NCBI GenBank assembly: GCA_030688315.1
Contig: JAUYIT010000027.1
Span: 33,135-97,134 of the forward strand
Source of the DNA: Candidatus Komeilibacteria bacterium
Lineage (GTDB): Bacteria; Patescibacteriota; Patescibacteriia; UBA1558; UBA10009
Direction: 5' to 3'
Length of the DNA stretch: 64,000 nt
The position numbers were made by a program, and so were the translations under genes. Position 1 is the stretch's first letter, and each line of letters starts with the position of its first letter. Positions 1-64,000 of this stretch are shown here, piece after piece. The notes below the pieces were generated by a model. That model searched no databases, had not been told where the DNA came from, and saw only the letters and a list, made by a program, of their open reading frames with translations.

Positions 1-22
1 GGCGAGACAAGGAAGCTGAGTA

Positions 23-64
23 AAAACACTTGAGACGTAATACTATTACGTTGAAAGTGTTTTT
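23..64 (-). terminator. putative rho-independent terminator 3' of dsbA-like gene
   Basis: Hairpin aaaaacactt..(acgtaatactattacgt)..aagtgttttt followed by a T-run when read on the minus strand, directly downstream of the stop at 107. Confidence 0.35.
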
Positions 65-106
65 ATAAAAGCTGACGAAGTCGTAGCCAAAAATTTAAAT
101 TTCGCC

Positions 107-853
107 TTAGAGCTGTGAGTCAATAATTGACTTGACGGATTCAAAAGGCAAAGCGCCTCTAACCGGAACGCCGTTAACAAAACTGCCCGGAGTACCATCC
201 ACGCCATAGCTTAAACCTTCCTGATAGTCGGCTTCCACCTTTTGCTGATACTTGCGGGAGGAAACGCATTCTTTGAATTTATTCAGATTAGCCCCGGCTT
301 CTTGGGCTAATTGTTCGTACAAAGCCGTGCCCATGGTTTGCTGATTGGCGTAAATGCCGTCGGTAAACTTCCAAAAACCGTCATTGCCTTTTTGTTCGCC
401 CACGCATTCGCTGGCTTCAGCTGCCGGACGGGCCTGCGGATGCAAGCTGTCTAAAGGAAAATGCTTGTAGATCCAGGCCACTTGGTCGCCATATTCGGAC
501 ATGACCTGCTGCATGGTGGGATGAAATCTTGAGCAGAACGGGCACTGAAAATCGGAAAATTCCACGATTTTGACTTTGGCATCTTTATCGCCCCTAAAGT
601 ATTCGTCTCCGGACAGTTCAATATTAACCGGATTTTCCGCCGAAGGAGCTGGTGCCACATTGTCATTTTCCAAAACCACGGCTTGATTATTGCCCTTAGC
701 CGAAGACGAACCCTCTTTGCCCGAAATCACGCCGGTCAATAAAATAAAGAAACCCACCGTGCATAACAGCAACACTCCGGCGACTAAGCCGAAAATAAAA
801 GTGGTTTTAGGATTAAGCCCGGCAAAGAAACTGCCCTTTTGTTCATCAAACAT
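107..853 (-). CDS. membrane-anchored DsbA-family thiol:disulfide oxidoreductase (thioredoxin fold, CPFC active site)
   Basis: 248 aa. N-terminal TM helix, FSDFQCPFC active-site motif, DsbA/BdbD-like C-terminal region with a TPxxFVNG-like cis-Pro loop. Starts ATG, ends TAA. Confidence 0.8.
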   Translation of the reverse strand: MFDEQKGSFFAGLNPKTTFIFGLVAGVLLLCTVGFFILLTGVISGKEGSSSAKGNNQAVVLENDNVAPAPSAENPVNIELSGDEYFRGDKDAKVKIVEFSDFQCPFCSRFHPTMQQVMSEYGDQVAWIYKHFPLDSLHPQARPAAEASECVGEQKGNDGFWKFTDGIYANQQTMGTALYEQLAQEAGANLNKFKECVSSRKYQQKVEADYQEGLSYGVDGTPGSFVNGVPVRGALPFESVKSIIDSQL

Positions 854-901
854 AGAATTTAAGATTATTAAGGATTATTGAATAAAGACGGAAAAATTAT
901 T

Positions 902-1294
902 TTAAAAAGTTTTTGGCTGAACCAAACCGCCCGAGTAAGCCAATAACAAATCATCAAAGGGCTTAAGCCGCCCCAGGCCGGTTAAGGCATTTGATAAAAG
1001 TTTGAATTTTTCAAAAAATTCCTTTTTAATAACCTCGGTTAAAGAAAAAATCCGCCTTTTTAAAACAACGGCTAAAAAGAAATAAAATATCGCGGCCAAG
1101 CCAAAAATCAGCATGCCGCGCATCACGTTTAAATGGTCCAGATTGATTCCCCCGCAAGAATTGACGCTCAAATTGGTCTGACAGCTTAAAAGCATGTAAA
1201 AATTATGCATGCCGCAATTAGCCAAAGTCAGCGGCATTATAACCACCGACACCAAAAACAGGAGAGAAATGATAAATAAAACCCTGTGATTCAT
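902..1294 (-). CDS. small 2-TM membrane protein with Cys-containing extracytoplasmic loop (possible DsbA redox partner; function unproven)
   Basis: The track ORF 902..1450 overlaps the fusA 3' end. The internal ATG at 1294 (MNHRVLFIISLLF...) avoids the overlap and sits just after a TATAAT-like box. It has two hydrophobic helices and three Cys (NCGMHNFYMLLSC...NSCGG), lies adjacent to dsbA, and carries no recognisable DsbB/VKOR signature. Confidence 0.45.
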   Translation of the reverse strand: MNHRVLFIISLLFLVSVVIMPLTLANCGMHNFYMLLSCQTNLSVNSCGGINLDHLNVMRGMLIFGLAAIFYFFLAVVLKRRIFSLTEVIKKEFFEKFKLLSNALTGLGRLKPFDDLLLAYSGGLVQPKTF

Positions 1295-1382
1295 GAAAAT
1301 ATTATACCAAAAACACCTAAAAAAGAAAAGGATTAAAAAAAGTCCCGTTTTTAAACGGGACTTTTGATAAAACGATTTTAAT

Positions 1383-3464
1383 TTATTTCTTCCCTCTGGC
1401 TTCCACAATTTCCGCTTCCACGTTTTTGGGCACTTCGGCGTAATGGTCAAATTCCATGGAGTAAGAAGCCCGGCCCTGAGTTAACGAGCGGAGCGAAGTG
1501 GCGTAGCCAAACATGGCCGCGAGCGGCACCATGCCGTCAATCACCTTCATTTGCGACCGGTCGGTCATTTCATTAATCTGTCCGCGCTTGGAGTTAAGGT
1601 CGCCGATTACATCACCCATAAATTCTTCGGGCGTGACAATTTCAATTTTCATCACCGGTTCCAGCAGAACCAACCCGGCTTTACGTGCCGCTGACTGAAA
1701 AGCCATGGAGCCGGCAATTTTAAAAGCCGCTTCAGAAGAGTCAACATCGTGGTACGAACCATCGTACAGCGTGACTTCAAAATCGATAAACGGATAACCG
1801 GCTAGCACGCCATTGTCGGAGGCCTCTTTAATACCTTTTTGAATAGGCGTGATAAATTCCTTGGGAATGGCGCCGCCCTTAATTTCATCCACAAATTCAA
1901 AACCTTTACCTCTTTCCAACGGTTTGATCCTGATTAAGCAATGGCCGTATTGACCGCGGCCGCCCGATTGGCGGATGTACTTGCCTTCGGCTTCGGCTTC
2001 ACCTCTAATGGTTTCTTTGTATGCCACCTGGGGTTTACCCACGTTGCATTCAACTTTGAATTCACGTTTCATTCTATCAACAATAATATCCAAATGCAGT
2101 TCGCCCATGCCCGAGATAATGGTTTGCAAAGTTTCTTCGTCGGTTTTAACGCGGAAAGTGGGATCTTCTTCCATTAGTTTTTGCATAGCCATACCCATTC
2201 TTTCCTGATCCTGCTTAGTTTTGGGCTCAATAGCCACGGAAATAACCGGGTCAGGGAAAATAATGGATTCCAGCACCACACGGCGATCTTCGGAACACAA
2301 GGTATTGCCGGTGTAAGTTGACTTCATGCCCACCAAGGCGGCAATGTCGCCCGCGTAAACTTCATCCACCTCTTCGCGGTGGTTGGCGTGCATAATCAAC
2401 ACGCGGCCGACTCTTTCCCGTTCGCCGGAAGTGGTGTTATAAATATAAGAACCGGCCTTAAGCGAGCCCGAGTAAACCCGGAAAAAACACAGTTTGCCCA
2501 CAAACGGATCAGTAGCGATTTTAAAAGCCAGAGCGGTAAACGGCTCATTATCCACCGGCTTGCACAAAACTTTTTTATCCAAATCATCGGCCATGGAGGC
2601 CTCCAAAGGCGGTACATCCAACGGCGAAGGCAAATAATCACAGACCGCGTCTAGCAAAAACTGCACGCCTTTGTTTTTTAAAGCGCTGCCGCAAAAGATC
2701 AGCACCAATTGATTGGTAATCACGGCGTGGCGGGCGGCCTTTTTAAATTCCTCAATGGAAATTTCCTGGCCTTCCAGATATTTGGTCATTAAAGCGTCGT
2801 CGGTTCCGGCTACGGCCTCAAACAGCTGATCGCGGTATTTTTCCACCAGTTCTTTCATGTCTTCCGGCACTTCGGTTTCTTCCACATCTTTGCCCAAATC
2901 ATCGCGGTAATAATAGGCCTTGCGATTCAGTAAATCCACAATACCGGCAAAGGTATCGGCCGCGCCAATCGGCAATTGCACCGGATAAGCGGCTTTAGTT
3001 AAACGATTATGAATTGAGGCCTCGTCTTTATAAAAATCGGCGCCCATGCGGTCCATTTTATTGATGAAGCAAATGCGGGGCACGTGGAATTTTTCGGCCT
3101 GATGCCAAACGGTTTCGGATTGCGGTTCCACGCCGGCCACGCCGTCAAACACCACCACGCCGCCGTCTAAAACCCTTAAAGAGCGTTGAACTTCCACGGT
3201 AAAGTCAATGTGGCCCGGGGTGTCGATAATATTAATCTGGCAATCTTTCCAAAAACAGGTGGTAGCGGCGGAAGTAATGGTAATACCCCGTTCCTTTTCC
3301 TGTTCCATCCAGTCCATTTCGGCGGCGCCTTCGTGCACTTCGCCGATTTTGTGCTTTTTGCCGGTGTAAAACAAAATCCGTTCACTAACGGTGGTTTTAC
3401 CGGCGTCAATGTGGGCAATAATGCCGATGTTGCGGTATTTTTCTAAAGGATATTTTCGGGGCAT
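1383..3464 (-). CDS. fusA: elongation factor G
   Basis: 693 aa. GTPase G1 motif [20 protein letters not shown] domains II-V. Conserved str-operon position after rpsL-rpsG. Confidence 0.97.
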
Positions 3465-3498
3465 ATGATAGTTTATGAATTAATTGATGAGAAGCGAC

Positions 3499-3632
3499 GG
3501 TACAAAAGCCATTGCGGTCATTGCGAGGAGCTTCAGCGACGAAGCAATCCCGTTGTTTATGGTATGAGTATCGGGATTGCTTCGCCCCGACGTAAAGTCG
3601 GGGCTCGCAATGACAGTACGGGCTTTTGTACC
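3499..3632. repeat. GC-rich nested-palindrome (MITE/REP-like) repeat, copy 1, in the rpsG-fusA intergenic region
   Basis: Outer inverted repeat ggtacaaaagcc/gggcttttgtacc enclosing modules gtcattgcgagg...cctcgcaatgac, gacgaagcaatccc...gggattgcttcgcc and ccccgacgtaaagtcgggg. The same modules recur at 17738, 34097, 53351 and elsewhere. The 78-aa plus-strand track ORF 3465..3701 is simply its translation. Confidence 0.8.
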
Positions 3633-3655
3633 GGAGCGAGCGGGTCGCGGGGTGA

Positions 3656-4120
3656 TTATGCGAAGTGGGCAAAAGCCTTGTTGGCTTCAGCCATGCGATG
3701 AGTATCTTCACGCTTTTTAACGGCGTCGCCTTCGCCTTTGGCTGCCGACATCAGTTCGTTGGCCAATTTATCGGCCATGGGCTTGCCTTTGCGGCTGGCG
3801 GCGGCATTAATGATCCACCTAAACCCTAACGACAATTTGCGGTCGCCGGCCACCACCATCGGAATCTGATAGTTGGCGCCGCCGATTCTTTTACCCTTAA
3901 CTTCCACGGTGGGTGAAACGTGCTTTAAGGCCTCTTCAAAAACTTGCAAAGGATCGCTTTTGGTGGCCTCGGCAATTTTTTTAAAGGCGCCGTAAACAAT
4001 GCTCTGGGCCGTGGCCTTTTTGCCATCGCTCATAATGTAATTAATGAACTTGGCGATTTTAACGCTCTTAAACTGGGAATCCGGAGCGATTTTTCTTTTG
4101 GGTGCTTGTTTGCCTCTCAT
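3656..4120 (-). CDS. rpsG: 30S ribosomal protein S7
   Basis: 154 aa with S7 signature regions (KRKIAPD..., GKKATAQSIVYGAF..., PMVVAGDRK...). Lies between rpsL and fusA. Confidence 0.95.
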   Translation of the reverse strand: MRGKQAPKRKIAPDSQFKSVKIAKFINYIMSDGKKATAQSIVYGAFKKIAEATKSDPLQVFEEALKHVSPTVEVKGKRIGGANYQIPMVVAGDRKLSLGFRWIINAAASRKGKPMADKLANELMSAAKGEGDAVKKREDTHRMAEANKAFAHFA

Positions 4121-4162
4121 AGATGATAGTTAAAAAATTAAGATTGATGAAACGCTTAAAGA

Positions 4163-4588
4163 TTATTTCTTGGCTTTTTCTTTCTTGGCGCCGTACAGCG
4201 AACGGCTCTGCTTTCTGCCTTCCACGCCGCGGGAATCGTAGCGGCCGCGCACAATGTGATAACGCACACCGGGCAAATCTTTTACCCTGCCGCCGCGGAT
4301 CATCACAATGGAGTGTTCCTGCAAATTGTGGCCGATGCCCGGAATGTAAGCGGTAACTTCCATGCCGTTACTTAAACGGACCCTGGCAATTTTTCGCAAG
4401 GCCGAGTTCGGTTTTTTAGGCGTGGTAGTGGTAACCTTAACGCACACGCCGCGCTTAAAGGGCGAACCCTTCAATTCTTCTTTTTTGGTTCTTCTTAAAG
4501 TATTTTGCCTTAACAGCAAAGCCGGGGTCTTGGACTTTTTACCGCCCCTGCCACGGCCTTTTCTGACCAATTGATTGATTGTTGGCAT
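4163..4588 (-). CDS. rpsL: 30S ribosomal protein S12
   Basis: 141 aa. [12 protein letters not shown]..., [30 protein letters not shown]. Has the Gram-positive-type N-terminal insertion. Confidence 0.95.
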
Positions 4589-4807
4589 AGTTATGATTTG
4601 TCGAGCTTAGCTCGATTTGATTATAAATTGATGACTAACTTGATTTAATAAATTAAAAAAGATAACTGATCAAGATTTTCAAAACTAAAGTGAAATTTGA
4701 CCGGTTATCGTCAATGTCCGCTGGGTACTGTTATTCCCCAAGCGGAAATATTCACTTTTTCTTAAAAACTTAACTTGGCAGAATTATATCAAAGCGGACG
4801 AAATAAG

Positions 4808-5452
4808 TCAAGCAGCGCCAAACAGGCGGCCGATGAGGTTGAAAAAGAAATTAAACAAACCGGAAAAAACGCCGATGTTGGAAAAGTTATCAATCAAAAT
4901 CAGCCCGAGTAAAATAAACGGCCCGCGGGTGGCAAACTTGACCTTAAAATCATTAAACTTATCGGGCAAAGCGTTCATTAAAATATGCGACCCGTCCAAA
5001 GGCGGAATGGGCAGCAAATTAAAAACGCCGAGAATCAGATTAATTACCACCAGCATGTACACAAAATTGACCAGCAGATTTTCCGGACCCAAAGCGGTTT
5101 GCGTGGCCAAAAATTTGAATAAAAAACCGAAGATGATCACGCTGGCAAAATTAACCGCGATGCCGGCCAAGGAAACCAGATTGTCGCTTAATTTGCCGCG
5201 TTTGAGGTTATTAGGATTAACAGGCGTGGGGCGGCCCCAGCCAAAACCGGCCAAGACGAGCATCAAAATGCCGATGGCGTCAATGTGCACCAGCGGGTTT
5301 AACGTCAGCCGCCCCGCTTGTTTGGCCGTATCGTCGCCCTGCCAGTAAGCGGCCAAAGCGTGGGCGAATTCATGAACGGTAATGCCGTAAACAATGGCCA
5401 ACAACCAGGCCACAAACAACATTGGTTCTTGGAACAATAAATTCAAAATCAT
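4808..5452 (-). CDS. site-2 protease family (peptidase M50) membrane metalloprotease
   Basis: HEFAHALAA (HExxH) in a TM helix plus an NLLPIPPLDG (LDG) motif, polytopic. The track ORF extends to 5509 across the tRNA-Pro gene (the WFESS-type artefact MREVVGSNPTT); start trimmed to the ATG at 5452. Confidence 0.8.
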   Translation of the reverse strand: MILNLLFQEPMLFVAWLLAIVYGITVHEFAHALAAYWQGDDTAKQAGRLTLNPLVHIDAIGILMLVLAGFGWGRPTPVNPNNLKRGKLSDNLVSLAGIAVNFASVIIFGFLFKFLATQTALGPENLLVNFVYMLVVINLILGVFNLLPIPPLDGSHILMNALPDKFNDFKVKFATRGPFILLGLILIDNFSNIGVFSGLFNFFFNLIGRLFGAA

Positions 5453-5469
5453 ACTACTATAAGTAAAGT

Positions 5470-5546
5470 TGGTCGGGGTAGTCGGATTTGAACCGACGAC
5501 CTCACGCACCCCATGCGTGCGCGCTAGCCAACTGCGCTATACCCCG
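5470..5546 (-). tRNA. tRNA-Pro (anticodon GGG)
   Basis: Reverse complement gives CGGGGTA-TA-GCGC-AGTTGGCTA-GCGC-G-CACGC-ATGGGGT-GCGTG-AGGTC-GTCGG-TTCAAAT-CCGAC-TACCCCG-A-CCA. It has the C1:G72 pair typical of bacterial tRNA-Pro and an encoded CCA. Confidence 0.85.
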
Positions 5547-5636
5547 ATGCTAGTATTATAATGATAAATCTGGATTTGACAAGCTTTGGAAGAATTTTAC
5601 CGACGTGTTATAATAATTATGTAATCAATAAACCCT

Positions 5637-6167
5637 ATGAAAAAAATAGTCAATTACTTCATTTTAATCGTCATCTTGATTGTTATCGCGGTTTTAGCCG
5701 TTAGCTTTTGGCCTAAAAAACAAGTTGTAATCGTCAACAGCTTTGAAGATTGCGTAGCGGCCGGCTATCCGGTTATGGAATCTTACCCCCGCCAATGCCG
5801 GGCTAATGACCAAACTTTTGTTGAAGATATAGGTAATGAACTAGCCAAGGCGGATTTAATCAGGATCGACTATCCCCGCCCCAATCAGACCATTACCAGT
5901 CCTTTGGAAATTACCGGCCAAGCCAGAGGCACTTGGTATTTTGAAGCTAGCTTTCCGGTGGAATTAAGAGATGCCAACGGCAATCTGCTTATCCAGTATT
6001 ACGCGCAAGCCCAAGGCGAGTGGATGACCGCCGACTTTGTGCCGTTTAAATCAATTTTGGAATTTACCAAACCAAGCACACCCACCGGCCAATTAATTTT
6101 AAGAAAAGATAATCCGTCTGGTTTGCCGGAACATGATGACCAACTGATTGTGCCAATTAAATTCTAG
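5637..6167 (+). CDS. signal-anchored secreted protein (Ig-like/Gmad2-type domain), function unknown
   Basis: 176 aa. N-terminal hydrophobic helix followed by a beta-rich domain. No catalytic motifs. Confidence 0.5.
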   Translation: MKKIVNYFILIVILIVIAVLAVSFWPKKQVVIVNSFEDCVAAGYPVMESYPRQCRANDQTFVEDIGNELAKADLIRIDYPRPNQTITSPLEITGQARGTWYFEASFPVELRDANGNLLIQYYAQAQGEWMTADFVPFKSILEFTKPSTPTGQLILRKDNPSGLPEHDDQLIVPIKF

Positions 6168-6173
6168 CTGACT

Positions 6174-6881
6174 ATGAAACAAAAGCCATTGTTGGGTTTT
6201 TCTTTATCCAACTTTATTTTTTTTACCAATACCAAATTGGTTTTTATCTTGAAAAAATTAAAAGAAATCGCGCCCCAAGCCACGGCCGTGGAACTTTCAC
6301 ATCATTATCCTTTTACCGACATTCTTAAAAACGCTCAAGCCATTCAGCGCTATCAATACCGATCTTTTCATTTGCCCAAAAAGGGTTATGCCGCCTGCGT
6401 TAAAGCTCTTAATCGTTATCAGGATAAGTTAAAGCTTAACGCCCTGATTATGCATCCCTGCGATATCAAGGGCTGGTCCGGTTTAAAAAATTCCAAAATT
6501 CCCGTGCTGATTGAAAACATGGACAATCACAAAAAAAGCTTCCGCGCACCGGAAGAATTGGCTAAACTTTTTAAGAAACACGATTTTAATTTGTGTCTTG
6601 ATTTAAACCATTTAAAAACCAATGGCTATAACCGCCAACAATGGCTGAAACAATTTTCCTCTAGAATAAAGCAGGTCCACTTGGCCGGCGTGGACCATGG
6701 CCATTACAAAACCTCAACCGGCATCAACGAAATGCGCCACGCTTTATGCTTGTTTGATCAGGAGATAGTTAAAAATTTAAACGTCAAGCAATATCCTGTT
6801 ATTTTAGAAGGCGTTATGCCTCCCAACCGCTGGGATTTGGCCAAACAGGAGTTTGAGTTGGTCAGAAAAAGATTGCTTTAA
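6174..6881 (+). CDS. TIM-barrel sugar-phosphate isomerase/epimerase-like (xylose isomerase-like fold) protein
   Basis: 235 aa with a pattern of His/Asp/Glu-containing strands (LIMHPCD, VLIENMD, QVHLAGVDHGH) typical of AP-endonuclease-2 / xylose-isomerase-like TIM barrels. The assignment is weak. Confidence 0.4.
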   Translation: MKQKPLLGFSLSNFIFFTNTKLVFILKKLKEIAPQATAVELSHHYPFTDILKNAQAIQRYQYRSFHLPKKGYAACVKALNRYQDKLKLNALIMHPCDIKGWSGLKNSKIPVLIENMDNHKKSFRAPEELAKLFKKHDFNLCLDLNHLKTNGYNRQQWLKQFSSRIKQVHLAGVDHGHYKTSTGINEMRHALCLFDQEIVKNLNVKQYPVILEGVMPPNRWDLAKQEFELVRKRLL

Positions 6882-6920
6882 CCATCCGTGGAAATCCGTG
6901 TCCAATCAGTGCAATCGGTG

Positions 6921-8684
6921 TTATTGAATAAACCCGCCGGCCTGGCGTTCCCACAATTTTTTGTACAGGCCGTTTTTTTGTTTAAGCAATTGCTGATGAG
7001 TACCCTCTTCCACCACTTTGCCCTGATCTATAACCACAATCCGATCCATTTTCATGATGGTTGAAAGACGGTGAGCAATCACAATCACGGTTTTATCTTT
7101 CATTAAAGTATCCAGCGCTTCCTGAATCAAACGCTCCGACTCGCTATCCAAACTGGAAGTGGCCTCGTCCATCACCAAAATGGGGGCGTTTTTTAAAATG
7201 GCCCGGGCAATGGCCACGCGTTGGCGCTCGCCGCCCGAAAGCTTAATACCCCGTTCGCCCACATAGGTTTGATAGCCCTCGGAAAAACCACTAATAAAAT
7301 CGTGGGCGTTGGCCTGCCCGGCCGCGCCAACCGCCTCTTCATCGGTTGCCTCGGGCCGGCCATATTTAATATTTTCCATTAAAGTACGGTGGAATAAAAT
7401 AGGGTCTTGGGGAACCAAGGCGATATTTTGCCACAAACTATCCAATGTAACTTGGGAAAGTTTTTGCCCGTCAATTAAAATTTTGCCTTTTTCCAAATCG
7501 TAATTCCGTAACAGCAAATTAACCACGGTTGATTTACCCGCGCCCGAAGGCCCAATTAGGGCCACTCTTTCTTTGGGCTTGATAATTAAATTCAAATCGT
7601 CAATCACCCGCCGGGTTTGGTTGTAATTGAAAGTAACGGACTTAAATTCAATCGTTCCGTCAACAGCCGACAAATCCTTGGCCTTATGAACGTCCTTTAT
7701 TTCATGAGGTGTTTCCAAAATTTCCGTCATTTCATTGGCGTCGGCCAAGTGCTCATAATAGTGCCGGATGATCCGGCCAAAGTTCCACAGACGATGAAAA
7801 ATAGTCAGCAGATAGGCCTGAATCAAAACAAAATCGCCGATACTAACCAAACCCCGCTGCCACATTTTAACGGCAAAATAAAAAATGCCGATTTCCAAAA
7901 AAATCATTAAAATGCCCTGCACTGCCTCAAAGGCCGCGCCCAAGTTCCAGCAAAAAATTCTGATTTTTTTCAACCGGTTGTTAACCGAACCAAAAAAACT
8001 TTTTTCCCGTTCGTAGCCGTTAAACAATTTGATGTTCTGATGGTTGGTAATACTATCGGCCAACACCGCGGTAATCCGCGAATCGGCTTCGGTCCGCTGA
8101 AAATCGTACTTTAATTTATACAAACTGAAAAAATAATTAATGGTCAGGTAAATCGCCACCCAAACCAAAACAATCACGCCCAACAACCGATTGCGGACGG
8201 CCAAAATCACCGTTACAAAAACCACGTCCACAAAAATCGGTAAAAATTCAAAAATCAAAGTGTCAAAAATCTGTTCAAAGGAGCGTGAAAAACGGTTGGC
8301 CTTTTTAACCAGCGAACCCACAAAAGTATTATTGAAAAAATTTATGGAATGTTTATGGATGTAGGCAAAAGTGCTGTTGGCCAAATCCACCATAATAGTG
8401 TTTTGCAGATAACTTAAGCCAAAGGTGCCGATCCGCCAAAACACCCAGCCGATTAAATAAAAAGCCAGGGCTTTAACCAGTAGATCCACTAACAACGGCG
8501 CTTTGTCGGCCACTTCGCCGCTGCCCGCTAAAATATCAAAAAAATGCTTATAAAAAATCGGCACGATTAAATGCGCCGAGGAAGCCAAAATTACCGAAAC
8601 CACAATCACGCCGCCCAACAGCGAGTAACGGCGGACGTGTTGCCAATAAATTTTAAATGTTTGTTTGGTAAAACTTTTGGGCAT
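6921..8684 (-). CDS. ABC transporter, fused permease/ATP-binding protein (type I exporter, MsbA-like)
   Basis: 587 aa. Six-TM N-terminal domain, then Walker A GPSGAGKST, signature LSGGERQRVAIARAIL, Walker B ILVMDEATSSLD and an H-loop. Confidence 0.92.
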   Translation of the reverse strand: MPKSFTKQTFKIYWQHVRRYSLLGGVIVVSVILASSAHLIVPIFYKHFFDILAGSGEVADKAPLLVDLLVKALAFYLIGWVFWRIGTFGLSYLQNTIMVDLANSTFAYIHKHSINFFNNTFVGSLVKKANRFSRSFEQIFDTLIFEFLPIFVDVVFVTVILAVRNRLLGVIVLVWVAIYLTINYFFSLYKLKYDFQRTEADSRITAVLADSITNHQNIKLFNGYEREKSFFGSVNNRLKKIRIFCWNLGAAFEAVQGILMIFLEIGIFYFAVKMWQRGLVSIGDFVLIQAYLLTIFHRLWNFGRIIRHYYEHLADANEMTEILETPHEIKDVHKAKDLSAVDGTIEFKSVTFNYNQTRRVIDDLNLIIKPKERVALIGPSGAGKSTVVNLLLRNYDLEKGKILIDGQKLSQVTLDSLWQNIALVPQDPILFHRTLMENIKYGRPEATDEEAVGAAGQANAHDFISGFSEGYQTYVGERGIKLSGGERQRVAIARAILKNAPILVMDEATSSLDSESERLIQEALDTLMKDKTVIVIAHRLSTIMKMDRIVVIDQGKVVEEGTHQQLLKQKNGLYKKLWERQAGGFIQ

Positions 8685-8763
8685 AATTGATGAAAAAACA
8701 GGGCTGTTCTGTCATAATTAACAGGCCCCTCGTATAATAAGACGTAAAATTAGCCCTTTTGTT

Positions 8764-9017
8764 ACAAAAAACCTCTAAAATAAGAGGTTTTTGAGTACGG
8801 GGTAGCCCCTCCGACAGAAGAGCATGATTGGAAGTTACTCTATCCAGACGAGCCACTAGTTTCCTGGAGCCACTGAAGTTCATTACAACCTCTTCTTGAC
8901 TTTCGGAGAAAAAGTTACGGCTGCGGGATGTTCGCAAGAGTTCGACTGATAAGCCGCCTCTAATGTGGAACTTCCTATCATCTTAATTGTATAGCTCCAA
9001 TCCGCTTTTATCGGAGG
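8764..9017 (-). ncRNA. candidate structured small RNA (unclassified; 5'/3' ends can pair as in 6S-type or P1-type closing stems)
   Basis: 460-bp gap with no credible ORF. A minus-strand sigma70-like promoter (TTGCCA-17 nt-TATACT) sits at 9025-9053 and an intrinsic terminator (ACCTCT-aaaataag-AGAGGT + T-run) at about 8766-8795. The 5' segment GTACCCTCCGA is complementary to the 3' segment TCGGAGGGGCTAC. No RNase P P4, tmRNA T-arm/tag or SRP helix-8 consensus was recognised. Confidence 0.35.
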
Positions 9018-9053
9018 GTACTTTAAGTATAGCAATCCCGTGATGGACTGGCA
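9018..9053 (-). promoter_or_regulatory. sigma70-like promoter for the candidate ncRNA
   Basis: Minus strand reads ttgccagtccatcacgggattgctatactt: TTGCCA, a 17-nt spacer, then TATACT. Confidence 0.45.
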
Positions 9054-9148
9054 AGCTTTTTTTGATAAAAATAAGGTCTTTTACCTAGCTTTAGCCAATC
9101 ACAAAAAATATATAAGCAAAATAGTTTAACTCAAACAATTTTTGGATA

Positions 9149-9424
9149 CTATTTTTGAAAAGCTGAGCCTAATTTACTCTTTGGAATGCTTTCATCAACT
9201 ACAGCGTCATTCTTTTCTTTGGATTCTTTGGATGGCGCATTTGATTCCGTACCTGATGGTTGAAAAGCTCCGCCAAGTTTAACTTCAATGGGTGTTACCG
9301 GCACTTGTTCCTTATTTTGTCGTTCTAAAGCTTCCCTACCTAAATCTGCTAAATGTAAAAGATCTTTGCCTTTTTTTTCCTCACCCTCAGTAGGGTTAAA
9401 AACTGGTCCTTGTTCTATTCCCAT
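9149..9424 (-). CDS. hypothetical low-complexity Lys/Glu/Ser-rich protein
   Basis: 91-aa ORF with no motif and a weak start context. It may not be expressed. Confidence 0.25.
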   Translation of the reverse strand: MGIEQGPVFNPTEGEEKKGKDLLHLADLGREALERQNKEQVPVTPIEVKLGGAFQPSGTESNAPSKESKEKNDAVVDESIPKSKLGSAFQK

Positions 9425-9679
9425 ATTTTTATGTTACTTATTGGTTAAATTGAATATGTGAATTTAAATCATCCTCTTATTAACCCTTGATCGCGCCTTC
9501 AACCTGAAATTCTTTTCTGGACAAACCAAGGACAATAACGATAATTTCGAAAATATTCATGATAATATTATATCAAATCTTTTGGACTCAATAAAGGGTA
9601 TAACTTGGCCAAATCCTGAATTGCTTTAAAAAAAACCCGATGTTATAATTTAAATAGAAAACTTAAAACCTTAAATAAA

Positions 9680-10414
9680 ATGGCTAAAAAACCCTTATTA
9701 CCATCCAAAGCCCTGGAAAATTTTGATATCAGTGAAATAAAACAAGGTAAATACTTTACCGAAGGGCGCTATGGCGGAAAACTAGGTGATAGAAAATGGG
9801 GACTAAAAGGACAATTGGCCGCGTATAAACGTACCGGCAGATTTAGTGAAACAAAAAATTTATCAAAAAAGAATGTTGATGAGATATACAGACTAATTTC
9901 CGAGCGACTTAAAAAGCATCAAAAGGCTCAATCAGCGATAATTACCAGAAAAGATAAAATTAAAATAAACGCCGAGGGATTAAAATTACGCAGAACAGCC
10001 GGAAGCGGTTTTACCAAAGTCGATCAAAAAGATTTAAAAAAAATTGTTTCAACATTGCAACAACAAAGTCAAAGCGCGGTGTTTAATGATAAAAAACCGG
10101 GGGCTGAAAAACTTGCCAAGGTCAGACAAAGCCGAGTTATGGATAGAATTTTAGAGAAAGAACATGAACCGAATATTTTAGAAAGCAAAGATCCTGTTAA
10201 ACCCACAATTGCTATTAAACCCGCCCTTGCTTCTCCTCTGCCGCCAACTCATTCCCAAGCGGGTCAGTCATCGCCTGTTGTGATGGCGCCGACCAACTTT
10301 GCTCCCGGCCCAAACAGCGGTTCTCAAGAAGCCTATCAACCGCCCGCGCCGGCCGCTCCATTAACCGGCGAAACTAAACCAACATTTGAACCGCGGGACT
10401 TACAAATAGATTAA
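9680..10414 (+). CDS. hypothetical Lys-rich protein with Pro/Gln-rich C-terminal tail
   Basis: 244 aa. A TATAAT box lies about 30 nt upstream. Basic N-terminal half, PPAPAAP low-complexity C-terminus, no conserved motif recognised. Confidence 0.5.
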   Translation: MAKKPLLPSKALENFDISEIKQGKYFTEGRYGGKLGDRKWGLKGQLAAYKRTGRFSETKNLSKKNVDEIYRLISERLKKHQKAQSAIITRKDKIKINAEGLKLRRTAGSGFTKVDQKDLKKIVSTLQQQSQSAVFNDKKPGAEKLAKVRQSRVMDRILEKEHEPNILESKDPVKPTIAIKPALASPLPPTHSQAGQSSPVVMAPTNFAPGPNSGSQEAYQPPAPAAPLTGETKPTFEPRDLQID

Positions 10415-10524
10415 AGGATACCTTGGCTGATTTATTATCCGTGAAATCAATTTTTATCCGTGTAATCCGTGTTTAAAAAAAGACCGCCCACGTTATGTTG
10501 TGAGCGGCTGTTTTACTAACTCGG

Positions 10525-11364
10525 CTACTGCATGTTAATGGCGTCCGGATGATTGTAGTTAGCAACCTCAAAGAGTGAGCTTATCCACTGCTTTGAACGC
10601 AGACTGAGCGGGTTCGCTTCTGCAGATCGTCCGCCTCGGTAAAAAGCAACCGAACAGTCCGGTCGCTTTTTACCGAGGCGGACTGACCGAACATTGGCAA
10701 TGGGCATACCGCCATCGACGAACGCGCGGGCCGGACGGTATTGGCTAGAAATGACCTCCAGATTAACATCCCCGGTAAAAGCGATGTCCAATGGATTGGG
10801 TATAGCGCCCCAGTATTCCTCGTCGAGGTTGATACCAGCCAGACGCAGACAATCGGAACTAAGAAACAGTCCATCTTGCCTACAGGCGTTGCGAGCTAAA
10901 CCCCATGAACCGACCGCCGTCGCCACGACCATCCCGTCGCCTTTTAGCTCCAAACTGCCGCGGGCGCAGGCCAAACCGATGGTTAAATTCTGTCCAGAAT
11001 CCCTTTCCACCCAGGCCTCATTTAAACCGAAGTGAATTGACTGCCCACGATCAGTTTGACAAACCGCTTGCAGTAATGGCAACTCTCTGACCACCAAAGG
11101 TCTGCCTACCAACCTTGAAAAATCATTCTCATGATTTAACAGGAATCCCTTGGAACCGGTATTGAGCCCAAGAAACGGCAATCCCATATCGCCGTACAGA
11201 CCAACGGCCTTTAGCATTGCTCCGTCGCCGCCGAGACTAACAATAAGACTGGGGTTCTTGTTATCAATAAATGAGGCTAAACTACCAGCCAGCCGCGCCG
11301 ATGCTTCATGCTCAGGATTAAAATGAAGCAACAAGCGTGGTTCATCCAAAACGATCCTTTCCAT
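10525..11364 (-). CDS. nadK: NAD+ kinase
   Basis: 279 aa. GGDG(A/T)ML motif (SLGGDGAMLKA) and NE/D acceptor motif region. GC content is clearly above the window average and a perfect 17-bp inverted repeat lies inside the 3' end. Confidence 0.8.
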   Translation of the reverse strand: MERIVLDEPRLLLHFNPEHEASARLAGSLASFIDNKNPSLIVSLGGDGAMLKAVGLYGDMGLPFLGLNTGSKGFLLNHENDFSRLVGRPLVVRELPLLQAVCQTDRGQSIHFGLNEAWVERDSGQNLTIGLACARGSLELKGDGMVVATAVGSWGLARNACRQDGLFLSSDCLRLAGINLDEEYWGAIPNPLDIAFTGDVNLEVISSQYRPARAFVDGGMPIANVRSVRLGKKRPDCSVAFYRGGRSAEANPLSLRSKQWISSLFEVANYNHPDAINMQ

Positions 11365-11454
11365 TTTTCTCTCCCTTGGAAAGATGTTGTGTTTGTTCTA
11401 AAATTTTACCGGCAAAATAATTTTGCCCTTAACATCTTAAAACAAGTTATACTG

Positions 11455-11481
11455 AAAAAGCCGCCTAGTTGGCGGCTTTTT
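11455..11481 (-). terminator. intrinsic terminator downstream of ndk (bidirectional-capable)
   Basis: aaaaaGCCGCCtagttGGCGGCttttt, about 130 nt 3' of the ndk stop. Confidence 0.55.
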
Positions 11482-11610
11482 AAATTTATCTTAGGCAATA
11501 AAATTAAAAAACCGTCAACCGATTGCGGCTAAACAAGACGTAAATAATTTTAATAATATTGACTGACATATTAGTAGTATAGCAAATCCTGAAAAATCGT
11601 CAAATTTAAA

Positions 11611-12072
11611 TTAGCCTTTAAACTCGCTTTCGTAAACCATGTCGGTGCCGAGCTTGGCATAGCTGAACAATTCGTCATTGTTAAAGAAACGCTTGATTTC
11701 GCTCTCCGCCGTTTCTAAAGAATCAGAAGCGTGCACCAGATTCCAGTTGGTCATGGCCAAATCGCCACGAATGGTACCGGCATCGGCTTCCACGCCTTTG
11801 GTGGAACCGCAGATGATGCGCACGGCTTGAACAACTTCCGCGCCTTCCAACACCATCAGCAAGACGGGGGCGGACTTCATGAATTTTTTAAGGTTGCCAA
11901 AAAACGGCTTATCTTTGTGATGGGCGTAATGCTCTTCCAATTTTAAATCGTCCAGCTCCATCATTTTCATGCCCGCGATTTTAAGGCCTTTTTTTTCAAA
12001 CCGGCCGACGATTTCGCCTACTAAGCTTCTTTGCAGGGTGTCGGGCTTCATGATAATTAATGTTCTTTCCAT
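11611..12072 (-). CDS. ndk: nucleoside diphosphate kinase
   Basis: 153 aa. NDK fold motifs including IMKPD, the catalytic His region NLVHASD and the Kpn-loop. Confidence 0.93.
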   Translation of the reverse strand: MERTLIIMKPDTLQRSLVGEIVGRFEKKGLKIAGMKMMELDDLKLEEHYAHHKDKPFFGNLKKFMKSAPVLLMVLEGAEVVQAVRIICGSTKGVEADAGTIRGDLAMTNWNLVHASDSLETAESEIKRFFNNDELFSYAKLGTDMVYESEFKG

Positions 12073-12077
12073 ATTAT

Positions 12078-12455
12078 TTATTTTAAATATTCTTTAACCT
12101 TATTAACAACTTCAATCGGCGTCAAGTTGGCTTTAACCAAATAACCGGCAGCGCCTAAAGTTTGCCCTTTTTTAATATCTTCATCCTGCCCCAGGTTGGT
12201 GAGCAAAATAACCGGCACGCTTTTTAATTTATCGTTTTCCTTGATTTTTTTTAACACGGAAAAACCGTCCAGCTTAGGCATAATAATATCCAATAAAATA
12301 ATGTCGGGCTTAATCTCGCCGGCTAGCTGTAAGCCGGTTTCGCCGTCTAGGGCCTTGCGGATATCAAAACCTTCGTTTTTAAACTTGGTTTCGTACATGT
12401 TGGCCAGCATTTCCTCGTCTTCAATCAACAAAATGTTGTATTTTTTCTCGGTCAT
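12078..12455 (-). CDS. single-domain response regulator (CheY-like receiver)
   Basis: 125 aa. Acidic pocket D/E (LLIEDEE), phospho-acceptor Asp in ILLDIIMP, conserved T/K (LLTNLG...K). No output domain and no kinase in the window. Confidence 0.85.
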   Translation of the reverse strand: MTEKKYNILLIEDEEMLANMYETKFKNEGFDIRKALDGETGLQLAGEIKPDIILLDIIMPKLDGFSVLKKIKENDKLKSVPVILLTNLGQDEDIKKGQTLGAAGYLVKANLTPIEVVNKVKEYLK

Positions 12456-12525
12456 GGTTTTGTAAATATTAACTTAATTTATCCACATTATAACAGAATT
12501 TTAATATTTGACAAGGGCTTTTTGG

Positions 12526-13410
12526 TTAATCCACAATGATCTCCTGACCGTTAAAGGTGAGGGTTAAATCGCCATGTTGGTCGTTGCGATATATCTTAAC
12601 GCCCTGGCGGGTTAAAAGGTTAATAACCCTAAAATCCGGCAGGCCGAATTTATTTTGCTGACCGACTTGAATGACGGCATATTTTGGGCTTACTTTAGCT
12701 AAAAATTTATGACCAGTAGCGGTATCACTGCCATGATGGCCGACTTTTAACAAATCAGCTTTAACCTCTTGGCCCGAAGCCAGCAGACCTGCTTCGCCGT
12801 CAATTTCCAAATCACCGGCAAACAAGGCCGAATTTTGTTGATAAATCATTTTAATAACAACCGAGGTGTTATTTAAATTACCCCCATTATCCGAGGCCTG
12901 CCATTCTCCTCCTTTTTCCGCGATAGTTTGGCCGTGATAATTTTTTAACGGGGCCATTACTAAAAATTCAACTTGGCCAAAAATTAGTTTTTGTCCGGCT
13001 TGGGCGTAAATTACTTCAGCTTGTTCTTGATTGACCAATTTGAGCCATTCGTTATAAGCGGAACTTTGATAAACAACGCCCGTGGTCAGGACACGCTTGA
13101 CTTTATATCTCTCCAACACCGGAATCAAGCCGGTTAAATGATCGGCGTGCGGATGGGTTAACACCATCAGGTCAATAGTCCGATCGTAAAACGGCAGGGT
13201 CTGTCCAAGTTTTGACAAAAAAGAATTATCCGGCCCGCCGTCAATAACGATATTTTCATGGGTCGGGGTTCTGATTAGCATGCCGTCGCCTTGGCCGATG
13301 TTGAAAAAATAAATTTTCAATTCTAAACTTTGACTGCTTTGCCAAACGATGCTTGATAAAACCAAGAGCGAAGTTAATAGGCCGGTTAAAATTTTAATGG
13401 TTTTTTTCAT
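12526..13410 (-). CDS. exported metallo-beta-lactamase-fold hydrolase (ComEC C-terminal nuclease-domain homologue encoded as a separate protein)
   Basis: 294 aa. Signal peptide MKKTIKILTGLLTSLLVLSS, then the MBL motif THPHADHLTG and downstream His/Asp ligands. Lies immediately downstream of the ComEC channel gene. Confidence 0.75.
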   Translation of the reverse strand: MKKTIKILTGLLTSLLVLSSIVWQSSQSLELKIYFFNIGQGDGMLIRTPTHENIVIDGGPDNSFLSKLGQTLPFYDRTIDLMVLTHPHADHLTGLIPVLERYKVKRVLTTGVVYQSSAYNEWLKLVNQEQAEVIYAQAGQKLIFGQVEFLVMAPLKNYHGQTIAEKGGEWQASDNGGNLNNTSVVIKMIYQQNSALFAGDLEIDGEAGLLASGQEVKADLLKVGHHGSDTATGHKFLAKVSPKYAVIQVGQQNKFGLPDFRVINLLTRQGVKIYRNDQHGDLTLTFNGQEIIVD

Positions 13411-13422
13411 CAGCGACGTATT

Positions 13423-14817
13423 TTAGATTTCCAAATTAGACCAGTTAAATGAAGCCAGCGCACTGGCAATATTAAGGATATAGCTTAAACCCAGCCAAAC
13501 CGGCCAGGCAACCAGTTGCCCCAGCGGCAGCCAGATTAAGCCGAGAGTGACGGCAATAAACCCGAGCAGCATCATCATGGGAATGGAAGGCAGAACTAAA
13601 AGGTTAGCAAGCGGCGCGATGACTGACAGGCGGCCGAATTGCCACAAAATAAGGGGCGAGGTAAAAGCAATGGCCGATAAAGTGGTAGCCAATGATTCTC
13701 TGATGTTTAAGGGGTTGGGCAGCCATTTTAACCATTTGGACATGGTAGGCGAAAAATAAACCAAACCCAGAGTGGCTAAAAAAGACAGTTGAAACCCGGC
13801 GTCATAAATTAATACTTGAGGATTAAACAACAGCATGATTACGGCGGTAATAGCCAAAGTATTGGTTATTTTACCGGCCCGGCCCAACGTGGTGGACATT
13901 AAAACAATCGTACCCATCACGCCGGCTCTGATAATGGAAGCGGGAAAACCGGTAATAGCCACAAAAAAGGCAATGCCTAAAACAATCAAGCCAAATGCTC
14001 TTTGCCGGGAAAGGCCCAAGCCGATAAATAATGAAGTTAAAGCCACGGCGATAATAGTGATGTTATAACCGGAAACAGCGATGATGTGAGTAATGCCCGA
14101 GCGGGTAAAATCGTCTAACACATTTTGCGGCATCCCCTTTTTGGCGCCCCACAATAAACCGCCCAAAAACGCGGCTTGCGGTTCGGGCAGAATTTGCCCC
14201 GAAACCCAAATGAGTTTGGTTTTGATTTTTAAAATAGCTGACTTGATGATACTGCCGTGGTAATGGCCGGTTAACTTTAGCTGGCCGCGGTAGCAGACGG
14301 CATATATATTTTCCTTAGCCAAAAACTTATCGTACTTAAAATCCTCAATCGGCTGCGGCGCGGCCAGCTGGCAGTTTATTTCCAAAATATCGTTAAATTG
14401 ATACTGCGGATATAACGGCGCGTTAACCAAAACCAGACCTTTGATTACTTTTGCCTGACCGTTAATAACAATTTTTTCGGCAGCAATTTTATATTTTATC
14501 TGATCGGTCCTCACGTCCGGCTCATCGCCTATAACTCCATTAAAAATAACTTTTTGCTCATTATAAAAAGCAATATGTCGCTCATTGATATTGGGAATTG
14601 ACAATTGATAGCGGCTAACGCCTAAAACGAAAAACAACAAACATAGTCCGATCAACATCAAAAGCGACTTTATTCGACCAAAAATCAAAATAATGACGCC
14701 CAGTAATACCCAGCCGTAGATAATTTTCCAGTCAATAACAACAAACGACGCTAAACCAACGCCGGCAATAAATGACAGACACGAATATAAAACCAGCTGT
14801 GATTTTCTGAATTTCAT
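13423..14817 (-). CDS. comEC: ComEC/Rec2 family DNA internalisation channel (DUF4131 + competence domain), lacking the MBL domain
   Basis: Polytopic membrane protein with the ComEC competence-domain pattern. The track start at 14847 is a TTG; the ATG at 14817 (MKFRKSQ...) is preferred. Confidence 0.75.
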   Translation of the reverse strand: MKFRKSQLVLYSCLSFIAGVGLASFVVIDWKIIYGWVLLGVIILIFGRIKSLLMLIGLCLLFFVLGVSRYQLSIPNINERHIAFYNEQKVIFNGVIGDEPDVRTDQIKYKIAAEKIVINGQAKVIKGLVLVNAPLYPQYQFNDILEINCQLAAPQPIEDFKYDKFLAKENIYAVCYRGQLKLTGHYHGSIIKSAILKIKTKLIWVSGQILPEPQAAFLGGLLWGAKKGMPQNVLDDFTRSGITHIIAVSGYNITIIAVALTSLFIGLGLSRQRAFGLIVLGIAFFVAITGFPASIIRAGVMGTIVLMSTTLGRAGKITNTLAITAVIMLLFNPQVLIYDAGFQLSFLATLGLVYFSPTMSKWLKWLPNPLNIRESLATTLSAIAFTSPLILWQFGRLSVIAPLANLLVLPSIPMMMLLGFIAVTLGLIWLPLGQLVAWPVWLGLSYILNIASALASFNWSNLEI

Positions 14818-14889
14818 AAATCGCTTTTCACAAAAAAACAGAGCCAAAAAAATCTTTGACCCTGTTATTTAAATTTTGCTAATTATTTT

Positions 14890-15114
14890 CTAAGACAGTC
14901 GATGTTCCAAATTGACAATTCTTTTTTTGTGATCGACTAACATGGCACCATGGTAACTAATACTTGATTCATGCCTGCCCGTGATATCCAAAACCAAATC
15001 AAACTTTTTATCCATCTGGACAATCACTTTTTCCAGATGATTTAACTGTTCATCGGTACGGTTGGCATCTTCTTTAATAGAGGTAAAAAAACCTCTTAAC
15101 TCTGCGTCTTTCAT
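14890..15114 (-). CDS. hypothetical small coiled-coil protein
   Basis: 74 aa, charged and helical, no motif. Confidence 0.35.
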   Translation of the reverse strand: MKDAELRGFFTSIKEDANRTDEQLNHLEKVIVQMDKKFDLVLDITGRHESSISYHGAMLVDHKKRIVNLEHRLS

Positions 15115-15218
15115 ATTCGCTTTTCTGGCTATTTTTAGTTTATGGCCTTATTAATAGTTATCCCCAAGTTTCTTAAGCTTGGTTGACCCATGCTGTTATA
15201 ATAATTGAACGAAAAAAT

Positions 15219-16592
15219 TTAGTCAACTTTATACCCGCCGTCAGACAAATCCTTGATTTTAATACCCCGTTTTTCCAACTGCTCACGAAGTTCATCGGAC
15301 TTTTGATAGTCCTTATTTTGACGCGCTTGCTGACGTTCATCTATCAAACGTTGAACGTCAGAACTTATTTTTTTCGCAACCTTGTACTGATTCAAATTCA
15401 AGCCCAAAACTTTGTCAAATTCAATGATGGTTTGGCGTTTTTTTGATGAGGGTTTATCGGACTTTAATAATTCTTGAACCACGGCCAAAGAAGCGGATAT
15501 ATTTAAATCATCATTAATTGCCTGCGTAAATTTTCCAAGGCAAGTATCGCAAGCCTGCCCTGGTTTATCCAAAACGGAAATATCCCTGATTAAATTATCA
15601 TAACCTGTTTGCGCCGCTTGCAGGGCCTCCCAGCTAAAATTGAGTTTTGACCGGTAATGGGCTTGCAAACAAAAATAACGATAAGCCAAAGGATTAATAC
15701 CTTTATCTTTCAAACTCTGCATGGTAATAAAGTTGCCATCGGACTTAGCCATCTTATCATTATTGATGACCAAAAACTCTCCATGAACCCAAAATCTAAC
15801 AACTTCTTTACCAAGCAAGCCCCAATTTTGCGCCCGCTCATTGGTATGATGAACCGGAATATGGTCAATGCCGCCGGTATGAATATCAAATTCCTTACCC
15901 AACGCCTTAATACTGATGGCCGAACATTCCAAATGCCAGCCCGGAAAACCAATTCCCCAAGGACTTTTCCATTCCATTTGCCTTTTTGAGCCGGCCGGAG
16001 AAAATTTCCATAAAGCAAAATCGGTCGGATTCTTTTTTTCATTATTAATTTCCACACGACTGCCTTCCTGTTGACCCGCCAAATTCAATTTAGCCAGACG
16101 CACGTAATCGGAATACTTGGAAGTATCAAAATATATTCCATCGGAAGTTTGATAAGTCAAACCCCTTTTTTCAAGTTTTTTAACAAAATCAATCTGTTCT
16201 TTAATTGTCTCGGTCGCTTTAATCCATTTATGCGGTTCCTGAATATTCAAATCCTTAAGATCCTGCCGAAATGTTTTGGTATAAAACTCGGCAATTTCCC
16301 AAACGCTTTTACCCTCCCTGGCCGAGCCCTTTTCCAGTTTATCCTCGCCGCTATCGGCATCAGAGGTTAAGTGGCCCACATCGGTAATGTTCATGACCTG
16401 TTTGACTTTATAGTCATTGAATTCCAAAACCCGACGCAAAATATCTTCAAAAAGATAAGTCCGCAAATTGCCGATATGCGCCCAGTTATAAACCGTTGGC
16501 CCGCAGGTATATAAACCCGCTTTCCCCTTTTTTATGGGGATAAATTCCTGCTTTTGCCGGGTTAGGGTGTTGTATAATTTAAGCTTATTCAT
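15219..16592 (-). CDS. cysS: cysteine--tRNA ligase
   Basis: 457 aa. Class I HIGH-type motif (CGPTVYNWAHIGN) and KMSKS (KMAKSDGN). Zn-binding Cys residues. Confidence 0.95.
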   Translation of the reverse strand: MNKLKLYNTLTRQKQEFIPIKKGKAGLYTCGPTVYNWAHIGNLRTYLFEDILRRVLEFNDYKVKQVMNITDVGHLTSDADSGEDKLEKGSAREGKSVWEIAEFYTKTFRQDLKDLNIQEPHKWIKATETIKEQIDFVKKLEKRGLTYQTSDGIYFDTSKYSDYVRLAKLNLAGQQEGSRVEINNEKKNPTDFALWKFSPAGSKRQMEWKSPWGIGFPGWHLECSAISIKALGKEFDIHTGGIDHIPVHHTNERAQNWGLLGKEVVRFWVHGEFLVINNDKMAKSDGNFITMQSLKDKGINPLAYRYFCLQAHYRSKLNFSWEALQAAQTGYDNLIRDISVLDKPGQACDTCLGKFTQAINDDLNISASLAVVQELLKSDKPSSKKRQTIIEFDKVLGLNLNQYKVAKKISSDVQRLIDERQQARQNKDYQKSDELREQLEKRGIKIKDLSDGGYKVD

Positions 16593-16601
16593 GAGATAAT
16601 T

Positions 16602-17702
16602 TTACCCAATTTGGCTTCTTAAGTAAACTTCAATAAAACTATCCAGCTCGCCGTTTAAAACAGCGTCGGGCTCGTGCTCTTCATAATCGGTCCGATGGTC
16701 TTTAACCATTTTGTAAGGATGCAGCACGTAAGAACGGATTTGATTGCCCCAAGCCGCTTCGGTCAGTTCCCCGCGGATGCGCATGCGCTCTTCTTCTTGC
16801 TGCGCTTCATAATACTTGGCTAATTTGCCCTGCAAAATTTTGAGGGCGGTTTCTCGGTTTTGCTGTTGACTGCGTTCATTTTGGCACGAAACTTTGATAC
16901 CGGTGGGAATATGAGTCAGGCGGATAGCCGAATAAGTAGTATTGACCGACTGGCCGCCGTGGCCGGTGGCGGTATTGGCCTCTATCTTTAAGTCATCCGA
17001 TTTAATCTCCAACTCCGAACCGACCGAAGAGTCCAATTCGGGCGTAACTTCCACCATGGCAAACGAAGTGTGTCGGGCATGGTCGGCGTCAAAGGGCGAC
17101 AAACGGACTAAGCGATGCACACCCGATTCAGCTTTTAAAAAGCCGTACACAAAATCGCCGGAAATTTCCAGCATCACGCTTTTAATGCCCGCTTCATTGC
17201 CGCGCGACTCATTGATAATTTTAATTGGCCAGTTTTTATTTTCACAAAACCTTAAATACATTCTTTTGAGCATTTCCGCCCAATCCTGCGCTTCGGTGCC
17301 GCCGGCGCCGGCGTAAATGGTGAGCACGGCATTAGCGGAATCGTACTTGCCGTTTAAAACGGTTTTAATTTCCAATTGGCTAAATTGTTTTTCCAGTTTG
17401 TAAAACTGATCGGTAAGATCTTTGGTTAAACTAGCGGACTGCTCAACTTCATCTTCCTGCGACAAGGCCGATAAATCCTTGATTTCCTGTTCCAGATTTT
17501 GCCAGCCGCTGACTTCAGTTTTTAAATTAGCCGCCTGCTGGGAAACAAGGCGCGCCTGAACCTGATCCTGCCAAAAAGCAGGATCGCTCATTTTGGCTTC
17601 CAAATTGTTAATCTCATTTTGCTTGGAAACCAAATTAACCCGATTTATTAAATCCTGGATTTTACCGGCTAAAGCTTGAATTTTATCGGTTAATTCTTTC
17701 AC
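16602..17702 (-). CDS. prfB: peptide chain release factor 2 (no programmed frameshift)
   Basis: 366 aa. SPF tripeptide (RLSPFD), GGQ motif (ATGHGGQSVNTT). Single uninterrupted ORF. Confidence 0.92.
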   Translation of the reverse strand: MKELTDKIQALAGKIQDLINRVNLVSKQNEINNLEAKMSDPAFWQDQVQARLVSQQAANLKTEVSGWQNLEQEIKDLSALSQEDEVEQSASLTKDLTDQFYKLEKQFSQLEIKTVLNGKYDSANAVLTIYAGAGGTEAQDWAEMLKRMYLRFCENKNWPIKIINESRGNEAGIKSVMLEISGDFVYGFLKAESGVHRLVRLSPFDADHARHTSFAMVEVTPELDSSVGSELEIKSDDLKIEANTATGHGGQSVNTTYSAIRLTHIPTGIKVSCQNERSQQQNRETALKILQGKLAKYYEAQQEEERMRIRGELTEAAWGNQIRSYVLHPYKMVKDHRTDYEEHEPDAVLNGELDSFIEVYLRSQIG

Positions 17703-17737
17703 TATGGTATTCTACCAAATCCACGGATAAAATGAAA

Positions 17738-17770
17738 ACCCGCCCCGACTTTACGTCGGGGCGGGTTTAT
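17738..17770 (-). terminator. intrinsic terminator built from a repeat-family hairpin module
   Basis: aaaCCCGCCCCGACtttacGTCGGGGCGGGttt. The inner ccccgac(gtaaa/tttac)gtcgggg matches the module in the 3499-3632 repeat. Confidence 0.5.
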
Positions 17771-17814
17771 GGTTAATCGGAATATTATTTTTAAAAATGA
17801 CTTACTTAGTGGGC

Positions 17815-18204
17815 TTATTGACTGTTATATAAATCCAAAATATTTTTATAGGAATTAATTGCTCCGCCGTTTTGCTGGATCAGCTTGATTAAATCTTCCT
17901 GCTTTAAATCGCCGTTCTGCAATAACTCTTCAACGCCCTTGGCTTGGGTATTTTCTTGCCTTTGATTAAACACGCCGGGAAAAATATTGCCGATAAAACC
18001 CTGCAGCAGGGGCGGCAAATAAATCACACCCAGCACCAGCATGGCCACGACCAAAAAAATCTTGACCCAGCTCATAATGATGCCGAGCATCATGTAATTT
18101 TTAACCTTTTTGGTCATTAAATAAATCTGCTTGGAATAAGCCAGATTCTGCTCCAGCATTTTTTTCATTTGTTCATCCGGCGGCGCGGCGTTGTAATTGG
18201 TCAT
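17815..18204 (-). CDS. hypothetical membrane protein
   Basis: 129 aa with one or two TM helices. Its start overlaps the upstream gene's stop by 4 nt (ATGA). Confidence 0.45.
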   Translation of the reverse strand: MTNYNAAPPDEQMKKMLEQNLAYSKQIYLMTKKVKNYMMLGIIMSWVKIFLVVAMLVLGVIYLPPLLQGFIGNIFPGVFNQRQENTQAKGVEELLQNGDLKQEDLIKLIQQNGGAINSYKNILDLYNSQ

Positions 18205-18680
18205 AGATTGGAAATTAACTTTACGAATTTTATTTCCACCACATCTCTGGCTTTTAATTTAACCTGATTGAGTGGTTCGGTACGCAGTTGATTATTGACC
18301 CACAACAGCCAGCTGGCTCCGTTGGCGGTATTTTTAAGGCCGGCTAAAGAAAAATTTTTTAATTCCCCGCTCTGTTGATCAAGCTCAGCGATAAAATTAA
18401 AATTTGAATCCACTTGATTGATTTTTTCCAGGAGCTGATAAACGGTTTGGCCGTAATTTAACTGCTGATCCTGATAAACTGCTACGCGTCCTCCGCCTTG
18501 ATCAACCATTAAACTGACTTTAATGGACGGATTGCGATTGATTATATTGCTAAAGCCGCCTTCCGGATTTAATATAGTTACGGTTTGTTCCTGACCGATA
18601 ATTACTCCGGCAATCCAAATCACCACGGCCAAACAGATGGCAATAATTAATCTCGTGGTGGTATTAAAACGTTCCAGCAT
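18201..18680 (-). CDS. hypothetical N-terminally anchored extracytoplasmic protein
   Basis: 159 aa, signal-anchor helix then a soluble domain. Translationally coupled to the downstream ORF. Confidence 0.45.
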   Translation of the reverse strand: MLERFNTTTRLIIAICLAVVIWIAGVIIGQEQTVTILNPEGGFSNIINRNPSIKVSLMVDQGGGRVAVYQDQQLNYGQTVYQLLEKINQVDSNFNFIAELDQQSGELKNFSLAGLKNTANGASWLLWVNNQLRTEPLNQVKLKARDVVEIKFVKLISNL

Positions 18681-19181
18681 TTATTTTTTCTTAATAATCC
18701 TTAAACTCTTAACGGTTTTTTTAAGCAGGGCCGGCTTAAGCAAACTATTCAGTTCGTGCTGAAAGGTTTTTACATCTTCAAACGCCCGGTAAACGGAAGC
18801 GAATCTGATATAGGCCACCTTGTCAAAAAACTTCAGCCGTTTCATGACGATTTCGCCGATGGCCGCGCTGGTAATTTCGTCCTGCTTTCTTTTTTGAATA
18901 TCGCGCTCCACGGTGCTGACCAATTTTTTAAAATCTTCCAGCGTATAGGGCCGTTTTTCCAAAGATTTTTTGAGGCCCGATTCCAGTTTGTCGCGCGAAT
19001 ACGGCTCTTTAACTCCGTTCCTTTTTACCACCAGCAGGTTGAGAATTTCCATCTGCTCGTAAGTGGAAAATCTGAACGAACATTTTTGGCATTCCCGCCG
19101 CCGTTTGATGGCAAAGCCGTCCTCGCTTAACCGCGAATCATTAACCTTGGTATCTTGAGCCAAACAAGCGGGACATTTCAT
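18681..19181 (-). CDS. nrdR: transcriptional repressor NrdR
   Basis: 166 aa. N-terminal Zn ribbon (CPAC...CQKC) followed by an ATP-cone. Confidence 0.92.
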   Translation of the reverse strand: MKCPACLAQDTKVNDSRLSEDGFAIKRRRECQKCSFRFSTYEQMEILNLLVVKRNGVKEPYSRDKLESGLKKSLEKRPYTLEDFKKLVSTVERDIQKRKQDEITSAAIGEIVMKRLKFFDKVAYIRFASVYRAFEDVKTFQHELNSLLKPALLKKTVKSLRIIKKK

Positions 19182-19189
19182 AATTTTGT

Positions 19190-20395
19190 CTACTTTCCCA
19201 TCTTCTTTCTTATGAAAGGCGGGATTTCCAGCTCTTCCTCTTCTTTGGATTGAGGGGGTAAATCAACTTTATTAGTATCCACGCTTTTGCCTTTTTTGGA
19301 AAAAATGCTTTTAGTTGCAAGATTGCTGGGCCGTTCCTCCATTGGCTGCTGCATAACCGGTTTGACCCCGCTAAACGGCCGATCTTCTTTTTGCATTCTT
19401 TCCACTTCGGATTCCGTTCTGATGCTAGGGCTAAAGCCAGTGGCAATAACCGTGATTTTAATTTCATCGCCCATGGCCTCGTCAATCACGGCGCCAAAAA
19501 TTACTTTGGCGTTGGAATCAATGGCGGAAGTAATTACCTCGGCCGCTTCGTTTACTTCGTGCATGCTTAAATCAACCCCGCCGGTAATGGTAAACAACAC
19601 GCCTTTGGCGCCTTTAATGGACAGTTCCAACAGCGGGCTTTCAATGGCGGCCCGGGCCGCTTCCACCGCGCGGTTCTCGCCACTGGCGCGGCCGATACCC
19701 ATTAAAGCCGAGCCAGCATCTTTCATAATCGCTTTAACGTCGGCAAAGTCCACGTTAACCAAGCCGGGAATGGTGATAATTTCGGAAATGCCCTGCACGC
19801 CCTGTTTTAAAACCTCGTCCACGATGGCAAAGGCGTCTAATAGTGAAGTTTTTTTATCAATCACTTGCAATAAACGGTCATTGGGAATTGTAATAATCGT
19901 GTCCACTTTATCAATCAATTTATCCAAACCGCGTTCGGCAATACTACGCCGTTGCGCGCCTTCAAAACTGAACGGCCGGGTAACCACCGCGATAGTTAAA
20001 GCACCCAGCTCCCGGGCCGTAGCCGCGATAATCGGCGCCGCGCCCGTGCCCGTGCCTCCGCCCAAACCGCAAGTGATAAAAACCATGTCCGCGCCTTCCA
20101 AAGCCGATCTGATTTCTTCCTCGTCCTCTTCAGCCGATTGCGCGCCCTGCTCCGGATCCATGCCCGCGCCCAAGCCCCGGGTGGTGCTTTTGCCGATATG
20201 AACTTTTCTGGAGGCACTATTGCTGTTTAACGCCTGCGCGTCGGTGTTAACCGCGATAAAATCCACGCCCCGGATTTTGGAACGAATCATCCGGTTAATG
20301 GCGGAACCGCCGGAACCGCCCACGCCCATAACCTTGATTTTGGCAAAGGTTTCCAGCTCGGGCTTAACCTCCATTGGCTTTGATTTGATATTCAT
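19190..20395 (-). CDS. ftsZ: cell division GTPase FtsZ
   Basis: 401 aa. Tubulin signature [14 protein letters not shown]7 loop, and a C-terminal conserved peptide (EIPPFIRKK). Confidence 0.97.
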
Positions 20396-20454
20396 AATAA
20401 TTTTTTACTTATGTGTTTACTTGATTTGATAATTCCAAATGGTTTCCAATTCGG

Positions 20455-20560
20455 GATTCCAAAGGGGCTTTGCTCCTTTGGTCAAGCCCGCCGAATCGGC
20501 GGGCGCGAAGTCTTCGGGGTCCCTAAGAGCAGGCGAGCCAAAGGCGAGCGGGTCTTGGGG
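20455..20560. repeat. GC-rich multi-hairpin repeat element between ftsA and ftsZ
   Basis: ccaaaggggctttgctcctttgg hairpin, the gcccgccgaatcggcgggc module (shared with copies at 34110 and 53440), and a ggggtccct...gcgagccaaaggcgagcggg segment. No ORF. Confidence 0.7.
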
Positions 20561-20564
20561 TGTT

Positions 20565-21824
20565 TTATGGCAATAATGATTTAAACCAGCCCTTCATTTT
20601 ATCAACCACCTGATCCACCGAAGAAAAACTGGGCAAATTAAGGCGGCCTTTACCACTACCTGTTGCGCGGGCGCCTTGAGTGCCCCAGATAGCCAAACCA
20701 ACAGCCGTGGCATAAGCCGGGTCATTAACTTTATCAATAGCATTATTTTCCAAACCCAAAGGCAAGCCGGCAAACACCGGTAATTTTAATTTGGCTTTAC
20801 CTAGTTCCAACAGGCCGGGCAGTTTGGCGCCGCCGCCGGTTAAAACCACGCCCGAAGGCAATAAGCCGGAACGGTTGATTTTTTTTAGTTCCTTGTCAAT
20901 CAAAGAAAAAATTTCTTCGCATCTGGCCTGAACAATTTCAGCCACCTGTTTTAAGGGAATCATGGTTCGCTCCTGTTCATTGACTGAAAATTTAGCCAGG
21001 TCCACTTCGTCGCGCTTGTTGACTTTATCCGCGTCGGCCTGGGCAACTTCCAATTTTAAAGTTTCGGCAGTTTCCATGGCGATCCTTAAACAGATCGCCA
21101 AATCAGCGGTAATGTGGTTGGAACCGATCGGTAAAACCGCGGTATGCAAAACATCGCCTTCTTCGTAAACAATTAAACTGGTGGTTTGAGCGCCCAAGCT
21201 GACCAAGGCCACGCCTAACTCTTTTTGCTTTTTAACCAGCGTGCTTTCAGCCGCCGCTAAAATACCAAAAACCAAATCGTCAATATCAACCCCGGTGCGG
21301 TAAACACATTTGGTCAGGTTTTTAACCTGCGAAGACAAGCCCATGATAATCTGGGTGGCCACTTCCAAGCGGATACCGTTCATGCCCACCGGATCTTTAA
21401 CGCCGGCCTGCCCGTCAATGGTAAAATCTTTAGGAATAACATGCAAAATTTCGTAATTAGCAGGCGTGGCCACGGCTTGAGCCGCTTCAATGGCTCTATC
21501 CACGTCTTCATCGGTAATTTCCTTATCGGCTTTGGCCACGGCCACAACTCCGGTTGAGGCCAGAGTTTTAATGTGCGTACCGGAAATGCCCACTACCGCC
21601 CGCTCCACGGGCAGGCCGGTCATTCTTTCCGACTGCTCCAAACACTGGGAAATGGAAGAAACCAAATCCTCGATGTTTGTGACCATGCCTTTAGCCATGC
21701 CTTCGGCCGGCTGTTCGCTGGCGCCAATAATCTGCCAAGAACCATCAGAAGAACTTTGCAAAACAACCGCCCTGATTGAACTGGAGCCGATATCCAAACC
21801 GGTAATAATGTGAGGTTGAGCCAT
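20565..21824 (-). CDS. ftsA: cell division protein FtsA
   Basis: 419 aa actin-fold protein (ITGLDIGSSSIR phosphate-1, DIGGGTT-like phosphate-2, adenosine motif). Lies upstream of ftsZ. Confidence 0.93.
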   Translation of the reverse strand: MAQPHIITGLDIGSSSIRAVVLQSSSDGSWQIIGASEQPAEGMAKGMVTNIEDLVSSISQCLEQSERMTGLPVERAVVGISGTHIKTLASTGVVAVAKADKEITDEDVDRAIEAAQAVATPANYEILHVIPKDFTIDGQAGVKDPVGMNGIRLEVATQIIMGLSSQVKNLTKCVYRTGVDIDDLVFGILAAAESTLVKKQKELGVALVSLGAQTTSLIVYEEGDVLHTAVLPIGSNHITADLAICLRIAMETAETLKLEVAQADADKVNKRDEVDLAKFSVNEQERTMIPLKQVAEIVQARCEEIFSLIDKELKKINRSGLLPSGVVLTGGGAKLPGLLELGKAKLKLPVFAGLPLGLENNAIDKVNDPAYATAVGLAIWGTQGARATGSGKGRLNLPSFSSVDQVVDKMKGWFKSLLP

Positions 21825-22059
21825 CTAACTTAAAATTACGAGATAAACTTTAATCCCGACTGTTTATGATCTTATTAATTTTCGCTTTTGCTATACCTAA
21901 TTATACTTCGTGTAATTACTCGTTCGATTGAAAAGAAAGCAAGCTTTCTTTTCTCTCTCACTCCTAATTATAATAAAAAAAACCAATTAAGGCAATGAAA
22001 AAACTTTTCCACATTTGAACAATAAAACTGTTCAGTCGTCAAGTTTGAATAAACCGCCT

Positions 22060-22458
22060 TTAGCCCAGCACTTTATCGACCAACCGAGCCATTTCTGCCG
22101 CTCCCCGATCGGTTTCATCTTCAAAACCCAACAAATGCAACAAGCCGTGAACGAAGAGGATGGATAATTCTCGTTTTACGGAATGTTGATGTTCTTTGGC
22201 CTGGCTGTTTGCTTTGGAGTAACAAATCATCAGCTCGTTTAAGCCCTCAAAAGACAATACATCCGTAGCTTTATTTTTATTACGGTAACGGCGATTGACT
22301 TGCCTGATGGCGGCCGGAGCAACGACTGCCAAAGATACCGTCATGGGCCGGCGGATTTTTAACATTGTCAGGGTGGCGTTACCCAGTTGTTTAAAAAGCG
22401 CCTCGTACTTAAAGGGCGCTTTGACTAAATTATTGATTTCCAAATTAAAAACCGCCAT
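22060..22458 (-). CDS. ybeY: rRNA maturation endoribonuclease YbeY
   Basis: 132 aa with the HGLLHLLGFEDETD (H3xH5xH) zinc motif. Confidence 0.9.
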   Translation of the reverse strand: MAVFNLEINNLVKAPFKYEALFKQLGNATLTMLKIRRPMTVSLAVVAPAAIRQVNRRYRNKNKATDVLSFEGLNELMICYSKANSQAKEHQHSVKRELSILFVHGLLHLLGFEDETDRGAAEMARLVDKVLG

Positions 22459-22468
22459 AAGCCGAAGT

Positions 22469-23755
22469 TTATTCCGTCTTGGGTTCGATAAAAATGAAGC
22501 TCTTTAAGAACAACTGATAAGTGGTGTAAAAATTCATTTGCTGTTGGTTGCCGGTATCGTAAACCAAAACGTAAATACTGGAACCCACCGCCAGATAGGT
22601 ATTTAAGCCGTCGGGCGTTTGAATGGCCGGCAAGCCGCCTACCAGCACGCTTTTGAGAGCGGCGGCGTCAGCCGATTTGTTTTTATCCAAATACCAGTTT
22701 TTAGCCGAAAGACCCAAAGGATTTTCCTGAACTATCACTTCAATAAATTCGCCGGTGTTGGAAGTAAAAATCACTTCGCTGTTTTGGATGTTTAAAGACC
22801 GGGCCGGCCAGGGCACGGGATAAAAAACCGAATAATTATAACTGGGATTTTGGTAAATCCCAATCAGGCCGGAATCAACCAAGCGCCCATCGCCCTTGGG
22901 ATTGAAAAAATTCAAAATTTCCGAGGCGTCCACATAGCCGTCATTATCGGTATCGGCTTTGGCCGAATCGGTCTGAAAAATATTCTCTTCAATGTCGGTC
23001 AGCTGGTCGCCGTCAGAATCCTGACCTTTAGCCGGAGTTTGCGGAACGGTTGGCGTGCTTGGCAAATCCGTGCCGGGGTTTTCATCGGAAACTTCTTCGT
23101 TGGTCTGTTCTTCCAGCTGACTGGCGGGGAAAATGACTTCGGCCGTGGCCACGTAATCTCCCGCGGCCAATTTAAGCGTTCCCCAAACAGCATCAGCTTC
23201 TAAAGCAAAGGCCAGAAGATACCCTTTTTGCTCGGCCGTGGACGAATAAAGATAACTCTGCCCGCCCGGTTCGGGATTAGTTGGCAAAACTTCCATAAAA
23301 GGCCCGACTAAATTGCTTAAGGAATTAGGAAAAACCTGGTAAGTGCCGGCGTAAAGATTTAAGGCACTGCGGATATCGCCAATATCATTAAGGCGCTTGG
23401 CATCACGGGATGAGGCCGTGCTTAAAGTATCATTAGAGTTGGTATTGGCGTTATTATTGCTATTGTTGTTATCATTGCTATTGTCATTAACGTTTTCATT
23501 GGCATTAGTGTTAATAACCGGCAATTCCACAATCGGCATTGGCTCGGACTGTTTGTTTAAAAACCAAATCACGCCGGCAATAACGCCGCCTAAAGCCAAA
23601 AAAATAACAATACCCAACACCAGCCAGTTAAGGCGCTTGCCCTGCGGCGGCTGCATGGAATTTTGCCGAAACTGATCGGGCATGGTATGGATATCGCCGT
23701 CCGCTTCTTCCGCTGGCAGATCGGGGAGTTCAGAATTTTCTTTGGGTGTAAACAT
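22469..23755 (-). CDS. TM-anchored surface protein with pseudopilin-like core and thrombospondin-type-3 Ca-binding repeats (paralogue of 23780..24658)
   Basis: 428 aa. Cytoplasmic N-tail, one TM (WLVLGIVIFLALGGVIAGVIWFL), an Asn-rich linker, a segment SRDAKRLNDIGDIRSALNLYAGTYQVFP resembling the GspG/type IV pilin globular-domain start, DSDGDQLTD / DTDNDGYVDASE D-x-D-x-D-G repeats, and an NPKGDGRL motif. Confidence 0.65.
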   Translation of the reverse strand: MFTPKENSELPDLPAEEADGDIHTMPDQFRQNSMQPPQGKRLNWLVLGIVIFLALGGVIAGVIWFLNKQSEPMPIVELPVINTNANENVNDNSNDNNNSNNNANTNSNDTLSTASSRDAKRLNDIGDIRSALNLYAGTYQVFPNSLSNLVGPFMEVLPTNPEPGGQSYLYSSTAEQKGYLLAFALEADAVWGTLKLAAGDYVATAEVIFPASQLEEQTNEEVSDENPGTDLPSTPTVPQTPAKGQDSDGDQLTDIEENIFQTDSAKADTDNDGYVDASEILNFFNPKGDGRLVDSGLIGIYQNPSYNYSVFYPVPWPARSLNIQNSEVIFTSNTGEFIEVIVQENPLGLSAKNWYLDKNKSADAAALKSVLVGGLPAIQTPDGLNTYLAVGSSIYVLVYDTGNQQQMNFYTTYQLFLKSFIFIEPKTE

Positions 23756-23779
23756 TAAGTGAATTTAAGTTGCTGATCA

Positions 23780-24658
23780 TTAAAAATTAGCTTCCAATAA
23801 AGTGCCGGCCCCTTTGGGATTGTAGCCGCTGTTAACTTCAGCGCCGTCCAAATAACCGTCTCCGTCGGAATCAGGGTTTAAAGGATCCGTTAGGTATACC
23901 TTGACTTCCTCGCGATCCGATAACCCATCGTTGTCGCTATCGGGTTCCATGGGATTGGTGCCCAGATTATTTTCTTCCTGATCGCTTAAGCCGTCTTTAT
24001 CCGAATCCATGGCCGGCTCGGGCTGGTTGGAATTGGCATTGCTGTCCGCGGAATCTTCCGGACTGGGCAAAATCAAATTGTCATTGACGTTTTGATTATC
24101 GTTGGAATTCTGATTCTGATTATTATCAACGGTATCGTTAGCGTTAGCGTTATTATTGCCGAAATTAATAACATCATCCTGAAACTGGCGGTTGACCTCG
24201 GCCGGAGATAGACTGTTAATATTAAATTGAGGCAAATTTACGGCCGGATCGGCAAAAAACTTGGCATAAGCAAAATAGCCGCCCACTGCCAAAATAACGA
24301 TTAACACCGCCAAACCCACCCAAAAAAACTTTTTATTGCCGCCGGACTCATCTTCCAAATCATCCGGTAACTGCATTAAAGGTTCGGGCAAAACCGGATT
24401 AACCGGCGTATTAGCAACCCCGGACTGTTGCTGGGCATTTTGATTTAAGGAAACCGGTCTGGCGGCCTGATCAGTTTCGGCAAAAATATCCTCCATGCCC
24501 TGACCTTGAGGTGCTGAAGGCCCGCCTGCCGGCGAGGCAGGCGTAAAAGATCCGCCTTGCGGCGAAGCGGGCGCGCTTGGCTTTTGAGCCATTGATTCGC
24601 TTAAATTAATGCCGTCAACCAAGTTGGGTGCCGCGGGGTTGGGTTTTGGATCAAACAT
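23780..24658 (-). CDS. TM-anchored surface protein with thrombospondin-type-3 Ca-binding repeats (paralogue of 22469..23755)
   Basis: 292 aa. One TM (FFWVGLAVLIVILAVGGYFAYAKFF), an N/Q-rich linker, three DSD(K/N/G)DG(L/Y)xD repeats, and C-terminal NPKGAGTLLEANF. Confidence 0.65.
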   Translation of the reverse strand: MFDPKPNPAAPNLVDGINLSESMAQKPSAPASPQGGSFTPASPAGGPSAPQGQGMEDIFAETDQAARPVSLNQNAQQQSGVANTPVNPVLPEPLMQLPDDLEDESGGNKKFFWVGLAVLIVILAVGGYFAYAKFFADPAVNLPQFNINSLSPAEVNRQFQDDVINFGNNNANANDTVDNNQNQNSNDNQNVNDNLILPSPEDSADSNANSNQPEPAMDSDKDGLSDQEENNLGTNPMEPDSDNDGLSDREEVKVYLTDPLNPDSDGDGYLDGAEVNSGYNPKGAGTLLEANF

Positions 24659-24714
24659 ACGATTAAATAAAAATTTTAAAATTTATTGCCTTTATTATAC
24701 AACAATTTTCCAAT

Positions 24715-27700
24715 TTAAGGAATGTAGACCTGGAAATCATCATACCAGCTAGTAGAACAATCACCCCAAACCGCCACGCCAAAAGTCCGGCCGTTTAAGG
24801 CATTGTCATTATCAGTTGCATTATGCCAATCAGCCACGGCCGGCATGGCCTCGCCATCCTGCCAGTCAATGTATTTAATGTTTGCCCTGTTGCCGCTGTG
24901 GCTTATTTTCATGGCTAGCCAGTACCAGGTTTCGGACGGCACTAATGACGGTTGGTTCTCAACAACTGGACTAAATTGATCTAAGACGCTCATAACTCCG
25001 TCAGTGCCCGAGTGCTCGTCCATGCGGTTGACTTTAACCAAACTCAAACGATGTTGATTGTTAATGTTAGGCCATAAAGCGTAAGCGGATTCCTGCCCGG
25101 CATTTTGGGCGTTGTAATCATAATTGCCTAAAATTAAAGTGTTGGGATTACCCTGTTTGATTTTAATTCTGGACACAATCGTCACGTTCTGGTTTTGATT
25201 TTGCACATCAAAAACCGGCGGCACCAAGGCCTTAAGAAACCATCTATCACTGCTACCACACTGCGGATCTCCGTCGCTCGGATTTGCGCCCTGCAAAGTA
25301 AAAGGGTTATTATCATCGTTTAACTGCACGATCGACCAGACGGCGGGTTCAAAATTGCCGTGCTCTCTGGCTAACCAACTTTCGCCCGTGGGCACGGAAT
25401 AAACTCCCGCGTCGTCAAAATTATCCAAAAAGATTCTTTGGCCCAAATCAAAGCCGGAACAATCAGCGCGGCAGTAATTTCCATTTCCGTTGTTAGGGCC
25501 ATCATCACAGGCCTCGCCTACTTCAATCACATCATTGCCGCATTCAGCACTGGCAACGCAAACATCGCCTTCACGATGATAACCATCATTACAATTAAAT
25601 GAACAGCCCCAACCACCTCTAACAGCGGAACAAACGGCTGAGCTATGAGCGGGTTGAGGACAACGATGACCGCACCTGCCGCAATGGTTGATGTCATAGG
25701 CAATGTTAGTTTCACAGCCGTTAGCCACACTGCCGCCATCAATACAGGCGTCATATCCATCTAAACAACGTAATAATTGACAGCTGTTAGCACAATAATT
25801 GTTTTGCGAAACACCGATTTGTCCATCGCATAATTCTTCCGGCTGTTTATACCCGTCGCCACAACGGCCATAATATGCACCGCCAGAATCACAACTGACC
25901 CCGCAGGTGTTGTTGTTGCAGCTGGGAGTACTGCCATCCTGGCAGCTCCAGCCATTGGCATTGCCATCGCATTGTTCGCCGTAAAATGACTGCACAATGT
26001 TATCACCGCACCAACCGCCGATATCGCGGCAACTGGCGCTGCAAGCGTATTGATTGTCTCGGTCACTACCGTTGATAACGCCGTTAGAAAAACCGTCAGC
26101 ACCGGCTTCGGCGGAAATATCGCATTGTTCAGCTGGGCTGATTTGATAGTCCCAATCAGCGCTGTTTAAAATCCCGTCGCCGCAATAACCGCCGCAACGC
26201 TGACCAATGGACAAATTATCCCAATCATCGCCGTAATTATCAGGGTTGACCCAGGTGCATTCGCCGAATTTGGAACCGACCGCTTCACAACCCAAATAAC
26301 GCGGCGTGTACCATCTGGCTCCGGCCGGACAGTAATTATTGCTCATGCCCGGTTCGCACTGCTCATTGCCGTTAACCACGCCGTCGCCGCAACGCGCGCC
26401 GATCGGCTGGGTATTGCAACCCAAAACGCCGGCCGTACTTAAACGAAAATGCGGATTAAACCGATTAGCTTGATCTTGATCGCTTAGCCAAGTGGCGGTG
26501 GTTTCCATTTTGGCGGCTAATAGATAATTGTTATTGCCGATGGTTTCATAAGAATAAAAATAGGAATCGGCATCGCAGGCAAAAGCGCCCCGGCTTTGGT
26601 TGGCATCAGGGTTCCAACAAGTTTGGCGGTCATAGCCGCAATTACCGCCCTGCGTTTGAATTGTTGCCTGATCAACATAAAAGGTGGCGGCGCCTTCGTG
26701 GGAACGGATAAAGATAAAATTATTACTGCCGTTAGCTCCGCCGCCAACAGCCGGATTGGTAACCAAACGGTTCTTGAGCAAAACCCAGCCGGTCACGTCA
26801 GGCGGGGTCAGCCATTCATTGCCGTAATCATTGCCGTCAAAGGTTAAATGAGCGCGGCCGGAAACAACATAAACCCAGGCACTTAGTTCATAAGTTGTGT
26901 TAGGTAATAAGCTGATTGGCTGAACAATGCCGGTTTGAGCGTTTCTGGACAAAATCCCGAGTGAAGCGCTGCCTTCTTTAACAAAACTCCTGTTGGTATT
27001 ATGCGAAACGCCAAGCCCCGCGCGCTCCAAAGTCAAACGCCAGCCGCTTTCATCGTTAAGACCGGGATCCCCGGCGGCAGCTGGGCCTGCCAGATCATTA
27101 GGATCTTCAAAGCCGGCATTAACCAGTTCCGGTTCCGTACAAACTACACACTTATTAAACTTATTAATCGGATCAACCGGCAAACTGGCGGACAATGCCG
27201 GAGCTAAGGTTTGGTTCCAAGAAGGCCACTTGCTGTTACTGCGGCCGCTTAAAAAGGAACCAGCGGTTAAAGCAGGCACGGCACCGTTGTGGCCGGCCTG
27301 ATAAGCTTCCACGGTTTGGGTAACCGCGGTCAAATCGGCCAACCGCTTAACGTCGCGCCGTAATTTTTCCTTTAAATCGGGATTATCAATGTTGCTGTTA
27401 AACTGCCATTTAGCCATCAGCCGTTTAACTATTTCCATGGTTTTAGGGCTGGCGTTTTGATTGTATGACAAAAGATAAATATTAGTGTAAGCGTTATTGA
27501 TTCTATTAACGCGATAACCAACATTAATCACCCTAAAATCATTGGCGTTAAAATTAGGAACAACAACATTTAAATCGCCGGCCAAATCATCAGCGTTTGC
27601 TTGTAAAGCATCTAGCTGTTTTTCAAAATCCGTCAAATCACTGGTTTGCAGGCCATTACTTAGGCCTTGGTTAAAATTATTAAAATCAGCGATAAAACGA

Positions 27701-30700
27701 TCGGCCTGTTGACCGGTAATTTGCAGGCGGTTCAGTTCGTTTAACAAATTCTGCAAATCGGTTTGGCCGTTAACCAAGCCCTGATAGCGCGTTAAATCGG
27801 CCGCCAAGTTTGCCAGCTGTGCTTCGTAAGCGTTAAGTTCTTGGGGGCTAACGCCCTCTTGGACCAGCGCCGCGCGATTGTAATCAGCGCGGGCTTGATT
27901 TAAATCCGCCTGCGCGCCGGCCAAATCCGCCGGCCTAAACCCTTCATTGGCAAAACGATTGGCTACAACATTAAAGTTCTGAAAATTTTGCTGGAAAGCG
28001 GCCACGGGCGGCGTACCGGGCGGCGCCACGGCGGCCAAAATATTATTGACGCTTAAATCAGCTAAAACATTTTTTAACCCTTGCCAAAGATTGGCCAGCC
28101 AGCCGTCAGCTTTGACGAAAACAGGATTATTATCGGAATTATAAGACAAACTGCCCTGCGGGACATTGGCCGCGGCCACGTAAACGGTGCGTCCATCTTG
28201 AATGGCTTCATAACCGTCCACCTCCGTGTTGGAGGGGTTACCCTGGACAGCGGCATTAATATTTTTTTGATACCAAGCCCGCGGATTAAGATGTAGATTA
28301 TTTTTATAAACTCTTAAGCCCAAAACATCGCCGGTGGTGGGCACGGGAATCAAGTATTCGCGGAGCAGATCGTCTTTGGCCGGATCATTATCAGAGCTGA
28401 TATCAAGGGGCTGGGGTTCAAACAAAGCCGGCAAATCGTCCATAGTTCCGGCGCCGCCGGCATCGCGGCAGTAGCTTAAAGAAAAGTTGTAAGTGGGATC
28501 AATAAATTTGTAATCTGGATTGAGATCTCCCGTGATGGGGTTCCAACGGTTTTCACAAATATCCACAATGGCTTTGGCTGATGCGGATAAAGCGGGTTTT
28601 TGATAAACAGCCGGAAAGACGGCGCTGGCAATAATATTTGACTGGCCGTTTTTATTTTGCGCCTTTACCACCATAAAGCCGGGTCCGCTTTGATCCAAAG
28701 CAGCCACGCTTTGATTGGAGGTTTGCCACTGCCAGTTCCATTCATAAACGCCGGCAATAGCGGCCAGTTGCTCGCCCGTTTGGCTAAAACCACTGGCTGT
28801 GTACTTTTTATCGCCATCATAAATTGTGTCAAATTTTTCAGCGTTTTCGCCTTCAACATTATTGTCCGTTTCATTATCAAAACTGGTGGTAAAGGTCCAA
28901 TCCTTTTGACCGGACTCCTGATCGGCCGCCACGGTTACAAAATCCAAATCGCAAACATCGGGGCCGGTTCGGAAAGAATAACTGAAATTGCCGGCCAGGG
29001 GCTGGCCGTTAACCGCTTTAACGCCGTTCTCGCCACCCACAACAGTTGCTCTCACGGTTGAAACTACCGGCAACGCTTGGGTTAAGGAAAAATACACCTG
29101 GCTTTGTCCGCCCGCGTGTTCTTCCAGCCATTGGCCCGCTACAGGACACCAATACGCAACCGCTTGCGCCCGGTTGAACAAGCTGTTCCAGAGGGAACTA
29201 AAAATTTTGCCGGCCAGATTATTAAGCCATTGGCCGATCAAGTTATCGGCTGACAGCCAATTGCCTGAATTTTGATGATAAACCACTTCTTCGCGGCAGC
29301 CAGCGGGCTGGCTGGCGGCCTCCACCTGATATTCCAACTGGAAATTATTTTGTTTAACCGTATCTTTATTTAGTAACTTATCAAAATCAACTTTAACCAT
29401 GGCGTTGCGGCAAACGCTTTGGGCTCCGTCCTGCGGCACAACACCGGTAATAGCCGGACCGTTTAAAATGTCGTTAACCCTAATTGAGGCCGTGCCGGGA
29501 GGAGCGTTGCCGATAATGGCGGCGATAACGGTTTCGCCCTCACCAATGCCCCGTGATTGAGCCCGGGAAGTATCGCCCTCGCTAAAATCAACCGTGGCAA
29601 TGTTGGCGTTGGCTGTGCGCCAATTTTCAATGGGATCAGACAATAACTCGCCTTCAGCCGAAACTGCGTAAGCCGACCATTCCTGCCAGGTGCCGATATT
29701 AATGGTCGCGCTTGCGGGCGTCACTTCAATGGCGGCCACTTCGCACCTGTTTTGACCCACGGTAAATGACCAAGAACAAGCGGCAGTGCCGGCATCCCAA
29801 ATCATCCCCTGCCCGCAACCGCGTTGGGCTAGTTCTTCTTCATCCGCCGTTTTAATGCCCTCGGCATTGCCGCGGATTTTGATTTCATAGCGGGTCTGTT
29901 GTTTCCAAAGGTTATTATTTTCTTGGGGCAATAAACTGATGATGGTTTTATCCTGATTAAAACTGATGTCGGTTAAAACCGCGCAACCCGCCTCGGGACA
30001 ATCGTTGCCATGTTCAACCACTATAAAATTGGCCGGGGTGATTAAGTCCTGATTTATACCGAGATTAAAGCGGACTTGGCCAAGCGCGTTTTGGCAAACA
30101 TTTTCACCGCTCGGGTGATGTTGGGTAATGGTCAGATAAATATCTTCGCCCTGACTGACTGTCAGCTTGCCATTGTTACCGGTGTTTTCCTCGCCCAAGG
30201 CCTGCGCCCTAATTTTGGTTTCGCCGATTTCTTTGGCCAGCGCGCTGTTTTGATGGTTATTACTTTGGCCGACCTCGGCCACGGTTTCGTTTTCAGATAG
30301 CCATGACCAACGCAGATCATTAGGTTCTTTAAGCAACTGGCAGGATTCTCGGTCAACTGTTTCGGCTGAATAATTCTGGCTTTCTTGCGGTTGCAAAATG
30401 GCAGTACCCGGAATAACCAGCACGGTGTTAAACTGACACAGCTCGTTCCCGCTTTGGGTTTTAAACTGCCAGCTTCTGGCGCCAATAAACTGTCCGCCGT
30501 CAACATTGGCCAAATTATTATTTAAACTGACCTCATACCAAGTGTTGGGCAAAAGATTTTGCTCTGACTCAAAGATCACGCCGCGCAAACCGTTACGGCC
30601 GCCGGCTTCATAATATATTCCCCCAGCCATAGTAACAGCCACGGTTTGATTGTTGCCCCGTTGCTTTAAAGTTAAGGCATCGGCCGCCAGCAAGCCATCG

Positions 30701-33700
30701 GTTATAATCGAGTTGAACTGCACCGCGATTTTGGCATTAAGGCAGGCGTTTTGGTAAGAAGGATAGGGCGAGGGGCTTTGCGGCTGAATGGAGCACGACT
30801 GGCTGAATAAAATGCCAAAATCGCGGGGCACAATTTCCACTTGCGCCGTGCCTTGTCCGCTCTGGCCCTCATCGTTGCTGGCTTGAGCCGTAATATTAAC
30901 CGGACTTTGCGTGATTGCCTTAGCCGTCATCAAACTTTGGTTAACGCGGGATTCCGTGTCAATTTCCGCCTGATTTGGATTGGAAGAATTCCATGACCAG
31001 CTAAATGTATCCGGACAAATATTGCAGTTTTCGGCGTTATAAGGATAACCGCTATATGTTACCTCATCATTTAAATACACCGGATTGTTGTTTCTGATCA
31101 ATCGCTGATTGGGGTTTACGCTGACAGCGTTAATTTGGCAAACTTCATTATTATCTCTAGTTTTAAAAAACCAAACATACGGCTCGGCCATGGCCAAATT
31201 TTCTTGCTCGCTTCTTAAATCACCTAAGGTAACTTGATACCAAGTTGAAGGTTGCAAAGCCGAAGACAAACTTAAAACAAAATATTCACCGCTGTTGCCT
31301 TGGCCGAATTCAAATTCGCCATCAATATTTTGAACTTGGGCGCAGTTCCCGGGCGTTTCACCGTTGCCGCATGACTTAACAACCACCGTTGAACCAAGAT
31401 CAAACGATGCGTTGTTCATGTCGGTATTAAAGGTGGCGGAAATTTGAGTATTAACAAAATTATTCAAACTGTTTTTAAGCGGTGTGGGTGAAGCTAGCCC
31501 TAATTGACACGATTGGCTTTCCACCACTTCGGGCACCACGCAGTTTTCACAAGTGGTAAACTGCCATTGATAATATGAATCGGGTGATTCTTCTTCTCCG
31601 CCTGCTCCGCCGGTCACTGAAAAATCCAAACTATTGCTTTGCAACTCGTTATTAATAACTACTTTAACCGGGCCGGAGCGGGCGCCCTCGGGCACGGGCA
31701 CGTTGTTAAAATGCTGGTTCTGATTATCGGGCCGGGCGTTTAAATTCTGCTCGCCCAGTTTTAAAGTTCCACCATTAAAATACTCGCCGGCCACTTCAAA
31801 GGTGGATCCAACTTGGCCTTCGCGCGGATATAAACTGCAAATGCCCGGTGCCAGATCGGCTTCGGCCTGATAATCAAAGGACTGGTCAGTGGTATCCTGC
31901 CGGCCGTCAGCTCTTTGCACCATAATGGTGCCATCAGCCGCGCCTTCAGGGACTTTAACAATAATATGATCGTCCTGCCAAAAACTGCTATCAGCGCGGC
32001 ACTCCACCGGAAAATCAAAAGTACCTTCAACATTATCAGTAAAAATAACTTTGCTTTGACCTTCCTGATATTGGCCGAAATCGGAACCGTAAATATTAAC
32101 GTACTGGCCAACGTTGCCGTTCTTAGGTTCAAAATCAACGATGTTGGGATAATTATTTTCCGGCAAAACCGTAATGGCCAAAGCGTTGCTATCTTGTCCG
32201 TCAATCCTGACCCTAACCGAAGTTTGACCCGGATTTAAATTAGGCAAATTTGCCGAAACAAAGGCGCGACCCTCTACCGCCCGCCACACCGGACCCGCGG
32301 CAGCAAGATTTTGCTCCGCCCGGCCAAAATAAACACTCTTTTCCTGATTGGGATCGTTAATGTTGCCAAACTGATAGCCGACCAAGGTAAAATTTGCGCC
32401 GGGCGGATTCTGGTCGGGCACCAACATGCAAATACCCGGACGTTCAATGTCATTGACCGAAAAATCAACCCTGTTGCTGGTTAAATTCTGGCTGGTGATC
32501 ACGCTTAATTGAGTATTGCCTAAATCCAATTCAATCGGCAATTCCAAAATAATTTGCGTATCGGTCCAGCTGGCCTGGCAAAATCTGGGCAAGCGACCCT
32601 CAACATCGCCGATAAAAATTTGGCCGGGAGTATTGCCAAAACCGCGGCCGCTAATGGTGACCCAGTTGCCTTTGGCGCCATTATCCGGGCTAACCGCCAT
32701 AATTCTGGGCGGTTGTTGGCACAAGCAGGAATCAACATTGCAAACATTGGAAGCGCAGATTTGATTGTCAGCGTCAGTACAGCGATTCTCGATAACTTCG
32801 CCGCAAGGGTCGCCTGCGCAGGCGCCGCAAGCACCACCGCAATCTACGCCGGTTTCTTCAAAGTTTTCGTCTTGAATATTATTAAAACAGTGCGCCGGCC
32901 TGATTAACACGCTAGCCCGCCCTAAGGCGGACTCATGGCCGGCCGCGTCATAAGCGCGGGTAGTTAGTTCAAAAGCTTGGGGCTGAAGATTGTTAGTGGG
33001 CCATTCCGTCTGCGCCAAAAATTCCAGGGGCGTATCTTGGCCCGCTTCATTGGTATTTAAAAAATTGCCGGCCACAAAAAAATCAACTGAAGTAAGCCCG
33101 CCGTCATCGGTGGCTTGAGCGAATAAATTATAAACTTCATCAAGCGAAAAAATCGCCCGGCCGGTTAAATCAAAATGCTGGCCGGCGCGGTTAACTGCTT
33201 CAGTAAAATCCACCGAGGGATTTTGGGTATCCACCAAACCGCCGACCCTGAATTCCCCCACGCAACTATTGCCATTACAGGTCACGGCCAGCCCGCCCAC
33301 GCTTCTTAAGGAAACACCGGCCTCGGATAAAACCGTGACGCGGTAAAGATTTAGGTCAGCGTTGTTTTCATCATAACCAAAGCAGAACAATCGCTCATTG
33401 GGTTCCGGACAATTGGTTTGCGGCGTAAATTTAACCCGTTGCTGATTATTAGGATCAATGGTCAAAGTTCCGGCTACTCTTTCAAACCCGCCCTGGCCGT
33501 TGGCGCGTTCAACTCTAATACCTTCCTGATTTGTTAATACATTATTTTCGTCGATTAAAGCGGGATTAATAACTTGGCTAAAGCTGATTTGAGGGACAAC
33601 ATTTCTGATTCTTTGCTGGCCACGGGGCAGAATGCTGGTCACCCTAAACTGACGTTGAAGATCGGGAATGTCGGGGTCACCCGGCCCGCCTGGCCCGCCA

Positions 33701-34086
33701 GGCACGCCGGTGGCGCTGCTTAAACGGCTGATTATAAAAGCGGTAATAGCGTAGGCCGATAAAATAACAGCCAGGCCAATCACGGCATTAGTCATGATTT
33801 TTTTGGCGTCGGCGATTTTGTCTTCTTCGCCGCCCGCCGTCATCCATAAAAAACCGGCGTAGATGATTAAACCCGTGGCAATCACGCCTAAAAACCCGAG
33901 AAAAATATTAATGATTAATGCGATGGTGTCCTTGAGTCCGCGCGTGCCTAAATTAACACTAGTCAAATCATTAACGCCGTAATTATCAATATTTTGCGCC
34001 AAAACCGCTGACGGGGCGATTACAACAACCGCGCTAATAAACAGCAGGAAGATAAGTATTAATTTGGTTTTGCGTTTTATAAACAT
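24715..34086 (-). CDS. giant (3123 aa) Cys-rich cell-surface protein: N-terminal VirB2/TrbC-like pilin module + Ig-like + IPT/TIG + coiled coil + CGDG...EQCD Cys repeats + C-terminal lectin/ConA-like domain
   Basis: Single uninterrupted ORF (ATG...TAA). Residues 1-120 carry a signal peptide and a two-helix hairpin (IINIFLGFLGVIATGLIIYAGFLWMTAGGEEDKIADAKKIMTNAVIGLAVILSAYAI). Several IPT/TIG-like segments follow (e.g. PRIMAVSPDNGAKGNWVTISGRGFG, PNIVDFEPKNGNVGQYVNIYGSDFG), then a long Q/N/L-rich coiled coil (residues ~1980-2130) and at least 8 CGDG(I/V)xxxxEQCD Cys-rich repeats (~2560-2870). The terminal ~250 aa are beta-rich and lectin-like. More than 150 Cys overall. Confidence 0.85.
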   Translation of the reverse strand: MFIKRKTKLILIFLLFISAVVVIAPSAVLAQNIDNYGVNDLTSVNLGTRGLKDTIALIINIFLGFLGVIATGLIIYAGFLWMTAGGEEDKIADAKKIMTNAVIGLAVILSAYAITAFIISRLSSATGVPGGPGGPGDPDIPDLQRQFRVTSILPRGQQRIRNVVPQISFSQVINPALIDENNVLTNQEGIRVERANGQGGFERVAGTLTIDPNNQQRVKFTPQTNCPEPNERLFCFGYDENNADLNLYRVTVLSEAGVSLRSVGGLAVTCNGNSCVGEFRVGGLVDTQNPSVDFTEAVNRAGQHFDLTGRAIFSLDEVYNLFAQATDDGGLTSVDFFVAGNFLNTNEAGQDTPLEFLAQTEWPTNNLQPQAFELTTRAYDAAGHESALGRASVLIRPAHCFNNIQDENFEETGVDCGGACGACAGDPCGEVIENRCTDADNQICASNVCNVDSCLCQQPPRIMAVSPDNGAKGNWVTISGRGFGNTPGQIFIGDVEGRLPRFCQASWTDTQIILELPIELDLGNTQLSVITSQNLTSNRVDFSVNDIERPGICMLVPDQNPPGANFTLVGYQFGNINDPNQEKSVYFGRAEQNLAAAGPVWRAVEGRAFVSANLPNLNPGQTSVRVRIDGQDSNALAITVLPENNYPNIVDFEPKNGNVGQYVNIYGSDFGQYQEGQSKVIFTDNVEGTFDFPVECRADSSFWQDDHIIVKVPEGAADGTIMVQRADGRQDTTDQSFDYQAEADLAPGICSLYPREGQVGSTFEVAGEYFNGGTLKLGEQNLNARPDNQNQHFNNVPVPEGARSGPVKVVINNELQSNSLDFSVTGGAGGEEESPDSYYQWQFTTCENCVVPEVVESQSCQLGLASPTPLKNSLNNFVNTQISATFNTDMNNASFDLGSTVVVKSCGNGETPGNCAQVQNIDGEFEFGQGNSGEYFVLSLSSALQPSTWYQVTLGDLRSEQENLAMAEPYVWFFKTRDNNEVCQINAVSVNPNQRLIRNNNPVYLNDEVTYSGYPYNAENCNICPDTFSWSWNSSNPNQAEIDTESRVNQSLMTAKAITQSPVNITAQASNDEGQSGQGTAQVEIVPRDFGILFSQSCSIQPQSPSPYPSYQNACLNAKIAVQFNSIITDGLLAADALTLKQRGNNQTVAVTMAGGIYYEAGGRNGLRGVIFESEQNLLPNTWYEVSLNNNLANVDGGQFIGARSWQFKTQSGNELCQFNTVLVIPGTAILQPQESQNYSAETVDRESCQLLKEPNDLRWSWLSENETVAEVGQSNNHQNSALAKEIGETKIRAQALGEENTGNNGKLTVSQGEDIYLTITQHHPSGENVCQNALGQVRFNLGINQDLITPANFIVVEHGNDCPEAGCAVLTDISFNQDKTIISLLPQENNNLWKQQTRYEIKIRGNAEGIKTADEEELAQRGCGQGMIWDAGTAACSWSFTVGQNRCEVAAIEVTPASATINIGTWQEWSAYAVSAEGELLSDPIENWRTANANIATVDFSEGDTSRAQSRGIGEGETVIAAIIGNAPPGTASIRVNDILNGPAITGVVPQDGAQSVCRNAMVKVDFDKLLNKDTVKQNNFQLEYQVEAASQPAGCREEVVYHQNSGNWLSADNLIGQWLNNLAGKIFSSLWNSLFNRAQAVAYWCPVAGQWLEEHAGGQSQVYFSLTQALPVVSTVRATVVGGENGVKAVNGQPLAGNFSYSFRTGPDVCDLDFVTVAADQESGQKDWTFTTSFDNETDNNVEGENAEKFDTIYDGDKKYTASGFSQTGEQLAAIAGVYEWNWQWQTSNQSVAALDQSGPGFMVVKAQNKNGQSNIIASAVFPAVYQKPALSASAKAIVDICENRWNPITGDLNPDYKFIDPTYNFSLSYCRDAGGAGTMDDLPALFEPQPLDISSDNDPAKDDLLREYLIPVPTTGDVLGLRVYKNNLHLNPRAWYQKNINAAVQGNPSNTEVDGYEAIQDGRTVYVAAANVPQGSLSYNSDNNPVFVKADGWLANLWQGLKNVLADLSVNNILAAVAPPGTPPVAAFQQNFQNFNVVANRFANEGFRPADLAGAQADLNQARADYNRAALVQEGVSPQELNAYEAQLANLAADLTRYQGLVNGQTDLQNLLNELNRLQITGQQADRFIADFNNFNQGLSNGLQTSDLTDFEKQLDALQANADDLAGDLNVVVPNFNANDFRVINVGYRVNRINNAYTNIYLLSYNQNASPKTMEIVKRLMAKWQFNSNIDNPDLKEKLRRDVKRLADLTAVTQTVEAYQAGHNGAVPALTAGSFLSGRSNSKWPSWNQTLAPALSASLPVDPINKFNKCVVCTEPELVNAGFEDPNDLAGPAAAGDPGLNDESGWRLTLERAGLGVSHNTNRSFVKEGSASLGILSRNAQTGIVQPISLLPNTTYELSAWVYVVSGRAHLTFDGNDYGNEWLTPPDVTGWVLLKNRLVTNPAVGGGANGSNNFIFIRSHEGAATFYVDQATIQTQGGNCGYDRQTCWNPDANQSRGAFACDADSYFYSYETIGNNNYLLAAKMETTATWLSDQDQANRFNPHFRLSTAGVLGCNTQPIGARCGDGVVNGNEQCEPGMSNNYCPAGARWYTPRYLGCEAVGSKFGECTWVNPDNYGDDWDNLSIGQRCGGYCGDGILNSADWDYQISPAEQCDISAEAGADGFSNGVINGSDRDNQYACSASCRDIGGWCGDNIVQSFYGEQCDGNANGWSCQDGSTPSCNNNTCGVSCDSGGAYYGRCGDGYKQPEELCDGQIGVSQNNYCANSCQLLRCLDGYDACIDGGSVANGCETNIAYDINHCGRCGHRCPQPAHSSAVCSAVRGGWGCSFNCNDGYHREGDVCVASAECGNDVIEVGEACDDGPNNGNGNYCRADCSGFDLGQRIFLDNFDDAGVYSVPTGESWLAREHGNFEPAVWSIVQLNDDNNPFTLQGANPSDGDPQCGSSDRWFLKALVPPVFDVQNQNQNVTIVSRIKIKQGNPNTLILGNYDYNAQNAGQESAYALWPNINNQHRLSLVKVNRMDEHSGTDGVMSVLDQFSPVVENQPSLVPSETWYWLAMKISHSGNRANIKYIDWQDGEAMPAVADWHNATDNDNALNGRTFGVAVWGDCSTSWYDDFQVYIP
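33712..34086 (-). other. VirB2/TrbC-like pilin module (signal peptide + two hydrophobic helices with GGEEDKIADAKK loop) at the N-terminus of the giant protein
   Basis: Near-identical to residues 1-125 of the 592-aa paralogue and similar to residues 140-213 of the 327-aa protein at 56932..57915. Confidence 0.6.
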
Positions 34087-34096
34087 TTATCTTTTT

Positions 34097-34142
34097 GTCA
34101 TTGCTTCGTCGCCCGCCGATTCGGCGGGCTCCTGGCAATGAC
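34097..34142. repeat. short repeat-family copy (gtcattgc-ttcgtcg-cccgccgattcggcgggc-tcctg-gcaatgac) between the two pilin-module paralogues
   Basis: Shares the gtcattgc/gcaatgac terminal inverted repeat with copies at 3520 and 53368 and the gcccgccgattcggcgggc hairpin with 20478 and 53440. It may act as the terminator of the 592-aa gene. Confidence 0.7.
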
Positions 34143-34143
34143 G

Positions 34144-35922
34144 TTACTGGCAGTTAGGACTAACCTGCCCATCATCGCACGGGCCAACGGCCGGATTCAA
34201 ACAATTTTGATACATGTCCTGGATGCCGGCGGTCAGGCGCGGATTATAAACCGTTAACGGATTCAAATAAGGCGAGTAAGTCCTGATTACAGCCGTTGTT
34301 GCCCGATCAACATTTTGCTTGTAAACATTAAAACCGCCTTCCGGATAGCAAGTTAGGTCATCAGGAAATTCCGCCCCGTCGCAGGCGAATTTATAAACGG
34401 TATAGTTATCGCTGTTAACGGTGGAAGAGCGCAACAGTTCGCTAAAGCGCGCGTTGATCCGGCTGTTTTTGGGCACAGTGTCGGAACCCTGCTCCGGAGT
34501 GATACTTCTAACGGTTGGGGGCGTTAAATCCAGTTCATCGGTGGTATTAAAAGAAGAAGTGTAATTATCGTCGGGCTGGCCTTGAGCCGCGCCGTTAGCG
34601 TTGCCGTCCAAAGAATTGCCCGCGGCATCGGTAATACCCGATAACGGATCAAGCGTTTCGTTGTTGTTGACAATGGCGGCCTTAGCCAAAATAGCCAGCA
34701 GTTCGCTGCCCGGCAAACATTTGGGCGTTACCCCGCAGGAATTTTGTTCAACCGGCTGGCCGTTAACCTCACATACGGCAACCGGAATAAATTCCACGGT
34801 TCTAAAACGGTTGCTGATCATAAACTCGCCCGCTAAATATTGAACCGCTTCCTGTTCATTTTCATAACTGATTAAAATATTATTAAACGGTTCCTGGGCA
34901 TTGCCAGTCGCCACGCCAGTGGCGCTAAGCAAATTAACGGCCTCATTAAAATTGATTTGGAAAATAGCGTTTTTAGGTACGTTTGCACCGGCGGCCGGTT
35001 CCACGCTTTCCACTTGAGGCGGGGTTAAATCCGATAAATTGGAAACCTGGAACGACCAGTTAAAACCGCCGCTAAAGAAAGCTCTGTTGCCGCCAACTTT
35101 GGCAATCTGGTCGCTTAAATTAACCGTGTAATCGCTATTACCGTCCCCCGAACCCAGTAAAGGATTGGGATTAAAAACAAAATCACGGTTATTGCGGGTT
35201 AAGGCGATTACCTGGTTGGCCGCCAAAAAAGAATTGTCCGCGCTTCTGTTAATAATCTTGACTGACGGCACAACGGAATTGTCGCGCAAAGTAAATTCTT
35301 TAAGGTTGCCGCAAATTATTTCTTGAGGCAGGCCGGCGCATTCTTGCGGACGATTTTGAGTGTTAATGATGGTGGCCGTATCCATGGCTTCCTTAAAACT
35401 GACCATCAGCAGTACGTTGCGCGGAACGTCTCTGGCGCCCGGTTCCGGATAAACGTCGCGTAAAATTCCCCCGCCCAAAGCGCCGATGTTAACGTCAAAA
35501 GACCCTCTGCCCCCGCTGGGATCTTCGCCTCCCCGAGTGGCTTCATCCAGCCGGCTGATAATAAAACGGGCAATTAAATATGAAGACATGATAATAGCCA
35601 GGCCAATGACGGCGTTGCGGATGATTTTTTTGGCGTCGGCGATTTTGTCTTCTTCGCCGCCTGAAGTCATCCATAACCAGCCGGCATAGATAATGAGGCC
35701 CGTGGCAATCACCCCCAAAAACCCGAGAAATATATTAATGACCAAGGCGATAGTATCCTTAAGTTGGCGCGTGCCCAAATTGACCGAATCAAGATCATTA
35801 ATACCAAAATCGTCAGCGCTTTGCGCCAGTGCCAAAGCCGGTAAAACAAAAACAGCCACAATAAAGATACTCATCAATAAAGTAGCTGTTTTAAAGTTTA
35901 AGTTAAAAACCCTTAAAAGCAT
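34144..35922 (-). CDS. 592-aa surface protein: N-terminal VirB2/TrbC-like pilin module + Ig-like (SbsA/Big-type) domains, Cys-rich C-terminus; paralogue of the giant protein N-terminus
   Basis: Residues 40-125 (LKDTIALVINIFLGFLGVIATGLIIYAGWLWMTSGGEEDKIADAKKIIRNAVIGLAIIMSSY) are about 85% identical to the giant protein. The remainder is beta-rich and ends CLNPAVGPCDDGQVSPNCQ. Confidence 0.8.
   Translation of the reverse strand: MLLRVFNLNFKTATLLMSIFIVAVFVLPALALAQSADDFGINDLDSVNLGTRQLKDTIALVINIFLGFLGVIATGLIIYAGWLWMTSGGEEDKIADAKKIIRNAVIGLAIIMSSYLIARFIISRLDEATRGGEDPSGGRGSFDVNIGALGGGILRDVYPEPGARDVPRNVLLMVSFKEAMDTATIINTQNRPQECAGLPQEIICGNLKEFTLRDNSVVPSVKIINRSADNSFLAANQVIALTRNNRDFVFNPNPLLGSGDGNSDYTVNLSDQIAKVGGNRAFFSGGFNWSFQVSNLSDLTPPQVESVEPAAGANVPKNAIFQINFNEAVNLLSATGVATGNAQEPFNNILISYENEQEAVQYLAGEFMISNRFRTVEFIPVAVCEVNGQPVEQNSCGVTPKCLPGSELLAILAKAAIVNNNETLDPLSGITDAAGNSLDGNANGAAQGQPDDNYTSSFNTTDELDLTPPTVRSITPEQGSDTVPKNSRINARFSELLRSSTVNSDNYTVYKFACDGAEFPDDLTCYPEGGFNVYKQNVDRATTAVIRTYSPYLNPLTVYNPRLTAGIQDMYQNCLNPAVGPCDDGQVSPNCQ
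35548..35922 (-). other. VirB2/TrbC-like pilin module of the 592-aa paralogue
   Basis: See 33712..34086. Confidence 0.6.
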
Positions 35923-35961
35923 GGCGGGATTTTAATTCACAATCAACCAGTGATTGTTGTT

Positions 35962-36405
35962 TTATTTTAGTTTTTCCTTAACCAAAGCGGAAATTCTTTG
36001 ACCGGCAACCGTGCCTTTGGTTTCGGCCATCACCATTTTCATGGCCTGGCCAAAATCCTTGGCCTCAAAATTGTTGGCACCGATTACTTTATCAACAATG
36101 ACGGCCAAATCAGCGTCATTCATTTCGGCCGGCAGATAACCGATCAAATGCTCAAGTTCGCCTGTTTCCTTATCTACCAAATCCTGCCGACTGGCCTGCT
36201 GGTAGCTGGCAATGGAATCGTTTCTTTTTTTGATTTCCGAACGCAAGGCCTTGACCATTTCCTCTTCCGTCAAGTCGCCCATTTTTTGAATCTGGGCGTT
36301 TTTTAAAGCCGCCTTGAACATTCGCAAAGTACCCACCTTGCTTTCGTTTTTAGCTTTTTGGGCTAAGATTAAATCCGCGTCAATTTGTTCAGCCAAGTTT
36401 GGCAT
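35962..36405 (-). CDS. yqeY: GatB/YqeY domain protein
   Basis: 147 aa with the YqeY family pattern. Directly follows rpsU, as in many Firmicutes-type operons. Confidence 0.85.
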   Translation of the reverse strand: MPNLAEQIDADLILAQKAKNESKVGTLRMFKAALKNAQIQKMGDLTEEEMVKALRSEIKKRNDSIASYQQASRQDLVDKETGELEHLIGYLPAEMNDADLAVIVDKVIGANNFEAKDFGQAMKMVMAETKGTVAGQRISALVKEKLK

Positions 36406-36437
36406 GCTAAATTTAGTTAGCGAATCTTAGATAAATT

Positions 36438-36692
36438 TTAACGTCTTTTTTTGCCGCGGCTGTTGCGGTCCAAAACGTCGTCCAGTTTGCCGATTTTGCG
36501 CAAATATTCGCGTTCGCTCCTGATTTCACCGCGCCTGATAGCGCTGGCTTTTTGCGCCCGTTTGCTGATGGGTTTTTGGTGAAAGCGGACTTTTTTGGCC
36601 TGGATCAGCTTGCCGCTCTGAATGGTTTTGCGGGTGAATCTTCTGATTAAGGATTCAAAGCTTTCGTTGTCTTTCTTTTTTACTTCTAGCAC
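36438..36692 (-). CDS. rpsU: 30S ribosomal protein S21
   Basis: 84 aa, basic, with an RRF..K...G and KR..KASA.RR core resembling S21. Confidence 0.7.
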   Translation of the reverse strand: MLEVKKKDNESFESLIRRFTRKTIQSGKLIQAKKVRFHQKPISKRAQKASAIRRGEIRSEREYLRKIGKLDDVLDRNSRGKKRR

Positions 36693-36812
36693 AATAATAC
36701 ACCTTCCTTTCTTAATAAGATAATTTCCCGGCTTTTAGCCGAAAAAAATACTATATAACTCATATAGTAATAACACATTTAAAAAAATTAGTAAAGTGTA
36801 AAACTAATCAAA

Positions 36813-38147
36813 CTACTGGTCGCTGACCACGGATTTTTCCAAACGTTTTTTAATTTCGGTCACGGCTTTATGGAAATCCACCACTTCCTGAATGCCGTTT
36901 TCCATATCCCTAATCATCACAGTGTCATCAATAATTTCTTTTTGCCCTAAAATAATAGTGAACTTAACGCCCAGTTTATCGGCCATTTCTAATTGAGGTT
37001 TTAAACCGCTTTTGGCAAAATTTTCCGCCACCCTAATGCCGGCCTGTTGCAGTTCTTCAAATAAAACAATGGCTTTTTTTCTGGCTTCCGGCCCTAGTTG
37101 GCCCAAAAAAATCTCGGGCTTGGGTTTTTCCGGCACCTTGGCGTCGGTTTCCTTTATTTGAGCGATAAATCTTTCCACGCCGCAGGCAAAACCGGAAGCC
37201 GGCGTGGGATTACCGCCCAGTAATTCCAATAAACCATCGTAACGGCCTCCCCCGCCCAAAGCGCTTTGGCGGCCGGCTTCGGAACTAGGAGAACCCGCTT
37301 CATCGGCACCGGACCAAATTTCAAAAGTTGTTTTGGTGTAATAATCCAAACCGCGCACAATGGTGGGGTTAAGAGCGTACGGCACACCCAGATCATCAAG
37401 ATATTCCAGCACCTGCGTAAAATGGTTACGACAATCTTCGCATAAAAAATCAATCTGCTGAGGTGCTTCGGCAATAATGGGCAGATCTTCTTTTTCCTTG
37501 GAATCCAAAACCCGCATGGGATTTTTTAACAATCGGGCCTGCGAAACTTCGCTTAATTTACTTTTCTGTTTTTTTAAATAATCTTTAAGCTCATTTTCAA
37601 AATCCGGCCGGCACGAAGGGCAACCGATGCTGTTGATTTGAATGTTGACAGGTAAATTGATGGCCTGGTAAATTTTGCTGGCAATTAAAATCAGCTGGGC
37701 GTCAATAATCGCGTCGGGTTCGCCAATTACTTCAAAACCAAATTGGTAGTGCTGGCGATAACGGCCGGCCTGGGGCCGATCGCGCCTAAACATTGGTTCA
37801 AAATAGTACAACTTGACGGGCTGGGGCAAATTTAACATGCCATGCTCAATGTAAGCCCGACCAACAGCGGCCGTGCCTTCGGGCCGCAAAGCCAAATTAT
37901 CTTCGCCCTGATCCACAAAAGAATACATTTCTTTTTCCACAATATCGGTAGAAGTACCCACGGCCCGCACAAACAAATCCGAAAATTCCAGCACCGGCGT
38001 ATCAATTCTGGAAAAACCGTATGACTTGGCCACCCGGTCGATTAAATCCCTGGTAAAATCCCAATAACGCTGTTCTTCGGGCAAAATATCGCGCATGCCT
38101 TTAACCAGCTGAAACGGTTTTCTTTTTTTAACTTCTTTTTTTAACAT
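36813..38147 (-). CDS. hisS: histidine--tRNA ligase
   Basis: 444 aa. Class II motifs (LRPEGTAAV motif 2 region, GGGRYDGL motif 3) and a C-terminal anticodon-binding domain. Confidence 0.93.
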   Translation of the reverse strand: MLKKEVKKRKPFQLVKGMRDILPEEQRYWDFTRDLIDRVAKSYGFSRIDTPVLEFSDLFVRAVGTSTDIVEKEMYSFVDQGEDNLALRPEGTAAVGRAYIEHGMLNLPQPVKLYYFEPMFRRDRPQAGRYRQHYQFGFEVIGEPDAIIDAQLILIASKIYQAINLPVNIQINSIGCPSCRPDFENELKDYLKKQKSKLSEVSQARLLKNPMRVLDSKEKEDLPIIAEAPQQIDFLCEDCRNHFTQVLEYLDDLGVPYALNPTIVRGLDYYTKTTFEIWSGADEAGSPSSEAGRQSALGGGGRYDGLLELLGGNPTPASGFACGVERFIAQIKETDAKVPEKPKPEIFLGQLGPEARKKAIVLFEELQQAGIRVAENFAKSGLKPQLEMADKLGVKFTIILGQKEIIDDTVMIRDMENGIQEVVDFHKAVTEIKKRLEKSVVSDQ

Positions 38148-38159
38148 AATCTTTCTGGT

Positions 38160-38801
38160 TTAAGGCAAAATATTAATCGGAGTTTTAAATAAAGTAAATT
38201 TGTTGAAAGGAAATGCCCGCAACAGCGCCTTGCCTTTAATGTTAGCGGTGGTAATGGGTCCGATGCGTCGGGAATCCAAACTATTGGCGCGGTTATCGCC
38301 TACCACATAATACTGCTCGTCGGTTAATAAAACCCGGCTTTCTTCATTAACCTGATTTTGAGTTAGGTAACCGGATTCATCAATTACCTGCCCTTGAGGG
38401 AACTCATTATTATATATAAAAATCTTGCCGTCTTTTAGCTCCACGGTTTCGGCAGGCAAACCGATGATTCTTTTGATGTAGTAAACGTTGGGTGAAAGGG
38501 GCGGATGAAAAATAACCACGTCGCCCCGTTGCGGCGTTTTAAAACGGTAGCTGATTTCGTCAACAATCAAATATTCACCGTCATGAAAATTGGGCACCAT
38601 GGAATCGCCTTCCACTATAAACGGCTGAACCACAAACATTCTAACGGGGATAATGATGGCCAAAGAAAAAACAATGATTTTAACGATTTCAAAAAAATAT
38701 TCCTTAAAACCGTGGCCCGAAGAACTTGGCTCTAAATTGGGTTCTTGACCCAAGGTAGTTTGTTGATCGTCCGTTTCGCCTCTTAAATCAATAATGTTCA
38801 T
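38160..38801 (-). CDS. lepB: signal peptidase I
   Basis: Catalytic Ser box GDSMVPNF, Lys box YIKRIIGLPAE, GDNRANSLDSR box. The track ORF extends to 39011 across the tRNA-Val gene (the GQLAQLVRALH..WFESS artefact); trimmed to the ATG at 38801. Confidence 0.88.
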   Translation of the reverse strand: MNIIDLRGETDDQQTTLGQEPNLEPSSSGHGFKEYFFEIVKIIVFSLAIIIPVRMFVVQPFIVEGDSMVPNFHDGEYLIVDEISYRFKTPQRGDVVIFHPPLSPNVYYIKRIIGLPAETVELKDGKIFIYNNEFPQGQVIDESGYLTQNQVNEESRVLLTDEQYYVVGDNRANSLDSRRIGPITTANIKGKALLRAFPFNKFTLFKTPINILP

Positions 38802-38865
38802 TAAAATATTTATGGTTGAATTGTACTTAATGTAACAGATAAGCCGGGCTAAAGCAAATTTAAAC

Positions 38866-38942
38866 TGGTGGACAATGCTGGATTCGAACCAGCGACCTTT
38901 GCAATGTGAATGCAACGCTCTAACCAGCTGAGCTAATTGTCC
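38866..38942 (-). tRNA. tRNA-Val (anticodon CAC)
   Basis: Reverse complement gives GGACAAT-TA-GCTC-AGCTGGTTA-GAGC-G-TTGCA-TTCACAT-TGCAA-AGGTC-GCTGG-TTCGAAT-CCAGC-ATTGTCC-A-CCA. Confidence 0.85.
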
Positions 38943-39073
38943 ATTTACACAAAAATACCTTATTTTTTGAAAAATTAAGGTAATAATAGCACTTAAAAAG
39001 CTAAAAATCAAGCCCGTAGGAAAGCCGGCTTTTGATTGACTGAAAACCTTATTTTTATTATAATTGGCTTACT

Positions 39074-40807
39074 ATGTCGCCTTTAGACGGACTAAAAAGA
39101 ATCCTGCCTAACAAAGATAAAATTTACCGACCTAACAGCCGGATTAATTTTTTAATAAACCAGCCCGCCTCGCCTGACGAGCAGGCTCGTCGAGGCGGGC
39201 CCTCTTCGCCTTCGACTTATCGAGGCGAGCCAACTGCCGACCTGGACGAGCCCAGGCGGGTGCCGTTAGCCGACCAAAACGAGACGATAAAATCGACTGG
39301 TTCCGGCCAAAATTATCATCAACCCTCCCCCGAAAGGTTTTCCCGGCCGGCCATGGACGGGAAAAAGCACGCTTTGATAAAAATCATTTTGATCAGTTTT
39401 TTGATCATTATCATTTCCGGCGTCATGTATCTTTCGGAAAAACTGTTTGGCTCGGGCATGGGCGTAAATTTAAATCCGTTGTCGGGCATTAAGTGGCTGG
39501 TGAGCCCGGCTGATAAAAGGATTGACGGCGAGCTAAACGACCGCGTTAACATTTTAGCCATGGGTGTGGGCGGTGAAGGCCATGACGGACCGTATTTGAC
39601 CGACACCATCATCGTCATCAGCATTAAACCCTCTACCGGCGAAGTGGGCCTGCTCTCTTTGCCGCGCGACATGATTGTTAAAATAAAAAATGGCGGCTGG
39701 CCAAAAATAAATTCTGTTTATACCTTGGGCCGGACGCAAGACCCCGATCACGCGGAAGAATATGTTGCTCAAGTTATCGGCGAATTACTGGATCTGCCCA
39801 TCCATTATTACGGCATTATTACCTTTAGCGGCTTTGAAAAATTTATTGATGAAATCGGCGGCATCAGCGTTAACGTACCCAGAGCTTTTACCGATTACTT
39901 GTACCCCACCAAAAATTACAAAGTGCAAACCGTGGGCTTTAAGGCGGGCCTGCAAAACATGGACGGCGAAGATGCCTTGATTTACGCCCGCAGTAGGCAC
40001 GGCAATAATTTTGAGGGTTCGGATTTTGCCCGCAGCCGCCGTCAGCAATTGATTCTGCAGGCGGTTAAGGAAAAGCTGTTTAAATTTTCCACCCTTTTAA
40101 GTCCAAATAAAATGGGAGCGATTATGGATTTGCTGGGAGAAAGCGTGGAAACCAATCTATCTATCTGGCAAGGTTTAAAAATCGCTCAAATGCTTGAAAA
40201 AACCGATGACGACAAAATTTACCGCTTGGTTTTGGATGATTCACCCGACAGCTTATTGGAACCCGGTTACGCTCCCGATGGCGCCTGGATTTTACAACCC
40301 AAAGACGGCAACTATCAAACTTTGGCCCGCCAGTTTAAAAATATTTTTAACATTGGAAAAATCAAGACGGAGGGCGCCAAACTGGAAATTCAAAACGGCA
40401 CCGAAATTGAAGGGTTGGCTTACTGGACCAATGCTTATTTAGCCAAATTGGGCTATACTATTATTAAATACGGCAACGCGCCCACGCAGGATTACCAAAG
40501 AACCGTTATTTACGATTTAAGCGACGGCCAAAAAAATACCACCTTAAAATGGCTTAAGCAGGAATTAAACGCTTACACCACCGAAGCGGTTGAAACGGAT
40601 TTAACCAAAAATGAAGCGCCAGTTGACGCAGCCAATTCAACCGAAGCACAGAAACAGCCGGACTTTTTAATAATCCTGGGCACCGACTATTCTTCAACTT
40701 TTAAACTGCCCGAACCAAAACCCGTTCAAACAACTTCTACCAAACCTCTTTTGCCCGGCGACGAGTCCGTTGATTTGTCCACTTCCACAAAAGAGCTAAC
40801 CGAATAA
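39074..40807 (+). CDS. LytR-CpsA-Psr (LCP) family cell-envelope phosphotransferase
   Basis: LCP domain (DTIIVISIKPSTGEVGLLSLPRDM...) after a TM helix. Contains the 39163-39200 palindrome in its first 93 codons; the alternative start MDGKK at 39353 would place that palindrome in the leader instead. Confidence 0.85.
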   Translation: MSPLDGLKRILPNKDKIYRPNSRINFLINQPASPDEQARRGGPSSPSTYRGEPTADLDEPRRVPLADQNETIKSTGSGQNYHQPSPERFSRPAMDGKKHALIKIILISFLIIIISGVMYLSEKLFGSGMGVNLNPLSGIKWLVSPADKRIDGELNDRVNILAMGVGGEGHDGPYLTDTIIVISIKPSTGEVGLLSLPRDMIVKIKNGGWPKINSVYTLGRTQDPDHAEEYVAQVIGELLDLPIHYYGIITFSGFEKFIDEIGGISVNVPRAFTDYLYPTKNYKVQTVGFKAGLQNMDGEDALIYARSRHGNNFEGSDFARSRRQQLILQAVKEKLFKFSTLLSPNKMGAIMDLLGESVETNLSIWQGLKIAQMLEKTDDDKIYRLVLDDSPDSLLEPGYAPDGAWILQPKDGNYQTLARQFKNIFNIGKIKTEGAKLEIQNGTEIEGLAYWTNAYLAKLGYTIIKYGNAPTQDYQRTVIYDLSDGQKNTTLKWLKQELNAYTTEAVETDLTKNEAPVDAANSTEAQKQPDFLIILGTDYSSTFKLPEPKPVQTTSTKPLLPGDESVDLSTSTKELTE

Positions 40808-40812
40808 CTAAA

Positions 40813-42141
40813 ATGCCACAACTGCCTAAAATCGCTTTGATCGGCCGGGCCAATACCGGTAAATCCACTTTGTTCAACCGTTTGACCGAACAAAAAAAGG
40901 CCATCGTTTCTACCATTGCCGGCACCACCCGCGACCGCAACTACGGCAACGTTAGTTGGCGCGGCCTTAACTTTACCGTGATTGACACGGGCGGGCTGGA
41001 CCTGGTTCATGACAAAAATTTTGAACAGGACGTGTTTAAACAGGCCAACTTTGCTTTGGCCGAAGCCGATTTGATTCTGCTGGTAGTTTCCGCCAAAGAC
41101 GGCCTAATGCCGCAGGATAAGGAAGTGGCCCAGGTTTTGCGCAAAGCCAAAAAACCGGTCATCATCGTGGTTAACAAAGCGGACAATAATTATTTAAAAA
41201 AACAAATTGAAGATTTTTATCGTTTGGGCCTAGGTACGCCGGTTGCTCTTTCGGCCTTAAACGGGAGTGGTTCCGGCGATTTGCTGGATGTGATTCAAAC
41301 CAAATTAAAAAAGAAAGCCAAGGCGCCCAAGATTGATGAAAAAATTATTAAGATCGCCATTATCGGCAAACCCAACGTGGGCAAATCAAGTTTGGTCAAC
41401 GCCATTTTAGGCGAAGAGCGGGTGATTGTTTCTTCAGTCCCCTACACCACCCGCGACCCGCAAGACACGCGCTTCCATTACCAAAAAATCGATTGGCTGT
41501 TAATTGACACGGCGGGCATAAGGAAACAGGTTAAAATCAACGATCGCTTGGAACGCTTAAGCGTGGATAAATCCATTGATACCATTGCCCAGGCCGATGT
41601 GGTTTTGCTGGTGACCGAGGCCGATAAACCGCTGGGGCGGCAGGACCAGCATTTATCGGAAATGATTTTGGATCAAAAAAAATCCTTGATTATTGTGGCC
41701 AACAAGTGGGATTTAATCGGCGAAAAAGACGAAGCCACCATTAATAAATTTACCGCCTACTACCGCCGGTTTTTCCCCTATCTGGCTTACGCGCCCATTA
41801 TTTTTACCTCGGCTTTGGAAAGCCAGCGGGTTAAAAAAATCTTGGATCTAGCTTTGGAAATTTACCAGGAAAGATTTAGGGAAATTACCGAAAACGCTTT
41901 GGATAAATTCTTGAAAACTTTACTTAAAAAACACGCCCCAGCCAGGGGCAAGGGCGTTCATCATCCCAGAATTTTTGGCTTTAAGCAAACTCGCACCAAT
42001 CCGCCGGAATTTGAAATTGTTAAAGATTTTGCTTCGGATCTGCATTATTCCTATTTGCGTTTTATGGAAAACCAGTTGCGTGCCAAGTTCGGCTTTTCCG
42101 GCACGCCAATCGTTATTAGAGCTAGAAGAATTAAACTCTAA
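40813..42141 (+). CDS. der: ribosome biogenesis GTPase Der (EngA)
   Basis: Tandem GTPase domains (GRANTGKSTLFN; GKPNVGKSSLVN) and a KH-like C-terminus. Confidence 0.95.
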   Translation: MPQLPKIALIGRANTGKSTLFNRLTEQKKAIVSTIAGTTRDRNYGNVSWRGLNFTVIDTGGLDLVHDKNFEQDVFKQANFALAEADLILLVVSAKDGLMPQDKEVAQVLRKAKKPVIIVVNKADNNYLKKQIEDFYRLGLGTPVALSALNGSGSGDLLDVIQTKLKKKAKAPKIDEKIIKIAIIGKPNVGKSSLVNAILGEERVIVSSVPYTTRDPQDTRFHYQKIDWLLIDTAGIRKQVKINDRLERLSVDKSIDTIAQADVVLLVTEADKPLGRQDQHLSEMILDQKKSLIIVANKWDLIGEKDEATINKFTAYYRRFFPYLAYAPIIFTSALESQRVKKILDLALEIYQERFREITENALDKFLKTLLKKHAPARGKGVHHPRIFGFKQTRTNPPEFEIVKDFASDLHYSYLRFMENQLRAKFGFSGTPIVIRARRIKL

Positions 42142-42144
42142 CCT

Positions 42145-42702
42145 ATGAAGCTTATCGTTGGCCTAGGCAATCCAGGCAAGGAATACGAAAAAACCAGACA
42201 CAACGCCGGCTTTATGGCCGTTGATTTGTTAGCTCAAGGTGAAAAATGGCAGCATAGCAAAAACGCCAAAGCCGATTACATCCGGTTGAACTTAAACAGA
42301 CAAGATGTGGAGCTGTTAAAACCGGTGGACTTTATGAACAACTCCGGTTTTAGCGTGGCGCGCGCCATTAAAAATCATAATCTTAATGTTGAAGACGTGA
42401 TTGTGGTTTACGATGAACTGGATTTGCCTTTGGGAAAAATCCGCGTGGGCAGATTTGATTCGGCCGGCGGTCACAACGGCCTTAAATCCATCATTGAACA
42501 CTTGGACGCCAAAAACTTTATCCGGGTCCGCATCGGCATTGCCAATAACAACTCCGCCAAAGTTCCGGCTGAAATATTCGTTTTGCAAAAATTCGGCTTG
42601 TTGGAAAAATCCAAAATCAATCAGTCAACCAAGCTGGCCGCCGAAGCCATAAACATGTTAATGTCGGAACCATTGGAAAAAGTGATGAATAAATTCAATT
42701 AA
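42145..42702 (+). CDS. pth: peptidyl-tRNA hydrolase
   Basis: 185 aa. GLGNPG...HN(A/V)GF and catalytic His/Asp pattern. Confidence 0.93.
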   Translation: MKLIVGLGNPGKEYEKTRHNAGFMAVDLLAQGEKWQHSKNAKADYIRLNLNRQDVELLKPVDFMNNSGFSVARAIKNHNLNVEDVIVVYDELDLPLGKIRVGRFDSAGGHNGLKSIIEHLDAKNFIRVRIGIANNNSAKVPAEIFVLQKFGLLEKSKINQSTKLAAEAINMLMSEPLEKVMNKFN

Positions 42703-42942
42703 AATAAACTACTTGGACTAAACAAAAAACCGCCTATTTAGGCAGTCTTTTGTTAGGGGGTCTACTTAAGGACGGAACCTCAAGATCGCCCTTCCTATCG
42801 TGATTATTTCAATTATAGCAAAAATCGTTATCATGTCAAGCATACAAAGAAAGAGCGCCGCTTAAGGACAAAACCTTAAGAAACGCTCTTTCATAGAAAT
42901 CTATTATGATAGTATAACGACTGATTTTTATGTCAAGTGGAT

Positions 42943-42978
42943 AAAAAAATCTGCCCGTGATCACGCTGATCCGGGCAG
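42943..42978 (-). terminator. intrinsic terminator of the lipoprotein gene
   Basis: CTGCCCGtgatcacgctgatcCGGGCAG followed by a T-run on the minus strand, 10 nt after the stop at 42988. Confidence 0.5.
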
Positions 42979-42987
42979 TTATAGAGG

Positions 42988-43575
42988 TTACTGGAATAAC
43001 AGTCCTTGAGCCTGATGGCGCAAAGACGTTTGTTTGAACTGCTCAAGGTAATTTTCCCTCAAGTTTTGACCTGTTCCGGTAATTTGGATTGTGCCGTCTG
43101 AATTGAGGAAGACCTCTATTTCAAAGACGGCCTCAACCCAGGAATCCTCTAGATGATCAAAGAACCCCTGACCAATTGATTGCAGAAAGAAAATCACTCC
43201 GCCTGGCAAAGTTCGATAGACCACCAATCTTACATAAATCCGCGTATTTAACGGAAGTGTAGTCCCGGTGGCCGGATGATTGTTGCCCGCGCCCGTGTAG
43301 CCCTCGCCGAAGTAATAGATGCTTCTATTTTCGGCATTGGTAATGTCCAGACCGACCGCGCGAGCAGGGCCGTTGATGAGCCAGATGGCGTCGCCCTGCA
43401 TGGTTGACTTAATCAAAAGTAAATCGACATTGCCCAGCAACTCGCCGCTGGGTATGCGATAGACCATGTCGGCATTGCTGTCGGTCAGGTGAACCTGGGT
43501 AGGCGGTTCAATCACCTCCTTAGAGCAAGACCCTAGGAAGACCAGCGCCAACATTGTGAGAAAAATTTTTCTCAA
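42988..43575 (-). CDS. hypothetical lipoprotein
   Basis: 195 aa. Lipobox LVFLGSC, beta-rich, no catalytic motif. Confidence 0.6.
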   Translation of the reverse strand: MRKIFLTMLALVFLGSCSKEVIEPPTQVHLTDSNADMVYRIPSGELLGNVDLLLIKSTMQGDAIWLINGPARAVGLDITNAENRSIYYFGEGYTGAGNNHPATGTTLPLNTRIYVRLVVYRTLPGGVIFFLQSIGQGFFDHLEDSWVEAVFEIEVFLNSDGTIQITGTGQNLRENYLEQFKQTSLRHQAQGLLFQ

Positions 43576-43869
43576 TTTTATCCCTCCTTAATTTAGAAGA
43601 CCTATGAAACCAAAAACCCGTCCTTGATAACCAAAAACGGGCCTGGTTGAAGTGTGCAATGGAAGCACGACAAAGGTCGCGTTTGCCCGAAAATACTACC
43701 TGCCAGCGTGAAGCCCCGTTACAAGAACAAGGCCCCAACTTGGTGGCTACTAACCAGGGCTAGGAGGGCAACCCGGCGTTGGCTGCTGGCAAGCAGAACT
43801 TTAGGGCAAAATAGGGCTATTTAAATAACATTTGGATTTTTATCTTAACACTTTTTTTCGGGCTGTCAA

Positions 43870-43903
43870 CCCCTTACCAGTTTTTTAAAAAACTGGTAAG
43901 GGG
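43870..43903. promoter_or_regulatory. perfect 17+17 bp palindrome in the divergent lipoprotein/dprA intergenic region
   Basis: ccccttaccagtttttt|aaaaaactggtaagggg with no mismatch. It lies more than 290 nt from any gene end, so it is not a simple 3' terminator. Confidence 0.4.
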
Positions 43904-44047
43904 TCAAGGGTATTTGACTGAATAAAATAAATCCTCTAAGATAAGCAAATATGAGCGCATATAAGCTCCTCGGCTCGGAAATATGAAAGCTTCGCTTTCC
44001 TATTTCTCTCGCTCTACGTCGCCTATAATCAACTGAAAAGCGATTTT

Positions 44048-45136
44048 ATGGACAAATATCTTTTGGCGTTAAGCCAAGTGGACGGCCTTGGGTCAGCCAC
44101 TTTAATAAAATTAATCAAGCAGTTTGGATCCGCGGAAGCCCTTTTTAAGGCTTCTGTTTTTGATTTAAAAAAATATGAGTTAAGCTCGGGCCTGATTGAT
44201 TTAATTAAACAAGCTCAAAAAATAGAAACCAATGACTTAATTAAAGAAATTGACCGGGAACAGTTGAGTGTTTGCTCATATTATGACGAATGCTATCCAA
44301 AGATGTTAAAAGAGATTTTTGACCCGCCGATTCTGTTTTATTATCGCGGCAATTTAAAGCTGGCTGATAAACCGGCCTTGGCCGTGGTGGGTTCCCGAAG
44401 AATTTCCGGTTACGCCCAGCAAATTATGCCCAAACTTTTACAGCCGGTTATTGAATCCGGCATTACCATTGTGTCCGGTTTAGCTTACGGCGTGGACGGA
44501 CTTTCGCATCAACTGGCTTTGGAATATGGAGGACAAACCATCGCGGTGGTGGGCTCGGGTTTGGGCTGGAACAGGATTTATCCTCCGGGCAACGTTAAGC
44601 TGGCCCAAAAAATCATTGCCCAAAACGGCTTGCTGATTTCGGAAAATCCGCCCTTGTTTGAAGCACTGCCTTTTACCTTTCCGCGCCGCAACCGGATAAT
44701 TTCCGGTTTAGCAAAAGCGACCTTGATTGTGGAAGCCGCTCAAAAATCCGGCGCCCTAATTACCGCCGCCTGCGCGGCCGAGCAAAACCGCGAGGTGCTG
44801 GCCGTGCCCCAAAATATTTATTCCCCAACCTCGGCCGGAGTCAACAACCTGCTTAAAAACGGCGCCAAAGCCGTGACTTCGGCCGAAGACATTTTGGAAA
44901 TTTTTAACCTTAAAGCCGATATAAATATTAATAATCCAGTGACCGAAAAAATGCTGGTAGAACTTAATAATGATGAAAAAACCGTTTATAACAGTTTAAG
45001 CGCCAGCCCTGTCCACATTGACAAAATCATAGAAAACTGTAATCTTAACACGTCTTTGGTCAATAGCTGGCTAGTTCAGCTGGAGATTAAGGGTTTAATT
45101 AAAAATCTGGGCAACCAGAATTACGTTAAAACGTGA
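44048..45136 (+). CDS. dprA: DNA processing protein DprA (Smf)
   Basis: 362 aa. N-terminal SAM-like region, Rossmann DprA core (LAVVGSRRIS...GVDG...), C-terminal wHTH. Ends with TGA. Confidence 0.9.
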   Translation: MDKYLLALSQVDGLGSATLIKLIKQFGSAEALFKASVFDLKKYELSSGLIDLIKQAQKIETNDLIKEIDREQLSVCSYYDECYPKMLKEIFDPPILFYYRGNLKLADKPALAVVGSRRISGYAQQIMPKLLQPVIESGITIVSGLAYGVDGLSHQLALEYGGQTIAVVGSGLGWNRIYPPGNVKLAQKIIAQNGLLISENPPLFEALPFTFPRRNRIISGLAKATLIVEAAQKSGALITAACAAEQNREVLAVPQNIYSPTSAGVNNLLKNGAKAVTSAEDILEIFNLKADININNPVTEKMLVELNNDEKTVYNSLSASPVHIDKIIENCNLNTSLVNSWLVQLEIKGLIKNLGNQNYVKT

Positions 45137-45151
45137 TTAACCAAAAAAATA

Positions 45152-45802
45152 ATGCCTAAACTTTCCTTGGAAAACAAGACCGACATTTTAGCGGCAATTT
45201 TTTTAACCGGCCTTATTACCGCTAATCTGCTTGGTAATAAAATCACCACCTTACTGGGTATTTCCGTTTCAGTGGCGATTTTTACTTATCCGCTGACTTT
45301 TTTAATGACGGACATAATCGCCGAAGTGCACGGCAAAAAAAAGGCCAACAGCCTGATTTTGGCGGGCTTTGTTTCTTTACTCATCTTACTGGGCGTTACA
45401 TACCTATCCATTGTTTTACCGGCTAATTCTCGTTATCCTCACAATGAAAGCTATGTCACGGTTTTTTCCAGCTCGGTCAGGATTATTTTGGCCAGTTTAA
45501 TCGCTTTCATCCTTTCGCAAATCCACGATATCTGGTCGTTCCATTTTTGGAAGGAAAAAACCAAGGGCAAATGGCTGTGGCTGCGGAACAACGCCTCCAC
45601 CGTTGTCAGTCAGTTTATTGATACCGTGATTTTTATGTTCATTGCTTTTTACCAGGTCGCGCCAATGTTTGACTTTGCCTTTATGTGGCACATGATTATC
45701 CCCTACTACCTCTTTAAGATCGCTTTCGCGCTGATTGACACGCCCTTGGTTTATCTGGGCGTTAACTGGCTCAAAAAATCATCCCAAGAACAAACTAAAT
45801 GA
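45152..45802 (+). CDS. queuosine precursor transporter (YhhQ/VUT family)
   Basis: 216 aa with six TM helices and the VUT/DUF165 pattern (YPLTFLMTDII.E.HGKK). Confidence 0.8.
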   Translation: MPKLSLENKTDILAAIFLTGLITANLLGNKITTLLGISVSVAIFTYPLTFLMTDIIAEVHGKKKANSLILAGFVSLLILLGVTYLSIVLPANSRYPHNESYVTVFSSSVRIILASLIAFILSQIHDIWSFHFWKEKTKGKWLWLRNNASTVVSQFIDTVIFMFIAFYQVAPMFDFAFMWHMIIPYYLFKIAFALIDTPLVYLGVNWLKKSSQEQTK

Positions 45803-47070
45803 CCTTTGCCGATTATCATCAAGCGGTAAACTTTCTGGAATCTCTTCTGAATTTGCCGATTCCCGATTATTTGCTTAAAACGACTGACCGCTCCATTTAC
45901 TTAAAACGCTTGGAGCGGTTTTTGGCTATTTTAGGCAATCCGGAAAAAAATATGAAATTTATCCATATTACGGGCACGGCCGGCAAAGGCACCACCGTCA
46001 ATTGTTTGCACCAAATTATCCAAGCCGGTGGCAAAAAAGTCGGCTCCTATTATTCGCCTCATCCCACTACGGCTTTGGAAAGAATCAAGGTCAATGATTT
46101 GTATATCAGCCCGGCGGATTTTAGCCGGCTGACTGAAAAAATTAAAACGGCTCTGGACACAACTTTAGCCAAATCGCCTTTTGGTCAGCCATCCTATTTT
46201 GAAACTTTTTTGGCTTTGGCCTTGCTGTATTTTAAGGAACAAAAATGCGATTACGTGATTTTGGAAGCCGGTTTGGGCGGCACGCACGACGCCACCAACG
46301 TGATTGCCAAACCGCTGATAACGGCTATTACCAATATTGATTATGATCACACCGAAATTTTAGGCAAAACTTTAAGCAAAATCGCTAAGGATAAGGCGGG
46401 TATTATTAAAAGGGGCTGTCAATTTTTTACCACCGAAACCAAAGAGGCGCAGATTAAAATCTTTCAAGCTAAATGCGACTCGCTGGGAGTTAAATATCAT
46501 CTTGTTCCGGCCAAAGACGCTGACATTAATCCTAATCTCGCCCTGGCTCAAGCTATTGCCGACCAACTTGGTTTTAGCCAACATGTTATTGCGCAAGGCC
46601 TAAAATCAGCCAAATTACCCTGCCGTTCGGAAGTTATCCAAACCAGGCCGCTGGTAATAATTGACGGTTCCCATAACCCTATTAAACTTAAATTTTTAGC
46701 CAAAAAAATCCACTCGCTTTATCCGGATAAAAAAGTCAATCTTATTTTAGGCATGGCCGCCGATAAAAATCTGGAGGATTCGCTTAAAGAAATTTTACCG
46801 GCAGTTGAGCGAGCGATCTTTACCCGGTTTTTAATGCCTTACCGCAGATCAGCCGATATTACCGAACTCGCCAGAATAAGTAAAAAAATAAAACCAATTG
46901 CGCCGGTTAAGGTTTTTACCGACCCCTGGCAGGCGTTGGATTACGGCTTAAAGATGACCAAAAAAAATGAACTTCTTTTAATTACCGGCTCCTTCTTTTT
47001 GGCCGGCGAATTACGGACGCGTTGGATTACCGAGGAACAAATTCTCAAAACACGATCGAGTTTTTTATAA
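45799..47070 (+). CDS. folC: Mur-ligase-family folylpolyglutamate synthase/dihydrofolate synthase-like protein
   Basis: 423 aa. P-loop HITGTAGKGTT and a Mur ligase middle/C-terminal domain. The start overlaps the yhhQ stop (ATGA). Confidence 0.75.
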   Translation: MTFADYHQAVNFLESLLNLPIPDYLLKTTDRSIYLKRLERFLAILGNPEKNMKFIHITGTAGKGTTVNCLHQIIQAGGKKVGSYYSPHPTTALERIKVNDLYISPADFSRLTEKIKTALDTTLAKSPFGQPSYFETFLALALLYFKEQKCDYVILEAGLGGTHDATNVIAKPLITAITNIDYDHTEILGKTLSKIAKDKAGIIKRGCQFFTTETKEAQIKIFQAKCDSLGVKYHLVPAKDADINPNLALAQAIADQLGFSQHVIAQGLKSAKLPCRSEVIQTRPLVIIDGSHNPIKLKFLAKKIHSLYPDKKVNLILGMAADKNLEDSLKEILPAVERAIFTRFLMPYRRSADITELARISKKIKPIAPVKVFTDPWQALDYGLKMTKKNELLLITGSFFLAGELRTRWITEEQILKTRSSFL

Positions 47071-47071
47071 C

Positions 47072-47168
47072 AAGGCCTTGCCCGCCTTTGTCATCACGAT
47101 TTTTCGTAGAGACGCACAATTGCGCGTCTCTACCTTGTATTACGATGACCATCTGCGGGCAAGGCCTT
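47072..47168. repeat. nested-palindrome repeat copy between folC and rel
   Basis: Outer inverted repeat aaggccttgcccgc/gcgggcaaggcctt (the same outer repeat as the 53351 copy) enclosing the agagacgcacaattgcgcgtctct hairpin. Confidence 0.7.
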
Positions 47169-47230
47169 TTTGATTTGACTTGCCGCTGATTTATCATTAC
47201 AATAAATTCACCCCATCCTAAGGGGTAGCT

Positions 47231-48697
47231 ATGCATACTATTGATCAAATAATCGAAAAAATCCGGTCCTACAATCCGCTGGTAGATGAAAAACTCCTCC
47301 GCGATGCCTATGAATTCGCGGCCATGGCCCATGCCGGCCAAAAACGCTTAACCGGCGAAGATTACATCCAGCATTCATTGGCCACCATGTCCAACTTGGC
47401 TTCATTAAGAATGGACACGCCCACTTTGGTGGCCGGCTTGCTTCATGATGTGCCGGAAGATACGAGTTATACGCTGGAGGATATCCGGAAAAAATTCGGC
47501 AAAGAAGTAGCCAAACTAGTGGAAGGCATTACCAAGCTTGGTACTTTAAAATACCGCGGCCTGGAGCGCTACGCCGAAAACCTGCGCAAAATGTTTATTG
47601 CCATGGCCGAGGATATTAGAATCATCATTATAAAATTTGCCGACCGGCTGAATAATTTACAAACCTTAAGCCATTTGCGGCCCGATAAAAGAAAACGAAT
47701 CGCTTTGGAAACTTTGGAAATTTACGCGCCCATTGCCAACCGGTTAGGCATGGGCGATATGAAAGGCAATCTGGAAGATTTGGCTTTTCCTTACGCCATG
47801 CCCAAGGAATATACCTGGGTGGTGGGTATTTCCCAAAGCCGGCTAAAAATTGAAAAAAAATATTTGGAAAAAATCAAAAAAATCCTGCATAAGGAACTGC
47901 TGGAAAACAGCATTCCGGTTACCTCCATTGACGTGCGCATCAAGCACCTATACTCTCTCTATAAAAAAATCTTGGAAAAAGAGCGCGATATTGATAAGGT
48001 TTACGATTTAATCGCCGTTCGCATCATCTGTAAAAGCGTGGCCGATTGCTACCGCGTGTTGGGCGCGATTCATAAAAAATGGGTGCCCTTAAAAGGCCGC
48101 ATCAAGGATTACATTGCCCAGCCCAAACCCAACGGCTACCAATCTTTACACACCACCGTTTTTGCCGATAAGGGTAAAATCGTGGAATTCCAAATCCGCG
48201 ATGAAGAAATGCACGAGCTGGCCGAATACGGCGTGGCCGCCCACTTGAGGTACAAGGAATTCGGCGCTAAAAAAATGAGCAAGGAAAAAACCGAGTGGCT
48301 GAAAAACCTGTTGATCATCCAAAAAAAAATCGCCGACAACAACGCTTATCTGGCGGAAGTAAAAGTGGATGTATTCCAAAACCGGATTTTTGTGTTTACG
48401 CCCAAGGGCGACGTAATTGATCTGCCCGAAAACGCCACGCCGGTGGATTTTGCCTATCACATCCACACCGATATCGGCGACAAGTGCGCCAGCGCCATCA
48501 TCAATGACCAGATTGCCCCGCTCTCCAGTAGGTTAAGAAGCGGCGACGTGGTGGAAATAAAAATCAATAAAAACCGGACCGTGCCTAATGAGGACTGGCT
48601 CAATTTTGTGCGCACCAATTTGGCCAAAGATAAAATCCGCCAATCTTTAAGGCAAAAACAAGAAGGCGTAATTAGCCGCCTTCTGAATAGGGAATGA
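47231..48697 (+). CDS. rel: RelA/SpoT-homologue (p)ppGpp synthetase/hydrolase, short form (HD + synthetase + TGS, no ACT/C-terminal regulatory domain)
   Basis: 488 aa. HD motif HDVPEDT, synthetase-domain pattern, TGS domain (VFTPKGDVIDLPENATPVDFAY). Ends with TGA. Confidence 0.85.
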   Translation: MHTIDQIIEKIRSYNPLVDEKLLRDAYEFAAMAHAGQKRLTGEDYIQHSLATMSNLASLRMDTPTLVAGLLHDVPEDTSYTLEDIRKKFGKEVAKLVEGITKLGTLKYRGLERYAENLRKMFIAMAEDIRIIIIKFADRLNNLQTLSHLRPDKRKRIALETLEIYAPIANRLGMGDMKGNLEDLAFPYAMPKEYTWVVGISQSRLKIEKKYLEKIKKILHKELLENSIPVTSIDVRIKHLYSLYKKILEKERDIDKVYDLIAVRIICKSVADCYRVLGAIHKKWVPLKGRIKDYIAQPKPNGYQSLHTTVFADKGKIVEFQIRDEEMHELAEYGVAAHLRYKEFGAKKMSKEKTEWLKNLLIIQKKIADNNAYLAEVKVDVFQNRIFVFTPKGDVIDLPENATPVDFAYHIHTDIGDKCASAIINDQIAPLSSRLRSGDVVEIKINKNRTVPNEDWLNFVRTNLAKDKIRQSLRQKQEGVISRLLNRE

Positions 48698-48709
48698 CAA
48701 AATAAAAAT

Positions 48710-49621
48710 TCAACTTAATTTTTCAACCAACGAATTCAATTCTTCAGCCGAGTAATAATCAATGGTGACGGTACCGCCGTCGCCTTTTTGGTTGATGTTG
48801 ACTTTAGTACCTAACGCCCTTCTTAATGTTTCTTCCTTAGCTTGAATTTCCACGTCTTTACCCGTACTGCGTCGGTAACTTTTGACTGTGACCTGCCGGG
48901 CTTCGCCTTCTGCTTGCCTGACCGTAAGATTTAAAGATAAAATTTTCTTAAACAGTTTTAATCTTTCGCCATCACCCGGCTGACCCAAAATTATTTTAGC
49001 ATGTCCGGGCGAAAGCTTTTTCTCCATCAGCGCATCTTGAATTTCCTTGGGCAAACCCAACAGGCGCAAAGCGTTGGCAATGGTGGTTCTTTTTTTACCC
49101 ACCCGTTCGCCCACTTCTTCCTGGGTTAAGCTGAATTCGTCAATCAATTTTTGATAAGCCCTAGCTTCTTCAATGGGGTTTAAATCGGCGCGCTGTAAAT
49201 TTTCCACCAAAGCAATTTCCAGTTGCTCCAACTCCTCGGCCTGCCGCACTAAACACGGCACCGTGGGCAGTTCCAAAATGGTGGCCGCTCTAAAGCGCCG
49301 CTCGCCGGCAATTAATTGAAATTTGCCCGCTTCGCCCGCGAAGCGAGGCGAGTTGTTTTTGCCGGGAATGACGATTAACGGCTGTAAAATGCCGTGCTTT
49401 TTAATGGAATTAACCAGATCTTCCAACTCGTCATAGGCAAAATGCTCGCGCGGCTGATGCGGATTGGCGACAATATCGGCCAGCTTGATTTTCCTCACCC
49501 GCTCATCGGTATCTTCCAAAACCGCCGCCAACGGAGCTACCGAAGCGGTTGAATCTTGAGATAATTTATTGGGAATTAAGGAACTTAATCCCCTGCCTAA
49601 GCCTCCTTTTTGCATGGACAT
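48710..49621 (-). CDS. parB: chromosome partitioning protein ParB/Spo0J
   Basis: 303 aa. ParB box GERRFRAA, HTH, C-terminal dimerisation region. Confidence 0.9.
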   Translation of the reverse strand: MSMQKGGLGRGLSSLIPNKLSQDSTASVAPLAAVLEDTDERVRKIKLADIVANPHQPREHFAYDELEDLVNSIKKHGILQPLIVIPGKNNSPRFAGEAGKFQLIAGERRFRAATILELPTVPCLVRQAEELEQLEIALVENLQRADLNPIEEARAYQKLIDEFSLTQEEVGERVGKKRTTIANALRLLGLPKEIQDALMEKKLSPGHAKIILGQPGDGERLKLFKKILSLNLTVRQAEGEARQVTVKSYRRSTGKDVEIQAKEETLRRALGTKVNINQKGDGGTVTIDYYSAEELNSLVEKLS

Positions 49622-49625
49622 AAAA

Positions 49626-50399
49626 TTAATACTGACCGCCTGATAAAATTACTTCTCTGGCTAATCTTTCGTAAGCCTTGGCGCCTTTGCCGTACGGATC
49701 ATATTCCAAAATCGTTTGTCCGTAAGAAGGCGCTTCGGCCAAGCGCACGTTGCGCGGGATAATCGACCTAAAAATCTTTTTGGGAAAATGCTGATACAGT
49801 TCGTTAAAAACCGCTTCGGATAAACTGTTGCGGCCATCGTACATGGTCAGCACCGCGCCTAAAATATTCAAATCGGGTTTTAAGTTGTTTTGAATCAAGT
49901 CAATCGTGTACAATAACTGCGATAAACCCTCCAAAGCGTAATACTCGCACTGTACCGGAATCAGCAGTTCGCTGGAAGCCACCATGCCGTTGATGGTTAA
50001 CAGCCCCAGCGACGGCGGGTTATCAATCAAAATAAAATCGTAATCCTCCAAAATCGGGCGCAAGTTGTCGCTCAAACGGAATTCGCGTCGGTCAACGCCC
50101 ACCAGTTCCACGGCCGCCCCGGCCAGATTCAAATTGGCGGGCGCCAGATGCAGATTATCAACTCTGGTTTTTACTAACACGTCGGTCATGGTAACGGGAT
50201 CAACCATCATTACATCATAAATGCCTTTTTCAATATTTTGGTAATCCACGCCCAAACCCGAGGAAGCGTTGCCCTGGGGATCAATATCAATCAACATCAC
50301 CTTTTGTCCGTAGGCAGCCAAATAAGCGGCCAAATTGACCGCCGTGGTGGTTTTACCCACTCCGCCTTTTTGATTGATGATGGAAATTACTCGAGCCAT
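49626..50399 (-). CDS. parA: chromosome partitioning ATPase ParA/Soj
   Basis: Deviant Walker A KGGVGKTTTAVNLAAYLA. The track start at 50462 is a TTG; the ATG at 50399 (MARVISIINQKGG...) is preferred. Confidence 0.9.
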   Translation of the reverse strand: MARVISIINQKGGVGKTTTAVNLAAYLAAYGQKVMLIDIDPQGNASSGLGVDYQNIEKGIYDVMMVDPVTMTDVLVKTRVDNLHLAPANLNLAGAAVELVGVDRREFRLSDNLRPILEDYDFILIDNPPSLGLLTINGMVASSELLIPVQCEYYALEGLSQLLYTIDLIQNNLKPDLNILGAVLTMYDGRNSLSEAVFNELYQHFPKKIFRSIIPRNVRLAEAPSYGQTILEYDPYGKGAKAYERLAREVILSGGQY

Positions 50400-50547
50400 A
50401 TTGAGGTAATTATACTGAAAATTTGAGAAATTATCAATCATGCCCCACCAAACCCTTGACAAATATTATTAATTGTGATAGTTTGATATGAAATCTAAAA
50501 TAACTCTTAGATTCAACTAAACCGCACTTTCAAAAAAGGGAGGAAGT

Positions 50548-50970
50548 ATGTGGAGTGAGGAATGGCAAGAAACTATTCACCAAGATACACCTTGGCGGGT
50601 AATAGCATCAACTCTTAGAAGGATTTGTGAACAAATCCCCTCAGAACCAGACACAACCCTGGAAATTAATTTCGGGCGGGCAAAAAAGGGGCCCAACGAA
50701 TTCTATAAGGTAAACAAAATCTACGCGAGTTACTTTTTAAGATTTATCCCGCTTGAGGAGCGGGAAACTGTACTTTCGATATGCTTACCTTTGGATCTCT
50801 ACGATCATGAGCTCTACTTTAGTGTCAATGAAACCATTGTAGACATCGTGATATCGGTATTTGGTTGTGAAGAGTTTAGGGCCTTTGCAAAAGAACATCA
50901 TTTGACCGTCATGATAAACCAACTAACCGTGTTTGTCAGAGGTACACACAGGCCCATCGGAGCTGACTAA
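50548..50970 (+). CDS. hypothetical protein (unusually strong SD AAGGGAGGAAG)
   Basis: 140 aa with no recognisable motif. Preceded by a TTGACA-17-nt promoter-like box and a consensus SD, which is rare in this window. Confidence 0.45.
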   Translation: MWSEEWQETIHQDTPWRVIASTLRRICEQIPSEPDTTLEINFGRAKKGPNEFYKVNKIYASYFLRFIPLEERETVLSICLPLDLYDHELYFSVNETIVDIVISVFGCEEFRAFAKEHHLTVMINQLTVFVRGTHRPIGAD

Positions 50971-51051
50971 CAACAACCTCAGCTCCGATTTTTTTATCAT
51001 CAACAATTGACAAAATAATCAAATTGCTTTATTATTGAAAACGATATTTAG

Positions 51052-51138
<87 letters not shown>

Positions 51139-51285
51139 CGTCGTAATTCGGTTACAGCTTCCGTTTTTCGACTGAGTCGAAAAACTCCAGCTTTCACCAA
51201 ATTACTCCTTTTAAAAATCCCTTTCGCTTACGCTCAAGGGATTTTTATTATTTATTAAATGGACCGAACCTGCTAAAATAGGGAT

Positions 51286-53349
51286 ATGTTGACTTTAGAG
51301 ACATCTATTGAAAACCTGACCAAAGTGGGAAAAACAGTGGCCTCGCGTTTACAAAACCTGGGGATTTTTAACGTTTTGGATTTGCTCAATTACTACCCCT
51401 TCCGCTATGACGATTTTTCCACTTTAAAAAAAATCAAAGATTTACAGCCGGGTGATATTGCCACGGTAAAAGGCAAAATTGAACTACTGGCCAATAAACG
51501 CTCGTTTAAGAAAAAAATGTTTATTACCGAGTGTTTTTTAAGCGACGAGACCGGCTCCATTAAAGCAACTTGGTTTGCCCAGCCCTTTATTGCCAAAGTC
51601 CTTAAAAACGGCGATGAAGTTTACTTTTCCGGCAAAGTTGACGGCGACCTGTTTAATCATTACCTCAAAAATCCGTCTTACGAAAAAGTGAGCGACCAAA
51701 CCACGCATACGGCCCGTTTGGTGCCGATCTATGCCGCCACCGAAGGCATTAGCCAAAAACAACTGCGCTTTTTAATCAAGCAGGCCTTAAGCGTTGTTGA
51801 TCTAATTGAGGATGATTTGCCGGAGCAAATTAAAACCTTCTGGCAGTTGATTGACTTAACTCGCGCCCTTAAGCAAATTCATTTTCCGGAAAACAAGGCG
51901 GAGCTGGAACAGGCCAGAACCCGGCTCAAGTTTAACGAACTACTGGGCTGGCATTTACAGAACATATTATTAAAAAAAGATGTACAAGAAAGTTTAGCCG
52001 CGCCCATTCAATTTAACGAAGAGCAGACCAAAAAGTTGGTCAATAATTTGAGCTTCCAGCTTACCGATGCTCAACGGAAGAGCGCCTGGCAAATTTTAAT
52101 TGACATGGCTAAAACCAAACCCATGAACCGCTTGCTGGAAGGCGATGTGGGCGCCGGTAAAACCGTGGTGGCCGCTTTGGCCATTGCCAATGCCGGGCTG
52201 AATGGGTTTCAGTCCGCCCTTTTGGCGCCCACGGAAATTCTGGCTTTCCAGCATTTTTTGGCTTTTAAGGAAATCTTAGGTCCGCTCAACCTCAATGTGG
52301 CCTTGTTAACCAGAAGTAAGGGCCAGGTTTTTAATACGGCCGATAACGCCCCCACAACATTAAGCAAAGCCAAACTGCTTAAAACCATAGCCAACGGTGA
52401 AATACAATTGGTCATTGGCACGCAGGCCTTATTGGAAGATAAAGTTATTTTTAACAAGTTAGGTTTGGCGGTAATTGACGAACAACATCGTTTTGGCGTG
52501 GAGCAACGGCAAAAGCTAAGGGAAAAATCGGGCGACCCCGCTACCACTCCTCACTTTTTATCCATGACGGCCACGCCTATCCCCCGCACGCTGGCGCTGA
52601 CCTGGTACGGCGATTTGGATATTTCCGTTTTGGATGAGCTGCCGCCCGACCGGAAAAAACCGATTACTCAATTATTCAGTCCGAACAAAAGAAATCAGGC
52701 CTATGAATTTATTTTGGAAAAGATTAAGGAAGGACGACAGGCCTTTATCATCTGTCCGCTAATTGAAGAATCGGATAAATTGGGCGTTAAGTCGGCCACC
52801 GAAGAATATCAAAAACTGAAGGAAGAAATTTTTCCGCAACTAAACATCGGGTTGTTGCACGGCAAACTTAAGCCCAAGGAAAAAGACCGAATAATGGCCG
52901 AGTTCGCGGGTGGCCAAACTGATATTTTAGTGGCCACTTCGGTGGTGGAAGTTGGCGTTAACGTGCCCAACGCCAGCGTGATGATTATTGAATCTGCGGA
53001 ACGGTTCGGCCTGGCCCAGCTACATCAGTTTAGAGGCCGAGTCAACCGCTCCAGACATCAGGCGTACTGCCTTTTGTTTACCGCCAGCCAGGCCGAAAAG
53101 TCTTTAAATCGCCTTAACACCCTGGTTAATTGCTATGACGGTTTTAAACTGGCCGAAGAGGATTTAAAACAAAGGGGGGCGGGCAATTTGCTCGGCCTCC
53201 AGCAATCAGGAGTTTGGAATTTTAAACTGGCTTCATTTGCCGATACCAACCTCCTGGAGCAAACCAAAAAAGCCGCCGACCTTATTGCCAGCGACTATCC
53301 TGAATTTATGCAAAGGTTGAAAGACACAACCGTCATCCATCCCGAATAA
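51286..53349 (+). CDS. recG: ATP-dependent DNA helicase RecG
   Basis: 687 aa. Wedge/OB N-terminus, helicase motifs I GDVGAGKT, II DEQHRFG, VI QLHQFRGRVNR. Confidence 0.93.
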   Translation: MLTLETSIENLTKVGKTVASRLQNLGIFNVLDLLNYYPFRYDDFSTLKKIKDLQPGDIATVKGKIELLANKRSFKKKMFITECFLSDETGSIKATWFAQPFIAKVLKNGDEVYFSGKVDGDLFNHYLKNPSYEKVSDQTTHTARLVPIYAATEGISQKQLRFLIKQALSVVDLIEDDLPEQIKTFWQLIDLTRALKQIHFPENKAELEQARTRLKFNELLGWHLQNILLKKDVQESLAAPIQFNEEQTKKLVNNLSFQLTDAQRKSAWQILIDMAKTKPMNRLLEGDVGAGKTVVAALAIANAGLNGFQSALLAPTEILAFQHFLAFKEILGPLNLNVALLTRSKGQVFNTADNAPTTLSKAKLLKTIANGEIQLVIGTQALLEDKVIFNKLGLAVIDEQHRFGVEQRQKLREKSGDPATTPHFLSMTATPIPRTLALTWYGDLDISVLDELPPDRKKPITQLFSPNKRNQAYEFILEKIKEGRQAFIICPLIEESDKLGVKSATEEYQKLKEEIFPQLNIGLLHGKLKPKEKDRIMAEFAGGQTDILVATSVVEVGVNVPNASVMIIESAERFGLAQLHQFRGRVNRSRHQAYCLLFTASQAEKSLNRLNTLVNCYDGFKLAEEDLKQRGAGNLLGLQQSGVWNFKLASFADTNLLEQTKKAADLIASDYPEFMQRLKDTTVIHPE

Positions 53350-53350
53350 C

Positions 53351-53478
53351 AGGCCTTGCCTTTCACCGTCATTGCGAGGAGCGGAGCGACGAAGCAATCC
53401 CGATGTTTATACTAGTAATAACGGGATTGCCGCGCCCGCCTAATCGGCGGGCTCGCAATGACCGCTATGGCAAGGCCT
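53351..53478. repeat. nested-palindrome repeat copy filling the convergent recG/radA gap
   Basis: Outer inverted repeat aggccttgcc/ggcaaggcct, inner gtcattgcgagg...ctcgcaatgac, gacgaagcaatcccg...cgggattgc and gcccgcctaatcggcgggc modules. Confidence 0.8.
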
Positions 53479-53481
53479 GCG

Positions 53482-54819
53482 TTAATTCAACAGTCCGATA
53501 ATTTCCTTAACCTCTTTAACCTTAACCAACCCGGCCGAGGCGCCTTCAAAATAAGGCAGAATAATTTTGTTAAAACCCAATTTAACCGACTCCTTAACTC
53601 TCTCTTTGGTTTTGGCAACCGACCTCACTTCTCCGGCCAAACCCACTTCGCCAAAAATCACCGTTTTAGCCGGCACCACTCTATCCTGATAAGCGGATAT
53701 AATACTGGCACACACGGCCAAATCCAAAGCCGGTTCTTTTAAAGTTAAGCCACCGGCGATATTTAAATAAATATCAAAATTACTTAAATTAATCGCCGCT
53801 CTTTTACTTAATACCGTGGCCAGCATTTCCAAACGCCTTTGATCAAAACCCGAAGCGGAACGTTTAGGATAATTATTTGAAGTTTTGGCCACCAAGGCCT
53901 GCACTTCCACCAAAAACACCTGCGAACCCTCGGCTACGGCGCAAATAACCGAGCCGGGCTGATGATGACTTTCCGCTAAAAATATTTTTGAAGGGTTAAC
54001 CACGGCTTTTAAACCCTCTTTAACCATTTCCAAAATCGCCACTTCATCGGTGGGGCCAAAACGGTTTTTGGAAGCGCGCAACAAGCGATATTGTTTGTAT
54101 TTATCGCCTTCCAAATACAGCACTGTATCCACCAAATGCTCCATGGTTTTGGGCCCGGCCAAATCTCCTTCTTTGGTTACGTGGCCGATAATAATGATGG
54201 CGGTTTTGCCGCTCTTAGCTAAAGTCAGCAACTTGGCGGTACAGGCCTTAATTTGATTTAAATTGCCGACCGCGTTGGTAATTTCTTCGGTATAAACGGT
54301 TTGAATGGAATCAATCACGGCCAGTTTTGGCTGTTCACTTTCAATGGTGGCGATAATCGTTTCCAAATGATCTTCATTTAAAAACCTTAATCCGCCTTGG
54401 CCTTTGCCTAAACGTGACAAACGACCAGATACCTGATCAGTTGATTCTTCAGCGGAAACATACAACACTCCGTCTTTAAAACTATTGACGATTTGCAAAG
54501 CCAAAGTTGATTTGCCCACGCCCGGATCGCCGCCCAGCAAAATCAAACTACCCGGAGTAATTCCGCCCCCCAGCACTTTATCAAATTCAGCAAAACCCGT
54601 AGGCAATTTTTTCGCCCGCGACCCGCTTATGGAAAGATGGGTTAATTCCACGACGTCTTTTGATGCCTTGGAACTTGGACCTTGAACCTTTTTTGTTGAT
54701 TGACTCTTGTTAGTCGTTTCTTCGGTCAGCGTTCCCCACGCCCCGCACTCCAAACACCGCCCCGCCCATTTAATGGCCTGTGCGTCACACTTGGAACAGG
54801 TAAAGATTGTGTTACTCAT
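53482..54819 (-). CDS. radA: DNA repair protein RadA/Sms
   Basis: 445 aa. C4 zinc finger CSKC...CLEC, RecA-like Walker A GGDPGVGKSTL, KNRFG motif, Lon-protease-like C-domain. Confidence 0.93.
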   Translation of the reverse strand: MSNTIFTCSKCDAQAIKWAGRCLECGAWGTLTEETTNKSQSTKKVQGPSSKASKDVVELTHLSISGSRAKKLPTGFAEFDKVLGGGITPGSLILLGGDPGVGKSTLALQIVNSFKDGVLYVSAEESTDQVSGRLSRLGKGQGGLRFLNEDHLETIIATIESEQPKLAVIDSIQTVYTEEITNAVGNLNQIKACTAKLLTLAKSGKTAIIIIGHVTKEGDLAGPKTMEHLVDTVLYLEGDKYKQYRLLRASKNRFGPTDEVAILEMVKEGLKAVVNPSKIFLAESHHQPGSVICAVAEGSQVFLVEVQALVAKTSNNYPKRSASGFDQRRLEMLATVLSKRAAINLSNFDIYLNIAGGLTLKEPALDLAVCASIISAYQDRVVPAKTVIFGEVGLAGEVRSVAKTKERVKESVKLGFNKIILPYFEGASAGLVKVKEVKEIIGLLN

Positions 54820-55147
54820 TTTCTATTTCTTGCAAAATTACAGCTAAATGATACTCAAGATCCTTCTGGTTGATATTTTCCGTATTACCCTTAAAATAAA
54901 TAGTGATGGGAATCAAGGTATTCCTGAATTCCCAAAGAAAAACAATAACCCGAAATGACTTGCTCTTGCCCCTAGGTAAATCTGAACTTTTCAGACGCAG
55001 TTTATATAACTTATGACCCAAGGGTGTAACTAAATCTTTATTAAAATCCTTTAACTGCTTAATTAAATCATCAGTTAAGCCCGGGTATTTCTTTAAAAGA
55101 GATTTTAGTTGTCTTAAAAAATGAACTGCTAAATAAATCTCATACAT
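54812..55147 (-). CDS. RelE/ParE-superfamily toxin-like protein (type II TA toxin)
   Basis: 111 aa, basic. Its start overlaps the radA stop region and it sits 2 nt downstream of an RHH protein gene. The pattern KLYKLRLKSSDLPRGKSKSFRVIVF..IYFKG is consistent with the RelE/HigB fold. Confidence 0.5.
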   Translation of the reverse strand: MYEIYLAVHFLRQLKSLLKKYPGLTDDLIKQLKDFNKDLVTPLGHKLYKLRLKSSDLPRGKSKSFRVIVFLWEFRNTLIPITIYFKGNTENINQKDLEYHLAVILQEIENE

Positions 55148-55151
55148 AAAC

Positions 55152-55415
55152 TTACAAGTCCGCTAATTTAGATAGTTGCTTTTTAATGGAAGGAATGTTC
55201 CTCTTTTTATATTTCTTTTCCAAGGCGCTCTCCAGAGCTCCACTTAGATAAGCGAATCGAGGGTTGCCTTCCAAAGGCATCTTACCTTCTTCATCAATGT
55301 ATTTTATTACGGCAAAACGAAAAAATTCCGCCTTACTCGGAAAGCCCTTAACTTTTATCGTCTGGCTGATCTTTTGCTCTAAGACCCGGGGAATGGAGAA
55401 ATTAATTATAGGCAT
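55152..55415 (-). CDS. ribbon-helix-helix (CopG/RHH) antitoxin-like protein
   Basis: 87 aa. N-terminal beta-strand IINFSIPRVLEQKI followed by two helices. Encoded immediately upstream of the toxin-like gene. Confidence 0.5.
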   Translation of the reverse strand: MPIINFSIPRVLEQKISQTIKVKGFPSKAEFFRFAVIKYIDEEGKMPLEGNPRFAYLSGALESALEKKYKKRNIPSIKKQLSKLADL

Positions 55416-55426
55416 AAGTATATTGA

Positions 55427-55906
55427 TTACATATTTAATACATATATAATATCAAATTGCCAAAAACTTGTCAAATGACCACTTAACAGGTACTTGTTAA
55501 ACATTCTGGTGCGTTTAGTAGCTAGCTCAGGATCCTCAATTTCTTTAACCCTCTCATAACCTACTTTAGCCAGCCAACGTTTGAATGGCTCAGCTTTAGG
55601 GGATGGGATTGATTGGATTATGCGAAAAATACCTTCTGTGTTAGCGCAGTCGGTTTCGTACTTTTTACCGTCAGAGGACTCTAATTTCAGTTGTTTACAA
55701 ATTGTAGACAACTGAACTCCATCCTCATCTTTGACCCGGGCTTTCATTGCGCTCCAATAAACACTGGGCTTAGCGCTATCCGTCAGCACTTCTACCACAT
55801 CCACAACCGAAAACCACCATTCGTTGTTGTGAATAACTTTACGGACTTCTTTGCCTTTAAAAACAACGATTTTAATTGTTTCTGGGTGATTATTTGATTC
55901 CTGCAT
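55427..55906 (-). CDS. Bro-N domain protein (phage/mobile-element-associated DNA-binding domain)
   Basis: IKIVVFKGKEVRKVIHNNEWWFSVVDVVEVLTDSAKPSVYW matches the Bro-N/AntA N-terminal pattern. The track start at 55957 is a TTG; the ATG at 55906 is preferred. Confidence 0.6.
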   Translation of the reverse strand: MQESNNHPETIKIVVFKGKEVRKVIHNNEWWFSVVDVVEVLTDSAKPSVYWSAMKARVKDEDGVQLSTICKQLKLESSDGKKYETDCANTEGIFRIIQSIPSPKAEPFKRWLAKVGYERVKEIEDPELATKRTRMFNKYLLSGHLTSFWQFDIIYVLNM

Positions 55907-56154
55907 ATGTTTTATATTATTACTTATTAGCTTAAAAAGCAAACAAAACAGGGTCAAAAACCATTAGCCCCAAAGAGGCGGTAATTGACCCTGTTTTAAT
56001 TATTGTTATCTTAATTGAACCTCAAAAATCTGTCAAGTTGATAAGGTGGCGGCTGTTTTAAGCAACCAAAAAATCCTTTACCCCCGAAGCTCAAAGAGCG
56101 GAGGGGGCAACTGCCTAAAAACGATTGAGGGTTAAAATAATTTTGATTTACTCT

Positions 56155-56826
56155 TTACTGATCTCGGCAAGAAGCAGTACTAATATGATAGTGGTTACTA
56201 TTCTCCAATGCATGATAGCCTACATATCTTGCACACTGACTGATAGCTCTTTCAAAATATTGAAAATTTTCTTCATCACCAAAATCAACCGCGTATGACT
56301 TACCATCATTGACATCTCCTCCGTAATGGCATGAGTTCCAAAGATGGTCGCAATTTGCCGGCTTGTTGTTCTGAACATGACAGGCGCCCAAATTACCAAT
56401 ATAATCGGAATCGCTGATTGAGGAAATTCTGCCAATTACTACCGGCGGACTCCCTTCACGGCTAAGTTGTCTTTCAAATTCATTAAATTTTGGCCTTAAA
56501 CAATTTAAAAGATTTATTAATCCCTGGGAAGCATCAGATAGTTGCGCCTGAATACCGTCATCAAAGTGCCAACCGCCCGTAACACCCGCCTCATCAGCTC
56601 CTCCAAAATTTCTCTCCATACATGTTTTAGGCCCAATTGGAGGGTTAGCTACATAACAAATTTTATTACCCGGCAACCAGGTTACATTGTTGTTTGGGTT
56701 AGGAGAAGGACAAATACCTGATTTGCTAAAATTACCCATAACATCTTTGGTACAGATCATATCTTTAAATTTTGAACCTATATCTCCTGTAAAGGAGCTT
56801 AAGGCCAATCCCCCGACTTTCGCCAC
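56155..56826 (-). CDS. Cys-rich protein with possible LAS-type (M15/M23-like) zinc peptidoglycan-hydrolase motifs; in frame with the upstream 327-aa ORF across a single TAA
   Basis: 223 aa with 12 Cys. H-x6-D in CHYGGDVND and HxH in NHYHIS. GTG start at 56826 (first ATG at 56760). No signal peptide of its own. A strong hairpin terminator (aacagggtcaa...ttgaccctgtt) lies 3' of it. Confidence 0.4.
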   Translation of the reverse strand: MAKVGGLALSSFTGDIGSKFKDMICTKDVMGNFSKSGICPSPNPNNNVTWLPGNKICYVANPPIGPKTCMERNFGGADEAGVTGGWHFDDGIQAQLSDASQGLINLLNCLRPKFNEFERQLSREGSPPVVIGRISSISDSDYIGNLGACHVQNNKPANCDHLWNSCHYGGDVNDGKSYAVDFGDEENFQYFERAISQCARYVGYHALENSNHYHISTASCRDQ

Positions 56827-56931
56827 ACCATTATAATCAAAGCAATCATCTATCGTGGAACAATCAACATCAATTAACGCGCAAGTATTACCAATAATCT
56901 CATGTTTAAAGCTTGTTGAAAAAGTGCATAT

Positions 56932-57915
56932 TTACTTACGATTCGTCTCTTGAAAAGTTGGCGTGAAGAGATTGCAACCATTTTCGTTTTTAGGTATGCC
57001 GTACTTGTCCATAGTAGTATTATCAACCTGATCACACTTCAAGCAATTTGCTTCTCCTAAACGTTGGTTAAAATAACAAACCGCGCCATCTAGATATTCC
57101 GAGCAACCCCTGCCTATACATTCTTGGTTTGTACCCTTAACCTTGGCTTTTTGACCGCAACTAAGATTTTGTCCAATATCATCCTTACCGTCAACTGTAA
57201 CAGCTGCATCGGGTTCACAAAAATCTCCCACCTGCGACTTATTAATTTTACTGACGTCCAGCGGCGAAAATTCAACCAATTTAGGGTTAATCGTATTCAA
57301 AATAAGCCACGAGCCAAGGACTAAAATTAAACCGATGATGGCGCCGATGATAATTTCCTTGGCTTTCGTGATTTTTCCAGAATCGCCGCTGGAAAAAAGC
57401 CATAACAATCCGCCAATAGCGATCATAATAACCGCCACAATACCGGCCACGCCCACTAAAAATTTGTATAAAGCACTAATATAATTTCCAAGCAAACTAT
57501 TATCAACGTTACTGGTTTTAGGAAAACCTGGTAATGAAATATTAGGAGTAAACTTCAAATCCTCCCTAGGAATGGCTCTTTCTCCAACTGCCGAAGGTGC
57601 TGGGCATAAGTCAGAATTATAACAATAATCTAAAGAGCATGTTACACCGCCAACTAATCCTGTTTGACTAGGATCAAGATTAGGATTAGCTATAACCACG
57701 CCTTGACTTTCACATGTTGCTTGTGTTATATACCTGGTACAAGATCTTACTTCTCTATCATCTCCAGCTGACCTATTTATTTCTCTACAAATACAACACT
57801 TACCGCTATCTTCGGATGGACCGATGAAACCCTGGGCTAAAGCATTTTGCGGAACAACAATAAAACCAAGACCTAAAAGGTAAAATGATAATAATACTAT
57901 TTTAACTGATTTCAT
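56932..57915 (-). CDS. secreted Cys-rich protein with internal VirB2/TrbC-like pilin hairpin module (third copy)
   Basis: 327 aa. Signal peptide, Cys-rich N-domain (CCICREINRS...), then LYKFLVGVAGIVAVIMIAIGGLLWLFSSGDSGKITKAKEIIIGAIIGLILVLGSWLIL (two TM plus a basic loop, compare GGEEDKIADAKK in the giant protein), then a Cys-rich C-domain. Confidence 0.7.
   Translation of the reverse strand: MKSVKIVLLSFYLLGLGFIVVPQNALAQGFIGPSEDSGKCCICREINRSAGDDREVRSCTRYITQATCESQGVVIANPNLDPSQTGLVGGVTCSLDYCYNSDLCPAPSAVGERAIPREDLKFTPNISLPGFPKTSNVDNSLLGNYISALYKFLVGVAGIVAVIMIAIGGLLWLFSSGDSGKITKAKEIIIGAIIGLILVLGSWLILNTINPKLVEFSPLDVSKINKSQVGDFCEPDAAVTVDGKDDIGQNLSCGQKAKVKGTNQECIGRGCSEYLDGAVCYFNQRLGEANCLKCDQVDNTTMDKYGIPKNENGCNLFTPTFQETNRK
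57277..57498 (-). other. VirB2/TrbC-like pilin hairpin module inside the 327-aa protein
   Basis: See 33712..34086. Shared G(L)LW(L/M)xSGG(E/D)xxKIxxAKxxIxxAxIGL signature. Confidence 0.55.
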
Positions 57916-57934
57916 AAGACGACTTAATTATATC

Positions 57935-58615
57935 TTACTTTAGCGCCTTTTCCAACTGCTCTAGCGTTATTTCCTGATTAAACCTCTGGTTATTAACAAA
58001 CAAATAAGGCGTGCCGTCTAAACGGAGGCCCTGGCCTTCCTGAAAATCTTCCATAATTAAAGGCAGAGTTTGCTGATTATCATAACACTGGCTGAATTTA
58101 GCCAGATCCAATTTTAAAGCCGAGGCGACTTGGGTATATAAATTTGAACCCAACTGGTCCTGATTGGCGTAAAGGTAATCATGGAATTCCCAGAATTTAT
58201 TTTGAACTTGGGCGCAACGGGCGGCAATGGCCGCGCGCTGGCTTTGCTGATAATCGGGATTGGGATAATCTTTCCAAATCAATAACACATCGGCGGGATG
58301 ATTTTGTAACAGTTGGCCCAAAACTTGTTCCGCGTCCGCGCAATGCGGACACTGAAAATCGCTATAAATAACCAGCTGGTTTTTGGCGGTTGTTTGGCCT
58401 AAAGCCGGGTCGGTGGCTCTTAACACCGGCGCGGTTAACAAGGGTTGAGTTACTTGCTGACTGACATTATTTAACGACTCCAAATATTCTTGATCATCTT
58501 TTAAAACTTTGGCGCCATAATAGTAACGAGTTACAATCAAAATCGTAAAAACAAGCAACAGCCCCAAGGCGAGGTAAACTAAGCGGTTGACTTGTTTGGG
58601 GTTAAGGTCAGACAT
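57935..58615 (-). CDS. membrane-anchored DsbA-family thiol:disulfide oxidoreductase (second copy, inside the T4SS-like operon)
   Basis: 226 aa. TM anchor, active site FQCPHC, DsbA-like C-terminal cis-Pro region (DGTPYLFVNNQ). Confidence 0.8.
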   Translation of the reverse strand: MSDLNPKQVNRLVYLALGLLLVFTILIVTRYYYGAKVLKDDQEYLESLNNVSQQVTQPLLTAPVLRATDPALGQTTAKNQLVIYSDFQCPHCADAEQVLGQLLQNHPADVLLIWKDYPNPDYQQSQRAAIAARCAQVQNKFWEFHDYLYANQDQLGSNLYTQVASALKLDLAKFSQCYDNQQTLPLIMEDFQEGQGLRLDGTPYLFVNNQRFNQEITLEQLEKALK

Positions 58616-58617
58616 GA

Positions 58618-59865
58618 TTACAATTTAATGCTGTAAACCTTCCCGTTATTGGCATCTTGGAAAAACAGGGTTTTTTCATCCGGCGATAAGGAAACATTGC
58701 TAGCGGAATAAGCATTTAAATCGCCCACCGGAGTAGCTAACACCGAAATCTGGCCGGTTTGCAAATCCACTTTGTAAAAAGCATCGGCGGAATTTTTGGC
58801 CAATTGCGGATACAAACCGCTGCCGCTGGGCAAATAATCGGGCACCCCACAATAAGCAGTAATGCCATCGGCGGCCAGAGCGCATTTTTCCGGCCAGGTG
58901 GCTAAGCCCAAATCCAAATTGCCCGCGCCCGCGTTATCGCCGCCGGCCTGGACCGATTGCAGGATTGGTTTAAAATCATTATCGGTGCGGTAAACACTGT
59001 ACAATAGACGATCGCCTTTAGCCGACCATTTGCCTTTAAAGCCGTGACCGTTAACCGTAAGCGATTGAAAATTTTCCTGATTGCGACCGATAAAAATGAC
59101 TTCTTGAGCGTTGTTGCCCGTGTTTTTGCGGTACATAGCCACCATTTGCCCGTTGGGGGACCAGTTGATATCCACATCGGCGGACTTGGCGCCCAACCGT
59201 TCCACAAACTGAATATTGGAACCGTCGGGGTTGGCCGTAACGATCCAGTTATTTTCTTCCTGTGGACCGATAGCCGCGGCCGCCAATTGTCCGGCATCAG
59301 TGGAAAAAGAGAATTTTTCCAGTTCTTTAGGCAAAGCGTATTGCTGTTTTTTAACAAAATCATAAACGATATTGGAACCGTCGGGATATTCCAGCACGGC
59401 GCTGTTGCCTTTAGGCGCCCAGGTAATGTTTTGCACGGCGTAAAAACGCTGATCTGTCAGCTGGCTAACGGATCCGTCCGCGTTGATTTTGTAAAAACGG
59501 CCTTCGGCGGAATTAAAATAATTAACTCCCCCGTTTTGATTGACTGTAGGCGCAACCACGCGCGACGAACTAAAATTGTTAACCAAAGTATAGCTGCCAT
59601 TGGCGGTTTCGGAAACTGTCACGTCTTCCGGGATCTGACTGATAAAAGGCAATCCGGCGTTGACGTTTAAACCACCGACGCGATTAACATTACCTTCCGG
59701 CAATTCCGGCAATTGGCCGGCCGGAGTATTAACGTTAATCAAATTGCCCGGAGGCAAAGCCGCTTGCGGCGGTTTAAAGAAAAAATAATACATTAAATAG
59801 CCAAGACCAATCACCGCGCCCGCGAACAGAATGATGATGATTGTTTTTTTTATTCGTTCATTCAT
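58618..59865 (-). CDS. TM-anchored beta-propeller protein (TolB/PD40-like repeats)
   Basis: 415 aa. N-terminal TM helix, then repeated SP(D/N)G..(I/V)AF-type blades (NWSPNGQMVAMY, SLSPDEKTLFF, TANPDGSNIQF). Confidence 0.6.
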   Translation of the reverse strand: MNERIKKTIIIILFAGAVIGLGYLMYYFFFKPPQAALPPGNLINVNTPAGQLPELPEGNVNRVGGLNVNAGLPFISQIPEDVTVSETANGSYTLVNNFSSSRVVAPTVNQNGGVNYFNSAEGRFYKINADGSVSQLTDQRFYAVQNITWAPKGNSAVLEYPDGSNIVYDFVKKQQYALPKELEKFSFSTDAGQLAAAAIGPQEENNWIVTANPDGSNIQFVERLGAKSADVDINWSPNGQMVAMYRKNTGNNAQEVIFIGRNQENFQSLTVNGHGFKGKWSAKGDRLLYSVYRTDNDFKPILQSVQAGGDNAGAGNLDLGLATWPEKCALAADGITAYCGVPDYLPSGSGLYPQLAKNSADAFYKVDLQTGQISVLATPVGDLNAYSASNVSLSPDEKTLFFQDANNGKVYSIKL

Positions 59866-59879
59866 ATTAATATGGATAA

Positions 59880-60698
59880 TTATTTACCCAAAAATTTTAC
59901 TTTGCCTAATTCCGCCTCCATTTCATCGGCCGCTGACTTTAAACTGCCGATATGCTTATCGTTTTTAATCTTAATCAACAGAACCATAAAAATATAAGTC
60001 GGAAACATAGTAACGAACGGAAGAAACTCCACTAAAATCGCCAAAATGGCCTTACCAGCGAATTTTTTTATTAACCATGTTTTAAACCAAACTCCCTGAA
60101 AGCTGACGACCATTAAAAGGGCCATGGTAATAAAAATATTAACAATTGAACTGCTGATGCCTGTCGGCTCCAGCATATCCCAAAAATCCTTGATAAACGC
60201 CAACAGTATGGCTAGTAAAAAAGAACTGAATCTGCCGGAAGCAATTCCCTGCCTTAAACTTTGACCCAATAAAAATCCTTCTTTGATGGCACCAAGCGGG
60301 GTTTTAATGCTGGCCGCGTTTTTAAAACGCTCGTAATCATGCTTAAACTGTTTATCGCCTAATTCGTTTAAAGATCGGCTTTCCACGATGTTTTGGGCCT
60401 GATTAATAAAACTTTTCGCCCTTTGCCGGTTTGATGGTTGATTGTTTGAGGATTGAGCGGATTGATCTTGAGGCGTTGGTTGATTTTCCTCCTGATCCTG
60501 TTGATTATTGTCAGTCGGTTGGTTAGGAGTCGGCCCCGCTTGAGCGGGCAACGGACTTTGATTCGTCCCTTGTCCGGCAGGTAAAGAAGAAGATTGTTTT
60601 TTATGTCTGCCGCTCTGCCGGTCCTTTTTTTTGACAACGGTCAACAATCTGGCCAACTCTTGTTCTACCCCCTGGTCTAATTTACGGGCATCAGCCAT
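59880..60698 (-). CDS. hypothetical polytopic membrane protein with Q/N/P-rich disordered N-terminus (T4SS-like operon member)
   Basis: 272 aa. Residues ~35-100 are low complexity, and 3-4 TM helices lie in the C-terminal half. Confidence 0.5.
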   Translation of the reverse strand: MADARKLDQGVEQELARLLTVVKKKDRQSGRHKKQSSSLPAGQGTNQSPLPAQAGPTPNQPTDNNQQDQEENQPTPQDQSAQSSNNQPSNRQRAKSFINQAQNIVESRSLNELGDKQFKHDYERFKNAASIKTPLGAIKEGFLLGQSLRQGIASGRFSSFLLAILLAFIKDFWDMLEPTGISSSIVNIFITMALLMVVSFQGVWFKTWLIKKFAGKAILAILVEFLPFVTMFPTYIFMVLLIKIKNDKHIGSLKSAADEMEAELGKVKFLGK

Positions 60699-60716
60699 AC
60701 TATTTAATCAACTTTA

Positions 60717-61292
60717 TTATTCCTGCCAAACGGCGCTATCCACCAACCAGCTGTCGTCGGATTTGACCAATGATAATTCAAGGTCCTGATAATAAACAAA
60801 ATCCTCGGCGCCGTCCTTGCGTTCGCTTCGTTGCAAACTGACCGTAACTTGGGCCGTGCCGGCCCCTTCATCCAAATTAGTGATTTCCGTTTTTAAGGCC
60901 TTGGAAGAAACGCCGTAAAATGTTTGACCGGATGCTGACGTTAACATTTCCGCCTTCAACTGATTGATGTCTAATTGCATGTTGGCGGTAGCCATTAGTT
61001 TGACTTCTTCCAGATTTAAAAACTGGCTGTCGGTAGAAAAACTGGCGTAGCGTTCGGCAAAATTACGGGCCGTGTTGACCGCGGTTTGTTCAGCCGGCTT
61101 AAGAGTAACAATCGACACAATTGGCACCGCGCCTTTGTTGACTTCGGGTACGGCCGTATTAACGTTCTGGTTGGTTTTTGCCTCTGGCTGATTAGGAGTA
61201 AAAAACGACTGATCGGTCAGCAACAAAGCAATGGCCAGCCCGGCCAGAACTAAGACGATAATGGCGATGATGATTATTTTTTTTCTGTTCAT
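60717..61292 (-). CDS. N-terminally TM-anchored extracytoplasmic protein (size and topology compatible with a VirB8-like scaffold; unproven)
   Basis: 191 aa. One TM (IIIIAIIVLVLAGLAIALLL) then a soluble domain. Confidence 0.4.
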   Translation of the reverse strand: MNRKKIIIIAIIVLVLAGLAIALLLTDQSFFTPNQPEAKTNQNVNTAVPEVNKGAVPIVSIVTLKPAEQTAVNTARNFAERYASFSTDSQFLNLEEVKLMATANMQLDINQLKAEMLTSASGQTFYGVSSKALKTEITNLDEGAGTAQVTVSLQRSERKDGAEDFVYYQDLELSLVKSDDSWLVDSAVWQE

Positions 61293-61302
61293 ATAATTTT
61301 AA

Positions 61303-63153
61303 TTATTGCTGGCCGCTCATGGCCGTATCAAATTCCTTTTTAGCCGCTTCAATTTCCAACAGCTGTTTGGGATCGGAAGTAATAATCTGGTCTTCGGTGT
61401 AACTGGCTTTGACTAAAATAGCCACGTGCTTATCGCCCGCGAAAAAGATGCCTTCGCCCACGTTGCCTTCCAACAGTAAATACTTTTCGCCCTCCGTAAG
61501 CATAAAGGTATCCTTAATCATATTAATGCCGGCCGGCGACTGCTTTAACAACAGCTGGAGCGACGAGTTGGTCACGATGGCCTTGCCATAAGGCGAACTC
61601 AAAAAATCCGTCACATCTTGGGTAATGGTGGTTACGCCCAAATAATACTTGCGGCAGCGCTTGACCAAGGCGAAAATGAATTTGGCGCTATCTTCCCTTT
61701 GCATCAGCCACCAGGCCTCATCAATCACTAAAATTCTCTTTTTTAGCTCGCTGCGCACAATTGTCCAGATGTAATTAACAATAGAGTAAATAGCAATGGG
61801 CTTAAGCTCGTCTTCCAAATCGCGCACCGAAAAACAGATCATTTGATTTTTAACGTCAATGTTGGTGGGGCTGTTAAACAAACCGGCAAAAGTTCCGGTG
61901 GTATATTTTTTTAAGCGCATCACCAAAGATTCGCCGCCGGCCATGCCGCCCAGCACTTCTTCAAAATCCCTCATCAGCGGGGCTTCCACGTTGCTTAAAT
62001 CGCTTTCGGGCGTAATATCCTTTTTTGCGTAAGTTTCCAGCAAGGCCCGGTCCACCAAAGAGTCCTCTTCATGGGAAAGCTCCCCGAGCATTAAGCGCAC
62101 CAAACCCTTTAAAGTAATAACCGCGCTGCGGATAATATCGGCCGGTTTACTATCTTCACCGATGCCCTTGGGCAAATCAAACGGATTGAGCTTGGTTTCG
62201 GAATTAAGGGAAATATTGATGTACGCTCCGCCCACCGCGTCGGCCAGATATTTGTATTCGTTTTCCGGATCAATAATCATCACTTCAATACCCATCATCA
62301 TACTGCGTAAAACCTCCAGCTTAATGGCGTAGCTTTTGCCCGCGCCGGAAGTGGCAAATACTACCGAGTTGGGGTTTTGCAAACTAAAACGGTCAAAAAT
62401 TATCAAACTGTTATTGTGGCGGTTAATGCCGTATAAAATGCCGTCATTACCCGTTAGTTCGGAAGAAATAAAAGGGAACGAAGAAGCCACGGGCGAAGAA
62501 TTCATGTTAAACGAAATCTGCAATTCATCATTAGCCAAGGGCAAACAGGAATTAAAGGCCTGCTCCGACTGGTACAAAGCGCGTTTGGAATAAACAAGTT
62601 TGGAGCCAAACAAGGATTCGATTTTTTCCACCATCAATTCCAGTTTTTCTTTGGTATCGGCGTAAATGGTAACATACAAAGCGAACTGAAAAAACTTTTC
62701 CGTGCCCTGAGTTAAATCGTCGCGCAAAGTTTCAATATCCCTTAAGGCCGTTTCACGCAACGGGTCGCGAGGCGCGCCTTTTTCGGCGTCGGCCATCAGC
62801 TGGGCCTGCACCGCGCCGACCTTGTTCTTAAGTTGTTTTAAAATAATTTCCGTTTTAACTGGGTAAAAAAACATGGCCACATCCAAGGGCGAGCTGTAAT
62901 TGATAATGGGCGAAAACCAGCCCACGTTGATGTAACGCGGATAGTTAATGGCAAACAAAGTGGTTAAAAATTTGCCGTTAAGCTCTACCGACCGCGGATC
63001 CACTTTCATGCTGGCCGGGGCGATAATATCCTTAACCGAAGTTACGCCCTCGCGGTAAATTTTTTCCGCCTCCAACAACTCCCGGGCTTCGGTTGAACTA
63101 ACCTTGGCCTGGCTCTTTTTTATTTCTTGTTCCGGTTTTATTTTAAATGCCAT
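61303..63153 (-). CDS. VirB4/TrbE/CagE-family type IV secretion ATPase
   Basis: 616 aa. Walker A FATSGAGKSYAIK, Walker B RILVIDEAWWLM, N-terminal NYPRY(I)NVGWF motif typical of Gram-positive-type VirB4 (PrgJ/TraE/TcpF-like). Confidence 0.88.
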   Translation of the reverse strand: MAFKIKPEQEIKKSQAKVSSTEARELLEAEKIYREGVTSVKDIIAPASMKVDPRSVELNGKFLTTLFAINYPRYINVGWFSPIINYSSPLDVAMFFYPVKTEIILKQLKNKVGAVQAQLMADAEKGAPRDPLRETALRDIETLRDDLTQGTEKFFQFALYVTIYADTKEKLELMVEKIESLFGSKLVYSKRALYQSEQAFNSCLPLANDELQISFNMNSSPVASSFPFISSELTGNDGILYGINRHNNSLIIFDRFSLQNPNSVVFATSGAGKSYAIKLEVLRSMMMGIEVMIIDPENEYKYLADAVGGAYINISLNSETKLNPFDLPKGIGEDSKPADIIRSAVITLKGLVRLMLGELSHEEDSLVDRALLETYAKKDITPESDLSNVEAPLMRDFEEVLGGMAGGESLVMRLKKYTTGTFAGLFNSPTNIDVKNQMICFSVRDLEDELKPIAIYSIVNYIWTIVRSELKKRILVIDEAWWLMQREDSAKFIFALVKRCRKYYLGVTTITQDVTDFLSSPYGKAIVTNSSLQLLLKQSPAGINMIKDTFMLTEGEKYLLLEGNVGEGIFFAGDKHVAILVKASYTEDQIITSDPKQLLEIEAAKKEFDTAMSGQQ

Positions 63154-63162
63154 GTTGATTTG

Positions 63163-63843
63163 TTATTCAACTCTTAATTTATTTATATCCGCCAGTTTTT
63201 GCGCGTCCGCCACTTCGGGATTATAGGTATTGTAAAACAATTCAATCAAACTCTGCGTATCCAAGGGCACCGATTTTAGGCCAATGGACGAAAGGCCGGA
63301 AATCACAAAATCCACCCTTTTCATTAATTCATCGCGGGAACGGTTAAATTTTTTCTGACTCAAGTTAATGGCCCGAGCCGGCGAAATTGCGTCCATGGTC
63401 CGCTCCCAAAACTTCTTTTTTTCATGGTTGGCGCCGCTGTAAGGCACGGCCACGTAAAACTTTTTGGTCATAATTTCGCCCAAATCCAGCAGGTCGCGCA
63501 AAAAGGCGCGGTAATCGGCAATCTGCAAACGCAACAATTCATTGGTCTGTTCTTTTTCCAAATTTTCCAGCTTGGTTAAATAGCCGTCAATATTAAGATT
63601 GCGGGATTGAATCACGATTTGCAAAGGGAATGATAAAGAATTTAAAAAACTGACGTACGCTTGAATAATAGCGTTTTGCTCGTCTTCGCCTTTAAGCGCG
63701 AAGTTAATGGAAGAAACCAGCAGAACCGCGCGCGTGCCGCCATCGCGCAACACCACCGTGTCGTCTTTGATTTCGGCAATGTCCAAATATCGTTGCGTTG
63801 ATTGGCTTGGTTTTGAACCGGCTAATTTGTTTTTTTCAGGCAT
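63163..63843 (-). CDS. VirB4 N-terminal-domain-like protein, in frame with the VirB4 ATPase across a single TAA
   Basis: The segment VLRDGGTRAVLLVSSINFALKGEDEQNAIIQAYVSFLNSLSFPLQIVIQSRN resembles the VirB4/TraC N-terminal region. The track start at 63906 is a TTG and would overlap the upstream gene; the ATG at 63843 (preceded by TATAAT) is preferred. Confidence 0.5.
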   Translation of the reverse strand: MPEKNKLAGSKPSQSTQRYLDIAEIKDDTVVLRDGGTRAVLLVSSINFALKGEDEQNAIIQAYVSFLNSLSFPLQIVIQSRNLNIDGYLTKLENLEKEQTNELLRLQIADYRAFLRDLLDLGEIMTKKFYVAVPYSGANHEKKKFWERTMDAISPARAINLSQKKFNRSRDELMKRVDFVISGLSSIGLKSVPLDTQSLIELFYNTYNPEVADAQKLADINKLRVE

Positions 63844-63844
63844 A

Positions 63845-64000
63845 TTATAATTTAAATGAAACGTCTTTTTCCCGTTCTTCGCCGTGATAAACCCCGCCGG
63901 TATCAATCAACAGGGTCAGCTCGGCCAAATGGGAACGGTTAATGGGACGATGGGTTATGGGAGCAACTGTTGCCGGAGCACCCTGATCGGCATTATCTTT
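63845..64000 (-). CDS. 3' end of an upstream minus-strand gene running off the window (unknown product)
   Basis: The frame is open from the window edge (KDNADQGAPATVAPITHRPINRSHLAELTLLIDTGGVYHGEEREKDVSFKL*) with a TAA at 63845-63847, one nt before the ATG of the next gene. Confidence 0.35.
   Translation of the reverse strand, partial: KDNADQGAPATVAPITHRPINRSHLAELTLLIDTGGVYHGEEREKDVSFKL

Follow-up and report, generated by a model that had tools for sequence, protein, structure and literature searches.

The GC-rich nested palindrome between rpsG and fusA raises the question of what kind of DNA it is, and how related hairpins came to stand at other sites of the same window (the whole stretch of 64,000 nucleotides that was analysed). 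The original prediction had described a modular family of MITE/REP-like repeats at seven or more sites, with modules that are common to several sites and recombined among them. The sharing and the recombination of modules were both borne out, and the gene contexts (rpsG–fusA, ftsA–ftsZ, the pilin-module paralogues, folC-like–rel, recG–radA and the LCP 5′ region) proved right. We consider it likely that the elements form a BIME-like mosaic of REP-type repeats in a Candidatus Komeilibacteria (Patescibacteria/CPR) genome. REP-type repeats are selfish bacterial DNA of a known kind, found here in a host phylum that is new for it, in a nested and strain-variable form.

Modules, repeat unit and sites in the window

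Every module named in the original prediction was found, displaced by a few bases. M1 (GTCATTGCGAGG) lies at 3517–3528 (+), 3603–3614 (−), 34131–34142 (−, one mismatch), 53368–53379 (+) and 53451–53462 (−), and M2 (GACGAAGCAATCCC) at 3538–3551 (+), 3573–3586 (−), 53388–53401 (+), 53423–53436 (−) and 34097–34110 (−). The M3 hairpin occupies 3585–3603 and 17743–17761 (four strand matches against 0.00 expected) and the M4 hairpin occupies 20486–20504, 34111–34129 and 53434–53452 (six strand matches against 0.15 expected). Exact copies of AGGCCTTGCC start at 47073, 47158 (−), 53351 and 53469 (−); when up to one mismatch is allowed the number of matches is 13 against 5.2 expected, and none of 100 shuffles was as high. 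M1 taken alone with up to two mismatches is not significant in the 64-kb window (six matches against 3.7 expected), and five of these six matches lie inside elements.

M1 and M2 had been taken for separate modules, with a terminal inverted repeat; they are instead the two halves, 5′ and 3′, of a single conserved REP unit, and the supposed terminal inverted repeat is two such units placed head to head. The unit reads YGTC-ATTGC-GAG(GA)-(variable GC hairpin)-(GAC)GAA-GCAAT-CC and comprises, over ~25–45 nt, an unpaired YGTC tag, a lower stem of 5–8 bp, P1 (ATTGC:GCAAT), an internal loop rich in purines (GAG / GAA or GAGGA / GACGAA), a hairpin at the apex (P2) and a tail rich in C. All copies contain ATTGC...GCAAT, with A–T pairs at stem positions 1 and 2, and the tag in the window is CGTC or TGTC in three of the five units and GGTC in two. 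Compensated changes in P1 lend weak support to stem pairing: true members contain two compensated and six uncompensated changes, with most of the 69 matches arising by chance, and a fully co-varied variant, ATTCC:GGAAT, is found in L216. The P2 hairpin is free in sequence: there are 88 distinct inserts, nearly all of which fold as hairpins when they are at least 8 nt long, and the length of the insert ranges from 4 to >100 nt. M3 and M4 can replace each other as apical hairpins, being alternative fillers of the P2 slot. A terminator-like hairpin, AGGCCTTGCC(C), also recurs, and its loop hosts a CGTC-like dimer or, at site D, a GTAG-REP composite.

Rather than belonging to one family, the seven sites hold at least four element types with hairpin modules in common: the CGTC-like unit of sites A, B and C, the GTAG-REP composite of site D, the oriented element of ~115 nt at site E, and the terminator of site F with the intragenic palindrome of site G. 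At sites A and B the units stand head to head as heterodimers, in which a long-type and a short-type unit are separated by a spacer of ~20 nt, and site C is a singleton; the pairing of a long-type with a short-type unit is also seen in the folC|rel copy of L216 and in the Methylosinus copy. The features are listed below.

3498–3633, no strand: site A composite in the rpsG–fusA spacer; outer 13-bp stem around CGTC-like REP units in a head-to-head heterodimer
3498–3510 with 3621–3633: site A outer stem, CGGTACAAAAGCC pairing with GGCTTTTGTACCG
3517–3551, plus strand: site A left unit, long type, GTCATTGCGAG-GAGCTTCAGCGAC-GAAGCAATCCC, equal to M1 + M2
3552–3571, no strand: site A dimer spacer GTTGTTTATGGTATGAGTAT, homologous to its counterparts in site B and in the folC|rel copy of L216; repeat of 53 nt, 83%
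3572–3614, minus strand: site A right unit, short type, GTCATTGCGAG, then the M3 hairpin CCCCGACTTTACGTCGGGG, then CGAAGCAATCCCG; M3 (3585–3603) is in the apical P2 slot
3634–3655, minus strand: 'type 3' 5′-end remnant TCACCCCGCGACCCGCTCGCTCC, directly after the rpsG stop codon
17736–17768, minus strand: site F, intrinsic terminator; 14-bp stem with M3 (17743–17761), then TCATTTTATC
20440–20564, minus strand: site E, oriented 'type 3' element of ~115 nt, immediately behind the stop codon of ftsA, with M4 (20486–20504) as variable central hairpin
34097–34142, minus strand: site C, single CGTC-like unit with an 8-bp P1, GTCATTGCCAGGAG, then M4 (CCCGCCGAATCGGCGGG), then CGACGAAGCAATGAC
39163–39229, plus strand: site G, pair of in-frame GC-rich hairpins within the LCP gene (z = −3.7)
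39163–39200 and 39206–39229: site G nested palindrome GCCCGCCTCG..CGAGGCGGGC and second hairpin
47072–47168, no strand: site D, three layers (outer stem, middle stem and GTAG-tagged core)
47072–47085 with 47155–47168: site D outer stem AAGGCCTTGCCCGC, followed by a T-run; reads as the folC terminator
47090–47099 with 47141–47149: site D middle stem, GTCATCACGA pairing with TACGATGAC
47106–47133: site D core, GTAG-tagged palindrome GTAGAGACGCACAATTGCGCGTCTCTAC
53350–53480, no strand: site B in the convergent recG/radA gap; outer stem CAGGCCTTGCC / GGCAAGGCCTG around a CGTC-like heterodimer
53368–53402 and 53422–53462 (minus strand): site B left and right units, the right one with M4 (53434–53452) as P2

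At site A, palindromic units of 35–43 nt lie in the loop of the 13-bp outer hairpin and form an inverted repeat with arms of 30 nt that are 87% complementary; the site aligns with site B, with a copy in L216 and with a Methylosinus plasmid copy. The start of the 'type 3' element is also found after ftsA, at site E, and after rpsG in strain L202, the rpsG|fusA filler of which is homologous to site E. Site C fills the 57-nt gap between the pilin-module ORFs of 592 and 3123 aa. The palindrome family of the site D core was found in 93 viral contigs, and an architecture of the site D type recurs at recG|radA in L216. The M3 copy near 17742 does serve as a terminator, as had been suggested, and the palindrome inside the LCP gene is likewise present and in frame, within an insertion of ~40 aa in a hypervariable linker of the LCP protein that is absent from its orthologues.

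The gaps of sites A–E have a GC fraction of 0.47–0.59 and a minimum free energy per nucleotide of −0.38 to −0.54, whereas the other intergenic gaps mostly have a GC fraction of 0.16–0.43 and fold less strongly (GC in the gap of site F is 0.40). The predicted folding energies are −77.6 kcal/mol on one strand and −89.9 kcal/mol on the other for site A (z = −10.9 and −12.4 against shuffled sequences), −72.1 kcal/mol for site B (z = −6.3) and −55.4 kcal/mol for site D (z = −11.0), and site C gives a DNA fold of −17.4 kcal/mol (z = −5.9). A single canonical unit is predicted to fold at −2.7 kcal/mol (z = −0.3), which is no better than shuffles under nearest-neighbour parameters.

Known palindromic repeats and the distribution of the unit

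Judged from its letters, the unit is built by the rules of the CGTC-tagged REP superfamily, as described by Di Nocera, De Gregorio & Rocco (2013, BMC Genomics 14:522; PMC3733652). According to these authors, the superfamily takes in Neisseria dRS3 and Rickettsia RPE-4 and RPE-6, and its members consist of a CGTC tag (TGTC or CCTC being allowed), a perfect 8–9-bp stem that starts from AT pairs, a loop of 4–5 nt and an unpaired tail of 3 nt with the consensus CCA; they mostly form head-to-head dimers, often heterodimers, and lie between unidirectional or convergent ORFs, in some cases within genes, without a transposase (PMC3733652). Compared with this description, the unit has the same unpaired C/TGTC tag, a stem that starts with A–T (the GTCATT...AATC frame is common to CGTC-1), perhaps the short C-rich tail, head-to-head heterodimers with semi-conserved spacers, positions near stop codons and between unidirectional or convergent ORFs with occasional in-frame intragenic copies, a patchy distribution across phyla and no associated transposase. 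It differs from it in a bipartite stem, in which P1 has 5 bp (8 bp at site C) and is separated by an internal loop rich in G and A from a hypervariable P2, and in a P2 that can hold whole other palindromes; a Patescibacteria host and abundance in viral contigs are also not reported in PMC3733652. The REP peptides given in Additional file 3 of PMC3733652 (SFPRKRES/VIPAKAGI, VIAGLDPAIH, VIPWLDHGI and RHSELVSGS), do not match the translations of the unit. By the stem and loop and the REP-encoded peptides described there, the unit is none of CGTC-1 to CGTC-4.

The GTAG REPs of Escherichia coli and Pseudomonas resemble the present elements in occurring extragenically as singlets and as inverted doublets that fold into long hairpins, without target-site duplication and with lineage-specific expansion, and the core of site D (cGTAGAGACGC..GCGTCTCTACc, 47105–47134) carries the GTAG tag, which is found only there. 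Inverted doublets of GTAG REPs are termed REPINs. The main unit, however, starts with GTCA and not with GT[AG]G, and no RAYT, the Y1 HUH transposase of the GTAG REPs, was found among the 50 of ~56 ORFs scanned in the 64-kb window. REP families are usually genus-specific, whereas the CGTC-like unit is nearly invariant across phyla. The BIMEs of enterobacteria are similarly mosaics of palindromic units and short motifs in combinations that differ by locus, but they are linear arrays of alternating units, whereas the elements here are nested in the loops of each other, and there is no sequence relation. Site G recalls the intragenic palindromes of Rickettsia RPE in being an in-frame GC-rich palindrome in a variable linker of a conserved protein; it has no sequence similarity to RPE-1, and it is the one intragenic case confirmed here. 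The SDR elements of Nostocales, reportedly described by Elhai and coworkers in 2008 as dispersed elements of ~21–27 nt with nested insertions and no known enzyme, are alike in being very small, dispersed and nested without a known enzyme, a likeness in general features. Literature searches with the repeat sequences and a REP-encoded peptide returned primer noise or nothing, and a search for palindromic repeats in Patescibacteria returned nothing relevant.

At least 184 copies of the unit are present in at least 120 viral loci. Among the 184 viral copies listed, position −1 is G in 100%, position −2 is a pyrimidine in 96% (C 48%, T 48%) and position +1 is a pyrimidine in 98%; GCAAT is followed in these copies by C, then by C or T (46/52%) and then by C or A (48/33%), and in the window copies by CCC. 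The CGTC-1 profile obtained from viral contigs in this analysis has G at −1 in 98%, a pyrimidine at −2 in 94% and a clear C-C-A-G tail, and neither hybrid dimers of CGTC-1 and the unit nor co-occurrence of the two was found among the viral loci examined. Inverted pairs with a modal spacer of 22–24 nt account for 60 of the 184 listed viral copies, and 124 are single. Nesting in an outer stem was seen in only three of 31 viral dimers, a rarity which marks it as a feature of the Komeilibacteria lineage and not of the unit family. The unit also lies in unannotated intergenic DNA of Methylosinus, Methylocystis, Novosphingobium, Legionella, Halomonas and Nostocales plasmids, so that the hosts of the plasmid copies are alpha- and gamma-proteobacteria and cyanobacteria; it is almost unchanged there, as it is in the viral contigs, and on the Nostocales plasmids it adjoins heptamer repeats.

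The abundance of the unit is specific to the lineage: five units are present in the 64-kb window and six to seven in 17.5 kb of L216. No units were found in ~110 kb from more distant relatives, and the relaxed pattern ATTGC..GCAAT gave two matches, one of them a plausible unit, in 584 kb of contigs from relatives with at most 62% S7 identity. A RecG search of metagenome contigs returned only relatives with at most 49% identity, and an exact search for the S7 protein of the window gave no record.

Turnover at orthologous sites and rival explanations

Orthologous sites show rapid turnover. Between strains L201 and L202 the flanks are 98.4% identical over 3274 nt and the rpsG–fusA spacers are unrelated (182 versus 149 nt), with the breakpoints of the replacement exactly at the gene ends. 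In a relative with 82% RecG identity, folC|rel and recG|radA have exchanged their inner elements; a 71% relative is devoid of elements, with overlapping recG and radA and an AT-rich folC terminator; and in a relative with 76% S7 identity the rpsG–fusA spacer is an AT-rich stretch of 71 nt. The comparison of presence and absence at orthologous sites, which had been proposed together with the original prediction, revealed strong polymorphism in place of elements conserved as ordinary terminators in all relatives: the sites carry unrelated fillers or nothing.

This bears directly on the explanation that the elements are ordinary, vertically inherited intrinsic terminators or attenuators that are alike only through the constraint on GC-rich hairpins. 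Site F, with its 14-bp stem and T-run, is canonical, the outer stem of site D is followed by TTTTTGATTT and then by a conserved rel promoter, and the elements lie at gene 3′ ends; however, sites A, B and C are without a T-run, identical 19-nt hairpins, loops included, stand at unrelated loci, and the units also occur in other phyla and in viruses. With the unrelated or missing fillers at orthologous sites, the explanation is largely refuted in its general form and we regard it as highly improbable.

Derivation as MITEs, by deletion, from an insertion sequence of the DDE type, whose transposase would move them in trans and whose terminal inverted repeat would be GTCATTGCGAG, would agree with small (~80–100 nt), non-coding and dispersed copies that have inverted ends, GTCATTGCGAG..CTCGCAATGAC, around a variable core. 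No target-site duplications were present, however, at the 45 listed inverted pairs inspected, the flanks of which extend the palindrome by one Y...R pair instead of forming direct repeats. Single 'ends' predominate, making up two thirds of the listed copies; each 'end' is structured in itself and includes a 3′ half (GAAGCAATC) for which a terminal inverted repeat would have no need; and, in contrast to the terminal inverted repeats of insertion sequences, the ends hardly vary from phylum to phylum. There is no ORF-bearing element bounded by the ends, and no transposase was found between distant inverted copies in phage contigs, where ordinary phage genes (portal, DUF6712 and HTH) are located. 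Transposase, integrase and Y1 families were absent from the 50 of ~56 window ORFs scanned (64 kb of genome), and no transposase was found in the syntenic loci of relatives. A transposase-like ORF near the Calothrix copy, considered as a Y1 enzyme, is an IS1595 zinc-ribbon fragment. An origin as MITEs is thus extremely doubtful, and the label of MITE/REP-like holds for the dispersed REP-like palindromes but fails for the MITE part, there being neither target-site duplication nor an autonomous partner.

It has also to be considered whether the elements are selected cis-acting RNAs, such as RNase III/E sites, mRNA stabilizers or a fusA/ftsZ leader, the sequence of which is kept by an RNA-binding factor. 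The very stable predicted RNA folds, the location in highly expressed operons, the frequent position of single units in phage contigs just upstream of a ribosome-binding site and ATG, and the possibility of tandem G·A pairs in the purine internal loop are consistent with such a role. Single units, on the other hand, have no orientation bias relative to the flanking genes (23 co-oriented versus 24 opposite, from rough ORF calls), and this speaks against their existing because of a sense-RNA signal; M3 is in opposite orientations relative to transcription at sites A and F, and orthologous positions are not conserved even between strains that are 98% identical. Rfam gave no match to an RNA family in the whole window at the gathering score except three tRNAs, none in 3400–3720 (site A) at E ≤ 10 and none in 42.7–44 kb. 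Selection as cis-acting RNA is accordingly an improbable explanation. Identities as a hammerhead-like or K-turn motif, an integron attC site, a dif/Xer site or a CRISPR array were each dropped on sequence grounds.

Possible origin of the mosaic and its meaning

The elements may be non-autonomous selfish DNA that is copied or exchanged, single-stranded or as hairpins, by a trans-acting activity. Ectopic or allelic recombination may also take part, and comEC and dprA are encoded in the genome. The apical loops of existing hairpins would be preferred, which would lead to nesting. Transcribed elements are predicted to fold into very stable branched hairpins, and these probably act incidentally as 3′-end barriers or attenuators between rpsG and fusA, ftsA and ftsZ and other genes.

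A possible account, although we think it unlikely, dispenses with transposition: template switching or palindrome correction in replication would be followed by gene conversion and natural transformation. The replacement of a whole spacer with breaks exactly at the gene ends, the swapping of inner contents between two loci with a common outer stem, the comEC and dprA genes in the window and the lack of a transposase among the window ORFs scanned all speak for it, and the polymorphism could be wholly the work of homologous recombination or transformation among strains, as neither a mobilizing enzyme nor any direct sign of transposition was found. However, it leaves unexplained the arrival of the same 21 conserved bases in unrelated phyla and phages, as well as the appearance of type 3 and type 4 elements at loci that are not homologous and have no homology in their flanks. 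If the elements are only passively recombined, the finding would be a catalogue entry, namely that REPs are also present in Patescibacteria.

Returning to selfish REP-type repeats, the elements can be read, tentatively and with considerable doubt, as still-active transposase-less CGTC-type REPs of a ~1-Mb genome, in which new palindromes are inserted specifically into apical loops (the P2 slot and the loop of the AAGGCCTTGCCC terminator hairpin). If this is true, there would be a structure-targeted mechanism of single-stranded DNA insertion or conversion, run by a host or phage factor, and it would be through phages that 21 conserved bases stay identical between CPR, proteobacteria and cyanobacteria. 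The presence of units in terminator loops, and of whole palindromes in the apical hairpin of the unit, suggests that hairpin loops are a general insertion slot.

In conclusion, the elements generate spurious ORFs and break assemblies, and the spacers of core operons (str and dcw) are hypervariable strain markers in CPR metagenomes. The spread of CGTC-type REPs has been an open question since they were defined, with no enzyme linked to them. The recent turnover of units in an organism with a small genome makes this question more testable, as the small gene repertoire of the host leaves a short, testable list of candidate mobilizing or recombining activities.

Repeat modules in the intergenic gaps

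The original prediction described a modular family of GC-rich palindromic repeats (M1–M4) in the intergenic gaps of the window. This observation is confirmed: all of the named modules were found within a few bases of the positions given for them, and the apical hairpins M3 and M4 have four and six matches, respectively, against 0.00 and 0.15 expected. The sequence AGGCCTTGCC occurs exactly four times, as both arms of two hairpins. The window has 45% GC overall and its intergenic gaps mostly 0.16–0.43, compared with 0.47–0.59 in the five gaps bearing the main elements (A, rpsG–fusA; B, recG/radA; C, between the pilin-module ORFs; D, folC/rel; E, ftsA/ftsZ), the folding energy per base of which is two to four times that of other gaps. 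Site A is arranged as follows.

1383–3464, minus strand: fusA
3498–3633: site A, nested palindrome
3656–4120, minus strand: rpsG

The outer stem of site A (CGGTACAAAAGCC paired with GGCTTTTGTACCG) and a second stem (GTCATTGCGAG paired with CTCGCAATGAC) enclose three hairpins, with a predicted fold of −78 kcal/mol (z −10.9) on the minus strand, the transcribed sense, and of −90 kcal/mol (z −12.4) on the plus strand.

Several other features of the window were observed. The 472-nt noncoding gap upstream of dprA (43576–44047) contains a stretch of GC 0.70 near 43757 and a perfect, AT-centred hairpin (43860–43913); it gave no credible match in an Rfam search and may be an unrecognised ncRNA. A hairpin, CCCCCGAAGCTCAAAGAGCGGAGGGGG, upstream of the small pilin-region ORFs (56076–56110) resembles two copies of AAACAGGGTAAAATCCTCCGAAGCTTTAGCGGAGGAGGATGACCCTGTTT in a relative (L216, 8964–9136 and 10088–10320), and these may belong to a distinct repeated motif, either a leader or a terminator. 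Four small ORFs between radA and the T4SS-pilin gene (54812–56826), including a Bro-N domain protein (55427–55957), may be a small inserted island; in another relative (L219) radA directly adjoins the pilin gene. A 277-nt direct repeat (33725–34001 and 35552–35828, 78% identical) spans the 5′ regions of a 3123-aa ORF and a 592-aa T4SS-pilin/Big_5 ORF, these regions being N-terminal modules paralogous to each other.

A bipartite REP-type unit

An exact-pattern scan of IMG/VR for TCATTGCGAG-N4–16-GAAGCAATC matched at least 120 contigs, in which at least 184 copies were listed. Among these 184, position −1 is always G, position −2 is C or T in 96% and position +1 is C or T in 98%; 60 copies lie in inverted pairs, mostly with a spacer of 22–24 nt, and 124 are single. 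M1 and M2 are therefore parts of a single unit, M1 its 5′ half and M2 its 3′ half, and what had been described as a terminal inverted repeat (M1) is instead two units head to head. One viral contig (L043, 2696–2818) carries four copies as direct tandem repeats with a period of 33 nt, an arrangement that differs from the usual inverted pairs.

The halves flank a free-sequence insert, with 88 distinct versions among the listed viral copies; the most frequent short insert is GCGNAGC, and inserts of at least 8 nt are nearly all hairpins, often closed by a GNA or GAA triloop. The unit has a short form, GAG-(hairpin)-GAAG, and a long form, GAG-GA-(hairpin)-GAC-GAAG. The two are paired at sites A and B, in one copy in a relative and in one copy on the Methylosinus trichosporium plasmid pOB3b1, and these four dimers align column by column. 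In the right unit, the apical slot is occupied by M3 at site A and by M4 at site B, while site C is a lone unit with M4 in the slot and a lower stem of 8 bp. For folding of the unit by itself the evidence is mixed: the apical hairpin covaries, the lower stem shows two compensated changes within units and one variant is fully co-varied, but nearest-neighbour folding gives a canonical single unit no advantage over shuffled sequence.

Di Nocera et al. (2013; PMC3733652) distinguish two superfamilies of REPs, one GTAG-tagged and the other CGTC-tagged. The latter have an unpaired CGTC or TGTC tag, A–T pairs opening the stem and a 3-nt tail near CCA, mostly form head-to-head dimers, often heterodimers, and sit near stop codons between unidirectional or convergent ORFs, with intragenic copies now and then; they lack a dedicated transposase, and their hosts are Proteobacteria, Chlorobi, Bacteroidetes, Spirochaetes and Thermotogae (PMC3733652). 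In the viral collection, the CGTC-1 family has the frame GTCATT...AATC, with G at −1 in 98% and a pyrimidine at −2 in 94%. The unit described here shares this frame and, in its viral copies, both flanking preferences, and therefore follows the superfamily grammar; however, it lacks the defining 8–9-bp perfect stem and 4–5-nt loop and, judged by published REP-encoded peptides, fits none of the four CGTC families.

The unit was also found in unannotated intergenic DNA on plasmids of alphaproteobacteria (Methylosinus, Methylocystis and Novosphingobium), gammaproteobacteria (Legionella and Halomonas) and cyanobacteria (Calothrix, Aulosira, Trichormus and Tolypothrix), the Methylosinus copy sharing a convergent-gene setting with site B. 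As for the window itself, its S7 and RecG match proteins of a Candidatus Komeilibacteria MAG at 100% identity. Five units occur in the 64-kb window and six or seven in 17.5 kb of L216, and none was found in about 110 kb of more distant relatives.

Turnover at orthologous sites

The rpsG–fusA spacer was compared among relatives (loci L201–L208).

Window: 191 nt
L201 (S7 93% identical): 187 nt, another nested palindrome, flanked by CGCTCC and GTCGCT as in the window
L202 and L203 (S7 protein the same as in L201): 154 nt, a third sequence
L204 and L205 (S7 84%): L201 type
L206–L208 (S7 76%): 71 AT-rich nt, lacking any element

Compared with each other, L201 and L202 show 98.4% identity across the 3274 nt ending at the rpsG stop, and 95.7% once the fusA start is reached; the spacers in between, 182 and 149 nt long, are unrelated. 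In a relative with 82% RecG identity, represented by three independent assemblies (L216–L218), recG/radA and folC/rel both retain CAGGCCTTGCC(C) and AAGGCCTTGCCC as outer hairpins, with the inner contents exchanged relative to the window: recG/radA carries a GTCATCGTAA..CGTAGGGAC..GTCCCTAC composite resembling site D, and folC/rel a GTCATTGCGAG dimer whose left unit has M4 in its slot. In the 71% relative L219, recG overlaps radA, so that the gap is absent, and an AT-rich hairpin lies at the folC end. L216 has three further elements in other gaps, one of which is a single unit with an entire palindrome of about 120 nt in its apical slot, of the same type as the L201 rpsG–fusA filler (94% identical). 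Site E is homologous to the L202 filler; it is about 115 nt long, has an orientation and contains a central hairpin that varies, and site A keeps only the first 20 nt of this element. At a third locus in L201–L203, the GGCCTTGCC hairpin has different content again. This locus (L201, 1477–1547) is the third of the AGGCCTTGCC host hairpin and encloses CCCCTCCTTGATAAGGAGGGG; similar pyrimidine-run hairpins (e.g. CCCTCCCTTGTGGGGAGGG) were also seen after single units in several viral contigs. The long hairpin just 3′ of tRNA-Leu (51143–51205; tRNA, 51052–51138) shows almost no base changes in the 82% relative (L216, gap 4917–5407), in contrast to the variable GC-rich elements.

Among relatives the elements are replaced, swapped or absent, the insertion polymorphism that the original prediction had called for as a check, and this largely rules out conserved terminators as a general explanation. 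Individual sites do include terminators: site F (17736–17768) is, as proposed, a true intrinsic terminator in which M3 happens to lie, and the outer stem and T-run of site D form the folC terminator, with a conserved rel promoter downstream. The core of site D is a GTAG-tagged palindrome (cGTAGAGACGC-N8-GCGTCTCTACc) present in 93 viral contigs, one copy being one base off that of the window. The palindrome noted inside the 5′ part of the LCP ORF (site G) is an in-frame insertion within a segment of about 40 aa missing from orthologues; the start codon is real, since the 30 residues upstream are conserved in orthologues. Another GC-rich palindrome (10629–10683; 27-nt arms, 93% complementary, GTCCGCCTCGGTAAAAAGCAACCGAAC/GTCCGGTCGCTTTTTACCGAGGCGGAC) lies inside a minus-strand ORF (10525–11364) that matches only the N-terminal NAD-kinase domain, and may be a second intragenic insertion.

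Origin and significance of the mosaic

No target-site duplications were found flanking the dimers, and the DNA between distant inverted copies holds ordinary phage genes and no transposases. Neither the scanned ORFs of the window nor the syntenic loci of relatives yielded a transposase, integrase or HUH enzyme. The orientation of single units is unbiased with respect to the ORFs beside them (23 versus 24, with crude ORF calls), and M3 has opposite transcriptional orientations at sites A and F. Together, these results argue for a DNA-level origin, selfish or recombinational, and against a sense-RNA signal. As the window encodes ComEC (13423–14847) and DprA (44048–45136), components of the natural transformation machinery, allelic replacement by transformation is a plausible route for whole-spacer swaps.

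In conclusion, the predicted repeat family is real and had mostly been read correctly. The elements are a BIME-like nested mosaic of REP-type palindromes in a CPR genome, composed of a bipartite CGTC-superfamily variant, a GTAG REP and lineage-specific host hairpins and longer elements, with turnover at the strain level. This kind of element is already known; new with respect to the literature examined are the bipartite unit with its insertion-tolerant apical slot, the nesting of elements, the host phylum and the abundance in viral contigs. The case makes the question of CGTC-REP mobility more tractable.

What the first reader, a model, noticed from the sequence alone, without database searches (positions are those of the whole stretch)
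33712..34086. A VirB2/TrbC-like pilin module is reused three times and fused to huge extracellular Cys-rich domains
Three proteins carry the same ~75-aa unit: hydrophobic helix, short basic loop (GGEEDKIADAKK or SGDSGKITKAKE), second hydrophobic helix. Together with a signal peptide this is the topology of conjugative (VirB2/TrbC) pilins. The carriers are the 3123-aa giant (33712..34086), its 592-aa neighbour (35548..35922, ~85% identical over the module) and the 327-aa protein inside the VirB4 operon 23 kb away (57277..57498).

In the two island proteins the module sits at the very N-terminus, followed by hundreds to thousands of residues of Ig/IPT/lectin/Cys-repeat domains. In the operon protein it is sandwiched between two Cys-rich domains. 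Structural pilins fused to giant adhesin-like arms are not a described T4SS feature. One reading is a T4SS-like filament whose subunits, or tip subunits, display giant adhesins. The alternative is that the hairpin is simply a membrane anchor recruited by the T4SS-like machine.
Basis: partly seen in the sequence, partly recalled or inferred. Interest (0 to 1): 0.9.

Follow-up and report, generated by a model that had tools for sequence, protein, structure and literature searches.

The report
Pilin hairpin fused to giant adhesins
Three surface proteins of an ultrasmall Patescibacteria (CPR) bacterium each carry the two-helix "pilin" hairpin of this group's type IV secretion system. Two of them form a gene pair (a ~600-residue Ig-stalk protein followed by a ~3,000-residue adhesin-like giant) that is conserved across dozens of species and has apparently not been discussed in print.

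Summary
Exactly three proteins in the window carry the module, at the stated coordinates, and all three match Pfam PF18895 (T4SS_pilin) above its curated threshold. They match TrbC/VirB2 (PF04956) only below threshold.

The window is core chromosome of a Candidatus Komeilibacteria MAG, not an island. The 592-aa pilin–Big_5 gene and the 3,123-aa pilin–giant form a two-gene cassette. I found it in 73 of 76 evaluable species-level genomes, almost always downstream of lepB–hisS and never within 10 kb of VirB4.

An exhaustive search gave 26,561 cluster representatives. Of the 150 closest, 30 are free pilins, 70 carry C-terminal extensions (up to 6,060 aa) and 50 are tandem hairpins. Other relatives carry cell-wall hydrolase domains.

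The operon protein is the front part of an ancestral ~560-aa gene that ends in a Hedgehog/DD-peptidase-like domain. In the window a single TAA cuts it.

Most likely the hairpin is a T4SS-type membrane-assembly module that displays ectodomains outside the cell. Incorporation into a pilus is topologically possible but untested.

The pilin family is known. I found no published discussion of the fused architecture or the conserved cassette. I rate it a new variant of a known kind, of moderate to high interest.

The parts
33712..34086 (-). Pilin-type module of the giant protein (aa 1-125): signal peptide, helix 1, loop GGEEDKIADAKK, helix 2
   Evidence: PF18895 37.7 bits (cutoff 26.6), PF04956 21.4 bits (cutoff 27.9). 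NF045849 34.1 bits (cutoff 40). AF2 model has helices 5-23, 51-83 and 88-124, with pLDDT >90 in the hairpin. Scores 141 bits against an HMM built only from free pilins.
24715..34086 (-). Giant 3123-aa surface protein: module, Gly/Pro linker, Ig-like array (Big_7, TIG, Big_5 x3, Big_2-like), CBM_4_9, DUF4215-type Cys repeats, and a lineage-specific C-terminus
   Evidence: aa 1-1300 are conserved in most of 76 orthologous giants. A 3032-aa ortholog lies in the same position in L001.
35548..35922 (-). Pilin-type module of the 592-aa protein (aa 1-125)
   Evidence: PF18895 37.0 bits. 82-85% identical to the giant's mature module. The two share a 41-nt identical run across the loop.
34144..35922 (-). 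592-aa pilin-Big_5 protein: module, Gly-rich linker, three Big_5 Ig-like domains and a conserved C-terminal Cys cluster. It is the first gene of the conserved cassette.
   Evidence: Big_5 81.7 bits in 3 stretches. 100% identical to P0121, annotated 'Ig-like domain-containing protein [Candidatus Komeilibacteria bacterium]'. At least 336 clusters share PF18895+PF13205. At least 256 relatives in GTDB genomes.
57277..57498 (-). Pilin-type module inside the operon protein (aa 140-213), loop SGDSGKITKAKE
   Evidence: PF18895 42.9 bits, PF04956 19.2 bits. NF045849 23.9 bits.
56932..57915 (-). 327-aa operon protein: signal peptide, 8-Cys domain, hairpin, 8-Cys domain. It ends at a TAA codon (56932-56934).
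   Evidence: 100% identical to P0241, annotated 'pilin [Candidatus Komeilibacteria bacterium]'.
56155..56931 (-). In-frame continuation of the operon pilin gene after the single TAA: a further Cys-rich stretch and a Hedgehog/DD-peptidase (LAS)-like domain with CHYGGD ... HYHIS motifs
57935..58615 (-). Membrane-anchored DsbA-like thiol oxidoreductase immediately upstream of the Cys-rich operon pilin
   Evidence: Thioredoxin_4 101.7 bits, DSBA 60.4 bits. Same position in relatives L005 and L006.
58618..59865 (-). 415-aa operon protein: one N-terminal TM helix and a beta-propeller-like ectodomain
   Evidence: Weak TolB/PD40 matches. TM at aa 8-26. Conserved in L005 and L006.
59880..60698 (-). 272-aa operon protein: disordered N-terminus and about 3 TM helices, family not identified
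   Evidence: Conserved position in L005 (283 aa).
60717..61292 (-). 191-aa operon protein: one TM helix and an ectodomain, family not identified
   Evidence: Conserved position in L005 and L006.
61303..63153 (-). VirB4-type ATPase (616 aa) of the monoderm (CD1110/PrgJ) kind
   Evidence: PF19044 98.7 bits. NF045971 conju_CD1110 352.8 bits, above the cutoff of 325. pCF10 PrgJ carries the same NCBI family name.
63163..63906 (-). 247-aa TraC-like/TrsD-like protein, equivalent to the N-terminal domain of VirB4 encoded as a separate gene
   Evidence: NF045975 positions 87-238 and NF041427 TrsD. The ortholog in L005 carries PF26593 TraC-like.
23780..24658 (-). 292-aa membrane protein with bacterial TSP3 (Ca-binding) repeats, directly downstream of the giant
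   Evidence: PF18884 68.4 bits. One TM helix. Same position in L001 and L004. Found in 27 of 80 species loci by phmmer.
22469..23755 (-). 428-aa single-TM protein with TSP3/EF-hand-like Asp-rich motifs, second gene downstream of the giant
   Evidence: Found in 22 of 80 species loci.
35962..39011 (-). Conserved upstream synteny block: LepB signal peptidase (38160-39011), HisRS (36813-38147), S21 (36438-36692) and YqeY (35962-36405, ending 39 nt before the 592-aa gene)
   Evidence: HisRS lies within 10 kb of the cassette in 68 of 80 species and LepB in 64 of 80. Same order in L001, L003 and L004.

Best explanation
The three modules are genuine members of the Patescibacteria 'T4SS pilin' family (PF18895). 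This is the VirB2-like two-helix hairpin that accompanies the monoderm-type VirB4 system of these bacteria.

Inferred topology: signal peptidase removes the leader, so the new N-terminus is outside. Helix 1 crosses inwards, the short charged loop sits in the cytoplasm, and helix 2 crosses outwards. Everything fused to either end of the hairpin is therefore displayed outside the cell.

In this lineage the hairpin serves as a modular membrane-insertion and assembly unit for surface proteins.

(i) A deeply conserved two-gene cassette encodes a ~600-aa Ig-stalk protein and a 1.5-3.5 thousand-aa adhesin-like giant. I read these as host- or surface-attachment proteins tethered to the membrane by matching hairpins.

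(ii) The pilin gene of the VirB4 operon carries disulfide-rich domains, with a DsbA gene next door. Ancestrally it also carries a Hedgehog/DD-peptidase-like domain that I infer to be a wall hydrolase. That would place a VirB1-like activity at the machine.

My committed reading is that the hairpin is primarily a T4SS-type membrane anchor and docking handle. It places these ectodomains in the same membrane pool as free pilins, next to the VirB4/VirB6 machine. At most a few copies would be pulled into or onto a pilus.

Shown: family membership, architecture, conservation and context. Inferred: topology, surface display, adhesin and hydrolase roles, and any interaction with the T4SS.
For: Family membership:
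- PF18895 is hit above threshold in all three proteins.
- The fused modules keep the family-invariant residues G67, G78, M82, T83, G86 and G104.
- They score 119-122 bits (median; window 132 and 141) against an HMM built from free pilins only. The free pilins themselves score 144.
- hhalign to a Bacillota 'Mbov_0395 family pilin-like conjugal transfer protein' gives 97.3% probability, E 2.8e-11. That protein sits in a cluster with a CD1110-family VirB4 and a DD-metalloendopeptidase.

Topology:
- Signal peptide plus two TM helices only.
- Hairpin modelled with pLDDT >90.
- The ectodomains are Ig, CBM and Cys-rich domains, and DsbA is adjacent.

Modularity:
- Of the 150 closest among 26,561 cluster representatives, 70 have one N-terminal module (ending by residue 152) followed by 50 to about 5,900 further residues.
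- 50 are tandem hairpins and 30 are free pilins.
- Relatives are fused to NlpC/P60, YkuD, VanY, SLT, M15_4 and fn3.

Cassette:
- Present in 73 of 76 evaluable species loci, with a median gap of 7 nt.
- Giant orthologs are conserved over aa 1-1300.
- The cassette hairpins evolve in step. Within-genome identity has a median of 61%, against 49% across genomes, and is higher in 71 of 76 genomes. In L001 there are 17 synonymous but only 2 non-synonymous codon differences.

Operon:
- The order TraC-like, VirB4, 191-aa, 272-aa, 415-aa, DsbA, pilin fusion, RadA is conserved in L005 and L006.

Literature:
- Pilins of this family are essential in Southlakia (PMC10633639).
- They lie near virB4 in 1,135 assemblies (PMC12102498).
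- They are among the most highly expressed unknown genes in archaea-parasitising Patescibacteria (PMC10936435).
Against: - A cleavable signal peptide plus a conserved two-helix hairpin is more elaborate than a plain anchor needs, since one uncleaved TM helix would do. The hairpin is also as conserved as in free pilins. Both points suggest a function beyond anchoring.
- Tandem poly-hairpin proteins (up to 11 units) suggest that the hairpins pack against each other as pilus subunits do.
- In solved and modelled VirB2-type pili both termini face outwards (bioRxiv 10.64898/2025.12.18.695078). C-terminal cargo is therefore compatible with incorporation into a pilus, so the anchor-only part of my reading is not demonstrated.
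- No experiment or multimer model was available here.
- Homology to archetypal VirB2 is weak.
Confidence: 0.5

Rival explanations
1. True pilus components. The VirB4/VirB6 machine extracts the hairpins from the membrane and polymerises them. The 592-aa and giant proteins (and the operon protein) would be minor or tip subunits of a VirB2-type pilus that displays adhesins and a wall hydrolase at a distance from the cell. They would replace the missing VirB5 and PrgB-type adhesins.
For: - The hairpins are indistinguishable in conservation from free pilins.
- Both termini of VirB2-like subunits lie on the outside of pili, and the subunits assemble on VirB6 (bioRxiv 10.64898/2025.12.18.695078).
- Flexible Gly/Pro linkers follow helix 2.
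- The two cassette hairpins are kept alike within each genome.
- Tandem hairpin proteins imply lateral packing.
- No VirB5 or PrgB-type adhesins were found in Patescibacteria (PMC12102498).
- Extra small pilin genes are sometimes inserted in or next to the cassette, as in L003, L033, L035, L059 and L063.
Against: - The cassette is never within 10 kb of VirB4 in 80 species.
- Its hairpins are only 27-30% identical to the operon pilin of the same genome.
- A shaft built of 600-3,000-aa subunits is sterically implausible. No free pilin is encoded in this 64-kb window.
- Fusions to enzymes such as YkuD or VanY are not obviously useful on a fibre.
- According to the 2025 review, no VirB2-type pilus has yet been seen on any patescibacterium.
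Confidence: 0.3
2. T4SS-independent assembly. The hairpins of the cassette proteins self-associate into their own membrane platform or fibre base, independent of VirB4. The cassette would be a separate, ancient surface organelle of ABY1/Paceibacteria-type Patescibacteria that merely shares a hairpin ancestor with the T4SS pilins.
For: - Cassette synteny is with housekeeping genes (lepB, hisS, rpsU, yqeY; ftsA/ftsZ nearby). It is not with T4SS genes in any of 80 species.
- The F and G hairpins form their own orthologous lineages: the nearest other-genome module is of the same type for F in 65 of 76 genomes and for G in 63 of 76.
- TSP3-repeat membrane proteins are conserved downstream.
- Covalently concatenated hairpins exist.
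Against: - VirB4 is present in the same genomes wherever that could be checked (window; L005; all six listed Komeilibacteria in Table S1).
- The cassette hairpins still score as typical family members against free-pilin profiles.
- No dedicated assembly ATPase or other machinery is encoded beside the cassette.
Confidence: 0.15
3. There is no specific relationship to pilins. The module would be a generic signal-peptide-plus-two-TM anchor whose profile matches reflect hydrophobic composition.
For: - Fold searches return only generic hairpins, such as ATP synthase subunit c and CHMP4B.
- No PDB pilin is found by sequence or profile search.
- PF04956 is below threshold.
- hhalign to PrgF gives 3.7% probability and to VirB2 19%.
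Against: - PF18895 E-values of 2e-9 to 5e-11 cover the whole profile.
- Non-hydrophobic residues are invariant, in the motif Y-A-G-F-L-W-M-T-A-G-G ... A-K.
- hhalign to a T4SS-cluster pilin-like protein of Bacillota gives 97.3% probability.
- One copy lies in a conserved VirB4 operon.
- The 11-unit relative passes PF04956 at 144.6 bits.
Confidence: 0.03

Closest known systems
Patescibacteria VirB2-like pilins (Pfam PF18895 T4SS_pilin): Wang et al. 2023 Cell (PMC10633639), Quinonero-Coronel et al. 2025 (PMC12102498)
   Same: Same profile family, matched above threshold. Same signal peptide plus hairpin with a charged loop. One copy lies in the conserved VirB4 operon. The source is a patescibacterium of class ABY1.
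   Different: The described members are treated as small (~120-140 aa) proteins, often in arrays. Here the hairpin is the first 4-20% of proteins of 592 and 3123 aa, or sits between Cys-rich domains. Two of the three copies lie in a cassette far from virB4.
PrgF (pCF10) and the 'Mbov_0395 family pilin-like conjugal transfer proteins' of monoderm T4SSs (bioRxiv 10.64898/2025.12.18.695078; NCBIfam NF045849)
   Same: A small two-TM hairpin with a charged loop, encoded with a CD1110-family VirB4. hhalign gives 97.3% probability to a Bacillota NF045849 member. The window's VirB4 belongs to the same NCBI family as pCF10 PrgJ.
   Different: The window modules fall below the NF045849 cutoff (34.1, 27.3 and 23.9 bits against 40). 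Similarity to PrgF itself is not significant (3.7% probability). Those proteins are 75-150 aa with no ectodomain.
Conjugative pilins VirB2/TrbC/TraA of diderm T4SSs (Pfam PF04956)
   Same: Leader peptide, two hydrophobic helices, short charged loop, termini predicted outside. Weak colinear profile similarity (E 3e-4 to 3e-3).
   Different: Below the family threshold. hhalign to Agrobacterium VirB2 gives 19% probability over helix 1 only. VirB2 and TrbC are cyclised head-to-tail (my own knowledge), which a C-terminal fusion would preclude. No large fusions are known for these pilins.
Membrane-anchored wall hydrolases of monoderm T4SSs (PrgK and TcpG class, VirB1 analogues)
   Same: A peptidoglycan-acting domain tethered to the membrane and encoded in the VirB4 operon. 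The Bacillota cluster in L087 has a DD-metalloendopeptidase next to VirB4. Patescibacterial relatives fuse the hairpin to NlpC/P60, SLT, VanY, YkuD and M15_4.
Large minor or tip pilins of type IV pili, and pilin-signal-tagged binding proteins of the archaeal 'bindosome' (analogy from my own knowledge, not tested here)
   Same: A small hydrophobic pilin module used as an assembly handle for much larger functional ectodomains.
   Different: An unrelated pilin type (a single N-terminal helix processed by a prepilin peptidase) and a different machinery.
Extended VirB6 proteins with large hydrophilic domains (review PMC12857230)
   Same: A T4SS membrane component enlarged by big extracytoplasmic domains of unknown role.
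   Different: A different subunit (polytopic VirB6 rather than the VirB2-like hairpin) and different lineages.

Membership tests
PF18895 T4SS_pilin (Patescibacteria VirB2-like pilins) | Match to the family profile above the curated gathering score | tested here: met
   37.7, 37.0 and 42.9 bits against a cutoff of 26.6, covering profile positions 2-71 or 7-71 of 71.
PF18895 T4SS_pilin (Patescibacteria VirB2-like pilins) | Leader peptide followed by two hydrophobic helices joined by a short charged loop | tested here: met
   Hydropathy scan. AF2 helices 51-83 and 88-124 with pLDDT >90. The loops can be read directly from the sequence. Signal-peptide cleavage was not predicted with a dedicated tool. 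A30 of the ...A|Q site is more than 90% conserved.
PF18895 T4SS_pilin (Patescibacteria VirB2-like pilins) | Family-invariant residues of free pilins are retained | tested here: met
   G67, G78, M82, T83, G86 and G104 are invariant in A1, which includes the giant and 592-aa modules. They score 141 and 132 bits against a free-pilin-only HMM. The operon module is more divergent.
PF18895 T4SS_pilin (Patescibacteria VirB2-like pilins) | Encoded next to virB4 and other T4SS genes | tested here: inconclusive
   Met for the 327-aa protein, whose operon is conserved in L005 and L006. Not met for the cassette, which has VirB4 within 10 kb in 0 of 80 species. In the literature only 1,135 of 1,948 assemblies have the pilin near virB4, so adjacency is not strictly defining.
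PF18895 T4SS_pilin (Patescibacteria VirB2-like pilins) | Small stand-alone protein (~120-150 aa), as described in the literature | tested here: not met
   The three proteins are 3123, 592 and 327 aa (ancestrally about 560 aa). Of the 150 closest representatives, only 30 are 170 aa or shorter.
PF04956 TrbC/VirB2 conjugative pilins | Match to the family profile above the gathering score | tested here: not met
   21.4, 18.1 and 19.2 bits against a cutoff of 27.9, with E 3e-4 to 3e-3. The 11-unit relative P0367 reaches 144.6 bits only by summing 9 stretches.
PF04956 TrbC/VirB2 conjugative pilins | Demonstrable homology to an archetypal VirB2 | tested here: inconclusive
   hhalign of A1 against Agrobacterium VirB2 gives 19% probability, E 1.2e-3, over helix 1 only. 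That sequence was verified as 100% identical to annotated virB2. A profile search of PDB sequences finds no pilin.
PF04956 TrbC/VirB2 conjugative pilins | Fold matching solved conjugative pilins | tested here: inconclusive
PF04956 TrbC/VirB2 conjugative pilins | Polymerises into an extracellular pilus on a VirB6 platform | not testable with these tools
   No multimer modelling or experiment was available. Only single-chain AF2 could be run.
NCBIfam NF045849 (Mbov_0395 family pilin-like conjugal transfer protein) | Score above the equivalog cutoff | tested here: not met
   34.1, 27.3 and 23.9 bits against a cutoff of 40.
NCBIfam NF045849 (Mbov_0395 family pilin-like conjugal transfer protein) | Profile-level homology to a named member located in a T4SS cluster | tested here: met
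   hhalign of A1 against the Pontibacillus WP_207531472 region gives 97.3% probability, E 2.8e-11, over 72 columns. That gene lies 4 kb from a CD1110-family VirB4.
Monoderm (MPF-FATA-like) T4SS, for the operon at 56155-63906 | VirB4 ATPase of the monoderm clade | tested here: met
   NF045971 conju_CD1110 scores 352.8 bits against a cutoff of 325. PF19044 scores 98.7 bits.
Monoderm (MPF-FATA-like) T4SS, for the operon at 56155-63906 | VirB3/PrgI and VirB6-like membrane components | tested here: inconclusive
   PrgI (PF12666) lies just upstream of the TraC-like gene in relatives L005 and L006. That position falls beyond the end of the window. No VirB6 family match was obtained for the 272-aa polytopic protein.
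Monoderm (MPF-FATA-like) T4SS, for the operon at 56155-63906 | Coupling protein and relaxase, required for a conjugative function | tested here: not met
   No T4CP or relaxase domain was found in the 51 ORFs of the window scanned against Pfam; a few ORFs of 150 aa or more listed were not scanned. This agrees with the literature on Patescibacteria. The rest of the genome was not seen.
LAS (Hedgehog/DD-peptidase/lysostaphin-type) zinc peptidases, for the C-terminal domain at 56155-56931 | Fold and H-x3-D / H-x-H metal-binding motifs | tested here: inconclusive

The most novel reading that the evidence does not exclude
Patescibacteria use the VirB2-type hairpin as a general handle. Their essential, relaxase-less T4SS would extract hairpin-tagged giant adhesins and wall hydrolases from the membrane and mount them on or at the tip of a conjugative-type pilus. 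The lepB-linked cassette (Ig-stalk protein plus giant) would be the conserved adhesive tip or decoration. That would make this T4SS primarily a host-attachment and wall-breaching organelle.
Probability: 0.25. Interest if true: 0.85.

Novelty: new variant of a known kind. Interest (0 to 1): 0.62.

Why it matters
Patescibacteria make up a large share of bacterial diversity and live attached to host cells. Their T4SS and its pilin array are essential for epibiotic growth in the one genetically tractable species, but nobody knows what the system does.

If the pilin hairpin is routinely fused to giant Ig/lectin-type adhesins and to wall hydrolases, a concrete and testable role follows. The pilin pool, and perhaps the pilus, would be the platform that presents attachment and wall-cutting proteins to the host. 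That could also explain why VirB5, PrgB-type adhesins and often VirB1 seem to be missing.

The conserved two-gene cassette gives a well-defined target for proteomics, cryo-ET and multimer modelling. It also warns that censuses counting every PF18895 hit as a small 'pilin' mix together very different proteins.

Tried and rejected

2. Sequence and profile searches of PDB chains with the module found no pilin.

3. hhalign to pCF10 PrgF gave 3.7% probability and to Agrobacterium VirB2 19%. Neither is conclusive.

4. The word-indexed homolog search with the module returned almost only ~130-aa proteins and suggested that fusions are rare. That turned out to be a bias of the method, because it missed even the 85%-identical neighbour. 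The exhaustive search showed that fusions are common.

5. My first four-genome comparison suggested strict concerted evolution of the two cassette hairpins. With 76 genomes the effect is real but partial. Orthologs are usually the nearest relatives, and the genome's own partner is nearest in only 17-20 of 76.

7. I could not use Table S3 of PMC12102498 to count free and fused pilins per Komeilibacteria genome. The stored file is truncated and carries no lengths.

8. The promoter and terminator scan around the cassette found no more sites than in shuffled sequence.

9. RP4 (BN000925) is not in the plasmid collection.

10. The Pam pilus system of CPR bacteria (bioRxiv 10.64898/2026.03.03.709456) is unrelated. 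Its pilins are Ig-fold subunits assembled by donor-strand exchange, and it has no hairpin.

Full report
**Observation.** An HMM made from the three modules finds exactly these three copies in the six-frame translation of the window. Their E-values are 7e-64, 8e-62 and 5e-32, and the next best hit is 0.29. Each copy has a signal-peptide-like helix ending in ...LA|Q, then two hydrophobic helices around a short charged loop. There are no further TM segments in the giant. The two neighbouring modules are 71% identical over all 125 aa, 82% over the mature module and 85% over the hairpin. The operon module is 27-30% identical to them. The ectodomains are mainly Ig-like (Big_5, TIG, Big_7, Big_2-like) with a CBM_4_9 domain. 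Cys-rich stretches in the giant are limited to about aa 400-500 and 2500-2900.

**What the module is.** All three copies match Pfam PF18895 (T4SS_pilin) above the gathering score: 37.7, 37.0 and 42.9 bits against 26.6. They match PF04956 (TrbC/VirB2) below it: 21.4, 18.1 and 19.2 bits against 27.9. They also match NCBIfam NF045849, 'Mbov_0395 family pilin-like conjugal transfer protein', below its equivalog cutoff.

A profile of 95 family members aligns with 97.3% probability (E 2.8e-11) to a Bacillota protein of that NCBI family. That protein lies 4 kb from a CD1110-family VirB4 and next to a DD-metalloendopeptidase. Links to the archetypes are weak. hhalign gives 19% probability to Agrobacterium VirB2 and 3.7% to pCF10 PrgF. 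PDB sequence searches find no pilin.

**Source and context.** The 592-aa and 327-aa proteins are 100% identical to NCBI proteins of a Candidatus Komeilibacteria MAG, annotated 'Ig-like domain-containing protein' and 'pilin'. Komeilibacteria belong to class ABY1.

The window is core chromosome. It encodes EF-G, S7, ComEC, CysRS, RF, NrdR, FtsZ and FtsA. Then come two TSP3-type membrane proteins, the giant, the 592-aa gene, YqeY, S21, HisRS and LepB. After those lie LytR, Der, Pth, DprA, a Mur-ligase-like gene, RelA/SpoT, ParB, ParA, RecG and RadA. A short insert follows, and then the T4SS operon. The ORFs scanned against Pfam contain no relaxase or coupling protein.

The operon reads TraC-like/TrsD-like (247 aa), VirB4 (616 aa), 191-aa, 272-aa, 415-aa, DsbA and the pilin protein. 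VirB4 scores 352.8 bits against NF045971, above the cutoff of 325. The same order occurs in two relatives, where PrgI precedes it.

**The 'island' is a conserved cassette.**
- The 592-aa protein belongs to a family with the architecture PF18895+Big_5, 520-680 aa long, with at least 336 clusters at 90% identity.
- In relatives at 66%, 37% and 36% identity the order is the same: LepB, HisRS, (S21), YqeY, pilin-Big_5, giant starting with a pilin module, and in two of the three a TSP3 protein.
- A scan of one genome per GTDB species found at least 256 relatives. I analysed the best 80 loci.
- In 73 of the 76 loci with enough downstream sequence, the ~600-aa gene is followed by a second gene that again begins with the module. 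The median gap is 7 nt.
- That second gene is 1,544-3,446 aa where complete (median about 3,000) and longer than the fetched stretch in about 30 cases.
- The other three loci have a ~1,650-aa downstream gene with a divergent but similar N-terminus.
- HisRS lies within 10 kb in 68 of 80 loci and LepB in 64 of 80. VirB4, the TraC-like protein and DsbA lie within 10 kb in 0 of 80.
- The window's giant is conserved with the other giants over aa 1-1300 and in blocks up to about aa 2900. Its last 220 residues are lineage-specific.
- Record titles name Komeili-, Buchanan-, Falkow-, Uhr-, Magasanik- and Nomurabacteria and Paceibacter.

**Family-wide architecture.** An exhaustive HMMER search with the giant's module against 1.84 billion cluster representatives found 26,561 hits at E<=1e-3 and 6,252 at E<=1e-10. 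The 150 closest break down as follows:
- 30 are free pilins of 170 aa or less;
- 70 have one module, always ending by residue 152, followed by more sequence: 32 are 171-1000 aa and 38 are 1,018-6,060 aa;
- 50 are tandem arrays of 2-9 hairpins behind a single signal peptide.

One relative has 11 units. Relatives of the operon protein carry NlpC/P60, YkuD, VanY, SLT, M15_4, fn3 or Big_1 domains next to the module. Fused modules score nearly as well against a free-pilin-only HMM as free pilins do, 119-122 bits against 144. An earlier word-indexed search had wrongly suggested that fusions are rare.

**The operon protein.** Its closest relatives are longer (359-565 aa) and end in a domain that the window encodes in the next ORF, 56155-56826 (56% identity, E 6e-68). 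The two window ORFs are in the same frame, separated by one TAA codon (56932-56934). Homology to the fused relative runs straight across the stop. The ancestral gene therefore encoded signal peptide, 8-Cys domain, hairpin, 8-Cys domain, a further Cys-rich stretch and a C-terminal domain.

**Relationship between the two cassette hairpins.** If the two copies had diverged independently since an old duplication, identity between them would be the same within a genome as across genomes. It is not. The within-genome median is 61% (range 40-97), against a cross-genome mean of 49%, and within-genome identity is higher in 71 of 76 genomes. When close species are available, the nearest relative of each hairpin is still usually its ortholog. 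The genome's own partner is nearest in only 17-20 of 76 genomes, including this window. In the window the two mature modules differ at 27 synonymous and 16 non-synonymous codons and share a 41-nt identical run over the loop. In relative L001 they differ at 17 synonymous but only 2 non-synonymous codons. I read this as episodic gene conversion and/or co-evolution. Either way, the two hairpins are kept functionally alike.

**Mechanism.** The topology is inferred. Leader cleavage puts the N-terminus outside, the loop lies in the cytoplasm and the C-terminus is outside. The Ig, CBM, Cys-rich and peptidase domains are therefore extracellular, which fits the adjacent DsbA.

In solved and modelled VirB2-type pili both termini face outwards, and subunits are drawn from a membrane pool onto a VirB6 pentamer (bioRxiv 10.64898/2025.12.18.695078). 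C-terminal cargo is thus compatible with both a membrane-resident state and incorporation into a pilus.

I favour, at about 0.5, the hairpin as a T4SS-type anchor and docking module that displays adhesin-like and hydrolytic ectodomains, with at most sparse incorporation into a fibre. The reasons are:
- the promiscuity of the module, including fusions to enzymes;
- the steric implausibility of shafts built from 600-3,000-aa subunits;
- the consistent separation of the cassette from virB4.

Regular use as minor or tip pilus subunits gets about 0.3. In its favour are the full conservation of the hairpin, the elaborate leader-plus-hairpin design, the tandem hairpins and the lack of VirB5- or PrgB-like adhesins in this phylum. 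A T4SS-independent assembly gets about 0.15. None of these readings could be tested directly.

**Comparison with the literature.** VirB2-like pilins of Patescibacteria are known. They are essential in Southlakia (PMC10633639). They were found in 1,948 assemblies and lie near virB4 in 1,135, forming arrays of 2-11 genes (PMC12102498). A review highlights them as the first hint of pili in a monoderm T4SS (PMC12857230). They are among the most highly expressed genes of unknown function in archaea-parasitising lineages (PMC10936435).

These papers treat the pilins as small proteins. The census paper states that no adhesins were detected, and its tables give no lengths. In eight full-text searches I found no description of pilin-ectodomain fusions, of the lepB-linked cassette, or of the hairpin-hydrolase operon protein. 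The Pam pilus of CPR bacteria is an unrelated system. The sequences themselves are public and machine-annotated.

**Verdict.** The specific filament hypothesis is open, and the 'island' idea is wrong. This is a new variant of a known kind. The most valuable new element is the deeply conserved two-gene cassette and the breadth of hairpin fusions. Interest 0.62.

Noticed in passing
window 56932-56934 (TAA), between ORFs 56932-57915(-) and 56155-56826(-): A single in-frame stop codon splits what is one ~560-aa gene in relatives (P0242-P0245). The downstream part has no signal peptide or TM helix of its own, so it would be cytoplasmic if translated. It could be a nonsense mutation, a strain polymorphism or an assembly error.
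   Followed up: partly
window 54812-55957 (-): A Bro-N domain ORF (55427-55957) and two small ORFs (54812-55147, 55152-55415; the pair resembles a toxin-antitoxin pair but was not tested) lie between the T4SS operon and radA. Relatives L005 and L006 have radA directly after the pilin gene, so this looks like a small mobile or phage-derived insertion.
   Followed up: partly
window 63163-63906 (-) and 61303-63153 (-): The N-terminal domain of VirB4 (TraC-like/TrsD-like) is encoded as a separate 247-aa gene just upstream of the 616-aa ATPase. The split is conserved in relatives L005 and L006.
   Followed up: partly
window 48710-50462 (-) relative to 56155-63906: parB and parA lie about 6 kb from the T4SS operon, suggesting the window is close to the replication origin. 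This matches the published remark that patescibacterial T4SS genes often sit near the origin. No dnaA was seen in the window.
   Followed up: no
window 22469-24658 (-): Two single-TM proteins with long low-complexity N-termini and TSP3/EF-hand-like Asp-rich calcium-binding repeats follow the giant gene. They recur downstream of the cassette in 22-27 of 80 species, so they may be partners of the giant.
   Followed up: partly
proteins P0311, P0314, P0367 and 47 others among the 150 best hits: Some proteins consist of one signal peptide followed by 2-11 covalently linked pilin hairpins joined by 25-35-residue linkers ('poly-pilins'). The 11-unit protein passes both PF18895 (263.6 bits) and PF04956 (144.6 bits).
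   Followed up: partly
loci L015, L017, L019, L021-L023, L025, L027, L028 and many others: Many GTDB representative MAGs that carry this typically patescibacterial cassette are titled 'uncultured Gammaproteobacteria bacterium' in their public records. This looks like a placeholder or a mislabel.
   Followed up: no
window 12526-14847 (-): The ComEC competence channel appears as two adjacent ORFs: Competence/DUF4131 (13423-14847) and a metallo-beta-lactamase domain (12526-13410).
   Followed up: no
window 107-853 (-) and 57935-58615 (-): The 64-kb window holds two membrane-anchored DsbA-like oxidoreductases. This fits heavy use of disulfide-rich surface proteins.
   Followed up: no
L003 11763-12266; L033 9111-9836; L035 9023-9784; L059 9081-9830; L063 1775-2533: In some species an extra small pilin gene (167 aa) sits between the two cassette genes. 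In others a ~250-aa ORF with a C-terminal module lies just upstream. The cassette can therefore be part of a larger pilin array.
   Followed up: no
window 38160-39011 (-): The LepB signal peptidase conserved beside the cassette (64 of 80 species) has a ~100-residue N-terminal extension in this genome. In RP4 a LepB homolog (TraF) matures the TrbC pilin (my own knowledge). I could not determine whether this LepB is merely the housekeeping enzyme.
   Followed up: no

Follow-up and report, generated by a model that had tools for sequence, protein, structure and literature searches.

A chromosomal, probably non-conjugative type IV secretion locus with a separable pilin module in a Candidatus Komeilibacteria genome

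The minus-strand, co-directional genes at the end of the window (the whole 64,000-nucleotide stretch of contig JAUYIT010000027.1 analysed here, from a Candidatus Komeilibacteria MAG of class ABY1, Patescibacteria) very probably constitute a chromosomal, non-conjugative type IV secretion system (T4SS) of the kind characteristic of the Patescibacteria (CPR), in its ABY1 arrangement. A sequence-only reading had placed the cluster closer to the T4SS-like clusters of CPR and episymbiont bacteria than to a classical conjugative element, which was borne out by the presence of TrsD, PrgI, VirB4 and a PF18895 pilin, the absence of a relaxase, and the adjacent radA and recG genes. Systems of this kind have already been described in papers from 2023 to 2025, including those of ABY1 with recG and radA adjacent (Quinonero-Coronel et al. 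2025, PMC12102498) and the SEML1_0006-0019 T4SS, without which Southlakia epibionticum cannot grow epibiotically (Wang et al. 2023, PMC10633639), and have been reviewed (PMC12857230). The locus adds incremental detail and nothing categorically new: a sharper parts list for ABY1.

Gene order and core genes

The locus consists of two modules, a core (418-aa protein, PrgI, TrsD, VirB4 and a VirB8-like protein) and a pilin module (a 272-aa family, a PD40 propeller, DsbA and a Cys-rich pilin). The 80 closest VirB4 loci, which together with the present one give the total of 81 used for the counts below, all came from Patescibacteria-type MAGs (Falkowbacteria, Kerfeldbacteria and "Patescibacteria group"), and NCBI entries for proteins identical to those of the locus bear the name Candidatus Komeilibacteria. 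The suggested comparison of gene order showed the core order to be kept in 72-80 of the 81 loci; the core module was found in about 90% of the 80 related genomes and the pilin module in about one third. Eight minus-strand ORFs spaced by 2-19 nt had been proposed, and all of them exist at the coordinates given. The first six junctions fit that spacing (9, 10, 18, 14, 2 and 19 nt), but the seventh, between 56932-57915 and 56155-56826, measures 105 nt and is same-frame coding sequence rather than an intergenic gap. Since both ORFs lie in one frame, are split by a single TAA, and correspond to a single ORF in the closest relative (L002), the cluster holds seven genes, one of them interrupted.

The operon is truncated by the window edge, as had been noted: the genes of the PrgI/VirB3-like protein and of a conserved 418-aa non-membrane (cytoplasmic) protein, which precedes it by 3 nt, both begin outside. 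The sequence was extended past the edge by 4.2 kb with a contig (L001) showing 0 mismatches to window positions 55817-64000. The PrgI/VirB3-like protein (150 aa, two TM helices; PF12666 PrgI, 6.8e-10) has the 3' end of its gene, the last ~51 codons, at 63845-64000, and its gene lies directly upstream of TrsD in 78/81 loci, in the order PrgI-TrsD-VirB4 with gaps of 1 and 9 nt. The TrsD-type protein (63163-63843, 226 aa; NCBIfam TrsD, 3.8e-6), present in 80/81 loci and with a precomputed PF26593 TraC-like assignment, had been described as a VirB4-N-like ORF starting at 63906. The resemblance stands, as it matched the N-terminal part of the mycoplasma VirB4 model VirB4_plasma (3.8e-10, model positions 97-228 of 894), and the protein corresponds to the N-terminal portion of a full-length VirB4, encoded here as a gene of its own; the start was placed too far upstream. 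The ATG at 63843 is a more likely start than the TTG at 63906, because its methionine is invariant in 31 homologues, and the stretch upstream of it is the 3' end of the PrgI-like gene.

The VirB4-family ATPase (61303-63153, 616 aa) was recognised as such both by P-loop_TraG (4e-28) and by the NCBIfam CD1110-family VirB4 model (3.7e-105, above cutoff, model positions 176-733 of 752), and matched the Thermoanaerobacter VirB4 structure PDB 4AG5 (2e-43). Its identity to the VirB4 of the 80 Patescibacteria loci was 69-89%, and the nearest plasmid VirB4s were those of Firmicutes and Actinobacteria (29-35% identity), indicating an apparent relationship, at the level of sequence, to the MPF-FATA (monoderm) VirB4. 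The next gene (60717-61292) encodes a bitopic 191-aa protein with an N-terminal TM helix, a linker and a C-terminal domain of NTF2-like fold, which superposes on VirB8 structures. As no VirB8, PrgL or TraE profile of Pfam or NCBIfam matched it, it is a structural VirB8 whose kinship is seen at the fold level only. It is near-universal in the sampled ABY1 loci, almost always after virB4, and in this position is an addition to the ABY1 parts list; few VirB8 homologues were detected in PMC12102498. A profile search against VirB3, VirB6 and VirB8, proposed as a check, thus succeeded for PrgI/VirB3 and gave no match for VirB6 and VirB8. T4SS matches were not confined to VirB4, as TrsD, PrgI and the PF18895 pilin were all detected, and the core proteins together make up parts of an inner-membrane translocon of the Gram-positive type. 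The locus yielded no VirB6 homologue; a large polytopic protein is encoded upstream in 39 relatives and is absent from the window.

The pilin module and its interrupted pilin gene

The pilin module opens with the gene of a 272-aa membrane protein (59880-60698; 99 relatives by exhaustive HMMER), whose N-terminal half is Q/N/P-rich and whose C-terminal part holds 3-4 TM helices according to a TM scan. This protein and 40 of its relatives showed no relation to Pfam, NCBIfam or PDB entries. Its identity as a VirB6 could not be demonstrated: it has 3-4 TM helices, where a VirB6 would be expected to have at least five, and it matched no VirB6, TrbL or PrgH profile. The following gene (58618-59865) encodes a TM-anchored, 415-aa beta-propeller protein found in 26/81 loci. 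The propeller part of its earlier description as TolB-like holds, with PD40 repeats in 13/22 family members (best 4e-9), but PD40 is all that it has in common with TolB: the TolB equivalog TIGR02800 scored 21 bits (1e-4) against a cutoff of 343, and no tol or pal genes were found near the propeller gene. The DsbA assignment was upheld for the 226-aa, extracytoplasmic thiol-disulfide oxidoreductase encoded at 57935-58615 (Thioredoxin_4, 6.4e-29; DSBA, 2.5e-16), which has an N-terminal TM anchor and CPHC as its CxxC motif and occurs in 33/81 loci.

The last gene (56155-57915, ~585-586 codons when translated against the 585-aa ORF of L002) encodes, in order, a signal peptide, a Cys-rich ectodomain, a VirB2-like pilin hairpin, a Cys-rich linker and a LAS/Hedgehog-like domain, with 16+3+10 cysteines. 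The pilin assignment was confirmed by a PF18895 T4SS_pilin two-helix module at residues 144-209 (57289-57486; 5e-11, with TrbC/VirB2 at 1.4e-3), which shares its operon with virB4 and lies 3.4 kb further downstream. A signal peptide followed by a two-TM hairpin implies that both Cys-rich domains lie outside the membrane. Pilins were present in 26/81 loci and had a median of 18 cysteines, versus 0 in core proteins. The C-terminal part had been taken for a separate Cys-rich, LAS-peptidase-like ORF; it is the 3' part of the pilin gene, cut off by the TAA. Its LAS (Hedgehog/DD-peptidase fold)-like domain (56158-56574) carries H167, D181 and H214, invariant across homologues, H212, at least 90% conserved, and five invariant cysteines. 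The His and Asp residues appear to line up with LHYEG..AVD and HIH in ShhN, so that the domain would have putative H, D and H zinc ligands and a catalytic H in HxH. Among 120 homologues of the C-terminal domain, 110 were fused to a pilin-type hydrophobic hairpin.

The in-frame TAA (56932-56934) stands where L002, uninterrupted throughout as one 585-aa ORF, has a Gln codon. As assembled, the LAS-like domain is severed by the stop and without an export signal, so that only a 327-aa pilin lacking the peptidase-like head would be exported. It is possible, though we lean to the other side, that the TAA arose as an error of assembly or consensus calling, or represents a minority allele, and that the organism makes the intact 585-aa pilin-peptidase fusion. 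The TAA is known from a single sample, the 35 codons that follow it between the two ORFs are conserved with L002, the 258 codons downstream hold no further stops or frameshifts, and none of the invariant Cys, His and Asp residues has been lost. Against this, the same base is found in two assemblies (a Logan contig and the NCBI MAG, in which a 201-aa protein is annotated separately), a short-read consensus rarely contains single-base errors, and loss of the head is plausible because many ABY1 pilins are naturally headless. The intact and conserved frame after the TAA would also suit a designed low-frequency readthrough giving many headless pilins alongside a few that bear the head and might sit, for instance, at the filament tip, but this is barely credible, given the sense codon at that position in the closest relative and the fact that UAA is the least leaky of the stop codons.

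The pilin module is separable from the core: in one relative (L086) the 272-aa family, the propeller (34% identical), DsbA and the pilin recur as a unit away from virB4, and in another (L087) a 272-aa family member adjoins a T4SS locus. This separable module, equipped with a DsbA and a propeller, is a further addition to the ABY1 parts list. A third is that the pilins may themselves incorporate the peptidoglycan-hydrolase function that surveys report as mostly missing. A broader proposal, which we regard as tentative and on balance doubtful, is that the PF18895 module is more than a filament subunit, being a general carrier of disulfide-stabilised "warheads" on the surface or pilus, served by a four-gene biogenesis module (the 272-aa family, PD40 propeller, DsbA and pilin) separable from VirB4. 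If this were true, the absent VirB1 of CPR T4SSs would be part of the pilins, possibly aimed at the host wall instead of the cell's own. Examples of such warheads would be the LAS peptidase (>100 fusions), the SLT lytic transglycosylase and GDSL lipase hydrolase domains that pilins carry in L086, and giant Ig-like adhesins, one of which (3,123 aa) is encoded in the window.

Conjugation, import and the proposed function

The suggested absence of a relaxase and VirD4 was corroborated, as neither was found among the window ORFs of at least 280 aa, every one of which was scanned, nor in the 4.2 kb recovered upstream, where it had been proposed to look for them. The large or P-loop ORFs sampled from the 80 related loci likewise included no relaxase or coupling protein (T4CP), and no integrase was found among the scanned ORFs of 68 kb. 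A T4CP could sit elsewhere in the genome, since many T4CP homologues of Patescibacteria are encoded far from virB4 (PMC12102498). That circumstance, and the descent of this VirB4 lineage from monoderm conjugation systems, would be expected if the locus were part of an integrative conjugative element (ICE) with its relaxase, coupling protein and oriT outside the examined sequence. We consider this very improbable: integrase, relaxase and T4CP are all absent from the 68 kb, the flanks are housekeeping genes in an order conserved across 80 species (PPDK_N, radA, recG, parAB and tRNA synthetases), G+C content and skew run on unbroken from the locus into them, the 69-89% VirB4 identity across species looks like vertical inheritance, and relaxases have been found in only 103 Patescibacteria genomes (PMC12102498).

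With conjugation set aside, the locus may serve epibiotic host interaction, passing macromolecules into or out of the host cell. VirB4, TrsD, PrgI and VirB8 would energise and scaffold the channel. DsbA would oxidise the ~29 cysteines of the pilin ectodomains, a client relationship suggested by the contrast in cysteine content between pilins and core proteins. The propeller and the 272-aa protein may aid pilin insertion or polymerisation, although we infer the roles of these two and of the 418-aa protein from gene position only. The pilin would form a surface filament or anchor that displays its peptidase-like head to the wall of the cell itself (a VirB1-like role) or to that of the host. The role of the Patescibacteria T4SS has been called "completely unknown" (PMC11665869); in the single species tested for this, epibiotic growth depends on it, and effector export and nucleic-acid import are the candidate functions.

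A different function, which leaves the identity of the locus untouched, would be the import of host ssDNA or RNA feeding recombination and competence proteins, as in H. pylori ComB or archaeal Ced. This has been proposed in PMC12102498 and PMC11665869, and host RNA uptake with T4SS-like tubes has been reported (bioRxiv 10.64898/2026.06.21.733656). The gene neighbourhood is suggestive: radA (53482-54819) and recG (51286-53349) flank the locus and follow it in 50/81 and 41/81 loci, comF comes after VirB8 in 13 relatives, comEC and dprA are in the window, and the locus, like ComB, has neither T4CP nor relaxase. However, the radA/recG adjacency is specific to ABY1, the locus being near dnaA in other classes (PMC12102498), and in Southlakia comEC is dispensable whereas the T4SS is essential. 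VirB4 also gave weak matches to CedB (2e-13) and CedD, but these are generic P-loop similarities far below the cutoffs, and none of the operon's products was recognised as DNA-binding. Import is judged unlikely. The additions made here to the parts list offer testable handles to groups now able to manipulate Saccharibacteria genetically.

Comparison with known systems and the operon end

The locus shares with other Patescibacteria-clade T4SSs a VirB4 with adjacent TrsD and PrgI/VirB3, monoderm-type VirB2-like PF18895 pilins and a chromosomal position with no relaxase and no T4CP nearby. It differs in having a single operon-linked pilin instead of arrays of 2-11, and in the length of that pilin (585 codons), its Cys-rich ectodomains and its LAS-like head. 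The discussion in PMC12102498 does not extend to DsbA, the PD40 propeller or the 272-aa family. With the MPF-FATA T4SSs of Firmicutes (pGO1 trs, pCF10 prg and CTn2 CD1110-type) it has in common a CD1110-family VirB4, a separate TrsD (as in pGO1), a PrgI-type VirB3, a PrgL-like VirB8 fold and the lack of an outer-membrane core complex. Unlike them, it has no relaxase, T4CP, PrgH/VirB6, PrgK/TrsG-type hydrolase or PrgB-type adhesin, whereas its VirB2-like pilin has no equivalent in Gram-positive systems.

The best NCBIfam match of TrsD was the N-terminal region of the Mbov_0397-type VirB4 of mycoplasma ICEs, and the pilin module matched their Mbov_0395 pilin-like family (2.5e-5), both scoring far below equivalog cutoffs; in mycoplasmas these proteins are part of mobile ICEs, which bring DNA-processing functions of their own. 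H. pylori ComB is likewise a non-conjugating T4SS without VirD4 or relaxase. With the locus lying near competence and recombination genes, the likeness may be drawn as a purely functional one, ComB being a diderm VirB2-B10 system. The LAS metallopeptidases (VanX, VanY, MepA, Streptomyces DD-peptidase and phage M15 endolysins) and the Hedgehog N-domain have H...D and HxH in the same zinc-ligand register as the C-terminal domain, with no HMM-level similarity to it. The domain is distinguished from the metallopeptidases by a 7-residue insertion between the His and Asp ligands, five additional invariant cysteines and its usual fusion to a T4SS pilin module.

Downstream of the pilin gene, on the same strand, a weak terminator-like hairpin with a U-run (56078-56110; -18.9 kcal/mol, z -1.3) lies 45 nt past the stop codon and is followed by a promoter-like site (56008-56036) and a hairpin with a U-rich tail (55944-55998; -30.4 kcal/mol, z -6.8, with 0/200 shuffles folding as well). 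The latter, which had been taken as the end of the operon, is real and strong, but lies 160 nt past the stop, beyond both the weaker hairpin and the promoter-like site. It closely precedes a Bro-N gene, which the closest relative lacks.

Composition and boundaries of the operon

Eight co-directional ORFs spaced by 2-19 nt had been proposed, in the sequence-only reading, to form a type IV secretion system (T4SS)-like operon. All eight minus-strand ORFs were found to exist, and the observation was partly borne out: there are seven genes rather than eight, and the operon has other boundaries. The proposed spacing held for the first six gaps (9, 10, 18, 14, 2 and 19 nt), but the last gap measures 105 nt. 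The start of the first gene had been placed at a TTG (63906); it was reassigned to the ATG at 63843, the invariant start in 31 homologues, and the stretch 5' of this codon belongs to the end of another gene. When the VirB4 protein was looked up by exact match, a contig of 12.4 kb (L001) was found, identical to window 55817-64000 and continuing 4,221 bp further upstream. In this extension, a PrgI/VirB3-like gene (PF12666 6.8e-10, two transmembrane [TM] helices) ends 1 nt before trsD, and 3 nt before it lies the gene of a 418-aa protein that has no TM helices and matches no family, and whose profile gave chance matches only against PDB sequences; genes for a PPDK_N protein and a methyltransferase are found further upstream. 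Since the PrgI and 418-aa genes precede trsD, the operon starts outside the window, as had been suspected from its truncation at the window edge.

The VirB4 ATPase was confirmed at 61303-63153 (616 aa; P-loop_TraG 4e-28 in Pfam; CD1110-family VirB4 3.7e-105 in NCBIfam, above the curated cutoff; PDB 4AG5 2e-43). The preceding ORF, described as VirB4-N-like, matched the TrsD family (3.8e-6) and positions 97-228 of the mycoplasma full-length VirB4 model (3.8e-10), while its profile gave chance matches only against PDB sequences. TrsD could have been a duplicate of an N-domain kept in the 616-aa VirB4, but hhalign of both family profiles gave a probability of 0.2%, the N-terminal regions of the two proteins being mutually dissimilar. 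In NCBIfam, TrsD corresponds to VirB4 model positions of about 26-228, and the ATPase to position 176 onward (176-733 of the CD1110 model). The two genes together therefore correspond, on sequence grounds, to a single split VirB4 and not to a duplication.

For the 191-aa protein, a model based on 37 homologues (pLDDT 82, exceeding 90 in the domain) showed a TM helix at the N-terminus, followed by a disordered linker and a VirB8-like domain in which three helices pack against a four-stranded sheet. The N-terminal half of the 272-aa protein is rich in Q, N and P, and the C-terminal part has 3-4 TM helices. A word-indexed homologue search with this protein returned itself alone, and an exhaustive HMMER search with its membrane domain was needed to recover 99 relatives; none of these had a Pfam or PDB relation, and the PDB profile search gave chance matches only, so an assignment as VirB6 is unsupported. 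The 415-aa protein is indeed a membrane-anchored PD40-repeat propeller (PD40 matches in 13 of 22 family members, best 4e-9), but, scoring 21 bits where the TolB model requires 343, it is not a TolB orthologue; PDB sequences gave chance matches only with its profile. The DsbA-like protein (57935-58615) was verified: it matches Thioredoxin_4 (6e-29), contains a CPHC motif and is anchored in the membrane.

At 56078-56110, 45 nt past the last stop codon, a weak hairpin (z -1.3) and a U-run were detected. The strong hairpin to which the operon end had been assigned is real (about 55944-55998, -30.4 kcal/mol, z -6.8), but it lies downstream of a promoter-like site, directly preceding a Bro-N gene. 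No RNA family was matched there in Rfam, which found only three tRNAs in the window. The Bro-N gene (likely start ATG 55906), an 87-aa ORF and a RelE-like ORF of 111 aa (54812-55957, minus strand) together make up an insert of 1.25 kb that separates the pilin gene from radA. Only 86 nt lie between these two in the closest relative locus (L002), so the stretch looks like a small inserted cassette with the strong hairpin at its edge; the hairpin may be the operon terminator, part of the insert, or both.

No coupling protein, relaxase or integrase was found by Pfam among the window ORFs of at least 280 aa, which are housekeeping genes (EF-G, FtsZ/FtsA, tRNA synthetases, ParAB, RelA/SpoT, ComEC, DprA, RadA and RecG). 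Neither VirD4 nor a relaxase was found in the 4,221 bp upstream on L001, so the refutation proposed in the sequence-only reading (VirD4, relaxase and oriT immediately upstream) came out negative. The sampled large or P-loop neighbours in 80 relative loci were housekeeping genes, not coupling proteins or relaxases. An integrative conjugative element was rejected on gene context. The reading as a T4SS-like machine of the CPR/episymbiont kind was supported, and the same system is already published: Wang et al. (2023) described in Southlakia epibionticum an unusual T4SS that includes pilins and lacks a recognisable coupling protein or relaxase (PMC10633639). The Patescibacteria survey of Quinonero-Coronel et al. 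(2025) placed VirB4 in a clade related to MPF-FATA and found TrsD, PrgI/VirB3 and PF18895 pilins close to virB4; relaxases were limited to 103 Patescibacteria genomes, VirB8 matches were few (mostly in ABY1) and VirB1 was mostly absent (PMC12102498).

The pilin gene and its C-terminal domain

The 327-aa ORF carries the PF18895 T4SS_pilin module (5e-11, Pfam), as had been recognized. The following 223-aa LAS-like ORF, previously counted as a separate gene, lies in the same frame, a single TAA (56932-56934) standing between them, and the read-through comprises 586 codons. In L002, whose VirB4 is 89% identical, the gene is an uninterrupted ORF of 585 aa with Gln at the TAA position, and the 35 codons of the apparent 105-nt spacer are kept between both sequences (TCALIDVDC). 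As assembled, the 223-aa product (201 aa in NCBI) has ten cysteines and neither a signal peptide nor a TM helix, so it would miss its folding compartment. The stop codon is known from one sample only and may be a recent nonsense mutation, a polymorphism or an error; the frame is otherwise undamaged and retains every conserved residue.

The LAS-like domain (56158-56574) had more than 200 homologues in the homologue search. In 110 of the 120 homologues listed, many of which are annotated PF18895, the domain is preceded by a signal peptide and a hydrophobic hairpin of the pilin type. Residues H167, D181 and H214 are invariant and H212 nearly so. When the domain was compared by profile with the N-domain of Sonic hedgehog, whose sequence may be inexact, SCHYGG...AVDFG fell onto SLHYEGRAVDIT and HxHVS onto HIHCSV; the positions aligned in hedgehog are the known Zn ligands of that fold. 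The structural model was moderately confident (pLDDT 68) and had no significant match in the PDB with Foldseek, the domain profile gave chance matches only against PDB sequences, and Pfam did not see the LAS relationship on 27 of these domains. A LAS (Hedgehog/DD-peptidase-like) fold is therefore probable, not proven. Pfam gave only weak Cytochrom_C550 matches on the same 27 domains, explained by the CxSCH (CxxCH-like) motif carried by some homologues. Among homologues P0042-P0160, many have this motif right at the putative metal site, mimicking the CxxCH of haem c. Haem binding was rejected, as the window copy reads WNSCH and respiratory chains are generally absent in CPR bacteria (PMC10633639).

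Core and pilin module in related loci

A scan for VirB4 relatives with one genome per species found more than 580, of which the best 80 (69-89% identity) were used; all are Patescibacteria-type MAGs, many named Falkowbacteria or Kerfeldbacteria, and the NCBI entries for identical proteins are named Candidatus Komeilibacteria. Across 81 loci, TrsD was present in 80, PrgI in 78, the VirB8-like protein in 73-77 and the 418-aa family in 72 (often duplicated), compared with RadA in 50, RecG in 41, DsbA in 33, and the propeller and the pilin in 26 each. These counts reveal a near-universal core (418-aa protein, PrgI, TrsD, VirB4 and VirB8-like) and a facultative pilin module. One relative (L086) has DsbA, a member of the 272-aa family, a homologue of the propeller (34% identity) and a pilin together beside clpB, far from virB4; this pilin (11910-13670, 586 aa) combines PF18895 with an SLT lytic transglycosylase (3.5e-6) and a GDSL lipase (3.5e-10). 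The median number of cysteines is 18 in the pilins of these loci and 0 in PrgI, TrsD, the VirB8-like protein and the 418-aa family, so the pilins are the obvious substrates of the DsbA encoded with them. The Patescibacteria survey (PMC12102498) does not mention DsbA, thioredoxin, propeller or disulfide. Four features appear to be new with respect to the cited literature: a VirB8-fold gene that is nearly universal in ABY1 loci; a separable module that groups the 272-aa family with the propeller, DsbA and the pilin; hydrolase domains carried by pilins as fusions; and the stop codon that splits the pilin gene in this genome.

Upstream of the 418-aa gene, 39 relatives (L004, L037 and 37 others) encode a polytopic protein of 900-1500 aa, for which 6-10 TM helices are predicted; a Cys-rich protein of 600-1100 aa often precedes it. 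Absent from the window and L002 and unmatched in Pfam and NCBIfam, the polytopic protein is a candidate for an extended VirB6. In 13 relatives, VirB8 is followed by comF. In some relatives, genes of about 120 aa from the 23S-rRNA-intervening-sequence/bAvd-like four-helix family (PF05635 2.9e-34) are interleaved among the T4SS genes (six copies in L021, 7357-17883; also L004, L009, L010, L014 and L076; none in the window). A neighbour family (c12) with a weak NCBIfam match to PamR was discarded, the Pam pilus (2026 preprint) being a different, Ig-like donor-strand pilus.

Proposed function and other genes in the window

PrgI, TrsD/VirB4 and VirB8 would form a Gram-positive-type membrane translocon. 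Given its signal peptide, the pilin would enter the membrane by Sec, with both ends then facing outward as in VirB2; its Cys-rich ectodomains would be oxidised by DsbA, and the propeller and the 272-aa protein may help its assembly. The LAS-like head could cleave peptidoglycan peptide cross-links, either locally in the cell's own wall, which corresponds to the VirB1 role suggested in the sequence-only reading, or in that of the host. A 2025 review calls these systems the 'most exciting newcomers' (PMC12857230), and a 2024 perspective describes their function as completely unknown and refers to ComB-like uptake (PMC11665869). T4SS-like tubes and the uptake of host RNA are reported in a 2026 preprint (bioRxiv 10.64898/2026.06.21.733656). 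The machine may export effectors or import nucleic acid. A DNA-related role is somewhat favoured by the ABY1-specific neighbourhood of radA, recG and comF, which adjoin ABY1 loci in the published survey (PMC12102498), and by comEC and dprA in the window. Southlakia genetics, however, speak against a simple link, comEC being dispensable while the T4SS is essential for epibiotic growth (PMC10633639).

Genes for ComEC (13423-14847, adjoining an MBL-fold gene at 12526-13410), DprA (44048-45136), RecG (51286-53349) and RadA (53482-54819) represent a concentration of transformation and recombination genes in the 64-kb window, which also holds the T4SS locus. ParB and ParA (48710-50462) lie about 6 kb from it. 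GC skew was negative across the whole window with no sign change, indicating that neither an origin nor a terminus lies inside.

Two adjacent minus-strand genes, 20-30 kb from the T4SS operon, encode proteins of 3,123 aa (24715-34086) and 592 aa (34144-35922). Both have a signal peptide and an N-terminal PF18895 module (1.6e-7 and 7e-8, respectively) followed by Big_5 Ig-like domains, with a weak CBM_4_9 match in the larger one; VirB2-like modules thus also anchor giant adhesin-like proteins. Directly downstream of the 3,123-aa gene (22469-24658, minus strand), two further proteins are encoded: one of 292 aa contains bacterial TSP3 (calcium-binding) repeats (4.6e-19), and the other, of 428 aa, faintly matches EF-hand.
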